This document shows, piece by piece, positions 1 to 34,836 of a stretch of 34,836 nt of DNA. The notes beneath the pieces were generated by a model. The model saw nothing but the letters and a program-made list of their open reading frames with translations. It made no database searches and was not told where the DNA came from. Made by a program: the position numbers and the translations under genes. The DNA comes from an uncultured Candidatus Saccharibacteria bacterium. GTDB taxonomy: Bacteria; Patescibacteriota; Minisyncoccia; Phycocordibacterales; UBA9973. The stretch is taken from contig CAZSQH010000001.1 of the NCBI GenBank assembly GCA_964608655.1, forward strand, positions 1 through 34,836, in the 5' to 3' direction. Position 1 is the stretch's first letter. Each line of letters starts with the position of its first letter.

Positions 1-105
1 GGGTATTTTTCTCGTCGTAAGGACATAGAAAAATCTTTCGCTTCCCTGATGCAAGCAAAGCAGTTTGCTTGCTCACCTGCAAAGAAAAACATTTTGTTTT
101 TCTTG
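1..105 (-). repeat. tRNA-derived trailer element, copy A (follows tRNA-Pro; cut by window edge)
   Basis: Minus-sense sequence directly trailing tRNA-Pro. It shares with 797-897 a perfect 9-bp hairpin (51-59/64-72 versus 861-869/874-882) and the blocks gacatagaaaaatctttcg and ggtatttttctc. In minus sense it carries GGTG and CAGGG, identical to acceptor nt 4-7 and the T-stem 5' strand of tRNA-Pro. Confidence 0.6.
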
Positions 106-176
106 TCGGGGTGCAGGGAATCGAACCCTGTTCTCACGGTCCCAAACCGCGTATACTACCGGTGTACTACACCCCG
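106..176 (-). tRNA. tRNA-Pro (anticodon UGG)
   Basis: Hand-folded cloverleaf on the minus strand. Acceptor CGGGGTG/CACCCCG (C1-G72 as in bacterial tRNA-Pro), D stem GTAC/GTAT, anticodon stem CGCGG/CCGTG with loop TTTGGGA, T arm CAGGG-TTCGATT-CCCTG, discriminator A. No encoded CCA. Confidence 0.93.
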
Positions 177-221
177 AATAACCTTTTTATACTAACATAT
201 TTTTATATAAAAACAATTGTC

Positions 222-629
222 TCACCCTAAAACAATATTCTCTATCATTCTCACTCGAGCAAGCCTCTTGTGCATATCGAGGTACACCACAGCTAGGTCA
301 AACTGCCACTCGGTATTGCCTATCCTGTTGTGGATCAAATATGTGCCAACAGTTCTAGCCAAACGACGGATCTTCCAAGGGTGCATATTTTCCTCTGGTC
401 GGAAGGTCCCCTCTTCCTCTTTTCTATCATTTTCTACCAAATCTCGCGAAACAGATTTGACCTCGATAAAATAAAGCTTTCCTTCTTTGGTAGCTATAAT
501 ATCGATCTCGCCCCACTTCTTTGTATAATTGCGCTCCTTAATGAAAAATCCTTTCTTTTCAAGGTATTTGCAGGCTACATCCTCGCCCAACTCCCCTATT
601 TTTTGGCTTTGAGAAGTAAATTTTTTCAT
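222..629 (-). CDS. yraN: YraN/UPF0102 family endonuclease-like protein
   Basis: 135-aa ORF. GELGEDVACKYLEKKGF...WGEIDIIA...LYFIEVKS matches the UPF0102 (PD-(D/E)xK-like) pattern. Confidence 0.85.
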   Translation of the reverse strand: MKKFTSQSQKIGELGEDVACKYLEKKGFFIKERNYTKKWGEIDIIATKEGKLYFIEVKSVSRDLVENDRKEEEGTFRPEENMHPWKIRRLARTVGTYLIHNRIGNTEWQFDLAVVYLDMHKRLARVRMIENIVLG

Positions 630-646
630 CTCATTTAATTAAAGTG

Positions 647-658
647 TTTCACGTGAAA
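647..658. promoter_or_regulatory. perfect 12-bp palindrome TTTCACGTGAAA upstream of yraN
   Basis: Seen directly, 18-29 nt upstream of the yraN start (629, minus strand). Possible operator; function unknown. Confidence 0.3.
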
Positions 659-775
659 GACATAAAAGGACATAAAAAGTGTCTTTTATACCCATAACAC
701 ACATAGTTATCCACATTTTTGTTGATTTTTAAGGATTTTATGCCTCATATTTAAAAGACACAAAAAGACAAAACT

Positions 776-897
776 TGGTGCGGGATAGGAGAATCGGCTA
801 CCACGTAGCCAGGTATTTTTCTCCTCGCAAGCGACATAGAAAAATCTTTCGTTCTCCTACGCAAGCAAAGAAGTTTGCTTGCTATCCTCTTACTCTG
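776..897 (-). repeat. tRNA-derived trailer element, copy B (follows tRNA-Gly), ending in a second copy of the tRNA-Gly 3' end plus CCA
   Basis: 779-796 is identical to 898-915, the last 18 nt of tRNA-Gly, and is followed in minus sense by CCA (776-778). The interior is homologous to 1-105. In minus sense GGAT and AGGAG match acceptor nt 4-7 and the T-stem 5' strand of tRNA-Gly. There is an extra hairpin GGCTAC/GTAGCC at 796-810. Confidence 0.65.
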
Positions 898-968
898 TGC
901 GGGATAGGAGAATCGAACTCCTGTCTCATCCTTGGCAAGGACGTGTTCTACCACTAAACCAATCCCGC
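898..968 (-). tRNA. tRNA-Gly (anticodon GCC)
   Basis: Minus-strand cloverleaf. Acceptor GCGGGAT/ATCCCGC, anticodon loop TTGCCAA, T arm AGGAG-TTCGATT-CTCCT, discriminator A. It is followed by CAG, not CCA. Confidence 0.93.
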
Positions 969-1099
969 AAAACTAAATTGGTCTTTGTATTATAATCGTT
1001 TTTAATTTAAAATGCAATTATGAATTTAAAGCTTATTTTGCAAGCTTATTTACTATTTTATAATTTTAGTATACAATACATAAGTCGTCAAAATAATAC

Positions 1100-1171
1100 G
1101 CACCCGTGGTGAAATGGATATCATTACTGTCTTCGGAACAGTCGTTTCAGGTTCGACTCCTGACGGGTGCA
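1100..1171 (+). tRNA. tRNA-Arg (anticodon UCG)
   Basis: Acceptor GCACCCG/CGGGTGC, D stem GTGA/TCAT, anticodon stem ACTGT/ACAGT with loop CTTCGGA, T arm TCAGG-TTCGACT-CCTGA. No encoded CCA. Confidence 0.93.
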
Positions 1172-1183
1172 CAAAAAAACTCT

Positions 1184-2692
1184 ATGGAAAAAATAAATAT
1201 AAAGGCAATTCCTCCTTTTGTTACACATGTAACAACAACCCTCCAAAAAGCGGGGTTTGAAGCGTATCTAGTGGGTGGGTGTGTTCGTGATCTTGTTATT
1301 GGAAAGAATCCAAACGATTGGGATGTAACAACGAATGCACACCCAGAAGAAGTACAGAAAATATTTTCCGACGTTAAAACAGTCTGTGAGAACAATTTTG
1401 GTACCGTAACTATTCTGAACATGCCCACAGAAGCAAAAGAGGGCGTTACACGGGAAACACCTAAACAAAATAATATTGTCCAAGTCACAACCTACCGGTC
1501 TGAAGGAACATATACCGATTTTAGACGTCCAGATACAGTTACTTATGAAACAAAATTAGAGAAAGACCTCGAGCGACGCGATTTTACTATAAATGCCCTT
1601 GCTTACGACCCTGTAAAAGACGATATAAAGGACATTTTTGGTGGTATAAAGGACATAAAGGACAAAATAGTACGTTGTGTCCTTTTGCCCTCTGATCGCT
1701 TCCAGGAGGACGCTTTGCGCATGCTCCGTGCTGTAAGGTTTTCCACACAGCTTGATTTTGGAATTGATGGAGAAACTCTTTCTGCTATCGCAACCAACTC
1801 CCATCTTTTAAAGGAAATATCTCCTGAACGTATTCGTGACGAGTTTATTAAAATCATTGAATCAAAAAACCCTGCAATTGGTCTAGGATTGCTTCAAAAA
1901 ACAGGACTTTTGATCTACATTATTCCTGAACTTCTTGAAGGGGTTGGATGTGAGCAAAAAGGAGCCCATATTTACGACGTTTTTGAACACAGTGTTCAAG
2001 CACTCCAACATTCAGCTGACAAAGAGTTTGATACTGATGTTCGTCTTGCGGCACTGTTTCATGACATTGGAAAACCTTCTACTCGCCGATATGACCGATC
2101 TAAAGATAAATACACGTTTTTTGGTCATGAAGTAGTAGGTGCCAGAATGACAAAAAAAATACTTGAACGACTCCATTTTTCACGTGAAACTGTTTCCCGT
2201 GTAACCCTTCTTGTGAGAAACCATATGTTTTTCTCTGATACTGAGCAGATCACCCTCTCTGCTGTTCGTCGTATTATTCGAAATGTTGGACCAGAAAATA
2301 TCTGGCTCCTCATGCAGGTGCGCGAATGTGACCGTGTAGGCATGAAAAAGGCGGAAGCGCCCTATCGATTACGAAAATACCACGCCATGATTGAAGAGGC
2401 GCTCCGGGATCCGATTTCTGTTGGTCAACTCGCTATCGATGGAGTCTACTTGATGGAGGAGTTGCACGTGAAACCAGGACCTCGTATGGGTTGGATACTT
2501 CACGCACTTCTTGAAGAAGTCTTAGAAGATCCATCACTAAACACTGTTGAAAAACTCTCGGAGCGAGCTCGTGATTTAGATGAACAAGACGATAGTACGC
2601 TTAAAACATTAGGGGAAAAGGGGAAGATGGCAAAAGAAGAAGCAAATGAGGGAGAACTAAAAGAGCTTCATAAAAAACACAGAATAAAATAA
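1184..2692 (+). CDS. cca: CCA-adding tRNA nucleotidyltransferase (poly(A) polymerase head domain + C-terminal HD domain)
   Basis: GGCVRDLVIGKNPNDWDVTT head motif, RDFTINA, and HDIGK HD motif. The start is moved to ATG 1184 because the ORF-track start at 1106 lies inside tRNA-Arg. Confidence 0.9.
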   Translation: MEKINIKAIPPFVTHVTTTLQKAGFEAYLVGGCVRDLVIGKNPNDWDVTTNAHPEEVQKIFSDVKTVCENNFGTVTILNMPTEAKEGVTRETPKQNNIVQVTTYRSEGTYTDFRRPDTVTYETKLEKDLERRDFTINALAYDPVKDDIKDIFGGIKDIKDKIVRCVLLPSDRFQEDALRMLRAVRFSTQLDFGIDGETLSAIATNSHLLKEISPERIRDEFIKIIESKNPAIGLGLLQKTGLLIYIIPELLEGVGCEQKGAHIYDVFEHSVQALQHSADKEFDTDVRLAALFHDIGKPSTRRYDRSKDKYTFFGHEVVGARMTKKILERLHFSRETVSRVTLLVRNHMFFSDTEQITLSAVRRIIRNVGPENIWLLMQVRECDRVGMKKAEAPYRLRKYHAMIEEALRDPISVGQLAIDGVYLMEELHVKPGPRMGWILHALLEEVLEDPSLNTVEKLSERARDLDEQDDSTLKTLGEKGKMAKEEANEGELKELHKKHRIK

Positions 2693-2723
2693 AAACCCCA
2701 CATAACAGTGGGATTGTTCTCTA

Positions 2724-3272
2724 TTACATATATTGGCACCAAAAGTTTATTGCGGTGCTATCTTTTTGAGCGATGTAAGAATCTGCAAGGTAAAAATTGA
2801 GTTCTCCTAAAAATTCCTGGAGGTACCTGTTGTACTTAGTAGGAATAACAATTTGTTGAAATTCAAAAAAGTATGCCTGGCGCTCAATTTCTTCAAACAG
2901 TGCATTAAACATTTGCTTTTGATGCTCTTCTGAGGAAGAAAGAAATTGTACAAACAGAAGATAGTGCTCTCCCAACGAATATTGGGCAATAGACATGATT
3001 TGTTTTAATTTTTCATTCCTTATTGCCGCAACAGGGGAGTACCCTGCCATAAATGAAAGAATTTCGGTTGTCTCAGGGTCGATAACAGCATAGAGCATGC
3101 GTATCTTTGCTGAATCAATCAACAGTTTCTTTACTGCAGGTAAAAGCACTGTTGTGTTTAAATTTTCACTTCTTCCTTTTTTTGAAACATACTGTCGCTG
3201 AAGCCCAAACTGAAACTGTATTACTCTATCAACATCGTCTTCGCAGAGTCTGACAATATCGTATTGGTACAT
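2724..3272 (-). CDS. hypothetical protein (182 aa)
   Basis: Clean ORF with a hairpin terminator-like element just downstream (about 2697-2715). No family recognised; GNAT-like is only a guess. Confidence 0.6.
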   Translation of the reverse strand: MYQYDIVRLCEDDVDRVIQFQFGLQRQYVSKKGRSENLNTTVLLPAVKKLLIDSAKIRMLYAVIDPETTEILSFMAGYSPVAAIRNEKLKQIMSIAQYSLGEHYLLFVQFLSSSEEHQKQMFNALFEEIERQAYFFEFQQIVIPTKYNRYLQEFLGELNFYLADSYIAQKDSTAINFWCQYM

Positions 3273-3319
3273 AGGCGTTGTTTTGCCGATTATATCTTTT
3301 TTTATAGCGGTGTGCTAGG

Positions 3320-3715
3320 ATGCTTGAAAATCTTTTGCGTATGCTCTATGCCAAAGAAAAACGTTCATTTTCTATAGGTATCATTGGTGCGGGAACTCTC
3401 TTGCTTCCAAGTCTCGAGGTTCGAGCTCCTATTATCATGACCGATGATCCTTGCATACTGTGTCCCATCGAAGAGGAAAGTGTTGCAACAAAACATCTTG
3501 AGGTTGTTGCGTTAACAAAAACCCGAGAGACGCTTTCTTTAATTTTTGTAATCAAAGAAAGCGATCTATTTTCGTTAGTACCACTGAATAAAGTTCCTTA
3601 TGATTTTGGAATATACACTCCAAAAATCATCAACAAAAAAATATTGCAATCAGTACCCTCTATCAGTCGCGGACCTCCAAAAGTCCGCTGTTTTATTTTT
3701 TTATTGCATTTTTGA
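3320..3715 (+). CDS. doubtful hypothetical ORF (131 aa)
   Basis: Only a long ORF. Its last ~15 codons run through an intrinsic terminator and the composition is unconvincing. The locus may instead be a short gene or an RNA. Confidence 0.25.
   Translation: MLENLLRMLYAKEKRSFSIGIIGAGTLLLPSLEVRAPIIMTDDPCILCPIEEESVATKHLEVVALTKTRETLSLIFVIKESDLFSLVPLNKVPYDFGIYTPKIINKKILQSVPSISRGPPKVRCFIFLLHF
3669..3702 (+). terminator. intrinsic terminator
   Basis: GCGGAC-ctccaaaa-GTCCGC followed by tgttttattttttt. Confidence 0.7.
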
Positions 3716-3747
3716 TAAAACAGGTTAGGATGTAAAAAACAATTGAT

Positions 3748-3879
3748 ATGAAAAAGTACGGCATTGTTGCATTTGGCATGGTTATTGCACTGGTCATTGC
3801 GGTTATTGTTTGTTTTATTGTAGAAATAAAACGAGACGCTTCTGCATCTGCAGTCACGCAAAAATCAAATACAAAATGA
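3748..3879 (+). CDS. small membrane peptide (43 aa)
   Basis: MKKYGIVAFGMVIALVIAVIVCFIVEIKRDASASAVTQKSNTK has one clear TM helix. Not in the ORF track (under 60 aa). Its stop overlaps the next start as ATGA. Confidence 0.5.
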   Translation: MKKYGIVAFGMVIALVIAVIVCFIVEIKRDASASAVTQKSNTK

Positions 3880-4043
3880 CAAACAAAGACATACACGACG
3901 GTTGTTTGGGAATAATAAAAACAGCATTCATTGTTCTTATCATTTTTCTTATATTGAAATATTGTAAAAAAGAAACTCCGACATCTCCCTCTTTAGAAAT
4001 GAAGAGGGTTTTTATTTTTACAGAAAAAGAGAGTATGCTATAG
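3876..4043 (+). CDS. small membrane protein (55 aa)
   Basis: MTNKDIHDGCLGIIKTAFIVLIIFLILKYCKK... has one TM helix. There is an ATGA overlap with the upstream peptide. I chose the internal ATG of ORF 3810..4043. Confidence 0.5.
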   Translation: MTNKDIHDGCLGIIKTAFIVLIIFLILKYCKKETPTSPSLEMKRVFIFTEKESML

Positions 4044-4055
4044 AAAACATCACCT

Positions 4056-4289
4056 ATGATCGGAACTGCTCTTTGGATTGTGGTCGGTACCGGCTATTAC
4101 ACATACCTCTGTGTAACCATGGGACCACAACAAGCGAACAAAAAAATAAAAGAAAAATACAAACATGCTCGGCTGTGGGTACGCCGCACCTCCACGAAAC
4201 GAAAGTATTGCACTGCAAAAATTATACTCAGAAAAAGTTTTCGCAGTGTCTATTCATTTGTATTGAGGTGCCCTGTTTTTTTCTTTTAG
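4056..4289 (+). CDS. small membrane protein with basic tail (77 aa)
   Basis: N-terminal hydrophobic segment IGTALWIVVGTGYYTYLCV followed by a K/R-rich tail. A terminator follows immediately. Confidence 0.4.
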   Translation: MIGTALWIVVGTGYYTYLCVTMGPQQANKKIKEKYKHARLWVRRTSTKRKYCTAKIILRKSFRSVYSFVLRCPVFFF

Positions 4290-4290
4290 C

Positions 4291-4327
4291 AAAACAATCT
4301 GTGAACTAATACAGATTGTTTTTATTT
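4291..4327. terminator. bidirectional intrinsic terminator between convergent genes
   Basis: AAACAATCTGT (4292-4302) pairs with ACAGATTGTTT (4311-4321), with T/A tracts on both sides. Confidence 0.7.
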
Positions 4328-5116
4328 TAAATCGATAAGCACTGGACAGTGGTCACTCCCAAGCACATCTCCAAGAATCTTTGCGGAGGTTACATTTGAC
4401 TTTAACTTTTCACTTACAAATATGTAGTCGATACGCCACCCGATATTTCTTTCACGAGCTTTTGCAAAATGACTCCACCAACTGTAGTGCCCATTTCCTT
4501 TTGTAAATAGTCGAAAGGTATCTACAAACCCTGATGTTATCATTTTTTCTACACCTTCTCTTTCTTCATCGGTAAATCCTTTTTTACCAACATTTTCTTT
4601 TGGTCGAGCGAGATCGTCTGGAGTATGTGCCACATTGAGATCTCCACAAAATACGACTGGCTTTTTCTTTTCTAAGAGTTTCACGTATTCAAGAAATGCC
4701 GGATCCCAATGTTTCTGTCGTAGTGTTACTCGAGAGAGATCATCTTTTGCATTTGGAGTATACACAGTGACAATAAAAAATGTTTCAAATTCAGCACAAA
4801 TGACACGCCCTTCACTATTTGGATCTCCATAGTCATCGGCATCAAGTTTGTATTTTTTCACAATCGATTGAGGAATATCGTTGAAAACAGCGATTGGTTT
4901 TTGTTTCGTGAAAATAGCTGTCCCACTGTATCCTTTGCGAGACGCTGAATTCCAATACTCTTCATACTCAGAGAGATCTATTTCACTTTGATGTTGCTCT
5001 GCTTTTGTTTCTTGTAAACAGAGAATATCTGGCTTGTATTTTTCTATAAATGGCACAAAGAGGTTTTTCTTATGCACTGCTCGTATCCCATTTAGATTCC
5101 AAGAAATGATTCGCAT
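4322..5116 (-). CDS. xth: exodeoxyribonuclease III (AP endonuclease family)
   Basis: MRIISWNLNGIRA..., LCLQETK and a C-terminal SDHCPV motif. The start is moved to ATG 5116 because the longer ORF-track start runs into the upstream terminator hairpin (5157-5180). Confidence 0.9.
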   Translation of the reverse strand: MRIISWNLNGIRAVHKKNLFVPFIEKYKPDILCLQETKAEQHQSEIDLSEYEEYWNSASRKGYSGTAIFTKQKPIAVFNDIPQSIVKKYKLDADDYGDPNSEGRVICAEFETFFIVTVYTPNAKDDLSRVTLRQKHWDPAFLEYVKLLEKKKPVVFCGDLNVAHTPDDLARPKENVGKKGFTDEEREGVEKMITSGFVDTFRLFTKGNGHYSWWSHFAKARERNIGWRIDYIFVSEKLKSNVTSAKILGDVLGSDHCPVLIDLK

Positions 5117-5186
5117 GAAGCAATTGTAGCTTGCCTGTGCAGACAAGCAAATAAAAGACCCTCTCACTTTGAGAGGGTCACATGCG

Positions 5187-5498
5187 TTAGCGCTTGTTGG
5201 TTGGTAGTTTTTCGACAGTATCGACTCTTTTCAAAGAATCGTATCCATAAAAGATACGGTCTCCCTTTTTAAGCACTAGGGAGGAATCTTTTGTAAAGGC
5301 ACCTGAAATAGAAATATCAGCACCTTTCCTTCTGTTGGTATCAAGAAAAACGATGTCGTTTTTCATATCAACCTTTGTTACCCTCCCTGTATCAAAATAC
5401 AATTGAGGATGCTTACTACTTGAGTATGGATTTTCACACCCACTCAAAACAATTCCAATCAAAACAGCTACTCCGAGCTTCGAAACGTGTTTTTTCAT
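5187..5498 (-). CDS. lipoprotein, hypothetical (103 aa)
   Basis: Signal peptide with lipobox LSGC. Followed by the terminator at 5157-5180 (minus sense). Confidence 0.7.
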   Translation of the reverse strand: MKKHVSKLGVAVLIGIVLSGCENPYSSSKHPQLYFDTGRVTKVDMKNDIVFLDTNRRKGADISISGAFTKDSSLVLKKGDRIFYGYDSLKRVDTVEKLPTNKR

Positions 5499-5617
5499 TC
5501 GATTCTTTTTTTAAAATGAACAATTCGGACGAGCACTATAGCACGAAATAATTTTTTTGGTCAAAAAAAAAATCCCCTCACAAAAGTGAGGGGATGCTAC
5601 GGATTAAATGAAAAACG

Positions 5618-6262
5618 TTATGCAGGCTTTTCTTCTTTTTTTTCAGCCGAAGGTTTTGGATATTCCACCTTCATCCCACCATCAGCAAATATCGTCCATG
5701 TGGCTCCCGTGCCTTTCAGGTTTTCATGTACCTTCAGCAAGTCAACAGCAGGTTGCACAGGCTTTCTCCTTTCAGATGAAACCGAAGCAGATGGCTGATG
5801 ATTGTTCGGATACACATTTACAGTCGTCGGGGTAGGTGCAGGTGTCGCAGGTTGCTGGTTTTGTCTGTTGTGCAAATAAATTGCCAATAAAATCGCTCCA
5901 ACAATCAACAACAGGATCAGAAATACCAGAGGATCGCTGTAATGCCAGAATGTGCTTCCGCTTGATACTCCTTTATTTGAGGGAGTATCGTAGTGGTAGT
6001 GATTCTGATTAGCATTGATCGTCACATGGGTGTTGTGGCTGTTGGTCTGATTCACACTTGCCTGTGGCGAATAATTCCTCCTTCTTTCTCTTCCGATCTG
6101 AGGTTTTTCCTTTTGAACCGGTTCAACTGTAATATCATTCCCGATAATCGGCTCAGCTTTTACGATCAAGCTATCTCCGCAGGGGAGTTTCACTGTTTGC
6201 TGGGCAGAAACAAAGGTTGAGACTGAAAATACGATGGCGAGAAACAAAATAATTCTTTTCAT
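5618..6262 (-). CDS. secreted, C-terminally membrane-anchored hypothetical protein (214 aa)
   Basis: N-terminal signal peptide (..VSAQQ), a TM segment LVFLILLLIVGAILLAIYL, and a Pro/Thr-rich tail. A strong terminator lies at 5569-5595 (minus sense). Confidence 0.65.
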   Translation of the reverse strand: MKRIILFLAIVFSVSTFVSAQQTVKLPCGDSLIVKAEPIIGNDITVEPVQKEKPQIGRERRRNYSPQASVNQTNSHNTHVTINANQNHYHYDTPSNKGVSSGSTFWHYSDPLVFLILLLIVGAILLAIYLHNRQNQQPATPAPTPTTVNVYPNNHQPSASVSSERRKPVQPAVDLLKVHENLKGTGATWTIFADGGMKVEYPKPSAEKKEEKPA

Positions 6263-6413
6263 TTTTTATCTGTTTTTGGTTTTGAATGTGCTATTTGCTA
6301 GGTATATATTAGCATATTTATATATAAATGTCAAGTATATTATTTGACTTTATTTAGTAAATATGTATAATTGCTCTTGTAAACCAGTCCTTTAAAACAA
6401 CTAAAAACCTAAT

Positions 6414-7100
6414 ATGAGATATGTTTTTCTTATATGCGCTGTGTTTCTCTTTTCTTGCAAACAAGAAAAAACACATAAAGTAGATAAAAACATTGCTTTT
6501 GGTATAGATGTCTCCCAGTATCAGGGAGTCATCGATTGGAAGACTGTTGCTTCTCAGAAAAAGCACCCTATCGAGTTTGTATTTATACGAGCGACAATGG
6601 GGAAAAATCGCAAGGACAAAAAATTCCAGTACAACTGGAAAGAAGCGAAAAAAAATGGTTTTATCGTTGGGGCGTATCACTATTACGATCCCAACGAACA
6701 TTCAATCACGCAAGCAAGAAATTATCTTGAGACTGCCACTGTACTGAAACCGGGAGATTTCATCCCTGTTGTTGATATTGAACAATTAGGTAAACGTCAA
6801 TCGGTCGCACGATTACGTCTCGGTTTGAGACGGTGGCTCACTGAAATTGAAAAAGTGTATGGGGTAAAACCCATCATTTATACAGGACATGCCTTTTTCA
6901 AAGACCACCTGCTCGATGAATTTAAAGAGTACCCCCTTTGGGTAGCTGCGTACTCACAAGAAAGAAGAGAGGATGCTATTGTGCAATCCTCAATAATTCA
7001 TCAGTTCAGTGAGAAAGTCACTGTTCCTGGTATCAGAGAAAACAAGGTGGATGGTAATGATATCCGCCGAGAGCATATACAAAAACTGCTCTTGAAATGA
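6414..7100 (+). CDS. glycoside hydrolase family 25 muramidase (lysozyme), lipoprotein-type signal
   Basis: GIDVSQYQGVIDW, FVFIRATMG and GAYHYY motifs typical of GH25. Lipobox LFSC. A terminator lies at 7108-7133. Confidence 0.85.
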   Translation: MRYVFLICAVFLFSCKQEKTHKVDKNIAFGIDVSQYQGVIDWKTVASQKKHPIEFVFIRATMGKNRKDKKFQYNWKEAKKNGFIVGAYHYYDPNEHSITQARNYLETATVLKPGDFIPVVDIEQLGKRQSVARLRLGLRRWLTEIEKVYGVKPIIYTGHAFFKDHLLDEFKEYPLWVAAYSQERREDAIVQSSIIHQFSEKVTVPGIRENKVDGNDIRREHIQKLLLK

Positions 7101-7200
7101 TTATTCGGACCCCTCAGTAGAGGGGTCTTTTTGTTTGACAAAATGAAAAATGCATGCTATTTTTAAAAACGAAATTTGTTTGTTCATCTAAAACATACGC

Positions 7201-7953
7201 ATGAAAAAGTTTCTGTTTTTTCCGCTCATGGCAATCCTCTTCGTAGGAACCATTGATTTTCTTTCTTCCTGTTCAAACGCCTCAGCCTCGAAGGTGGATG
7301 TAGTAAATGGGACAACCCCCATGGATGTTCACGATATCCAGTGGCGAACCGAGTTTATCAATTCGTTAAAAGAAATGACTCCTGAACAGCGTAAGGCTGA
7401 AGTGGACCGTGTATTGCCGAGACTCAACAGCCAGCTCGTTGCGAGCCTGCAACAGAGAGGGAAGTATTGCGAAATCAAATCCATTGAGTACGCATTTGGA
7501 TCCGGTAAGGCAAAAGAAGTAGAGTCGGGAGACGGAAATAGCTATGACGGCTACTATGCCGACCAACTGTACGCCATCGTAAAAGGTGGTAGTTGCTTCA
7601 AAGATTCCACCATTGTGTTCATTCAATGCCTCAACGGAACGTTTGTTATTGACGGCGAATCCATTTTTTCACTTGGGTTTTCCCAGCCGGTATTTGTAAT
7701 ACAAAAACCTAACGGAATTAATACCTACACCGACTACCGGACATCGATCTGGTTAGCGGAAGTGTTTGGATTGAAGGTTCACAAGGGGCAAGGGTGGAGT
7801 GGTCCCATTATTTCCTATAAAGAAGCTTACGATCTCTACGATCGCCTCGGAGAAACTGCAGTCACCGTTGAAGTATACGACGGAGACCAGTTCGATTTGG
7901 GAAATATGACATACACCCACAATGGAAAGGTGACGTATGCAAAAAGAGAATAG
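7201..7953 (+). CDS. lipoprotein, hypothetical (250 aa)
   Basis: Signal peptide with lipobox LSSC. A bidirectional terminator lies at 7970-7993. Confidence 0.7.
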   Translation: MKKFLFFPLMAILFVGTIDFLSSCSNASASKVDVVNGTTPMDVHDIQWRTEFINSLKEMTPEQRKAEVDRVLPRLNSQLVASLQQRGKYCEIKSIEYAFGSGKAKEVESGDGNSYDGYYADQLYAIVKGGSCFKDSTIVFIQCLNGTFVIDGESIFSLGFSQPVFVIQKPNGINTYTDYRTSIWLAEVFGLKVHKGQGWSGPIISYKEAYDLYDRLGETAVTVEVYDGDQFDLGNMTYTHNGKVTYAKRE

Positions 7954-7994
7954 AACTACTACGTTGTTACTCAAAAGCCGTTTTAAAACGGCTT

Positions 7995-8903
7995 TTATTT
8001 TTTGCTGTGAAACTTTTTATGAATCTCTCTGAGTTGGCGGTCGGTAACGTGCGTATAGACCTGTGTTGTCGCAATATTTGCGTGACCTAACATCATCTGA
8101 ACAGAACGAATATCGGCGCCGTTTGATAGTAGGTTTGTTGCAAACGAGTGACGAAGCACGTGAGGGGTAACTTTTTTTGATATCCCTGCTTTTGTTGCAT
8201 AGTGTCGTACAATTCGCTCAATAGAACGCGGAGTGAGTCGTGTGGTACTTTTACTATTTTTTGAAGCATTTACAAACAGCGGCTCTTCCATATCTTTTCG
8301 AGCAGTAAGATATTTTTTAATTGCATCTTTTGCATCAGAAGACAAAAAAACTACACGAATTTTTTCTCCTTTTCCTCTAATGGAAAACTCTTCTTTTGAT
8401 AGATCGAGGTCTCTGTTGAGAGAACACAATTCAGAAAGTCGAAGTCCTGTAGAAAAAAATAGTTCGAGCATTGCTTTGTCACGAAGCTGCTTTATATCGG
8501 TACCATCCGTTGCTTTGAGGAGGCGGTTCAGTTCATCAGTGGAAATAAGGTCGAGGTCTCGAGCACCGACTTTTGCAAGCTCAATTGTATCAGGAGAAAG
8601 TGCTGTAATATTTCTCTTTCGCAAGTATTTCAAAAAGGAGCGCAGCGCGATCATGTAGTAGTTCTGTGTCACTTTTTTCATGGTGGCACTTGTTTGTCCT
8701 TTTACTTTAATTCCTGGCGCTCGATTGAGCTTAAGACGAAATTCTCTGATGCGATCCTCTGTAATATCTGAAACCGCTTGTATGTTCATATCTTTTATAA
8801 AAGTATCGATATAGTGGCCGTAGTTTCTCACCGTTAGCTGGCTTCTTCCTTTTTCTATTTCGATATATTCAAGAAATTGACGCACCGCATCGAGAATCTG
8901 CAT
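7995..8903 (-). CDS. tyrosine site-specific recombinase, XerC/XerD family
   Basis: C-terminal HVLRHSFATNLL...GADIRSVQMMLGHANIATTQVYTHV (R-H-R-Y catalytic pattern). ATG 8903 is chosen because TATACT sits exactly 7 nt upstream. The ORF-track start is a TTG at 8927. Confidence 0.88.
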   Translation of the reverse strand: MQILDAVRQFLEYIEIEKGRSQLTVRNYGHYIDTFIKDMNIQAVSDITEDRIREFRLKLNRAPGIKVKGQTSATMKKVTQNYYMIALRSFLKYLRKRNITALSPDTIELAKVGARDLDLISTDELNRLLKATDGTDIKQLRDKAMLELFFSTGLRLSELCSLNRDLDLSKEEFSIRGKGEKIRVVFLSSDAKDAIKKYLTARKDMEEPLFVNASKNSKSTTRLTPRSIERIVRHYATKAGISKKVTPHVLRHSFATNLLSNGADIRSVQMMLGHANIATTQVYTHVTDRQLREIHKKFHSKK

Positions 8904-9008
8904 ATCAGAAAGTATATAACGTCGCAAAATATTTTTATACCATGGTACTTACGATAAGTATTGACGAAATGCGGTTTGGTATGTAGTATCAACAAAAATA
9001 CTTGTTAT

Positions 9009-9599
9009 ATGAAAAATAGAAACCTCGTAGAAGATCTCTATGATGTCATTGGTTATGTTGGTGACCGAGATCTGAGTCAGGCAGAAGTAAACGCAATTTC
9101 TTTCATACTACGCTCCATAAAAGTAGGGGATGCTGAACGCATCACCACAGAACAGCAAAGAGCAAGTATCATCACGTCTCAAAAAGCAAGGGAATATTTC
9201 AAAAAACACCCTAACAAAAAAATAATTGTGGTTGGTGATATCCGTATTCCGGAAGCGCAACTGTTTGGAACCGCAAGTTATTTCGGTATCCCATCAAAAA
9301 ACATCAGTCTCTTTCTTGAATACGACAAGTTAAAGAAAAATTTTCCATTTAAGGAAATTGAACACCACGACACCATCGCAGTGATCTTTGGAGCGATGCC
9401 TCACAATGTTTCAGAGAAAGGATCTGAAATAAGCCCCCTGCAAACAGCAATAAAATCTATGGGGGACCACGCTGTACCGTTTGTGGTTACTGATATGAAA
9501 GTGACAAAAGAAAAAATACGAAGCTGTTTTGGTCAGATAACAAAACATATTTGTGAAAATGGCGGCGTCCGGTTAAAAAAATCGGTGTCACCCGCATAG
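9009..9599 (+). CDS. hypothetical protein (196 aa)
   Basis: Clean ORF. The first ATG (9009) of ORF 8961..9599 is used. A terminator follows. Confidence 0.65.
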   Translation: MKNRNLVEDLYDVIGYVGDRDLSQAEVNAISFILRSIKVGDAERITTEQQRASIITSQKAREYFKKHPNKKIIVVGDIRIPEAQLFGTASYFGIPSKNISLFLEYDKLKKNFPFKEIEHHDTIAVIFGAMPHNVSEKGSEISPLQTAIKSMGDHAVPFVVTDMKVTKEKIRSCFGQITKHICENGGVRLKKSVSPA

Positions 9600-9606
9600 A
9601 ATACTA

Positions 9607-9633
9607 AGCAAGTCGAAAGGACTTGCTTTTTTT
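9607..9633 (+). terminator. intrinsic terminator
   Basis: AGCAAGTC-gaaag-GACTTGCT followed by tttttt. Confidence 0.8.
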
Positions 9634-9657
9634 ATTGGGTATGTTAGAATAGAAATC

Positions 9658-9918
9658 ATGTTAACGACCAAGAAAAAGCAAACCATCATAAAAAAGCACC
9701 AAGTCCACGAGAAGGACACTGGGTCTAAAAAAGTGCAAGTGGCAATGCTTACTGAAAAAATTGATCAGCTTGCTGATCACTTGAAAAAGCACAAGAAGGA
9801 TAACCACTCTCGTCGTGGACTTATCAAAATGGTTGCTGATCGTAGAGGCCACATTAAAGTACTCGAGAAGAGCAACCCAAAACAGCACGCTGAAGTACTC
9901 AAGATTATAAAAAATTAA
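9658..9918 (+). CDS. rpsO: 30S ribosomal protein S15
   Basis: 86 aa. DTGS..VQVA.LT..I..L..H...HKKD.HSRRGL is the S15 signature. The extended -10 TGtTAGAAT (9642-9650) ends 7 nt before the ATG. Confidence 0.95.
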   Translation: MLTTKKKQTIIKKHQVHEKDTGSKKVQVAMLTEKIDQLADHLKKHKKDNHSRRGLIKMVADRRGHIKVLEKSNPKQHAEVLKIIKN

Positions 9919-9925
9919 TTTCTCT

Positions 9926-9957
9926 ACAATACCGTCAGTATGACGGTATTGTTTTAT
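9926..9957 (+). terminator. intrinsic terminator
   Basis: 12-bp stem ACAATACCGTCA/TGACGGTATTGT followed by tttat. It overlaps the ORF-track start at 9940, which I therefore reject. Confidence 0.8.
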
Positions 9958-10008
9958 ACTAGTCTATTTTTCTTTCAAAAGAATACTAAGACGAGTATAC
10001 TGACCTAT

Positions 10009-10518
10009 ATGGCAATTATTAAACAGAAAGACCAGCGCGTAGGAATATTTATCGATACACAAAATCTCTACCACACCGCAAAAAATATCTATAAGCGCAA
10101 GGTAAACTTTGCAAATGTTGTAAAAGATGCCCTTGCGGGAAGAAAACTCATTCGAGCAATTGCCTATGCCATTACTACAGAAAGTGAAGATGAGAGTGCG
10201 TTTTTGAGCGCTCTAACAAAGGCAGGCATTGAAACAAAAGTAAAAGACCTCCAGGTATTTTATGATGGAAGCAAAAAAGCAGATTGGGACATTGGGCTTG
10301 CGATTGATGCAGTAACTATGGCACCAAAACTCGACGCAATTGTTATCATTTCAGGAGATGGAGATTTTGTTCCACTCTGTCGCTATTTACAGTATCACCA
10401 TGGGGTACAAGTTGAGGTGGTAACATTTGGACAATCAGCAGCGACTTCTCTCAGAGAAGCAGCGGATGATTTTTTTGATCTATCGCTTACTCCAAAAAAA
10501 TATCTTCTCGGATATTAG
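10009..10518 (+). CDS. NYN-domain (LabA/DUF88-like) protein
   Basis: RVGIFIDTQNLYH...IVIISGDGDFVPL pattern of NYN/LabA nucleases. TATACT sits 7 nt before ATG 10009. Confidence 0.85.
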   Translation: MAIIKQKDQRVGIFIDTQNLYHTAKNIYKRKVNFANVVKDALAGRKLIRAIAYAITTESEDESAFLSALTKAGIETKVKDLQVFYDGSKKADWDIGLAIDAVTMAPKLDAIVIISGDGDFVPLCRYLQYHHGVQVEVVTFGQSAATSLREAADDFFDLSLTPKKYLLGY

Positions 10519-10530
10519 TACTACTATTGT

Positions 10531-11430
10531 ATGGAACCTGAACAAACAAAACCCATTTCTGAAAAACCACCAATTCCTGCTGAAAAAGAAACTCCTGATA
10601 CAACCGTCCATCGTCGAAGTCATACGTACGAAGATGATGTTGCTAAAGCAATGAACGCTACCGATGCGTCGGTAGTGCAAGAACTACTACAAACAGCACG
10701 GGAAAGAGAAGTCACAGAAAAAGAATATAAAAAAAGTATCTGGCAAAGAAAATGGTATTCTATTTTTTCTATCTTATTTGTTGTGGCTGCAATAGCGGGA
10801 TTTGTCTATGCAATCTATCACTACTACACCCTCACTGTTCCTGTTGAACAACAATATTCTGTAGGAGTATTTCCAACAACAACTCCTGTGGTAGTTGGAG
10901 AAACTGATATTCGAAAAGCGATAGAGGGAATTCGCGCAGACACCACACTTAAAAAAAATGAGCCGTATCTTGTCCCTCTCGTTGAAGATGCAACAACCCT
11001 TGTTCCTGTTTCAAAAGAAAAATTTTTTTCTTTTATTGAAGGAATCCCTAGTGAGCCCTTCGCAGCAACTATTGATGTTGTGCGTTTAGGGGCACTTCAC
11101 GACGGTATTGCTACTCATCCATTTATTATCCTTTCAATTGCTGACCCTGAGGTTGCATCGAAAGAATTTCTAATTGCAGAATCAACATTGCTTCAGTTGT
11201 TTTATAAAGCGCTCGGACTCGATATTAGTAGTTATGTTTCCGAAATTGGAAAAGGATTTGAAAGTGAATACACTGTAAACCTTCCTGTACGCATTCTTCG
11301 AACTACTTCTGAGGTGGCATCTGAAGAAAAACCAATCATCCTCTACGCGTACATTACACACAACATAATCCTTGTCACTACAGAAATCTCCGTTCTCTCA
11401 TCTGTGTATGACACCATCATTAGACAATAA
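10531..11430 (+). CDS. single-pass membrane protein, hypothetical (299 aa)
   Basis: Charged N-terminus, one TM helix (WYSIFSILFVVAAIAGFVYAIYHYY), then a ~200-aa outside domain. Confidence 0.7.
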   Translation: MEPEQTKPISEKPPIPAEKETPDTTVHRRSHTYEDDVAKAMNATDASVVQELLQTAREREVTEKEYKKSIWQRKWYSIFSILFVVAAIAGFVYAIYHYYTLTVPVEQQYSVGVFPTTTPVVVGETDIRKAIEGIRADTTLKKNEPYLVPLVEDATTLVPVSKEKFFSFIEGIPSEPFAATIDVVRLGALHDGIATHPFIILSIADPEVASKEFLIAESTLLQLFYKALGLDISSYVSEIGKGFESEYTVNLPVRILRTTSEVASEEKPIILYAYITHNIILVTTEISVLSSVYDTIIRQ

Positions 11431-11520
11431 GTGGTCTGTGATTATAAGGATATTTTTAAAACTAAAAACAGAAAAAGAAAAGACTTGTGCTTTTTAGTGG
11501 TCATGCTAGTATACTTCGCA

Positions 11521-11877
11521 ATGATGAATACGAAACCATTTAAAGAAAAACTTGAAATAGAAAAGGCACACATTGAGGAAGAGCTTCCTCAAATCGCACG
11601 CTTCAATGAAGAGACTGGGCTTTGGGAAGCCACTCCTGATCAGGATTTAATGGGAGAGATTGATGAAAACGATGCTGCAGACCGATTTGAAGATTTTGAA
11701 GAACGAAGCGCAGTCCTTGCCACATTACAATCACGATTAAAAGATATCAACGATGCACTTCTTAAAATAGAAGCAGGGACCTACGGAACATGCGAAGTCT
11801 CTGGAGAAAAAATAGAAGAAGACCGTCTCAACGCAAACCCGGCAGCTCGCACTTGTAAACATCACATTAATTCATAA
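11521..11877 (+). CDS. DksA/TraR-family C4-type zinc-finger-like protein
   Basis: Coiled-coil N-terminal part, then GTYGTCEVSGEKIEEDRLNANPAARTCKHH. ATG 11521 is chosen (TATACT lies just upstream). A terminator hairpin follows at about 11881-11910. Confidence 0.8.
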   Translation: MMNTKPFKEKLEIEKAHIEEELPQIARFNEETGLWEATPDQDLMGEIDENDAADRFEDFEERSAVLATLQSRLKDINDALLKIEAGTYGTCEVSGEKIEEDRLNANPAARTCKHHINS

Positions 11878-11933
11878 CAAAACGCTCCCAGCTGGTGGGA
11901 GTGTTTTGTTATGAAAGAAGCTATACTTTATGT

Positions 11934-13457
11934 GTGTCATTCTCTCGTGTACAAAGTGCACAACTGACTGGACTTCGAGCAACTAGCGTTATTGTTGAAA
12001 CAGACATTAATAGAGGGTTGTATGTATTTCAAATTGTCGGACTTCCTGATAAAGCAGTGGAAGAAGCTCGTGAACGTGTCATTAGTGCGCTTCGTAATAA
12101 TCTTGGTAAAAATCCTAAAGCAGAAAATCAAAAAGTGATTGTTTCACTTTCACCAGCAGAACTCAAAAAAGAAGGAGCTTATTTTGACAGTGCGATTGCT
12201 ATTGGGTACCTGACCGCAACGGGTGTTCTTTCAGAAAAACAAATTGCAGATACACTGTTTGTTGGTGAGCTTGCACTCAATGGAGAGCTTCGTGCAGTTC
12301 GTGGTCTCCTTTCAATTATCGCTTTTGCGAAGGAACATGGAGTGAAAAAAATATACGTTCCACAAGCAAACCATCATGAAGCATTTCTCGCGCTTTCAAA
12401 TACAGCAGATGTTACCGTGTATCTTGTTCCAACACTTGCAGATCTTGTTTCACATCTCCAAGAAAGAGAAAGTAACGTCACTCTCCCAATAAAAACAGAT
12501 CGAGCAATAACCCCACCACTCTCGTCAATTGATTTTGGGGAAGTAAAAGGACAACATATCGCAAAACGAGCACTCACCATTGCTGGTGCGGGAGGGCACA
12601 ACGTTATTCTTTACGGCCCCCCTGGCACTGGAAAAACAATGCTTGCAAAAGCGTTTCACTCTATCTTGCCACCACTTTCTTCAGAAGAGTTTTTGGAAGT
12701 TGCTACTATTTATTCTTCAATCGGATTGGTAGCTGATGTGTTACATGGCACCCCACCACTTCGCACCCCACACCACAGCGCATCGCATGTAGCAATCATT
12801 GGTGGAGGGAGTGTCATTCGGCCTGGTGATATTTCTTTAGCACACCGAGGAGTGTTGTACCTTGATGAATTTCCTGAATTTGATCGACGTGTAATCGAAG
12901 CACTTCGTGAACCACTTGAAGAAGGATCAATAACTGTCGCTCGCGCAAAAGGGTCGGAACGATTTCCTGCACGATTTATTCTCCTTGCTGCAATGAACCC
13001 TTGTCCGTGTGGCTATCGAGGAAGTGGTATACAAACATGTACTTGTTCTGCATCTGAACTTGCGAGATATCAGAAAAAAATTTCAGGACCTATTGTTGAT
13101 CGTATTGATTTATGGGTCCCTGTATCACATATCGAATACAAAACACTTCATGAAAATGCAAAAGAAAAAGAAAGTGTAAAAATCGCTGAACAAATAAAAA
13201 GGGTGAGAGAAAAACAACTTACGCGTTATAAAAAACTTAACAGCGAACTTTCTTCACACGAAGTACAGTCAGTAAGCGGTATTACAAAAGATGCGATACG
13301 CAATTTACAGCAATACGCCGAAAAACTTCACCTCTCCCCTCGCTCATATCTACGCACTATAAAAATTGCCCGCACTATCGCAGATCTCGAAGAAAGCGAA
13401 ACCGTAGAAGTACCCCACATCCTCGAAGCGCTTCAGTACCGTCCAAAGAACGACTGA
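11934..13457 (+). CDS. comM: Mg-chelatase-like ATPase, YifB/ComM family
   Basis: VGLPD N-terminal Lon-like domain, Walker A GPPGTGKT, Walker B LYLDEF, and the cysteine cluster NPCPCGY...CTC. GTG 11934 is chosen: TATACT lies 6 nt upstream, and the ORF-track start at 11895 lies in the preceding terminator. Confidence 0.9.
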   Translation: MSFSRVQSAQLTGLRATSVIVETDINRGLYVFQIVGLPDKAVEEARERVISALRNNLGKNPKAENQKVIVSLSPAELKKEGAYFDSAIAIGYLTATGVLSEKQIADTLFVGELALNGELRAVRGLLSIIAFAKEHGVKKIYVPQANHHEAFLALSNTADVTVYLVPTLADLVSHLQERESNVTLPIKTDRAITPPLSSIDFGEVKGQHIAKRALTIAGAGGHNVILYGPPGTGKTMLAKAFHSILPPLSSEEFLEVATIYSSIGLVADVLHGTPPLRTPHHSASHVAIIGGGSVIRPGDISLAHRGVLYLDEFPEFDRRVIEALREPLEEGSITVARAKGSERFPARFILLAAMNPCPCGYRGSGIQTCTCSASELARYQKKISGPIVDRIDLWVPVSHIEYKTLHENAKEKESVKIAEQIKRVREKQLTRYKKLNSELSSHEVQSVSGITKDAIRNLQQYAEKLHLSPRSYLRTIKIARTIADLEESETVEVPHILEALQYRPKND

Positions 13458-13472
13458 GGTATACTCACTGAT

Positions 13473-14228
13473 ATGATAGAAAAATTTTTAGCCAATCTTG
13501 GTTTCTCGAAAAAAGAGATCGATGTCTATCTCAAACTTTTGAGCGTAAGCGATGCTACCGTAACGGAACTTTCTCGAATGACCACTATCAACAGAACAAC
13601 ACTGTATCCCATTCTTGAGCATTTGGTTACAAAAGGGTTGGTGGTCGAATTAGAAAAAGGAAAGAAAGCACGCTTTCAAGCAGAACCAGCAGAACGACTG
13701 GGTACTTATATTCAAAATGAAAAAGCAAAACTTGATGAACAAGAAAAACTTCTTGATGAAGTAATTCCTCGCTTGAAAAGTGTTTCATTACAAGCGGGAG
13801 AAAAAGCTATTGTGAAAGTATTTGAAGGAAGAGAAGGAATATTAAAATCAGTACAAGAATATTTTGAAGCAAACGATACCACTAATGATACCGCTTATCT
13901 TATTTACCCAAAAGATACGCTTGCTAATTTTTTTTCAGAAAAAGAAAGAGTGTCTGCACGAAAACTAAGATTGGATAAAAAAATAAATTCAATATCAATT
14001 TATACAACAAAAGGAGATGCTTTGTCTTCTGACGAACACTCAACTCGTTATAAAATAAACCCTGATGAATATGAAGTGTATTGTGATATAGGAATCTTTA
14101 AAGATAGAGTCCGTATCCATACGCTTGGACAAGAACTAGGAGCTATCTATATAAAAAGTAAAGATGTCGCAGATACATTAAAAACACTTTTTAAACTAGC
14201 AATAAAAGGCATCCGTTCAGAAAAATAA
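13473..14228 (+). CDS. TrmB-family winged-helix transcriptional regulator
   Basis: N-terminal LGFSKKEIDVYLKLL....TVTELSRMTTINRTTLYPILEHLVTKGLV is the TrmB HTH pattern. TATACT sits 7 nt before the ATG. Confidence 0.85.
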   Translation: MIEKFLANLGFSKKEIDVYLKLLSVSDATVTELSRMTTINRTTLYPILEHLVTKGLVVELEKGKKARFQAEPAERLGTYIQNEKAKLDEQEKLLDEVIPRLKSVSLQAGEKAIVKVFEGREGILKSVQEYFEANDTTNDTAYLIYPKDTLANFFSEKERVSARKLRLDKKINSISIYTTKGDALSSDEHSTRYKINPDEYEVYCDIGIFKDRVRIHTLGQELGAIYIKSKDVADTLKTLFKLAIKGIRSEK

Positions 14229-14584
14229 GAAAACCCCGCGCACTGCGCGGGGTTTCAGTTACGAGAAATACACTCGATCTAGAAGAATGTGTTCATTCTT
14301 TAAATCAAACTGTTTTCGTAACTCTTTCTTAGGATCTTTTTCAATTTTTTTCTTTTTTAGATTAAAAAATTGTTTTTTCGATTTTCCTAGTCTCCTAGAA
14401 AGAATCGAGCTTTGTTTACACTACTAGTCTCCCAATGTTTACCTCCTTCTTTTTTTGTTGAATCCAAAAAAGATATATAGTTTGACCACCCTGGTGGTGG
14501 GTGAGGACCTCATTATCGATCCTCACCCAACCGAGTTAGTCAATCATTGTACCTCCTTTTGGTTTTGGTTATTAATTTGGTTTC
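14224..14584 (-). ncRNA. candidate ~360-nt minus-strand transcript without a real ORF
   Basis: Bounded by a consensus promoter (14591-14619, minus) and the terminator at 14231-14255. It contains two AAGGAGGT motifs, each followed by a 3-codon ORF, plus a 9-bp hairpin (14499-14507/14520-14528). The longest ORF I found is 24 codons. Confidence 0.35.
14231..14255. terminator. bidirectional intrinsic terminator
   Basis: CCCCGCGC-act-GCGCGGGG. The T-tract is better on the minus strand (ttttcttattttt) than on the plus strand (ttt). Confidence 0.8.
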
Positions 14585-14590
14585 CTCAGT

Positions 14591-14619
14591 ATACTAGCAG
14601 AATATCTCTATTTTGTCAA
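14591..14619 (-). promoter_or_regulatory. sigma70-type promoter (minus strand)
   Basis: In minus sense, TTGACA (14619-14614), a 17-nt spacer, then TAGTAT (14596-14591). Confidence 0.6.
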
Positions 14620-14625
14620 TATTTT

Positions 14626-14655
14626 TTGACTATTTTCATAAAATCTTTATATAAT
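14626..14655 (+). promoter_or_regulatory. sigma70-type promoter (plus strand), back-to-back with the minus promoter
   Basis: TTGACT (14626-14631), an 18-nt spacer, then TATAAT (14650-14655). Confidence 0.55.
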
Positions 14656-14752
14656 AAGTCAATTTTTGTTATATAAAGTCTATCTTTATAAAATAATATA
14701 GCTATATTTTATATGCTTTTTTAGTCTATTTTAACTATTTTGACAAAATTAC

Positions 14753-14781
14753 TTGACAAAATTATTTATAGGTGCTAGACT
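14753..14781 (+). promoter_or_regulatory. sigma70-type promoter (plus strand) in front of the structured region
   Basis: TTGACA (14753-14758), a 17-nt spacer, then TAGACT (14776-14781). A second TTGACA lies at 14740-14745. Confidence 0.55.
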
Positions 14782-15094
14782 ACCTTCAGAACATTGAAAA
14801 TGAATATCAACAAACAAGAGTTTTAGTTCGCACTCACATATGCACATAAACCATTGTCGGAGTTCGCCTACTAGAAACCCTTGTTTGATAGCCAGTTTTA
14901 ATGGTCGCATCCCGTCTTCTCTCGACGAGAAGCGATTACTAGGAGCAACTCCTTTGAGTCAAACATGTGTGGTGCATGTTCCTAGTAACCGCTTCTTTAG
15001 AGGGTTATAAAGAGTGGAAAATCCAGCAAGGACAACTGCATGTGGAACCCCCCTTGGCAACCGCCGGTTGATTCCCGGCAAAAGAAGGTTTGAA

Positions 15095-15134
15095 GTGGTA
15101 GGTTTTTAAGCTTATGAGCTTAAAAACCTACCAC
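15095..15134. repeat. perfect 18-bp inverted repeat with a 4-nt spacer
   Basis: GTGGTAGGTTTTTAAGCT-tatg-AGCTTAAAAACCTACCAC, read directly. Confidence 0.9.
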
Positions 15135-15380
15135 GCTACTAAGAGAGTCTTGCTCTAAGTAGTCCAAAAAATCTAGGTAAAGCATTCGTTTCTGGTGACG
15201 AATCCTCTCTGGTAACAGAGGAAAGCTTTAATTTAAACGGAGAAACAAAGCCGTATGTGCCAAGGTTTCTCCTCTTTATCAGGATCGTGATTGGAGAGAC
15301 GCCTGTCATGAGTACAGTCGAATGATGGTTCTGTAGAGAGATTTGATCTTTTATAAAAACCAAAACTAAACCAAGGACTT

Positions 15381-15551
15381 ATGAGTAACAAGAAACTCAC
15401 CAAAGGAGATCTGTACGCAGCCGCAAACAAGCTCCTGTCCAAGGCCGGATTTTCATTTGATGGTGCTCCCAAGAAAAACTTTTCGCGCAAGCAGAAGTTT
15501 TTCGAAAGGAAGATCGTCATTATGACACCGATGGGAAACGGTAGCCGGTAA
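15381..15551 (+). CDS. possible small basic protein (56 aa) embedded in the structured region
   Basis: MSNKKLTKGDLYAAANKLLSKAGFSFDGAPKKNFSRKQKFFERKIVIMTPMGNGSR is protein-like and K-rich. AAGGA lies 3 nt before the ATG. Below the ORF-track cutoff. Confidence 0.3.
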   Translation: MSNKKLTKGDLYAAANKLLSKAGFSFDGAPKKNFSRKQKFFERKIVIMTPMGNGSR

Positions 15552-15568
15552 TTTCTCAAGGGTAAACA

Positions 15569-15635
15569 GGCGAGCCTAATTGTAAAATCGCCTCCATTCT
15601 TCAGATCGTGGAGAGAAAACGATCTGATTGTGGGA
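15569..15635 (+). repeat. two-hairpin RNA motif, copy 1
   Basis: GGCGA...TCGCC, then CCATTCTT, then CAGATCG-tggagagaaaa-CGATCTG, then ATTGTGGGA. Homologous to 16406-16465. Confidence 0.6.
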
Positions 15636-16347
15636 TTGATAATTTAATAAACGTCACACGTTCGTAAGGCGCATTCAGGATAGAGAGAATGTTTTGAATA
15701 CGCCTTACGAATCAGCTTGCTGATTTTGTGGGGAACTGCTCTGGAGAGCTCGATAGCCTGGCAACAGGTGATACGGGGCGATTCTTCTGCAGATCGCTTC
15801 GGGGTGAGTCACATCATCCACATCTCCACTCGTCTGGGTTACAAGGGGGGACTAACCATCCTCTCTGGTCTGTAACACAAACGTGTCCTAACTCCTTGGC
15901 GGGGGTAAAGGGAAGTCAGAAGATCTGTTGGCACCAAGGGCTGAACGCCGGAAGTGCATTTCTTTGCTGTAAAGCAAAGATCTGTCCGCCTAGACCAATC
16001 AGATTTGAAAGTTGGTGCCTTGGTTCTCTTGCCGCAAGCGAGGGTGATCAAAGCGCTCCTGTTACCAGCACATGCAGGGTTCGCAAATATTTTGTAAAAA
16101 AATATATGCAACCGGCAAACACAGGGGTAAGTGTGTGACGTAGGACCATACCGTAAACCAGTACGAAAGTGCTGGAGAAAAACGGGAGATAGGGAAGCCC
16201 CCTATCATGTACAAAACGCCGGCCAGCGTAGAGTGCAATAAGTCACACACGGATTGGTTTGCATGTTCCGTTACAAAACATGTGGTCAAAGCTGCTCCCG
16301 TTCGCAACGGTGGTTCAACTTGGGGGTCACCTCAAGGAATTGCAGCA

Positions 16348-16379
16348 AGTATAGGGAGACCTAATCTATACTTTTTTTC
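16348..16379 (+). terminator. intrinsic terminator closing the structured region
   Basis: AGTATAG-ggagacctaat-CTATACT followed by tttttt. Confidence 0.65.
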
Positions 16380-16405
16380 TTAATGTTCTTTATTCAACAT
16401 ATATT

Positions 16406-16465
16406 GGGCGAAATCATTCGCCCCCATTATTCAGATCGGTGAGAGAAACTGGTTTGATTGTGGAA
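16406..16465 (+). repeat. two-hairpin RNA motif, copy 2
   Basis: GGGCGA-aatcat-TCGCCC, then CCATTATT, then CAGATCGG-tgagagaaa-CTGGTTTG, then ATTGTGGAA. Three 3'-strand transitions relative to copy 1 give G-U pairs only in the plus-strand RNA. Confidence 0.6.
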
Positions 16466-16494
16466 ACAATTTTGTTCATTTTAAAACAAAAAGC

Positions 16495-16581
16495 ATGACT
16501 ATTATCTTCATAATTATTTCCGGGATCACATTTGTTGCATGGATATTGATTATGAGAATGATGGTGCAACTTTATAAATAA
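16495..16581 (+). CDS. possible 28-aa hydrophobic peptide
   Basis: MTIIFIIISGITFVAWILIMRMMVQLYK. Its stop lies 2 nt before the next ATG. Confidence 0.35.
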   Translation: MTIIFIIISGITFVAWILIMRMMVQLYK

Positions 16582-16583
16582 AA

Positions 16584-16877
16584 ATGTTTGTATCCCTCAG
16601 AGGATGGCAAACCGGTCGCGAGATCGTGGAGCACGATGGCAAACTGTACTTTGAAGTGGCGGAACAAGGTCACTGCAGTATTTGCCAATCGCGAATCGAT
16701 CACATCAGAGCTGTGGTTGCTCGTAAGCAATTACAAGTAACCTACGGTCATCTGCTTGATCGATTCCCACGTGACGCGAGCACCCTATGGGTGGGATTGG
16801 ATAAACCGAAATCTCAGATGAGTACCGAAGAGATCAAAAATCTCTTTCGAGAAAATTTTGAGCTTCCGATTATCTAA
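16584..16877 (+). CDS. hypothetical protein (97 aa)
   Basis: Clean ORF followed by a ~110-nt structured 3' region and a terminator. Confidence 0.6.
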   Translation: MFVSLRGWQTGREIVEHDGKLYFEVAEQGHCSICQSRIDHIRAVVARKQLQVTYGHLLDRFPRDASTLWVGLDKPKSQMSTEEIKNLFRENFELPII

Positions 16878-16988
16878 TCTTCGGCAAGCCGTCTGGAGAA
16901 GTCCAAACAAAGCTAGATCAAGGGATTTGATCTACGCCCCTGGCTAAGGTGAGAAAACATCTTGAAACTGAAACAAAACAAAAAACAC

Positions 16989-17015
16989 GGCAAGTTTCTA
17001 CTTGCCTCCCTTTTT
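16989..17015 (+). terminator. intrinsic terminator
   Basis: GGCAAGT-ttct-ACTTGCC followed by tcccttttt. Confidence 0.75.
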
Positions 17016-17050
17016 GAAATCATAAAGAAATTTGTGGTTTCAAAATAGGA
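17010..17050 (+). repeat. 41-nt conserved intercassette box, copy 1
   Basis: ctttttgaaatcataaagaaatttgtggtttcaaaatagga is identical to 17589-17629. It contains TTGAAA...TTTCAA inverted arms. Confidence 0.85.
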
Positions 17051-17072
17051 TACGTTCTTTAAATAAAAATAG

Positions 17073-17480
17073 ATGCAAGTTGAAACAATAGTAATACTGA
17101 AAAGTCAATTCCATAACATTTGGGAAGGTCAGAAGTTAGCATCACTTACATACAAAACTCTGTACACAGGAGATGACAAACTCTACGTTGAGACATACGA
17201 TCATGATTTGATTGAAGAAGTAGCGCAGCAGACCGACTTTTGGGATTGTGTGAACAACTTTAACGAATCATATTCTGTAGAAGTGCAAGTATGTGAAGAT
17301 CTAGCTAACAAAAAGGAAATTGAAAAACACTTAACGTTCCTGGTTCTGGATGACATGAAGAAAAGAACTGGCAAAAACCCAGAAGACTCGTTTTTAAACA
17401 AAATGAGCGATGAAAAAAAGAAAGAAATAGAAGATGGGGTTGCGTGGGTGAGAAGAAATTTCCCTGGCTTAGGCTATTAA
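17073..17480 (+). CDS. hypothetical protein (135 aa)
   Basis: Clean acidic ORF with a structured 3' region (nested stem 17485-17518) and a terminator. Confidence 0.65.
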   Translation: MQVETIVILKSQFHNIWEGQKLASLTYKTLYTGDDKLYVETYDHDLIEEVAQQTDFWDCVNNFNESYSVEVQVCEDLANKKEIEKHLTFLVLDDMKKRTGKNPEDSFLNKMSDEKKKEIEDGVAWVRRNFPGLGY

Positions 17481-17567
17481 TCAGACCGGTGTCACACTTA
17501 CCCTGCAGGTAAGCCGGTTGGTAACAGAAGCGAGTCCGCATTTTTATGCCGACACAAAAAGTGAATT

Positions 17568-17594
17568 GGGAAACTTATGTTTCCCTCTCTTTTT
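17568..17594 (+). terminator. intrinsic terminator
   Basis: GGGAAAC-ttat-GTTTCCC followed by tctcttttt. Confidence 0.75.
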
Positions 17595-17629
17595 GAAATC
17601 ATAAAGAAATTTGTGGTTTCAAAATAGGA
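17589..17629 (+). repeat. 41-nt conserved intercassette box, copy 2
   Basis: Identical to 17010-17050. Confidence 0.85.
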
Positions 17630-17664
17630 AATAATTTTGTTCTTTAACCTTTAAAATATAAAAA

Positions 17665-17934
17665 ATGAAAAGGATACTTATTGTAGTGTTTACAGCAGTA
17701 GTTTTTGTTTCATGTACATCAAATTCACATGTTCGTTTTGTAAATGGCGCAGTAGTAGCAGAATCGAGGAATTATAGCGGGGTCTTTGTTCAAGTGGACA
17801 CCTCTGGCGATGGTGTTGCTGATGTTGAAGCAGAAGTATACGGGAGTGCTATGAGAAAAAGCTATAAGAGAGGAGATTCTATGTCTGTAGACATTCGAAC
17901 CCGTAGCCACTCCGCTGATCCGCTATTGAAATAG
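17665..17934 (+). CDS. small lipoprotein, hypothetical (89 aa)
   Basis: Signal peptide with lipobox FVSC. Confidence 0.6.
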   Translation: MKRILIVVFTAVVFVSCTSNSHVRFVNGAVVAESRNYSGVFVQVDTSGDGVADVEAEVYGSAMRKSYKRGDSMSVDIRTRSHSADPLLK

Positions 17935-18020
17935 GGAAGCGTACGCACCAGATGGAAAAACCTTTATAACTCACAACCGACGGGATGTTGGTCTGAGGGC
18001 TGGTGAATTCAAAACATAAC

Positions 18021-18050
18021 GAGAAGCTGGATTTCCCGCTTCTCTTTTTT
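18021..18050 (+). terminator. intrinsic terminator
   Basis: GAGAAGC-tggatttcc-GCTTCTC followed by tttttt. Confidence 0.7.
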
Positions 18051-18118
18051 ATCAAAATCTTAAATAGCTATTTGAGGTTTTGTAGAAAAAAATTTGTTCA
18101 TTTTAAAAAACTTTATAT

Positions 18119-18445
18119 ATGGCAACAAAACGTACACTGGTACCGTATTCTGAAATACAAAAAGGAATATCCTGCAAAAGTGAAAAAATAAGAGAAGCCT
18201 ACCGTGAATACTATTGGATGTCTCCAAAAGGATTTATCCGTTTGAAACGACTAGTTCGCCTTACAGAAATACAGGCTCCAGCGATTATTTTATTTCATGA
18301 ATTCGATCAAATGGTGCGCCAGATGGGAGAATCGAACATCGCAAGAAACGAAATTTTCAAGATAAAACAACTTCTTTTCAAAGAATACCCCTTATTAGAA
18401 AAAGAGATTGTAAAAGGTCGGAAGGTCAGAAATTCTCAATATTAG
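18119..18445 (+). CDS. hypothetical protein (108 aa)
   Basis: Clean ORF with a terminator abutting the stop codon. Confidence 0.6.
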   Translation: MATKRTLVPYSEIQKGISCKSEKIREAYREYYWMSPKGFIRLKRLVRLTEIQAPAIILFHEFDQMVRQMGESNIARNEIFKIKQLLFKEYPLLEKEIVKGRKVRNSQY

Positions 18446-18471
18446 CAACCTTGAATGGGTTGCTTTTTTTA
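18444..18471 (+). terminator. intrinsic terminator
   Basis: AGCAACC-ttgaatg-GGTTGCT followed by ttttttt. Confidence 0.75.
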
Positions 18472-18472
18472 T

Positions 18473-18500
18473 TTGACTTTATTCTGTAAATACATAGAAT
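18473..18500 (+). promoter_or_regulatory. sigma70-type promoter
   Basis: TTGACT, a 16-nt spacer, then TAGAAT, 19 nt before ATG 18520. Confidence 0.5.
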
Positions 18501-18519
18501 CGAGAAAAATTGTCTTGTT

Positions 18520-19047
18520 ATGGTTAACAAAGAAATTACAGTTATCACCGATGGATCAGGAAATAAAGAACATGCGATTACCATGGTATCTAAAGGAACA
18601 TTTACACATGTCCACATAGTGCAAGCGCCAAAGATGCCTGCAATTGAAGTTCCTTTTTCATTTCAAAGCGCTTTAAGAATTATTGAAGAGAAATTATCTC
18701 GACTTGTCTTTGTTTACGAGGAAGAAAAAGAAAATTTATTTTTTGTCACTATTCAAAAATATTTTTTCCTTGAAAAAGGGTGGAACCTTGGAGCAGTAGC
18801 TTATGTGCAGTGTCCCCGAGGGGTAATCATTCCTGGATATGCACGAAGTGTGCCTCTCCCCACAGAACTTTCTAACGCAATGATTGATGATATAGAAAAA
18901 CGATACGCATACTTTGCTCAACTATTTCCAACGCAAAAAAATCAGCCCATGTTTGATGTATTTGTTCCTGGAGAATCAGAAATTGACTGGTTTAAAGAAT
19001 TACTCCGACCAATTTTTAAAAAAATAGAGCGAGAAAAATTGTATTGA
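18520..19047 (+). CDS. hypothetical protein (175 aa)
   Basis: Clean ORF with its own promoter and terminator. Confidence 0.7.
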   Translation: MVNKEITVITDGSGNKEHAITMVSKGTFTHVHIVQAPKMPAIEVPFSFQSALRIIEEKLSRLVFVYEEEKENLFFVTIQKYFFLEKGWNLGAVAYVQCPRGVIIPGYARSVPLPTELSNAMIDDIEKRYAYFAQLFPTQKNQPMFDVFVPGESEIDWFKELLRPIFKKIEREKLY

Positions 19048-19049
19048 TA

Positions 19050-19076
19050 AAAAATCCCGCGCAATGCGGGATTTTT
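19050..19076. terminator. bidirectional intrinsic terminator
   Basis: AAAAATCCCGC-gcaat-GCGGGATTTTT sits between convergent genes. Confidence 0.8.
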
Positions 19077-20201
19077 TTAGTACTTTGTATATTTTTTGTC
19101 TTTTGTAAATGGATTTTTGATTCCGTGTGTTTCAAAGTGAAGGTGTGTCCCCGTTGATCGCCCGCTATCTCCCATGCCCCCAATCTTTTCTCCTTGGTCA
19201 ACAGAGTCTCCTACAGAAACAGCAATGCTCGAGAGGTGTGCGTAAAGTGTCTGGATCCCATTATCATGAGAAATAACGATAAAGTTTCCAAATCCTCCAT
19301 TGCATCGATTCTTAAGCGACCCATCAAGCCCACAACCACCTTTTGCAACAATCACTGTTCCTTCTGCTGCGGCAACAATTGGAGACCCTGTTTTTGCTCC
19401 AAAATCAACCGCATTCACTGCATGGTATCCCTGTGTGAGCACGCTTCCTGGTGCAGGAGCTATAAATGGACCGTATCGCCCAGAAGTGCTTGGTTGCGAA
19501 TCTTCTTTTTCTTTAGCATCTTCCTCTTTTGGTTCAGTATCAGCACTATGATCATGTGTGTCTTCTTCTGAAAACGCAGACGAGGGAAGGGGGGAAGGGG
19601 GAAGTGTTTTTTGACTAGCCACAGGAGCTGGCGTTGCTTTTGTTTTCTGTTTTTGAGTAGGCGCTGGTGTTGCAGGGGTAGGTTCCGCATCTGGAATAAT
19701 AAGTTCAAGGCCCGGCTTTATAAGTGCAGGATTATCCAAATCATTAAAATAGAGTATTTCATCAGCATCAGCATCAAATTTCTTTGCTATGCCAGAAATG
19801 GTATCTCCTTTTACAACAGTGTACTGGACGCCATTTATTGGCAAAATAACAAGAACTTGTCCTATTTTGAGTACAGATTTTCTGGTAAGTTCATTTGCCC
19901 AAAGTACTGTATTTTCACTAACATTAAACTTCTTTGCGATACTTGAAATAGTGTCTCCACTCTTTACTGTATACAGAGTAATGGTAGATAGATCTTCCCC
20001 ATCTCCTTCAGTCGATTCATCAGTTGGCATTTCTGTTGCTTCTTCAACAGTAACCTGATCATCTTTGACCTGGTTATACTTTGTTGCCCCGACAATCTGA
20101 CCGGTTACAATATGAGCAACTGTAACATTAATTACAAGAAGGGCGCCGAGCAGAAAAACAATTCGTTTTCGGGCAGCACCAGATGTATGTTTTGGTAACA
20201 T
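19077..20201 (-). CDS. LysM-domain M23-family metallopeptidase (peptidoglycan hydrolase)
   Basis: N-terminal TM anchor. Two LysM repeats (YTVKSGDTISSIAKKF.., YTVVKGDTISGIAKKF..), a Pro/Thr linker, and M23 motifs HAVNAVDF and THLHFE. Confidence 0.9.
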   Translation of the reverse strand: MLPKHTSGAARKRIVFLLGALLVINVTVAHIVTGQIVGATKYNQVKDDQVTVEEATEMPTDESTEGDGEDLSTITLYTVKSGDTISSIAKKFNVSENTVLWANELTRKSVLKIGQVLVILPINGVQYTVVKGDTISGIAKKFDADADEILYFNDLDNPALIKPGLELIIPDAEPTPATPAPTQKQKTKATPAPVASQKTLPPSPLPSSAFSEEDTHDHSADTEPKEEDAKEKEDSQPSTSGRYGPFIAPAPGSVLTQGYHAVNAVDFGAKTGSPIVAAAEGTVIVAKGGCGLDGSLKNRCNGGFGNFIVISHDNGIQTLYAHLSSIAVSVGDSVDQGEKIGGMGDSGRSTGTHLHFETHGIKNPFTKDKKYTKY

Positions 20202-20485
20202 AAGGTATTACAAGAAAACATGATACCAAGAAAGGAACAAGGTTTGGCATAGTACAACATAAAATCATTATGTAAATACTTTTTATCCTTATTTTTCAAT
20301 GTTTTTACAAAAATTGACGAATGCTTAAACTATTGGATACTTTGTTTTCCTTTAGAAAATAAGGGTTTTTTGGGATTTTGATTTGAAATCTAAGGGAGCT
20401 TACGGGGCACAATGTGCTTTTTATAGAGTCGAAGGATATACTTGCCTGACACTTACTATAAAAATGTTTATTCTAAAAGCTATTC

Positions 20486-22423
20486 ATGGAACCGTTTGCT
20501 AAAAAATCTTCATTTATTGATGGGCTTAACGATGCTCAACGCCAAGCGGTACTTTCAACTGAAGGACCGCTTCTTATTGTTGCGGGAGCTGGCGCAGGGA
20601 AAACAAAGACTATTGTTCATAGAATATGTCACCTTATAGAGAAAGGTGTTCCTCCAGATGCAATTTTAGCTGTCACTTTTACCAATAAATCTGCAAAAGA
20701 AATGAGGGAACGAGTAAATTCTATGGTATCTGGGATGCCGTTTTTTACCCACCAAGGATCTCTCCCGTATGTAGCAACATTTCATAGTCTTGGTGTTTTT
20801 TTGTTGAGAAAATTTGGAGCATACGGAGGGGCACTTAAACGATTTGTCATTCTTGATGACAGTGACACCATGTCACTCATTAAAGAATCTCTTCTTTTTT
20901 TTGGAATGGACCCAAAACAGCATGACCCTCGTGGAATCAAAGGAATCATCAGCAACGCAACAAATGCAATGCAAACTCCCGATGACCTTATGAGTGAGAC
21001 AAACCCACGATATCGTCTCGCTGGACAAGTGTGGAAAAAATACACCGCATTAAAACAAGAACAAAAAGCACTCGATTTTGATGACCTGCTATTTCACACG
21101 GCGCAGCTACTCAATACAAACGAAGACGCGCTCACCTGGTGCACCAACACGTGGCACTATATCCATATAGATGAATACCAAGACACCAATGAGGTGCAGT
21201 ACCGTATTGCACGTGCACTCTCGGGAAAAAACAAAAATATTTGTGTTGTTGGTGACAGTGATCAGAGTATCTATTCATGGCGCGGAGCAAATATAAAAAA
21301 TATTTTAGAATTTGAAAGAGACTACCCAGAAGCAACAGTAGTACTCCTCCAAGAAAACTATAGATCAACAAAAACAGTACTCTCTGCTGCAAATGAAGTC
21401 ATTGCAAAAAATAATCATCGAACCCCAAAAGAATTATTTACCAGCAACACTGAGGGAGAACTTATTTCACAGTATGCGGGGTATGACGAAAATGACGAAG
21501 CTGTATTTATTGTTGAACGAGCAATCGAACATATTGACCGCGGCACCCCAGCAGAAGAGATTGCTGTCCTTTTTCGTACCAATTTCCAATCACGCATCCT
21601 CGAAGAAGCATTTCTTAAATACAACATCCCTTACCAAGTGCTTGGGGTCCGTTTCTTTGAACGAAAAGAGGTAAAAGATGTTCTCTCATACATCCGTGCA
21701 GCACTGCATCCTGATTCGCTTGTTGATGTAAAACGTACAATCAACACACCCGCTCGCGGTATTGGAAAAGTAACTATCGCAAAAGTATTTAGTGGTGAAC
21801 GAGAAACACTCAGCGGAAAAGCAAAACAGGGGGTTGATCATTACTTCGATACGCTTCAAAAAATTGCAGACTATGCACAAGCACACACCACAAGCGAGTT
21901 ACTAAAATTCACTATAGAAAAAACTGGCATTGGGGCGTCTTACAAAAAAGAACACGATGGAGAAGAGCGTTTGGAAAATCTAAAAGAATTAGTATCTCTT
22001 GGATTACGATATGATCATCTTTCTCCTGATGAAGGAATAGAAAAACTCCTTGAAGAAGCAACGCTCATGAGCGACCAAGACAATATTGAGCAAGCACGTG
22101 GGGTAAAATTAATGACCATTCATGCATCAAAAGGACTTGAGTTTTCAGTAGTATTTGTGTGTGGACTCGAACAAGGGCTATTTCCACATGAACGAGACAA
22201 AGCACTCACTGGGGCAGATGCCGAAGAAGAACGCCGTCTTATGTATGTCGCACTTACTCGTGCAAGAAAAAAACTATACCTTTCTTATGCATCAGTACGG
22301 ACTATATTTGGAATGCGCGACATGCGACTTCCAAGTGAATTTCTAATGGATATTCCCGAAGAACTTATTGTCCGAGAAACAAGAGAGGGTGAAGCAGGAT
22401 TTGGCACCGTCTATTTGCTATAG
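20486..22423 (+). CDS. uvrD: UvrD/PcrA/Rep-family ATP-dependent DNA helicase
   Basis: LNDAQRQAV, Walker A AGAGAGKT, DEYQDTN, YRS, and C-terminal motifs LMTIHASKGLEF and VALTRA. Confidence 0.93.
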   Translation: MEPFAKKSSFIDGLNDAQRQAVLSTEGPLLIVAGAGAGKTKTIVHRICHLIEKGVPPDAILAVTFTNKSAKEMRERVNSMVSGMPFFTHQGSLPYVATFHSLGVFLLRKFGAYGGALKRFVILDDSDTMSLIKESLLFFGMDPKQHDPRGIKGIISNATNAMQTPDDLMSETNPRYRLAGQVWKKYTALKQEQKALDFDDLLFHTAQLLNTNEDALTWCTNTWHYIHIDEYQDTNEVQYRIARALSGKNKNICVVGDSDQSIYSWRGANIKNILEFERDYPEATVVLLQENYRSTKTVLSAANEVIAKNNHRTPKELFTSNTEGELISQYAGYDENDEAVFIVERAIEHIDRGTPAEEIAVLFRTNFQSRILEEAFLKYNIPYQVLGVRFFERKEVKDVLSYIRAALHPDSLVDVKRTINTPARGIGKVTIAKVFSGERETLSGKAKQGVDHYFDTLQKIADYAQAHTTSELLKFTIEKTGIGASYKKEHDGEERLENLKELVSLGLRYDHLSPDEGIEKLLEEATLMSDQDNIEQARGVKLMTIHASKGLEFSVVFVCGLEQGLFPHERDKALTGADAEEERRLMYVALTRARKKLYLSYASVRTIFGMRDMRLPSEFLMDIPEELIVRETREGEAGFGTVYLL

Positions 22424-22444
22424 AAAATCGTGTATAGTACCACC

Positions 22445-23242
22445 ATGAAAGCAAAGAAGTCCTTGGGGCAACATTTTTTAAAAAGTGAAAAAGCACTCAC
22501 GCAAATTGTAACTGCGGGAGCTATTTATGCAAATGATATCGTGCTTGAAATTGGCCCTGGACAAGGAGTGCTCACCGAACGGTTGTTACGTCTTGCAGGA
22601 AAAGTAATTGCAATTGAAAAAGATCGAGAACTTATTCCGCTCCTAAAAGAAAAATTTGCAAAAGAAATTGCGGAGGAGCGCCTCGACCTCCTTGAGGAAG
22701 ATATATTAAAATTTGATCCTGCTGTACTTCGTTTTTACAAAAAACCGTACAAACTAATCGCTAACATCCCGTACTACATCACTGGTGCAATCATCGAACA
22801 ATTTCTCAGCACCCCGCACCAACCAGAACAGCTAGTGCTTTTAGTACAAAAAGAAGTTGCGCAACGTATTGTTGCAAAAGATAAAAAAGAGAGCGTACTC
22901 TCTGTTGCGGTGCGTGCCTATGGAGTGCCTCAAATTATTGCAACAGTTCCTGCTGGTGCATTTTCTCCTGCACCAAAAGTTGATTCAGCAATTATTTCAA
23001 TAAAAAATATTTCTCGTGATTTTTTCAAAACATGTAATGAGGAGTTGTTTTTTAAAACAATAAAATTTATTTTTGGAAGAAAACGAAAACAAATTGAGGG
23101 GAGCCTAACAGAATTTATTAAAAACAGAGCTCTTGCAAAAAAAATACTAGAAGAGAGTGGTATTGCTCCACAAACTCGACCTGAAGAAATTTCCCTCCTT
23201 CAGTGGAAAGTGCTCGTTGGTCATATAGAAAATAGTCAGTGA
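22445..23242 (+). CDS. rsmA: 16S rRNA (adenine1518/1519-N6)-dimethyltransferase
   Basis: KSLGQHFL and the SAM motif VLEIGPGQGVLT. NIPYYIT. ATG 22445 is chosen over the GTG at 22430. Confidence 0.92.
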   Translation: MKAKKSLGQHFLKSEKALTQIVTAGAIYANDIVLEIGPGQGVLTERLLRLAGKVIAIEKDRELIPLLKEKFAKEIAEERLDLLEEDILKFDPAVLRFYKKPYKLIANIPYYITGAIIEQFLSTPHQPEQLVLLVQKEVAQRIVAKDKKESVLSVAVRAYGVPQIIATVPAGAFSPAPKVDSAIISIKNISRDFFKTCNEELFFKTIKFIFGRKRKQIEGSLTEFIKNRALAKKILEESGIAPQTRPEEISLLQWKVLVGHIENSQ

Positions 23243-23260
23243 CGTTGTATACTGTAAACA

Positions 23261-23725
23261 ATGAGATATTTTTCTTTACTGCTTCTTTTTTTCATAGTAC
23301 CCACCCCTGTAGTGGGTGCAACATTTAAAAATATGACCCTCCCTTTTGGGGGAAGAGTACTCACCACTGAACTTCCTGGAGTTACCTGTCTAAACCCTAT
23401 CGGAACTGCCCCGGTAGTACTCACCAGCAACCTTGCTGGTCTTCTTCGCGCAGGTACCGCTGCTGCAGATGGGAGTCAAGCCACTGGACAAAGAGTCACA
23501 AATATAGCAACAGGACTCTATAGAGCGATTCCTCTCTACACATGGGCATACACAAAAAATAGTGGAGGAGTGCCTGCGCAGCAGCCAAAACAAGGTGATT
23601 GGATTTTGGGAAGACAAAAAATTGTCCCCAATTTTTCTACTTGCCTCATCGGAGAAACAGTTCCTTTCCCTGTGGTCGAAACAGACAACTTTGGAATAAC
23701 AAGATCATCTTCCCTTGGAAGATAG
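23261..23725 (+). CDS. small secreted protein, first gene of the T4SS-like operon (154 aa)
   Basis: Signal peptide MRYFSLLLLFFIVPTPVVGA. TATACT sits 7 nt before the ATG. No family recognised. Confidence 0.7.
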   Translation: MRYFSLLLLFFIVPTPVVGATFKNMTLPFGGRVLTTELPGVTCLNPIGTAPVVLTSNLAGLLRAGTAAADGSQATGQRVTNIATGLYRAIPLYTWAYTKNSGGVPAQQPKQGDWILGRQKIVPNFSTCLIGETVPFPVVETDNFGITRSSSLGR

Positions 23726-23730
23726 CCCTT

Positions 23731-24615
23731 ATGGAACCATCATCAAGACCTAGTAAACAATTTATCATTCGAGGAAGTATCGCGACCGGAATTGTTGCCA
23801 TTATTCTTATTGTGCAAACTGCATGGTTTCGAGCACTGTTCAATAAAGCACCCCTTGTGCCAATAAACCCAAACGAGACCGTAGGAGATCTTATTACTCG
23901 AGATACCAACGAAAATAACATCCCCGATTGGGAAGAGAAGCTTTGGGGACTTGATCCGACAGTCCTCTACACTGACGGTGTTCCCAATGCAGAGATCATT
24001 GCAGAAAAAAAGAAAGCTCTGGGAGTTATTCCTTCAGGTATGCCTGAAAATGAGACCGATGCGCTTGCCCGAGAGCTCCTCACTATAACGTCAGCCCTTG
24101 GGCAATCTGGAGAACTTTCAGACGAAGCACTTGCCCAAGTAGGGGCACAACTTGCCGAATCAGTTGAATTTCAACAATATGAAAATCATTTTTCACTAAA
24201 AGATGTGCGTACTGTGCAAACAAACAGCACCAGTCTCACTAACTACTACAATTCATTTGGGGCGATTGCTCGAAAATATGCCGCAAGCGCTTCTGAGATA
24301 GACATTATTGCAAAAGCACTCGAAAATGGTGACTTTTCTAACCTTTCACAACTTGAAAATATTGAAAGTCAGTATGAACAGTACGCAAAAGAAGCAATCG
24401 CGCTTTCTGTACCCGTAGGAGTACAGCTCATCCACCTTGAGATGGTCAATAGTATTTATGGATTTTCGATTGCCACAGGATTTATGCGAGAACTTTCTAC
24501 AAATGGAGCAAATGCGCTTGCGGGAATTGCTCTCTATAAGATAAATGATGCTCGTTTTACAAACGCAAGTGAAGCACTACGAACATATTTAACCAGATAC
24601 GGTATACTTGAGTAG
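23731..24615 (+). CDS. N-terminally membrane-anchored hypothetical protein (294 aa)
   Basis: Internal ATG of ORF 23599..24615; the extension overlaps the upstream gene. TM helix IATGIVAIILIVQTAWF. Confidence 0.7.
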   Translation: MEPSSRPSKQFIIRGSIATGIVAIILIVQTAWFRALFNKAPLVPINPNETVGDLITRDTNENNIPDWEEKLWGLDPTVLYTDGVPNAEIIAEKKKALGVIPSGMPENETDALARELLTITSALGQSGELSDEALAQVGAQLAESVEFQQYENHFSLKDVRTVQTNSTSLTNYYNSFGAIARKYAASASEIDIIAKALENGDFSNLSQLENIESQYEQYAKEAIALSVPVGVQLIHLEMVNSIYGFSIATGFMRELSTNGANALAGIALYKINDARFTNASEALRTYLTRYGILE

Positions 24616-24639
24616 GTTATTAAGGTTACAGATTATCAC

Positions 24640-27000
24640 GTGTATCCACGAAACACACATTTATATACGAGTACCATCTTCTTTATACTTTTTTTTGCCG
24701 TTCTCTTGTCTCCCTCCCTTCTCTTTGCTCAAACTGTTCGTTACTCAGGAACATGTATCGACAGCGTGGATAATGACAACGATGGGCGCCGAGACGCCCA
24801 AGATCCAACCTGCAACGAAAGCTATGGGTTCTGTGAGGTGATGACTGAAACATGCCGTCGACAAGTGAGCGCTATTGCTTCTTCAAATGCTCGTCAGCGA
24901 TTCAATCCTTCCGCGACTATTCAAGGAAGTGGTCGCACGTTTGGTGGGGTACAGTTCAGTGGAGTTGGAGGAGCGCTTGCGAGCTGTCTTGATGTGGGCG
25001 GATCGGTGGTACGAGGGATCAGCTCTGTCGCAAGCGACTTATTTAAAAATACGGCAAAAGAAAAACTGGTCGAAGAAGCAAAGAAATCTGCACTTTCTGC
25101 GGTAACTGAAGCAACAGGAGCACTTGAAAAAATACCCGTTGAAGATAGTAAATTAGCAGAAGAAACAAAAAAGGCAAATCAGCGAGAGAGTTGTCTCAAT
25201 GGGGTAGCATACGCCATCGCAAAAAGTCTTTTACAACAAGTAACCAATAAAACACTCAGTTGGGTAAACACCGGTTTTAATGGCAACCCACTCTATGTGC
25301 GAGATATCGATTCCTACTTAAAAACAGTATCTGATGAAAAAATAAATCAATATTTAAATCGTATCCCAAACCAAAATCCTATATTTGGAAATGCGATTCG
25401 CTCAATTGTGACTCAACAAGTAGGGGGTATTCAAGATGGACTCATAAGTAAAACAATGAACACCCCTCAGGCACAAGCGTATGAAAATTTTCAAAATAAT
25501 TTTACCAATGGCGGGTGGCGTGCATTTCTTGACCCTCGCAATGATGCAGTCGGCTCTCTACTTGAAACAGCAGAAGATATTGGGGATGATGTTGGAACAG
25601 TCCAACAAAACGTAATTGACCAGCTCAATCGCAACAGCAACTTTTTAAACCTCACTCGCTGTGTTGAGTATGAAGACGTTGCAGAAGCACAAGCATACCT
25701 AGATAGGTGTCAGGGAGTAACAGACGATGGTGTAGGAAATGAAAACTATGAGTACGCTGGGTGTGGTCACACACAACTGCAAATCATGCAACAACGCATC
25801 AACAATCCTGCTTGTTTAAAAACAGAAACAGTAACCCCAGGATCAGTCATTGCGGCGCAAACCACTGCTGTAACCACCTCCGCAATACGACAACTTGAAC
25901 AAGCAGATGAAATAAACGAAGTGCTTGGATCATTTTTTGATCAAATGCTCAACCGACTCATTTCCGATGGACTCTCTTCTGTTCGAGGAAAAAGTTCTAT
26001 TCCTTTTAGTTACAGCGGGGCAGGAGCGAATGTCGTCATTGGAACAAATGGGCAACCGATTGGCGCTGGGAGTTCTGCGGTGATTGGAGCGCTGGGCTAT
26101 CGAAGTGCTCGTGGTGGCTATGAAGTGACTGAATTTGACATGACTCGCCCTCAAGAGCTTCGAGCAATACTCCAAACACAATATGATTATCTCAGTCGAT
26201 TAAAAGATGCTCGCCAAGCAGTTGATCGTATTGTGCCTACACTTGGTGCACTTGATTATTGTGTTCCGGGACCAAACCCAACATGGCCCGATGGATTTGC
26301 TGGTAATGTGGATATATTTTTTGAAAACCTACAGGAAGTAACAAAAGAATCAAGCTTGGGAAGAAAACTGTTGCAAAGCATTCCTATCATTGGTGCCTTG
26401 TTTGGAGGAGAGCCAAAACCAGATACCATCGCGGTGTCAGACCTTCTCCTGTATGACAAAGCAAGTGGTGCTGGGCAGAACGTAGGAGATAGAGCATTTC
26501 ACAGAAAACGAAGAGAGGGATTTGAGCTTGCAGAAAAAATACAAAACGCATATGACAACCTAGTAACAGACTACAATAATCACTACACTCCTCAAAAAAT
26601 TGTTGATGCATTTGTTCGGGTTGATAGCGATCCAGTATTTGCAAAAGCAACAATTGAAGATATCCTTGCGGAAACAAGCAATCTTCCTGGATACGGACTC
26701 GGTATTGTAGAAATAGAAAATGAATACAACCCAGCAGAAATCGGCGTGATCAATGCGATTAACGAACTTGAAGATATTCGACAAGAAGCAAATGAAATCG
26801 TAAGTATTGCAAAAGCACGCTACATACGAGAGCAAGAACTTGCCGGAACCCCTGTAAATCTAGAGTGTATCAATAGTGCGTATGTTATCGATACCACTCC
26901 TATTATCCCTGTTGCTCGACAAGAAGGAGATGCAGTGTCGCCATTTTATGAACGATCAAACAACGCAACCATTAATTTCTATAACACGCTTCGCCTATAG
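24640..27000 (+). CDS. large secreted protein, hypothetical (786 aa)
   Basis: Signal peptide ..LLFAQT. Cys-rich N-terminus with the Asp-rich motif DSVDNDNDGRRDAQDP. GTG start, so the start is uncertain. Confidence 0.8.
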   Translation: MYPRNTHLYTSTIFFILFFAVLLSPSLLFAQTVRYSGTCIDSVDNDNDGRRDAQDPTCNESYGFCEVMTETCRRQVSAIASSNARQRFNPSATIQGSGRTFGGVQFSGVGGALASCLDVGGSVVRGISSVASDLFKNTAKEKLVEEAKKSALSAVTEATGALEKIPVEDSKLAEETKKANQRESCLNGVAYAIAKSLLQQVTNKTLSWVNTGFNGNPLYVRDIDSYLKTVSDEKINQYLNRIPNQNPIFGNAIRSIVTQQVGGIQDGLISKTMNTPQAQAYENFQNNFTNGGWRAFLDPRNDAVGSLLETAEDIGDDVGTVQQNVIDQLNRNSNFLNLTRCVEYEDVAEAQAYLDRCQGVTDDGVGNENYEYAGCGHTQLQIMQQRINNPACLKTETVTPGSVIAAQTTAVTTSAIRQLEQADEINEVLGSFFDQMLNRLISDGLSSVRGKSSIPFSYSGAGANVVIGTNGQPIGAGSSAVIGALGYRSARGGYEVTEFDMTRPQELRAILQTQYDYLSRLKDARQAVDRIVPTLGALDYCVPGPNPTWPDGFAGNVDIFFENLQEVTKESSLGRKLLQSIPIIGALFGGEPKPDTIAVSDLLLYDKASGAGQNVGDRAFHRKRREGFELAEKIQNAYDNLVTDYNNHYTPQKIVDAFVRVDSDPVFAKATIEDILAETSNLPGYGLGIVEIENEYNPAEIGVINAINELEDIRQEANEIVSIAKARYIREQELAGTPVNLECINSAYVIDTTPIIPVARQEGDAVSPFYERSNNATINFYNTLRL

Positions 27001-27003
27001 CTT

Positions 27004-27945
27004 ATGAAGAAAATCCTTAAACTAATTTTGCTTATCGTCATCATTGTTGCCATTGTTTTGGTGGTATGGTGGCTCGTCGGAAGAAATACCGCTGTTAAAA
27101 ATGGAACCTCTCCTGTTTCATTTCGTTCATTTATTGGATTAGGAGATGGTAATCCTCTCCCTGGACCTGATAGTGGAGGGCTCACTCCTGATACTACTGG
27201 CTCTCAAGGTACTGCTACTACCCCTGATGGAAATGATGACGGTATAGACGATGACTTTTCTGATGAAAATGACGTACTCGATAGAGACTATGCTGATGTA
27301 AGCGTATTTACTGAGGGACCACTCACACCAGCAGATTCAGATGGGGGAGGAGCTGGTGGTGGAAGCACGGGAGGTGGTGGAACAAGTGGTGGTGGAGGAG
27401 CTGGTGGTGGAAGCACGGGAGGTGGTGGAACAAGTGGTGGTGGAGGAGCTGGTGGTGGAAGCACGGGAGGTGGTGGAACAAGTGGTGGTGGTACCCCACC
27501 TGGAGATATTCCTCCTGTATTTCCCATATGCTCTGATGCTGATGTTACGATCACCTTCACTCCTGATGAAATCAGAAGACTCAATGCTCTTCAGACACGC
27601 TTTTATGCTATTGCTGTTGATCTTCGAACTGACACCGATGTTGATACTGAACTTGTAAACTATGATGTGTTTAAAGCAAAAGCAGACACCATCGCAGAAT
27701 TCTATAACTATTGCCAATCAAAAGCTCCCCTCATCACAGCGGCACCTTACAAGACCCGTGTGGGAACTCCCTATTGGTATGAGCCAGGAAAAGATCAAAC
27801 CGGCTATCTTAACAATATGCGTGTGTATTCAACTTCTAGCACTTTTATCAACAATGCCCTCAACAACTATCGTATCGTGAACCCTTACGATCAATCACGC
27901 ACAAAAGCGGTGCTTGAACATTTGTTTAAAGTAAATCTTTGGTAA
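27004..27945 (+). CDS. membrane-anchored protein with a Gly-rich tandem-repeat linker (313 aa)
   Basis: TM helix ILKLILLIVIIVAIVLVVWWLV. An acidic stretch, then a 3 x 16-aa Gly/Ser/Thr repeat, then a ~150-aa C-terminal domain. Confidence 0.8.
   Translation: MKKILKLILLIVIIVAIVLVVWWLVGRNTAVKNGTSPVSFRSFIGLGDGNPLPGPDSGGLTPDTTGSQGTATTPDGNDDGIDDDFSDENDVLDRDYADVSVFTEGPLTPADSDGGGAGGGSTGGGGTSGGGGAGGGSTGGGGTSGGGGAGGGSTGGGGTSGGGTPPGDIPPVFPICSDADVTITFTPDEIRRLNALQTRFYAIAVDLRTDTDVDTELVNYDVFKAKADTIAEFYNYCQSKAPLITAAPYKTRVGTPYWYEPGKDQTGYLNNMRVYSTSSTFINNALNNYRIVNPYDQSRTKAVLEHLFKVNLW
27346..27489. repeat. three perfect tandem copies of a 48-bp unit (in-frame, coding)
   Basis: ggaggagctggtggtggaagcacgggaggtggtggaacaagtggtggt occurs at 27346-27393, 27394-27441 and 27442-27489. 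Confidence 0.95.
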
Positions 27946-28005
27946 GTATTGTTTTCCTCTTTAATATTGCTTAAATATAAGCATAGTTACTGGTATACTG
28001 TGTAC

Positions 28006-31000
28006 GTGCACGCACGCTTTTTTCCCTTTATAAAAAAGTTACAGAAGGTGTTTTTTCGTACAACAAAAACATTGGTGCTTTCTCTTGTCCTTATTTTTTC
28101 TTTTCTCTCAAGTGTCGCTCCCGCGTTCGCTCAAGGAGTTGACCAGTGTCCTGGTGTTGTAGGAATACAAACATCAACCCCTTGCGAAAGTAAGTGGGAT
28201 GAGTATAAAACCCTTTTCACAAAAGGAGATACAGAAAAACCAATCTTCGGGTATGGGTGGTTATTTGATAACGAAACAAACAAAACGAAAGTGACTGGCA
28301 TTCGCTTCTCTTTTATAGCAAAGTTTGATTTAACAAAACACACTAAAAAATGGTACTGGGACCATGTCGTTTCTTATAACGATGATAATGATAATGGTTT
28401 CATAATCCGTATTTGTTCTGTAGGAACAGATGGTCAAATAACTACTTCTTGCTCATACACCCCTGTGAGTTATTTACGAGGACAAAATGCAGCAACCGTA
28501 GAAATTGCTCGAGCTATCAATCAAGATGTTTTTACAACCGCTATTTATAGAAATATTTACGACGCCCCACCAGGAGATTTATTTCTTGGTGTTTTACAAA
28601 ATGACTACCGTAACAAATTTGGTGTAAATGTTGCTTTAGCAAATACTTCTCTTAGCCCAGCTTTAACTCCAGGAAATCGATACCAGGCAGACTTTTGGTA
28701 CTGTCCAGGAAATAGTGAGACAAGAAACGATGCTACAGATCCAAACACAACAGAAAACGGCCCCATATCTCCAAATATTCCAACAAATGATGAGCATATT
28801 AAAGATTTTGGTCCTTTATGTAAAGGAATAAGTGATCATCGTGCTTATTTTAGAATAGGAGAACCAAAAACATTTATTTATCCTGCCACAATAGAAGATG
28901 CAACCAATGACACTGGGGTCACCGCTGCTGCAACAAATGAAGACAATTATTCTGATCGCGATGGGAATGATTCCATCCTTCCAAAATGTCACATCCTCAA
29001 TGGATGGGGACCAGGAACAGGATCGTTTGTCGGGTGCCTTGCAGTTCTAGGATACTACATGATTTACCGACCTATTCAGTGGTTTGCTGGTTTAATGGGT
29101 AATATCTTTGACTTTTTCCTTGGATACTCTATTAGCGATGAGGCCTACCGGATGGAGTTTGCAGTAAAAGGGTGGCAGCTTATCCGTGATATTTCAAATA
29201 TTTTCTTTATCATTATTTTGGTATGGACTGGATTTGCAACTGTTTTCAGTATAGGAAACATCTCTATGAAGCAGGTGGTACCTGCACTCATCGTCAATGC
29301 GCTCATTATTAACTTTAGCTTATTTGCGACTCGAGTTGCGATTGATATTTCAAACATATTTGCTCGTGTTATCTACAACTCCATGAGTGTAGTAGACAAC
29401 AACAAAAACACTCTTTCTGGACCAGGGGGATACAAATCACTTTCTGCAAAAATTGTATCGTCATTTAATCCACAAAACATGTTTAAAACTCAGTATATTT
29501 CTCCTGAGCAAGAACTCGTCCAAAACTATGATCCCAAAAATGATGATGATGCCACTGCTGGAGGAGGAGCATATGACGGAGGAACATTTAACTCACAATC
29601 AGCAGGAACAGATCTTGAGAATGCAAAAAAACTAAGACGTACTGATAGTGCGTACGCAGGATACTTTATCATTGTGACGCTTCTTGCGGGGACAATATTG
29701 TTTGGTGTTGCAAAAATGTTTTGGAAAACTGCATTTCTTTTCCTTGGAAGAGTGATGGGGCTCTACATTACTATGATTTTTGCCCCATTTGCATTTCTTA
29801 CAAGAAAAAATATGCCCCTCATAGGAGGCATCCCCCAAATATCGTGGAGTTCATGGATAAAAGATCTCACAAACTATTGTTTGATGGCACCGGTGTTTAT
29901 GTTGTTCTTGTACGTTGTCTATCTCTTTGTAAACAGTGAATTTGTTCAAGTATTTGCAAATAAAGAAACTGATTTTTTTGAAGCGGTCATTGCCATTGCA
30001 GTCCCGATGTTGATTGTGTATACCCTTATTAATTTTGGGGTAAATATTGCAAAAAGTTTTTCTGGAACAGTTGGGCAAATGATTCAAAATAAAGTAGAAG
30101 GTATCACAGGAGGAATTGGTGGTATTGCAGGAACTGCGGTTGGAGTAGGTGCGGGAGCGCTTGCGTTTGCTGGAAGAAATGTACTCGGAAGAGGAATGCG
30201 TTCGTTTGGAAAAAGTAAAACTGGAAGAATGATTAAAGATAAGGATGGAAACGACGTCGAAGAAACGAGAGAAATGAGTTGGGCAGCAAATGCTGATAGT
30301 AGCAAGTGGGCACGCTTCATGAACTACGCTACCAACAAGAGCCAGACAGGGTCATGGGATGTGCGCAACTTGGGAGTAAAAATCGGAAAGAAAGAATACA
30401 CCGCCGGAGGAACATTTAACAAAGGATTTGGATTGCTCAGTCAAGAAAAAATCTCAGATAAGCTCAGTGACGACCTTGGTGTTGGAAAAGATAAGGCGCT
30501 CGGAAAAGGAGATAAACCTGGTGGTATTTTGAAACTTGACGAAGAAAATAAGAAAGCGCGAGCAGAAAAACTCAAAAATAAAATCAAGTATGATCATCTC
30601 TCTGATGAAGATGCTCAAAAAATATGGGCGGAAATTCGAAGAAAGAAAATTGAACAATATGGTGAAGCTGAATGGGAAAAACATGTTGGTTCAACTGACG
30701 CAATGAAGTTCCATAAAGAAAAGTTTGAAACTGCAGAAAAAGAATTAAAAGAAGCTAAAGATGCTTTGAAGAAAGCGCAAGAAGAAGGAAAAACATCTCT
30801 CGCTGCAGACCAGTTGAAAGTAAAACGAGCAGAAGAAAATGTAGAAAAAATAAAGAAAGAAAAAGAACAAGCAGAAAAACAACTTATTGCCGATATAAAA
30901 CTAGGAAAACATGGAGATCGTAAAAAAGAAGCGATTGAAGCTGCTAAAAAAGCAGAAGAAGAACGTCTTGATAAGTATGGAAACATAAAAAACAAGAGTG

Positions 31001-31647
31001 GTCTCGAGGGGGCAATGCGTGGGGAATATGCAGAAGATCTCCGTAAGAACTCTCTCTTTATGAAGGATGGAAAACCTCGTTATTGGCCAGGAGTCCTCGG
31101 CACTGGTATTGCTGCAACACTTGCAATGGTTTCTCCGTTAGGCGCAGTCATTGGTGCGGCAATGTTTGCAAACATGACCAAAGGGATGCTGAGAAACCTT
31201 GTGGGAATAAACACTGGTGCAACAAAGAAAATAATTGATGAAGCGCGAAAGAGTCAGGGTCGAGGAAGTCAGGAGGTGCAACTTACTGAAAAAATGGAGA
31301 TGCTCAGTAATAAACTCTGTGAAGCGGTAAATAGCCAACTTGGCACCAGTTTCAAAAAGTTTGAAGAAATGACCTTGCAACAAATAGAAGATGGTGTGAT
31401 TGGAAAAACTACCGATCTTCAAAAAGAAATTGCGGATCTTAAGTTTAATAAACCGGCTGGTTGGGAAAAAGAAGTGAGAAAACGCGAGGTGCACATAAGA
31501 ACTCTTGAAAATGCAGTTGAAGATTACGAACGTCACCAGAACAACTTAGAACGTATACAAGCAAACAAAAAAAAGGCCTCGGAGGATAAAGGAAAACCAA
31601 AAGACAGCGGTGGAAAAGATGGTGGAGATAATAAGGGAACCAAATAA
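28006..31647 (+). CDS. giant polytopic membrane protein, candidate VirB6/TrbL-like channel component with a K/E-rich coiled-coil tail
   Basis: Signal-like N-terminus (..VAPAFAQG), a ~300-aa outside domain, a block of many hydrophobic helices (aa ~360-720 of the ORF), then a Lys/Glu-rich C-terminal third. The ORF-track start is TTG 27949. GTG 28006 is preferred (TATACT 6 nt upstream) and GTG 28048 is also possible. The VirB6-like call is inferred from topology and operon context only. Confidence 0.7.
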   Translation: MHARFFPFIKKLQKVFFRTTKTLVLSLVLIFSFLSSVAPAFAQGVDQCPGVVGIQTSTPCESKWDEYKTLFTKGDTEKPIFGYGWLFDNETNKTKVTGIRFSFIAKFDLTKHTKKWYWDHVVSYNDDNDNGFIIRICSVGTDGQITTSCSYTPVSYLRGQNAATVEIARAINQDVFTTAIYRNIYDAPPGDLFLGVLQNDYRNKFGVNVALANTSLSPALTPGNRYQADFWYCPGNSETRNDATDPNTTENGPISPNIPTNDEHIKDFGPLCKGISDHRAYFRIGEPKTFIYPATIEDATNDTGVTAAATNEDNYSDRDGNDSILPKCHILNGWGPGTGSFVGCLAVLGYYMIYRPIQWFAGLMGNIFDFFLGYSISDEAYRMEFAVKGWQLIRDISNIFFIIILVWTGFATVFSIGNISMKQVVPALIVNALIINFSLFATRVAIDISNIFARVIYNSMSVVDNNKNTLSGPGGYKSLSAKIVSSFNPQNMFKTQYISPEQELVQNYDPKNDDDATAGGGAYDGGTFNSQSAGTDLENAKKLRRTDSAYAGYFIIVTLLAGTILFGVAKMFWKTAFLFLGRVMGLYITMIFAPFAFLTRKNMPLIGGIPQISWSSWIKDLTNYCLMAPVFMLFLYVVYLFVNSEFVQVFANKETDFFEAVIAIAVPMLIVYTLINFGVNIAKSFSGTVGQMIQNKVEGITGGIGGIAGTAVGVGAGALAFAGRNVLGRGMRSFGKSKTGRMIKDKDGNDVEETREMSWAANADSSKWARFMNYATNKSQTGSWDVRNLGVKIGKKEYTAGGTFNKGFGLLSQEKISDKLSDDLGVGKDKALGKGDKPGGILKLDEENKKARAEKLKNKIKYDHLSDEDAQKIWAEIRRKKIEQYGEAEWEKHVGSTDAMKFHKEKFETAEKELKEAKDALKKAQEEGKTSLAADQLKVKRAEENVEKIKKEKEQAEKQLIADIKLGKHGDRKKEAIEAAKKAEEERLDKYGNIKNKSGLEGAMRGEYAEDLRKNSLFMKDGKPRYWPGVLGTGIAATLAMVSPLGAVIGAAMFANMTKGMLRNLVGINTGATKKIIDEARKSQGRGSQEVQLTEKMEMLSNKLCEAVNSQLGTSFKKFEEMTLQQIEDGVIGKTTDLQKEIADLKFNKPAGWEKEVRKREVHIRTLENAVEDYERHQNNLERIQANKKKASEDKGKPKDSGGKDGGDNKGTK

Positions 31648-31650
31648 TAT

Positions 31651-32187
31651 ATGGATACACTCACAACACAACAAAATACTATCAATGAAGCGTTCAATAA
31701 TATCCCCCCTGAAGTAGAGGAATTTATGTGGAGTGATGCCTACACTATTATTGTTGACGCAATAAAAGAAACGCTCTCGCTCACCGATGCCCAGCGCGAT
31801 ATGGTTCGACAACTAAGCTATGACCTTCTTCTTAAACTAAAAACAGTTCCCCAAATAACAGAAGAGTTCCTCAACGCTGGTATTTCTCAAGAAACAACTG
31901 CAAAAATTATCTACCTTATTGATAGTGAAATCACCACTCGCGCAGTAAATATCGCAGAGTTTTATGCGCCCCACGAAGACGACATCGAACTTGAAGAAAA
32001 AGCAGTCCCTGCTTCACCATCAGAAAAACCAGCTCCCGATGTATTTACTTCACTTGAACAAAGACTTAAAAACACAACGGTGGTTGCGCCAATTGCAAGA
32101 GCGACACCCTTAACACAAATTTCTGTTAAAGAAGTACCTCAAACCCCTCCACGAATTGACCCCTATCGAGAACTTCCTGAAAAATAG
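31651..32187 (+). CDS. acidic hypothetical protein (178 aa)
   Basis: Clean ORF, 3 nt after the upstream stop. Confidence 0.7.
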   Translation: MDTLTTQQNTINEAFNNIPPEVEEFMWSDAYTIIVDAIKETLSLTDAQRDMVRQLSYDLLLKLKTVPQITEEFLNAGISQETTAKIIYLIDSEITTRAVNIAEFYAPHEDDIELEEKAVPASPSEKPAPDVFTSLEQRLKNTTVVAPIARATPLTQISVKEVPQTPPRIDPYRELPEK

Positions 32188-32237
32188 CACACCACAAAAA
32201 GTACAGAGAGGAACACTTCTGAGGTATACTAGAGTGT

Positions 32238-32633
32238 ATGCAATTTAAAGTCCCTCAATTTATCGATATTGAAGATAAAGTATTTGGACCACTCACGTTT
32301 AAACAGTTTGCGTACCTTGCGGGAGGGGGAGGACTTATATATCTTTCATTTAAAATACTTCCTTTATTTTTAGCACTTCCTGTGGCGGGTGTTTGTGGCG
32401 CACTCGCACTAGCGCTCGCATTTTTGAAATATAATGAGAAACCATTTGTTCACACTGTTGAAGCGTTCATAAAGTTTTATACAAAATCAAGATTGTATCT
32501 ATGGCGCAAAGAACATCCCACAAAACAATCTTCTCTTCCAATAGAAGATGGAAAAAGTATTCGCTCTACACTTACCGAAAGCAAGCTAAAAACGCTCTCG
32601 TGGAGTTTGGATGTAATCGACCCTAAAAAATAA
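32238..32633 (+). CDS. PrgI-family (VirB3-like) small membrane protein
   Basis: MQFKVPQFIDIEDKVFGPLTFKQFAYLAGGGG.. followed by two TM helices, the typical PrgI-family N-terminus, sitting just before a VirB4-type ATPase. TATACT sits 7 nt before the ATG. Confidence 0.75.
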   Translation: MQFKVPQFIDIEDKVFGPLTFKQFAYLAGGGGLIYLSFKILPLFLALPVAGVCGALALALAFLKYNEKPFVHTVEAFIKFYTKSRLYLWRKEHPTKQSSLPIEDGKSIRSTLTESKLKTLSWSLDVIDPKK

Positions 32634-32636
32634 TCC

Positions 32637-33284
32637 ATGGCAACCATCGGCACCCCTGCTCAACAATTTGTTCCTGTAAAAGAAGTACGCGACGGCATCG
32701 TTGTACTGAAAGATGGCACTCTTTGCTCTATTGTTTTGGTTTCATCGGTAAATCTAAGTTTAAAGGCATATGATGAGCAACGAGCAGTGTTGATGCAATT
32801 TCAAAATTTTTTAAACACACTCGATTTTCCTATCGAAATAGTGATTCAATCTCGTCGCTATGACGTACGACCCTACATTTTAACCTTAGAAAAAAGACTT
32901 CAAGAACAAAACGAGCAATTACTACAAGTACAAACACGGGAGTATATTGATTTTATCCAATCGTTTAGTGATCAAGTAAACATTATGCGAAAATCGTTCT
33001 TTATTGTTGTTCCTTATATCCCTCCCATCCTCAACCAAAAGAAAGGTGTTGGAAAACTATTTTCATTTCTTAAAAAACCATCTGTTGAAGAAGGGATTAA
33101 TGATTTTGAAGAACAACGAACACAGCTCGAGGAACGAATGAGTGTCGTACAGCAAGGATTAAACCGTCTAGGGCTTCGTTTGGCACAGCTCGGCACACAA
33201 GAGGTGATCGAACTCCTCTATAAAACATTTAACCCTGGGGAAACAACTAGCCAAGCAAAAGCGGAATCAGCAACAACAAAGTAG
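32637..33284 (+). CDS. T4SS-operon hypothetical protein (215 aa)
   Basis: Clean ORF between the PrgI-like and VirB4-like genes. No family recognised with confidence. Confidence 0.7.
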   Translation: MATIGTPAQQFVPVKEVRDGIVVLKDGTLCSIVLVSSVNLSLKAYDEQRAVLMQFQNFLNTLDFPIEIVIQSRRYDVRPYILTLEKRLQEQNEQLLQVQTREYIDFIQSFSDQVNIMRKSFFIVVPYIPPILNQKKGVGKLFSFLKKPSVEEGINDFEEQRTQLEERMSVVQQGLNRLGLRLAQLGTQEVIELLYKTFNPGETTSQAKAESATTK

Positions 33285-33320
33285 GAGGTGACACATTTTA
33301 ACGGTATACTATAACAATAA

Positions 33321-34836
33321 ATGGCACTATTCTCTTCAAACAAGAATAAGGGTGAAAAAACACTTCCTATTCCTATTGCTGATGTCTACGAATGGGCACA
33401 GATGGAGCTTGCGGATAAAATCGCTCCCTCCGCGATAGAGATTACCCCAAAATCAATGCGTATTGGAGATAAGATCGTGCGCACTTTTTTTGTTATTTCA
33501 TACCCGAGATACCTCAGTGACAATTGGCTTACTCCCATTATCAACCTTGATAAGATATTTGATATCGCACTCTATATAAGCCCAATTGAAACTGCAGAGC
33601 TCTTAAAACATTTTCAAAAAAAAATTGCTGAGGTAGAAAGCCAGATCATGACTCGACAGCAAAAAGGGTTGGTCCGGGATCCTATTTTAGATACCGCTTA
33701 TGAAGACCTTGAGGGACTTCGAGATAATCTCACCCAAGCACAAGAAAAAATGTTTAATGTTGGATTTTATATCAGTATTTATGGTGACAACGAAACTGAC
33801 CTGTTCCGAGCAGAAACTGAAATACGATCCCTTCTTGAATCAAAGATGATTTATGTTAAACCTGCTCTTTTTCAAGAAGAAGACGGGTTTAAAAGCGTAG
33901 CTCCTCTTGGGACCGACAGGTTAAACATTACCCAGAAACTAAATTCTGAGCCTATTTCAAGTATGTTTCCGTTTGTTTCTTTTGACCTCACTTCGGACAA
34001 CGGCATTCTCTATGGTGTAAATAGACACAACTCATCGCTTGTTATTTTTGATCGATTTTCTCTTGAAAACTATAACTCAATTATCTTTGCAAAATCTGGT
34101 GCAGGAAAATCATACGCAACAAAGCTCGAGATTATTCGTACGCTCATGTTCGATACTGAAGTAATTGTGATTGATCCTGAGCGAGAATATGAATACCTTG
34201 CTGAAGCAGTAGGGGGGCGATATTTCAACATCTCCCTCTCAAGTGATCACCACATCAATCCATTTGACCTTCCTATCCCTCGTGAAGATGAAGCACCTGC
34301 AGACGTGCTTCGATCAAACATTATTAGTCTCGTTGGACTCTTCCGTATCATGCTTGGTGGGCTTACCCCAGAAGAAGATTCCATTATAGACAGAGCAATC
34401 ACTGAAACCTATGCACTAAAAGACATAACTGCTGAATCTGATTTTTCAACCATCGAACCGCCTCTGCTTTCTGATTTTGAGATGGTGCTCCAAGGGATGG
34501 AAGGAACCGAGTCACTCCTCCAACGACTAACAAAATTTACACATGGTTCGTGGGCATCATTTATTAATCAACCAACCAACGTTGATATTAATAAAAAGTT
34601 TATTGTTTTTTCTGTGCGAGATATGGAGGACGATTTAAAGCCGGCAGCAATGTACATTGTTACCCACTTTATTTGGAACGCGGTCAGAAAAGAATTAAGG
34701 AAGCGGCTTCTGGTGGTAGATGAGGCGTGGTGGATGATGAAATCAGATGACACCGCATCGTTTTTATACTCTATTGCAAAGCGAGGTCGTAAGTACTACC
34801 TAGGACTTTGCACCATCACTCAAGATGTTGGTGATT
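33321..34836 (+). CDS. VirB4/TrbE/TraE-family T4SS ATPase (3' end beyond the window)
   Basis: Open frame from ATG 33321 to the window end (absent from the ORF track because there is no stop). Walker A FAKSGAGKSY, Walker B LLVVDEAWWMM, then GRKYYLGLCTITQ. The N-terminal domain pattern PSAIEITPKSMRIGDKIVRTFFVISYPRYL is typical of Gram-positive VirB4 homologues. Confidence 0.9.
   Translation, partial: MALFSSNKNKGEKTLPIPIADVYEWAQMELADKIAPSAIEITPKSMRIGDKIVRTFFVISYPRYLSDNWLTPIINLDKIFDIALYISPIETAELLKHFQKKIAEVESQIMTRQQKGLVRDPILDTAYEDLEGLRDNLTQAQEKMFNVGFYISIYGDNETDLFRAETEIRSLLESKMIYVKPALFQEEDGFKSVAPLGTDRLNITQKLNSEPISSMFPFVSFDLTSDNGILYGVNRHNSSLVIFDRFSLENYNSIIFAKSGAGKSYATKLEIIRTLMFDTEVIVIDPEREYEYLAEAVGGRYFNISLSSDHHINPFDLPIPREDEAPADVLRSNIISLVGLFRIMLGGLTPEEDSIIDRAITETYALKDITAESDFSTIEPPLLSDFEMVLQGMEGTESLLQRLTKFTHGSWASFINQPTNVDINKKFIVFSVRDMEDDLKPAAMYIVTHFIWNAVRKELRKRLLVVDEAWWMMKSDDTASFLYSIAKRGRKYYLGLCTITQDVGD

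Follow-up and report, generated by a model that had tools for sequence, protein, structure and literature searches.

Several described systems share features with the element reported here. The tRNA-like mascRNA/MEN-beta RNA (RF01684) is likewise a mimic of the acceptor and T stems at the 3′ side of a longer transcript with no working anticodon, and by analogy both it and the element are plausible substrates of RNase P, RNase Z and the CCA-adding enzyme. However, mascRNA is eukaryotic, has a real T-loop and is not tied to a neighbouring cognate tRNA, whereas the T-loop of the element holds a two-hairpin insertion and the RF01684 model matches true tRNAs only. The tRNA-like domains of tmRNA and of Y RNA (YrlA) are bacterial and also combine acceptor and T-arm mimicry with another structure that replaces the rest of the tRNA. 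These domains occur once per genome, resemble a single tRNA type and retain the T-loop, while the mimicry of the element changes with the adjacent tRNA.

Likenesses are also found among DNA elements. The attL/attR duplications and CIMEs left by integrative elements have in common with the element a tandem arrangement, a patchy presence and, clearly so in some copies only, a directly repeated tRNA 3′ end that begins in the T-loop, but the present element has no integrase or cargo, has a covarying body of ~100 nt, lies after the tRNA's own hairpin and contains strands matching the tRNA 5′ half. The ends of IS200/IS605 elements and REP/RAYT sequences carry conserved hairpins with short target-complementary flanks, a general likeness and not a demonstrated homology. 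In contrast to these, the element has no TnpA, RAYT or TnpB that could be found, its distance to the target is variable, and its guide-like segments total 9–12 nt on both sides of a hairpin, compared with 4–5 nt. The tRNA-derived SINEs are non-coding repeat families of tRNA descent as well, but they are eukaryotic retroelements with Pol III promoters and are spread genome-wide, whereas the element occurs only beside the tRNA that it resembles and no reverse transcriptase was seen. To our knowledge, no bacterial system has been described with structured elements that trail tRNA genes, copy their acceptor and T stems and are re-tuned for different tRNAs, and a literature search returned no description of such elements.

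Trailing elements in the window and related contigs

The window, by which we mean the whole stretch of 34,836 nucleotides analysed, contains three tRNA genes, all lacking an encoded CCA (Table 1). The first-pass annotation described homologous trailers behind tRNA-Gly(GCC) and tRNA-Pro(UGG), an exact 18-nt repeat of the tRNA-Gly 3′ end and a CCA at 776–778, all of which were confirmed in the sequence. The repeat (779–796 = 898–915, tRNA-Gly positions 56–73) reaches 24 nt at 92% when its flanks are included. The hairpin and sequence blocks said to be shared by the trailers were also recovered: GCAAGCAAA-NNNN-TTTGCTTGC is common to both (51–72 and 861–882; chance expectation 0.06 matches per window), as are CGAAAGATTTTTCTATGTC (22–40 and 833–851; 0.03 matches per window) and GAGAAAAATACC. 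The Gly and Pro elements have identical SL1 hairpins and core blocks, and differ exactly in their tRNA-specific segments. Complete orthologues of the Pro element, which is truncated by the window edge, are present at L019, L046 and L047. The hairpin that precedes it is part of the tRNA locus rather than of the element, since trailer-less relatives have a comparable hairpin 3′ of tRNA-Pro, as at L017.

Table 1. Positions of the elements, their parts and neighbouring genes in the window
Feature	Position	Strand	Basis
Pro-cognate element, ending at the window edge after ...GAGAAAAATACCC	1–80	−	Covariance-model match, 75.9 bits; 3′ part beyond window
Pro element SL2	starting at 34	−	
Pro element CGAAAG	35–40	−	
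Pro element P3 5′ strand CAGGG(AA)	42–48	−	
Pro element SL1	51–72	−	
Pro element P1 5′ strand GGTG	74–77	−	
Spacer with A/T-rich hairpin 3′ of tRNA-Pro	81–105 (arms 82–91 and 95–104)	−	Inverted repeat
tRNA-Pro(UGG), parent of second element	106–176	−	ARAGORN and Rfam
yraN (UPF0102/NERD nuclease-like), between the two elements	222–629	−	Pfam
Gly-cognate element, complete	776–890	−	Repeats, fold, covariance-model match (126 bits), covariation
CCA after the Gly element copy, judged coincidental	776–778	−	
Gly element copy of tRNA C56–A73	779–796	−	
Gly element hairpin SL3	796–810	−	
Gly element ACCT	811–814	−	
Gly element hairpin SL2	815–845	−	
Gly element CGAAAG	846–851	−	
Gly element P3 5′ strand (T)AGGAG(AA)	852–859	−	
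Gly element hairpin SL1	861–882	−	
Gly element P1 5′ strand GGAT	884–887	−	
Spacer between tRNA-Gly and element, 7 nt (CAGAGTA)	891–897	−	
tRNA-Gly(GCC), parent of first element	898–968	−	ARAGORN; Rfam RF00005, 69.1 bits
tRNA-Arg(UCG)	1100–1171	+	ARAGORN and Rfam
Tyrosine recombinase, Xer-like	7995–8927	−	

The same element was found at nine loci in the window and related contigs, a small sample gathered via synteny and two pattern scans. It always lies downstream of a tRNA gene and on the same strand, at a spacing of 7–30 nt. In addition to the window Gly-GCC and Pro-UGG copies, the loci are L019/L020 (Pro), L025 (Arg, with two tandem units), L036 (Gly, the orthologous copy in the closest relative), L039–L043 (Gly-UCC), L046 (Pro) and L047–L050 (Pro). 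A search for trailers behind other tRNAs in relatives, as had been proposed, yielded four tRNA species (Gly-GCC, Gly-UCC, Pro-UGG and Arg-UCG), with 0–2 copies per about 10–35 kb and none away from a tRNA. Of the 14 matches returned by a metagenome pattern scan, L025 alone was real. Two weak covariance-model matches (L037, 1088–1203; L046, 7755–7850) were rejected as ordinary terminator hairpins. Judged from these sequences, in some Patescibacteria a conserved, folded element of ~115 nt trails a tRNA gene, with two closing helices that copy the acceptor and T stems of that tRNA.

The element is patchily distributed and is missing from close relatives with identical tRNAs, and it is therefore dispensable. 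The window tRNA-Gly is 100% identical in L017 and L021, both of which have no trailer, and the tRNA-Pro is identical in L019, L017 and L047; L039 and L017 form a clean filled/empty pair. Four lineages in which YraN is only 73–83% identical all have their Pro-type element in the spacer from Pro to Gly(UCC), and this shared placement points to long-term retention under selection. The window and L025 have core blocks of 100% identity despite widely differing tRNA-Arg genes. The synteny of yraN is kept in relatives with and without elements; the gene is context only, with no functional link to the elements shown, and a protein search found no record of the exact YraN of the window.

Fold, covariation and correspondence to the cognate tRNA

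In the first-pass annotation, each trailer was proposed to consist of a partial acceptor stem, a single hairpin where a tRNA has its D and anticodon arms, and a T stem closing an expanded loop, and the minimum-free-energy fold supports this arrangement. In the 5′ to 3′ direction, the element starts with the P1 strand, equal to acceptor positions about 3–7, followed by SL1, a 9-bp hairpin with the loop CUKC that replaces the D and anticodon arms. Next comes the P3 strand, which equals the 5′ strand of the T stem with AA and CG added, and then an invariant CGAAAG. SL2 has an invariant 8-bp base and a variable yet paired tip, and is followed by ACCU and SL3, before a copy of tRNA positions 56–73 closes P3 and P1. 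A hammerhead ribozyme was considered for the three-way junction and rejected, as the core fails by eye and no Rfam ribozyme matches over it.

The three hairpins carry many compensatory base changes. When the sequences were aligned to the model, pairing held in 97.6% of cells and double changes were seen at 11 pairs; the observed covariation was reached in 0 of 500 shuffles, and slid controls were 38–59% paired. RNAalifold, run on an independent MAFFT alignment, recovered SL1, P3, SL2 and SL3 with 14 compensated pairs. SL1 occurs in the variants GCAAGCAAA, GCACGCAAA, GCGAATGAA, GCAAGTGAA and GGACATGAA, each of them fully paired. Four G-U pairs and no A-C pairs were found in SL1 and SL3, which favours folding of the tRNA-sense strand. 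P3 forms in all members (−7.8 to −12.2 kcal/mol), among them those whose 3′ copy no longer follows the tRNA closely. On structure, the elements qualify as tRNA-like minihelix mimics, in which an acceptor-like helix able to stack on a T-like helix ends in the discriminator base: for L019, L046 and L047 the minimum-free-energy fold contains both P1 and P3, and for the window, L025 and L039 copies P3 alone; P1 has only 3–6 bp in most copies.

The differences between the trailers were said to follow their own tRNAs, and this proved to be so at 32 of 36 tracked positions in four cognate pairs (binomial p about 1e-15). Non-cognate pairings match at 1–5 of 9 positions, except between two near-identical Gly tRNAs. 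In the Gly element, GGAT (884–887) and AGGAG (854–858) equal tRNA-Gly positions 4–7 and the T-stem 5′ strand, and in the Pro element the same parts of tRNA-Pro are equalled by GGTG (74–77) and CAGGG (44–48). At L046, A57 is present both in tRNA-Pro and in the element copy, and a change of CGAAAG to TGAAAG preserves that pair. For window Gly and for L025 Arg the 3′ repeat agrees with the tRNA at 18 of 18 positions; L019 has 16 of 18, and the repeat is degenerate (11–13 of 18) in L039, L046 and L047. Among Pro-type elements the T-like 5′ strand, CAGGG, never varies, but its partner in the 3′ copy drifts, and this 5′ strand may instead pair with the real tRNA. The direct repeat at L047 begins at C56 and continues for 13 nt after the tRNA has ended, an extension that looks like a DNA-level duplication.

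The predicted copy of the tRNA-Pro 3′ end is present in L019/L020, where the complete Pro trailer ends in ...GTAGCCGAccCCCTGCACCCCGA, an inexact copy (16/18) that bears out the prediction in part. The encoded NCCA end did not hold: of the seven complete ends only one has it, and the L036 orthologue reads GCA-CAA-AGTTTTG where the window reads GCA-CCA-AGTTTTG, and further copies have CAC or TCG. On this comparison, the CCA in the window is a one-base coincidence and not a family feature. The primer-binding-site reading, already judged unlikely when it was raised, rested on this non-conserved CCA and is rejected. The nearby CCA-adding enzyme gene had been offered as a link; its neighbourhood is conserved synteny whether trailers are present or absent, and the link was dropped.

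Database searches gave no known family. No Rfam 15 model matched over the elements at E-values up to 10 (window) or up to 1 (L019, L025 and L048), the tRNA models (RF00005 and ARAGORN) scored only the true tRNAs and nothing over 776–890 or 1–80, and ARAGORN detected no tmRNA. Pattern scans of viral contigs returned nothing, or an unrelated hairpin in a phage coding region, and blastn with the L019 element gave no phage match, its one plasmid match being 27 nt long and due to chance. A genome-contig scan with the 19-mer CGAAAGATTTTTCTATGTC gave six chance matches in unrelated taxa, none with the hairpin or second block, and a protein search with six-frame translations of the trailers, aimed at ORFs called there spuriously, matched nothing.

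Possible origins and roles of the elements

Among the options in the first-pass annotation was a family of small RNAs that derive from a tRNA and stay with that parent gene, and the family and its association with the tRNA are supported, with production of an RNA as the conditional part. We tentatively regard the elements as a structured family of ~115 nt, most likely RNAs in the tRNA sense, each mimicking the top half of the upstream tRNA, although this model could easily prove wrong. Such an RNA would be transcribed as part of the upstream tRNA transcript or by read-through, and its stacked P1/P3 helix might act on enzymes that read tRNA minihelices (candidates are RNase P, RNase Z and the CCA-adding enzyme), whether as their substrate, as a decoy or as a punctuation signal. 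Because the true T-loop (T54, ψ55) is replaced, it is uncertain whether RNase P or the CCA-adding enzyme would recognise it. A new cognate version could arise if an existing element were duplicated beside another tRNA and joined to a copy of the 3′ end of that tRNA, with P1 and P3 then re-matched to it by compensatory change. There is no terminator between tRNA and element in the window Gly, L025 Arg and L047 copies, supporting a context of co-transcription, and at L047 a hairpin with a T-run is placed after the element; against an RNA, a good intrinsic terminator separates the two in L039, L046 and the distant L038 type. The trailers do not themselves read as intrinsic terminators of the tRNA operon: the scan found none on the minus strand over them, SL3 scoring on the opposite strand only. 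The patchy presence, the short P1, the drift opposite CAGGG in Pro-type copies, the overrun of the L047 repeat and the small number of loci also count against the RNA model.

A serious rival, although a somewhat unlikely one, is that the element is mobile DNA, a miniature and non-autonomous form inserting next to its cognate tRNA gene. The stretches on either side of SL1 would be guides that pair with the 3′ strands of the T stem and acceptor in the tRNA gene, insertion would duplicate target DNA from C56 onward, and the enzyme would be encoded elsewhere; it might be a recombinase or an HUH transposase that binds hairpins, with the hairpins and invariant blocks as its binding sites. Mobility would account for the varying presence among close relatives with identical tRNAs, including the L039/L017 pair, the tandem array of two units in L025 and the long L047 repeat. 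It also fits the near-identity of the window Gly and Pro copies outside the tRNA-matching segments, the conservation of the invariant blocks across genera, which exceeds that of the tRNAs themselves, the guide-like 5′ strands that remain tRNA-like where the 3′ copy drifts, and contig breaks inside the element in three cases (window, L025 and L036), which suggest repeated sequence. However, no transposase or element-specific recombinase was found in the window or at any locus (the window ORFs scanned include no IS200/IS605-type Y1 HUH transposase), and the Xer-like gene is syntenic in element-free relatives. The variable spacing leaves no fixed insertion point, there are no terminal inverted repeats or consistent target duplication (at most 7 nt in L039), copies are few and all beside a tRNA, and inheritance of the Pro-type elements seems to have been vertical, with compensatory changes gathering at a single locus. 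A MITE was rejected separately: no terminal inverted repeats bound either trailer, and the flanking repeat ranges from about 7 to >31 nt. Hairpins with flanking target-complementary segments are present, as in IS200/IS605 or REP-type elements, and guides that choose the target in this manner would explain the tracking of the tRNA. The corresponding idea, which we consider doubtful, is a programmable element in which the strands flanking SL1 guide pairing to the 3′ strand of one tRNA or tRNA gene, as precursor RNA or single-stranded DNA, and so choose the tRNA to which the element attaches or on which it acts. If true, the element would be a novel type of miniature mobile element directed to tRNA genes by base pairing, or a cis-acting RNA that swaps with the tRNA 5′ half, and could be retargeted from Pro to Gly to Arg by changing about 9–12 guide nucleotides.

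It is improbable that the trailers are scars or cis-mobilisable remnants of integrative elements that use the tRNA 3′ end as attB, with the two 3′ copies as attL and attR and the ~100 nt between them as leftover element arms. The direct repeats do start at C56 in the T-loop, which is said to be the classic sublocation for tRNA-targeting integrases; the Gly and Arg copies have repeats of 18–20 nt, the L025 units resemble site-specific accretion, and a tyrosine recombinase lies 7 kb away. That recombinase is, however, the syntenic Xer-type gene of relatives without elements, and no cargo-bearing version was found in viral, phage and plasmid searches. The same ~100-nt body with covarying hairpins is conserved at four tRNAs, where random deletion remnants would differ, and the internal strands matching tRNA 5′ halves would have no role. 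The hairpin adjoining the tRNA is present at the empty site L017 as well as at L039, so the element was not inserted inside the tRNA. A simple att scar, one of the options originally raised, is unlikely because relatives with identical tRNAs have no element and because the element follows the tRNA's own spacer or terminator hairpin. Decaying tandem tRNA duplicates, that is, pseudogenes with no function of their own, would explain the tRNA-derived acceptor strands, T-stem strands and 3′ ends, and the degeneracy of several 3′ copies (L039, L046 and L047). But independent decay of Gly, Pro and Arg genes could not give the same SL1, SL2 and SL3 at the same positions, and the invariant blocks and 11–14 compensated pairs show selection on structure; given the shared modules and the covariation, this origin appears very unlikely.

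Patescibacteria (CPR) have tiny genomes, and a conserved 115-nt non-coding fold beside tRNA genes is therefore unlikely to be idle. If the elements are RNAs, they would be natural mimics of the tRNA top half, and in these organisms, which cannot be cultured alone, they could serve to probe or to modulate tRNA-targeting toxins or the enzymes RNase P, RNase Z and CCA-adding enzyme. If they are mobile DNA, they would represent a new way of choosing tRNA-gene targets by base pairing. Either way, all CPR genomes and metatranscriptomes can now be searched for the family by its defined motif and covariance model.

Members of the family and their loci

The source organism belongs to the Patescibacteria and is of the Paceibacteria type. 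Scans of genome, viral and metagenome collections with 19-mers gave a single true match, L025 (L-numbers denote related contigs compared with the window); two of the collection scans used one and the same 19-mer. All further copies were found on contigs with close homologues of the adjacent CCA-adding enzyme and YraN, screened with two models: an nhmmer profile and a covariance model trained on three complete copies. The nine element-bearing loci found in this way, a small sample, comprise Gly-GCC elements in the window and L036, Pro-UGG elements in the window, L019/L020, L046 and L047-L050, two tandem Arg-UCG units of 134 nt each in L025, and a Gly-UCC element in L039-L043. All copies lie 3' of a tRNA in the same orientation, and neither model detected a tRNA-distant copy in the ~250 kb of sequence screened. 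A search of the window trailer against Rfam returned no family match at E-values up to 10, and the element likewise matched nothing in phage or plasmid records.

Features of the window and related contigs
Contig	Feature	Position	Strand
Window	Pro trailer, cut off by window end	105-1	minus
Window	tRNA-Pro(UGG)	176-106	minus
Window	yraN	629-222	minus
Window	Gly trailer, 122 nt	897-776	minus
Window	tRNA-Gly(GCC)	968-898	minus
Window	tRNA-Arg(UCG)	1100-1171	plus (opposite to both trailers)
Window	CCA-adding enzyme gene	1184-2692	plus (opposite to both trailers)
Window	Xer-type tyrosine recombinase (Phage_integrase and SAM-like N-terminal domains)	7995-8927	minus
L007	~220-230-aa gene	1189-1863	
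L008	~220-230-aa gene	5290-5988	
L037	~220-230-aa gene	2351-3016	
L038	~220-230-aa gene	3025-3720	

Assembly breaks fall within the element in three independent assemblies (position 1 of the window, of L025 and of L036), and the L019 contig ends 4 nt past a tRNA. These contig ends hint at further copies of the element, or of its blocks, in other parts of these genomes.

Predicted fold and match to the cognate tRNA

The first-pass annotation had described each trailer as a partial acceptor stem, a hairpin and a T-like stem, and this architecture was recovered by the predicted fold. The window has exactly two copies each of the 9-bp hairpin and the 19-nt block common to both trailers, against chance expectations of 0.06 and 0.03. 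The 9-bp stem of the first hairpin, SL1 (loop CTKC), exists in five sequence versions, each of them completely paired. In L039, L046 and L047 there are compensated changes in the 8-bp base of SL2; the SL2 tip differs between copies in sequence and length yet keeps its pairing, and SL3 is near-invariant. In the model-fitted alignment 97.6% of cells are paired, with double changes at 11 pairs; none of 500 shuffles reached these values, and slid controls were 38-59% paired. RNAalifold, applied to an independent MAFFT alignment, recovered the closing helix P3 along with all three hairpins (SL1, SL2 and SL3), and 14 of the pairs are compensated. Among the hairpin pairs, four are G-U and none is A-C, a pattern in favour of a fold in the tRNA-sense strand. 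On the plus strand, window SL3 (796-810) and the AGGTATTTTT after it score as terminator-like, so the element could also stop antisense transcription.

The proposed tracking of the cognate tRNA was confirmed: the 4 nt before SL1 agree with positions 4-7 of the adjacent tRNA's acceptor 5' strand, and the 5 nt after SL1 with its T-stem 5' strand, the total being 32 matches in 36 positions (p about 1e-15). When elements are compared with non-cognate tRNAs, 1-5 of 9 positions match, the exception being the two near-identical Gly tRNAs. L039 serves as a check: the T stem of its tRNA-Gly(UCC) is AAGAG/CTCTT, not AGGAG/CTCCT, and the element there has AAGAG. In L046, tRNA-Pro has A57, as does the 3' copy (of tRNA positions 56-73) in the element, and a change of the conserved block CGAAAG to TGAAAG keeps that base pair.

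The 18-nt repeat reported in the window is exact (779-796 = 898-915). The 3' copy equals the tRNA at 18/18 positions in the Gly element of the window and in the Arg elements of L025, at 16/18 in L019, at 13/18 in L047 and at 11/18 in both L039 and L046; P3 is still predicted to form in all copies, including the diverged ones. The expected tRNA-Pro 3' copy at the end of the Pro trailer is present in L019/L020 (GTAGCCGAccCCCTGCACCCCGA), but is followed by CAC instead of the expected CCA. TCG directly follows the L025 Arg copies. In the closest relative, L036, whose YraN is 94% identical, the orthologous Gly element is followed by CAAAGTTTTG versus CCAAGTTTTG in the window. By these comparisons the window CCA is a single-base coincidence, so the encoded NCCA end falls, as does the primer-binding-site reading that rested on it, which was dropped.

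A more distant trailer of the same design lies 3' of tRNA-Gly(UCC) in L038 (1582-1752). There, a terminator hairpin precedes a domain of ~110 nt with a strong predicted fold (z = -6), which is closed by GGAAGGGAG/CTCCCTTATCC, the closing strand being complementary to the tRNA 3' strand, and which terminates in a 14-nt copy of C56-C69. GTGGTRGCCGA is common to this trailer and the main family.

Filled and empty loci in a variable neighbourhood

The tRNA-Gly(GCC) of L017 and of L021 does not differ from that of the window, but neither contig has the trailer. In L017 and L039, an identical tRNA-Pro is separated from tRNA-Gly(UCC) by 39 nt, compared to ~180 nt at filled Pro loci. tRNA-Gly(UCC) itself gives a clean pair, filled in L039 and empty in L017, and the L039 element lies beyond the terminator hairpin of the tRNA. 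Together with tRNA-to-element spacers of 7-30 nt, these comparisons indicate that the element is not inserted within the tRNA, and that the 3' tRNA copy is part of the element. The L047 repeat runs 13 nt past the tRNA end (CATTTGAAAGGTT) and looks like a DNA duplication. Pro-type copies sit in the same intergenic spacer in four lineages (YraN identity 73-83%), which suggests that they were inherited vertically and lost in the L017/L039 branch. The window Gly and Pro copies are identical in SL1 and the core blocks and differ in the tRNA-specific segments, which suggests a recent within-genome duplication followed by re-matching to the tRNA.

Upstream of yraN, non-coding positions 640-775 (...AAAAATGTGGATAACTATGTGTGT..GGGTATAAAAGACAC...CACGTGAAACAC, with a perfect DnaA box TTATCCACA at 707-715, plus strand) are near-unchanged in L019 and L036, can still be recognised in L008, L017 and L021, and may have a regulatory or origin-related role. 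The CCA-adding enzyme encoded by L007 is 100% identical to that of the window, and the tRNA-Arg is near-identical; left of this tRNA, L007 has an HTH gene, and its tRNA-Gly(GCC) and yraN allele differ from those of the window. Similarity (window ~1090-1100, L007 1920-2002) ends exactly at the tRNA-Arg 5' end, which looks like a recombination breakpoint. Between the CCA-enzyme/tRNA-Arg region and tRNA-Gly(GCC), several relatives have a ~220-230-aa gene, with a weak HTH_23 match in L007, a faint one in L008 and no match in L037 and L038. The window, L017 and L046 do not have this gene, which is a variable insertion in this tRNA-rich hotspot. In L047 only, a Fic-domain gene and an HTH_17 gene (6496-7189) adjoin the CCA-adding enzyme gene, and may form a toxin-antitoxin-like pair in this neighbourhood. 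Elsewhere in the window, successive large ORFs of 786, 313, 1232, 178 and 215 aa without Pfam match (24640-33284, plus strand), with a PrgI-family protein among them (32238-32633), may constitute a type IV secretion-like or conjugation-like cluster.

Competing readings of the element

We tentatively favour the reading that the element is a tRNA-linked structured RNA mimicking the top half of its cognate tRNA, based on the observed fold and its covariation, the strand bias and orientation of the copies, and their retention at orthologous loci. The main rival, a hairpin-guided miniature mobile DNA element, draws support from the patchy distribution among relatives, from the tandem units and the duplication in L047, and from the contig ends falling within the element; however, no transposase was found in the window or at the other loci, the distance from the tRNA is not constant and there are no fixed ends, and we regard this reading as less likely. 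An integrase att scar is a poor fit and quite improbable. The window recombinase, which the first-pass annotation did not mention, has a similar counterpart at the equivalent place in L008 and L046 and is probably a housekeeping enzyme; its synteny, and that of the adjacent CCA-adding enzyme gene, is conserved in element-free relatives too. Decay of tRNA duplicates also fits poorly, and is slightly less probable still.

As a structured RNA, the element would be transcribed and processed, and might serve as a decoy or as punctuation. Our literature search found no published description of such an element. Among the nearest known systems, the mimicry of tRNA-like structures (such as mascRNA and the tRNA-like domain of tmRNA) does not follow a neighbouring tRNA, and tRNA att duplications show no change of mimicry with the neighbouring tRNA. 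In contrast, the mimicry of this element changes to follow the tRNA beside it.

Follow-up and report, generated by a model that had tools for sequence, protein, structure and literature searches.

A ~1.6-kb segment of a Saccharibacteria-like (TM7) chromosome (14788-16379, + strand) contains structured RNAs that belong to no described class, and the larger of them, a 3' segment of ~730 bases named RNA-B, matches no known RNA family. The segment appears to form a single promoter-to-terminator unit in the window, by which we mean the whole 34,836-nt stretch of DNA that was analyzed. It is highly probable that the conserved RNA structure in this unit is real, and the unit is very probably composite, made up of five or more separate elements, and not a single RNA. 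A sequence-only reading of the same DNA had described one ORF-free, ornate RNA of ~1.6 kb with no credible protein gene. Instead, we found two non-coding parts, RNA-A (14788-15272, about 485-490 nt) and RNA-B, with a conserved gene for a 56-aa protein between them, and the two parts differ in history, since the 5' half of RNA-A recurs in six lineages and RNA-B in one other lineage. Part of the hairpin density is furthermore supplied by three copies of a two-hairpin module. The other observations of that reading held well: its four long stems were all recovered by a repeat search of the sequence, its four local hairpins are present, and the segment is indeed enriched in G+C, at 45.5% against a window mean of 40.0% (sd 2.2%, equal-size windows; top 0.2%). 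RNA-B, at 49.1%, is the richest 729-nt stretch in the window, and the promoter region upstream has 30.6%. Its central proposal, a large conserved RNA structure on the + strand outside the Rfam families, was borne out by covariation, strand polarity and an Rfam scan. The features are listed in Table 1.

Table 1. Features of the unit and of its downstream flank (positions in the window).
Feature	Position	Strand	Basis or detail
Predicted sigma-70-type promoter, extended -10 (TTGACA-17-TGcTAGACT)	14753-14781	+	scan, 10/12 with TG
RNA-A, conserved 5' domain	14788-15010	+	alignments A5 and A8, 6-7 homologues
RNA-A, hypervariable 3' half	15011-15238	+	inverted repeats, blastn
Module copy 1	15239-15341	+	terminator-like G+C hairpin 15239-15272, second hairpin 15271-15341
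Gene, conserved 56-aa basic protein	15381-15551	+	13 database homologues
Module copy 2	15569-15635	+	hairpin 15569-15592, second hairpin 15593-15635
RNA-B, ~730-nt structured non-coding RNA	15651-16379	+	L042 homologue, covariation
RNA-B closing helix	15652-15660/16132-16140	+	
RNA-B hairpin	15661-15711	+	inverted repeat 15661-15677/15695-15711, 17 nt, 94%
RNA-B GNRA hairpins	15757-15768 and 16158-16176	+	
RNA-B hairpin, conserved CUAACCA loop	15844-15866	+	
RNA-B hairpin	16188-16206	+	
Candidate terminator hairpin, then U7	16349-16371 (to 16378)	+	6-7 bp, only 2 G-C pairs
Module copy 3	16406-16494	+	hairpin 16406-16423, second hairpin 16424-16463
Downstream anchor gene, conserved 97-aa protein, H-C-x-x-C motif	16584-16877	+	24 homologues

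Transcription of the unit probably starts near 14788, from the extended -10 promoter. Both promoters that had been proposed for the segment match the consensus, the upstream one (14626-14655) at 11/12. Such sites are no commoner in this AT-rich stretch than in shuffled sequences (8 vs 7.6), but the pattern of the proximal promoter, TTGACAAA...TGCTAnACT, is kept at the equivalent place in five relatives (L003, L005, L038, L042 and L044), where the conserved transcript start CAGAACATTGAAA comes after it. At the other end, the intrinsic terminator that had been proposed stood in part: the hairpin and the U7 tract are present, and L042 retains the hairpin with a single compensatory base change, but it did not satisfy the terminator scan, which missed it because it contains only two G-C pairs.

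The 5' half of RNA-A was found in seven copies among the six lineages, with compensatory changes. A helix (14811-14823/14875-14887), which a direct reading shows to be built of other sequence in L005, L038 and L003, encloses a conserved core, CGCACUCA...GGAGUUNGCC. The hairpin P3, of 23 bp (14925-14947/14977-14999; core inverted repeat 14928-14947/14977-14996, 20 nt, 90%), is conserved in both sequence and structure: 93% of its alignment cells are paired among 6-7 homologues, and both sides have changed in 10 of the 23 pairs, as against 0-1 in slid controls, a count that none of 500 shuffles reached. The pairs of P3 are thus held by compensatory changes beyond chance, and they are polar with respect to strand, as P3 has conserved G-U pairs that the other strand would turn into A-C. 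A covariance model of RNA-A (R1) likewise scored 65-82 bits on the + strand versus 32-46 bits on the - strand, with the + strand ~30 bits ahead in every copy. The sequence conservation within P3 suggests a specific recognition that goes beyond the length of the duplex. The 3' half contains a perfect 18-bp hairpin (15095-15112/15117-15134, 100%). Blastn could not align this half with L005, L042 or L044, despite flanks of 70-86% identity. The folding energy of 14788-15280 on the + strand gave z = -6.0 against dinucleotide shuffles. RNA-A is always found immediately downstream of the promoter and upstream of a gene, which is the small 56-aa gene, a Ro60 gene (L038) or a 106-aa gene (L003); L010 and L026 lack the long leader and have the promoter ~50 nt before the small gene.

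The gene that follows RNA-A encodes a basic protein with the motif ...ANKLL..G[FY].FDG..KK..SRKQKFFE...I.TPMGNGSR, and an AAGGA sequence sits 8 nt upstream of its ATG. Its 13 database homologues (57-100% identity) share 21 invariant columns as well as the start and the stop, and seven more homologues were found in the fetched loci, among which are L010, L026, L020, L038, L032 and L003; in L002 it is a called gene. The frame is thus preserved under purifying selection. The AlphaFold model of this protein is weak (pLDDT 70), and co-location is what ties it to RNA-A and RNA-B. The 97-aa gene lies outside the structured unit and served as the anchor with which the related loci were fetched; its product was modeled by AlphaFold2 at pLDDT 91, and a PDB search for its fold gave no match at E<0.06.

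The genes and RNAs are separated by the intercistronic two-hairpin module, a family of which the window and the related loci together carry over 20 copies, all on the + strand. In copy 1, a U-rich tract forms the 5' arm of the long second hairpin; copy 2 has its ortholog in the only module of L005 (4568-4648); copy 3, whose TTGTTCATTTTAAAA tail runs to the next ATG, is orthologous to L042 1770-1855. Every copy folds into a second hairpin of 13-24 bp, with differing stem sequences, and the base pairs of this hairpin are kept by compensatory changes, the pairing being taken from single-sequence folds. RNAalifold on 20 copies gave no pairs, because the MAFFT alignment misregisters the 3' arms. 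We also considered the module as a promoter, and dropped this idea since the -35/-10 spacings read by eye did not yield a -10 that is consistent and ends in T.

We then compared RNA-B with its homologue, L042 1024-1745, to which it is 82% identical over its whole length. Among 44 loci, blastn and nhmmer detected RNA-B only in L042 and L043, and no other copy in the window; since L043 is identical to L042, the comparison is one of two independent sequences, both from Saccharibacteria-like contigs, and this is the chief caveat for RNA-B so far. With the MFE structure computed from the window sequence only, 14 pairs are kept despite changes on both sides, where permutation gives 2.8 on average (maximum 10), and 24 pairs are broken, against a mean of 44 expected (minimum 32; 2000 permutations in both cases). 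Because these 24 pairs break, the MFE fold is certainly wrong in places. Substitutions are commoner in paired (18.5%) than in unpaired (14.2%) positions, and RNAalifold on the window and L042 found compensatory changes in 19 of 197 pairs. The hairpin at 15661-15711 alone has four compensatory pairs and one repaired mismatch. Furthermore, three terminal loops are GNRA tetraloops in the window and in L042 alike: one has GCAA in both (15761-15764), one is GAAA versus GCAA on a stem that has changed too, and one is GUAA versus GCAA in a hairpin that was rebuilt shorter. A long stem (16131-16142/16239-16250, 12 nt, 92%) is also present, and RNA-B ends in its own candidate terminator. As for strand, the MFE is -269.9 kcal/mol for the + strand versus -225.3 kcal/mol for the - strand, a gap of 45 kcal/mol, and the + strand folding energy gave z = -4.5 against dinucleotide shuffles. 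In these two independent sequences, the pairs of RNA-B are thus held by compensatory changes beyond chance, with strand polarity.

The absence of known RNA signatures, which had been claimed from the sequence by eye, was upheld when cmscan was run against Rfam. The whole window gave no match at the gathering score, and the region 14300-16800, searched at E<=10 with permissive filters, gave only four chance-level snoRNA/miRNA matches; group I and II introns, RNase P RNA, tmRNA, 6S RNA, SRP RNA, riboswitches and leaders accordingly had no match in these scans. ARAGORN detected neither a tRNA nor a tmRNA in the region, and a literature search found no description of large structured RNAs in Saccharibacteria.

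The related loci show that RNA-B occupies a slot whose cargo differs from lineage to lineage and which is bounded by the small gene and the 97-aa gene. In relatives, this slot contains a 114-aa ORF, five small ORFs, or an ankyrin gene together with a tRNA-like element, or else it is empty, and the cargo of the relatives as a whole includes protein genes, a Ro60 gene and the tRNA-like element. Close relatives such as L005 retain RNA-A and the small gene and have no RNA-B, which is therefore dispensable for the locus. The Ro60 orthologue (TROVE and Ro60 vWA domains) lies in the operon of L038 between two RNA-A-like units, and type III hammerhead ribozymes were detected with the Rfam model in the operon of three relatives (L004, 49.5 bits; L042, 43.6 bits; L038, 38.4 bits), downstream of the 97-aa-family gene. 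No hammerhead (CUGAUGA...GAAA core, three-helix junction) was found in the window itself.

The reading that we favor from these data is a transcript with two functions, whose processing sets a stable RNA free. The proximal promoter would start a transcript whose first ~485 nt fold as RNA-A, with the conserved 5' domain that carries P3 and then the fast-evolving 3' half. A leaky terminator-like module would lead into the gene for the 56-aa protein, and a second module into the multi-helix RNA-B with its several GNRA-capped hairpins, ending at its own hairpin and U7. The primary transcript may be cut at the long duplexes, which are helices of a size suited to RNase III, and in some relatives the hammerhead ribozymes of the same operon would cut it as well. 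Such cuts might leave RNA-B to build up as a stable RNA that acts in trans and may be bound by the 56-aa basic protein, while RNA-A would work mainly in cis, as a processed leader that controls the small gene. We consider it reasonably probable that the unit is a small-protein mRNA bearing two large, evolutionarily maintained RNA structures and processed in this manner. The action of RNA-B as a free trans-acting RNA or RNP is a tentative part of the proposal. Just as tentatively, RNA-B could be the founder of a new class of ornate RNAs of large size (~730 nt) that is confined to Saccharibacteria/Patescibacteria, is processed from a polycistronic small-gene transcript and works as a free RNA or as an RNP, possibly with the 56-aa protein. 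With the Ro60 gene, the hammerhead ribozymes and the tRNA-like element that it hosts in relatives, the locus would then be an "RNA island" in an ultra-reduced genome.

Rather unlikely, but the most serious of the alternatives, is that both RNAs are purely cis-acting UTRs and that neither works as a free molecule: RNA-A would be a long regulatory leader of the small gene (attenuator, protein-binding or processing), and RNA-B a structured 3' UTR or spacer that stabilizes the mRNA or sets the read-through to the downstream small genes. This agrees with the location of both within a single promoter-to-terminator unit, on either side of a real gene, with the resemblance of the modules to leaky terminators, and with the invariable position of RNA-A between the promoter and a gene; moreover, neither inspection of the sequence nor the promoter scan revealed a separate promoter before RNA-B. 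However, 730 nt of conserved multi-helix structure with its own candidate terminator far exceeds what known stabilizers or attenuators need, and relatives do without RNA-B. Its 82% identity is similar to that of the adjoining protein gene, whereas the window and L042 have different genes downstream of it.

It is quite improbable that RNA-B is the non-coding cargo of a recombination hot spot, a selfish or mobile element or its remnant, which came in with a duplicated module and has no role in the host. A direct repeat of 46 nt (D2; 83% identical), formed by module copies 2 (15588-15633) and 3 (16418-16463), does bracket RNA-B, and the content of the slot varies by lineage, with RNA-B absent from L005. 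The compensatory changes nevertheless show structural selection that continued after the split of the window and L042 lineages, RNA-B has no integrase, transposase, reverse transcriptase or ribozyme next to it, and no copies exist elsewhere in the window or in the 44 loci beyond L042 and L043. Blastn searches of phage and plasmid sequences gave no match, and nothing was found in viral contigs with three conserved RNA-B 22-23-mers and both neighboring proteins.

A decayed protein gene or genes, which the overlapping ORFs of 74-136 aa on both strands and the protein genes in the same slot of relatives might suggest, is a scarcely credible origin. The reading frames of RNA-B switch between the window and L042 and none is conserved; the 14 indels (1, 1, 1, 1, 1, 1, 1, 2, 2, 2, 2, 2, 1 and 10 nt) include no multiple of 3 and are thus all frame-breaking. 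A six-frame scan with Pfam and PHROG detected no match or remnant, the longest frame (146 aa) gave only a repetitive low-complexity match among 1.84 billion representative proteins, and tblastx against all fetched loci was negative. Alternative codes were also tried: recoding of TGA opens a 281-aa frame on the minus strand, a Cys/Arg/Pro-rich nonsense sequence, and recoding of TGA, TAG or TAA yields no believable gene, the long ORFs of the genome using all three stops. RNA-B thus shows no sign of protein coding, and the compensatory pair changes would be unexpected in a pseudogene.

Finally, a function of the hairpins in DNA, as single-stranded structure or protein-binding palindromes of an origin-like or transfer-related kind, is very improbable: the perfect 18-bp palindrome (15095-15134), the near-perfect long inverted repeats, the tolerance of G-T wobble also in single-stranded DNA, and the TraG-like gene, which lies downstream with other large genes in a window that has type IV secretion genes, are compatible with it, but GNRA loops survive substitutions, and the segment lies between a promoter and a candidate terminator. 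Many of the helices are short and irregular and have multiple branches, which is not what protein-binding palindromes look like, and in relatives the locus is surrounded by housekeeping genes, not by a transfer region.

The genomes of Saccharibacteria rank among the smallest of any bacteria, and more than 1 kb of non-coding sequence under structural selection is therefore unexpected in them and implies a function worth its cost. To our knowledge, very few bacterial RNAs longer than 500 nt lack an assigned function, and each such class is of high interest to RNA biologists. The Ro60 gene, the hammerheads and the tRNA-like element in the operon of relatives suggest that what unites the locus is RNA metabolism or RNA quality control. 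The promoter, the candidate terminator, the presumably co-transcribed small basic protein and the 23-bp hairpin offer testable handles, and the relatives without RNA-B or without the long leader are natural "knock-outs".

Among known systems, an integron cassette array was ruled out. Its same-strand small genes of unassigned role, its content that varies among close relatives, and the structured repeat of constant shape and variable sequence that separates its cassettes, one slot being non-coding here, do resemble the locus. However, there is no adjacent intI, as the sole tyrosine recombinase (7995-8927) lies 6 kb from the array behind seven genes, and no attC cores (RYYYAAC/GTTRRRY) were seen in the 20-module alignment; the module reads instead as an RNA terminator plus hairpin on the coding strand. 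Y RNAs are 80-130 nt long with a GGUCCGA-like motif, YrlA adds a tRNA-like domain, and they are sought within 4 kb of a Ro60 (TROVE) gene on the same strand (PMC4201824). RNA-A-like units do flank Ro60 on the same strand in L038, the only locus with this proximity, but RNA-A (~490 nt) and RNA-B are far longer, GGTCCGA or GGTCNGA does not occur in 14788-16379, neither ARAGORN nor the Rfam tRNA/tmRNA models detected a tRNA-like element in the region, and Pfam found no TROVE match in 27 window ORFs, a set that covers only part of the ORFs below ~180 aa. A Y RNA or YrlA identity was thus rejected for the window.

Kinship with the giant RNAs GOLLD, ROOL and OLE, which the sequence-only reading had suggested, fits RNA-B only, and only by size and ornateness; the covariance models do not match. 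GOLLD and ROOL themselves proved to form multimers. Like GOLLD, ROOL, OLE, HEARO and raiA, RNA-B is ORF-less, multi-helix and of the 700-nt class, G+C-enriched relative to its genome, and has GNRA-capped hairpins and compensatory changes. None of their Rfam models matches it even at E<=10, and it differs further in being embedded in a small-gene operon, seemingly without its own promoter, in lying neither beside tRNAs nor in a prophage, and in being known from two independent sequences only. RNase III processing stems and ribozyme-cut polycistronic transcripts occur in rRNA operons and phage early transcripts. The conserved sequence within P3 sets the unit apart from simple RNase III stems, and cleavage here is a proposal; in common with such transcripts are the near-perfect duplexes of 18-23 bp between its functional units and the hammerheads in the operon of the three relatives. 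The Staphylococcus RNAIII is a structured regulatory RNA of ~500 nt that also encodes the 26-aa delta-haemolysin. The Rfam scan gave no sequence or model match to it, the unit described here is three times longer, and its structured parts are separable, with different phylogenetic distributions; as in RNAIII, a small coding frame would nonetheless share one transcript with extensive conserved RNA structure to either side of it.

The segment at 14788-16379, described in the sequence-only reading as a G+C-enriched, hairpin-dense candidate large RNA of no known class, is the highest-G+C 1.6 kb of the window (45.5%, against a mean of 40.0% and a standard deviation of 2.2% for windows of equal size); the promoter region directly upstream stands at 30.6%, and 15651-16379 at 49.1%, the highest of any 729-nt stretch in the window. 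All four long stems and all four local hairpins listed in that reading were found in the sequence, and both 14788-15280 (z = -6.0) and 15651-16379 (z = -4.5) fold with far lower energy than dinucleotide-shuffled sequence. Rfam gave no match at the gathering score and none at E<=10. The two proposed promoters both match the consensus; such matches are no more numerous in this AT-rich stretch than in shuffled sequence, and the one at 14753-14781 is kept with the first bases after it (CAGAACATTGAAA) in five relatives. The terminator (16349-16371 plus U7) failed the G-C criterion of our scan but is conserved in a homologue. The description was thus mostly borne out, except for its statement that no credible protein gene is present, which is wrong: the segment holds a gene for a 56-aa basic protein, whose family has 21 invariant columns (...ANKLL..G.xFDG..KK...SRKQKFFE...TPMGNGSR).

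Two Logan contigs proved to be essentially identical to the window, and a Candidatus Saccharibacteria MAG (L003; L-numbers denote related loci) carries a relative of the neighbouring TrmB-like gene with 57% identity. By using the 97-aa protein of the downstream gene (24 homologues), the 56-aa protein (13 homologues) and one metagenome scan, we collected 44 related loci in total. In their shared layout, a TrmB-like gene and divergent promoters are followed by a 50-56-aa gene (preceded in some lineages by a long non-coding leader), then by a variable slot and the 97-aa gene, and the more distant neighbours are housekeeping genes; the long leader is absent from L010 and L026. Viral contigs searched with the 56-aa and 97-aa proteins contained no relatives of either. 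The window also encodes a Xer-like tyrosine recombinase (7995-8927, minus strand), an NYN-domain nuclease (9940-10518) and a TraG/VirB4-like P-loop ATPase (33321-34835, truncated by the window end), with which the large genes without Pfam match at 23599-31647 may belong.

Features of the window and of related loci
Feature	Position	Strand	Remark
Mini-ORF 1	14547->14536	-	GGAGGT + ATG ATT GAC TAA; then G+C hairpin 14533->14494
Mini-ORF 2	14435->14424	-	GGAGGT + TTG GGA GAC TAG
RNA-A	14788-15272	+	conserved 5' half, unalignable 3' half
P3	14925-14947/14977-14999		23-bp hairpin of RNA-A
RNA-A 3' half	15011-15238		includes perfect 18-bp hairpin
Small gene	15381-15551		56-aa basic protein
Modules in and just after segment	15239-15341, 15569-15635, 16406-16494
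Modules before next small genes	16985-17072, 17564-17664, 18017-18118
RNA-B	15651-16379		ends in own terminator
Type III hammerhead	L004 2424-2479		49.5 bits; 3' of 97-aa-family gene
Type III hammerhead	L042 2503-2558		43.6 bits; same place
Type III hammerhead	L038 5794-5848		38.4 bits; same place
Ro60 orthologue	L038 2144-3748		TROVE and Ro60 vWA domains

The 5' half of RNA-A, the structured segment that opens the unit, is kept in L005-L008, L042, L044, L038/L039 (two copies) and L003. Its core (CGCACUCA...GGAGUUNGCC) is conserved, and the helix enclosing it, read directly from the sequences, differs in sequence from lineage to lineage (CAAACAAG/CTTGTTTG in the window, ACAAGGC/GCCTTGT in L005, GACAC/GTGTC in L003 and AAAAC.GTTA/TAACGTTTT in L038). 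For P3, 93% of cells were paired across seven sequences and both sides had changed in 10 of the 23 pairs, while slid controls gave 0-1 double changes and none of 500 shuffles reached the observed value. Since four G-U positions of P3 are retained in most sequences and the RNA-A covariance model reaches 65-82 bits with the plus strand versus 32-46 with the minus strand, the element is read as a plus-strand RNA. The 3' half gave no alignment, not even to relatives that are 70-86% identical in the flanks, and may be a mere spacer.

A second kind of conserved structure is a repeated intercistronic module, in which a terminator-like G+C hairpin and a U-rich tract precede a second hairpin (13-24 bp). 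The U-rich tract forms the outer 5' arm of the second hairpin and a purine run (UGUGG, AUAGGA or UAGAGA) its outer 3' arm, and a TTGTTCATTTAAAA tail then reaches the next ATG. All 40 nhmmer matches across the loci lie on the coding (plus) strand, and 20 of 20 aligned copies share one fold with differing stem sequences; Rfam gave no match to the module. It stands upstream of nearly every small gene in the window operon and in relatives (L005, L035, L038, L040, L041, L042, L044), and the genes after it have no nearby Shine-Dalgarno sequence. The copies at 17002-17039 and 17581-17618 are 95% identical over 38 nt, and the Logan contig L001 stops precisely at the former, so this near-identical repeat interrupts short-read assembly of the locus.

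RNA-B, the 3' structured segment, is bracketed by two module copies, which form a 46-nt direct repeat (83% identical), and the whole unit is present in L042 (GCA_020851595.1; window 15267-16486 versus 646-1850, 81.8% identity). We mapped the L042 substitutions on the 246 pairs of a fold predicted from the window only. Of these pairs, 171 were unchanged and 17 lay opposite a gap; where one side had changed, 20 were still paired and 16 broken, and where both had changed, 14 were still paired and 8 broken. With the substitutions shuffled 2000 times among same-base columns, the 14 kept double changes compare with a mean of 2.8 (maximum 10) and the 24 broken pairs with a mean of 44 (minimum 32), figures that rest on two independent sequences and on an MFE fold that is imperfect. 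RNAalifold on both sequences scored 19 of 197 pairs as compensatory. In the hairpin at 15661-15711 four pairs changed in a compensatory way and one mismatch was repaired, another hairpin with an invariant CUAACCA loop has its stem rebuilt from other bases, one is swapped for a shorter hairpin with its GNRA cap retained, a GAAA loop becomes GCAA as its stem changes too, and the long-range helix 15652-15660/16132-16140 replaces G-C by A-U. Substitutions are more frequent at paired (18.5%) than at unpaired (14.2%) positions, and the plus-strand fold is more stable than the minus-strand fold by 45 kcal/mol.

The frame analysis of RNA-B speaks against decay of a former gene, a minor alternative for the segment: none of the 14 indel lengths is a multiple of three, each window frame matches several L042 frames, no frame of the six matched Pfam or PHROG, and a 146-aa open frame found only a repetitive low-complexity match among 1.84 billion proteins. 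A gene read via recoded stop codons was rejected, as recoding rescues none. Judged from the two independent sequences and the imperfect MFE fold, RNA-B is maintained as predicted structure, not as coding sequence.

A 9-10-nt element occurs three times in RNA-B, as CGUCACACG (15652-15660), GUGUGUGACG (16131-16140) and GUCACACAC (16242-16250). The middle copy is able to form a long-range helix with the first or with the third, but not with both at once; in L042, G->A at 15653 and C->U at 16139 compensate each other in the first pairing and produce a wobble in the second.

RNA-B is the window's cargo in the slot between the small gene and the 97-aa gene, and the cargo differs by lineage: one module and a 114-aa ORF in L005, a 43-aa ORF, an element matching the tmRNA model and an ankyrin gene in L020, five small ORFs in L021, and nothing in L026. 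Where L005 has its 114-aa ORF and L042 a 54-aa ORF, the window has a 28-aa hydrophobic ORF (16495-16581, MTIIFIIISGITFVAWILIMRMMVQLYK), which could encode a small membrane peptide or be a remnant. The L020 element (2561-2680, 120 nt) scores 57.5 bits with the Rfam tmRNA model (gathering score 47) and matches both model ends only; by this match it is a predicted tRNA-like domain without the mRNA part, and ARAGORN called nothing there. No other RNA-B copy was found in the window or in any of the 44 loci besides L042 and the identical L043, and phage, plasmid and viral collections gave no match.

The hammerheads of L004, L042 and L038 have an intact CUGAUGA...GAAA core. None was found in the window, including the equivalent place; by eye, 16940-16975 resembles a degenerate copy (CCCUGGCUAAGG...GAAACUGAAAC). 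In L038 (and L039), a Ro60 orthologue lies further upstream, inserted into the same operon between two RNA-A-like units, followed in L038 by a short structured stretch (3748-3900) with a T-loop-like GGTTCGAGT. L003 carries at 10330-10625 a consensus promoter (TTGACA-17-TATACT), a very G+C-rich stretch of ~270 nt and a strong terminator, with no ORF or Rfam match; it is a possible further small RNA of no known class in the same neighbourhood of the genome. On the minus strand of the window (14424-14556), two three-codon mini-ORFs follow strong Shine-Dalgarno sites between a promoter (14619->14591) and a terminator (14256->14230). An M-x-D-stop mini-ORF with a hairpin recurs at the same place in L026/L010 (ATG CAC GAC TAA), L005 (ATG GGA GAT TAA), and L003 and L020 (ATG GGT GAC TAA/TGA).

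The segment has one conserved promoter and one terminator, plus-strand polarity, a real small gene and three kinds of conserved RNA structure. We propose that one primary transcript would read through leaky module terminators and be cut at long duplexes such as P3 and the module hairpins, which are of RNase III size; the hammerheads in the relatives' operon argue that cutting of operon RNA matters. Cutting would free RNA-B as a stable structured RNA and leave RNA-A as a processed leader of the small gene, whose basic product is suggested by co-location to partner RNA-A or RNA-B. The main rival is that RNA-A and RNA-B act purely in cis as UTRs; lesser ones are that RNA-B is a selfish non-coding cassette, that the segment is a decayed gene, or that the hairpins are DNA-level palindromes. 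The covariation, the retained GNRA loops, the frame analysis and the absence of mobility genes count against each of them.

Literature searches turned up no account of RNAs of this kind from Saccharibacteria. In its size and ornateness RNA-B resembles GOLLD, ROOL and OLE, yet it fails their models. The small-gene array recalls integron cassettes, although it has no adjacent integrase and no attC cores. Ro60/Y RNA loci are approached only via the relative L038, and the segment lacks the size, motif and tRNA-like character by which Y RNAs are recognized (PMC4201824). The whole unit, a small ORF with a large structure, resembles RNAIII-type dual-function RNAs.
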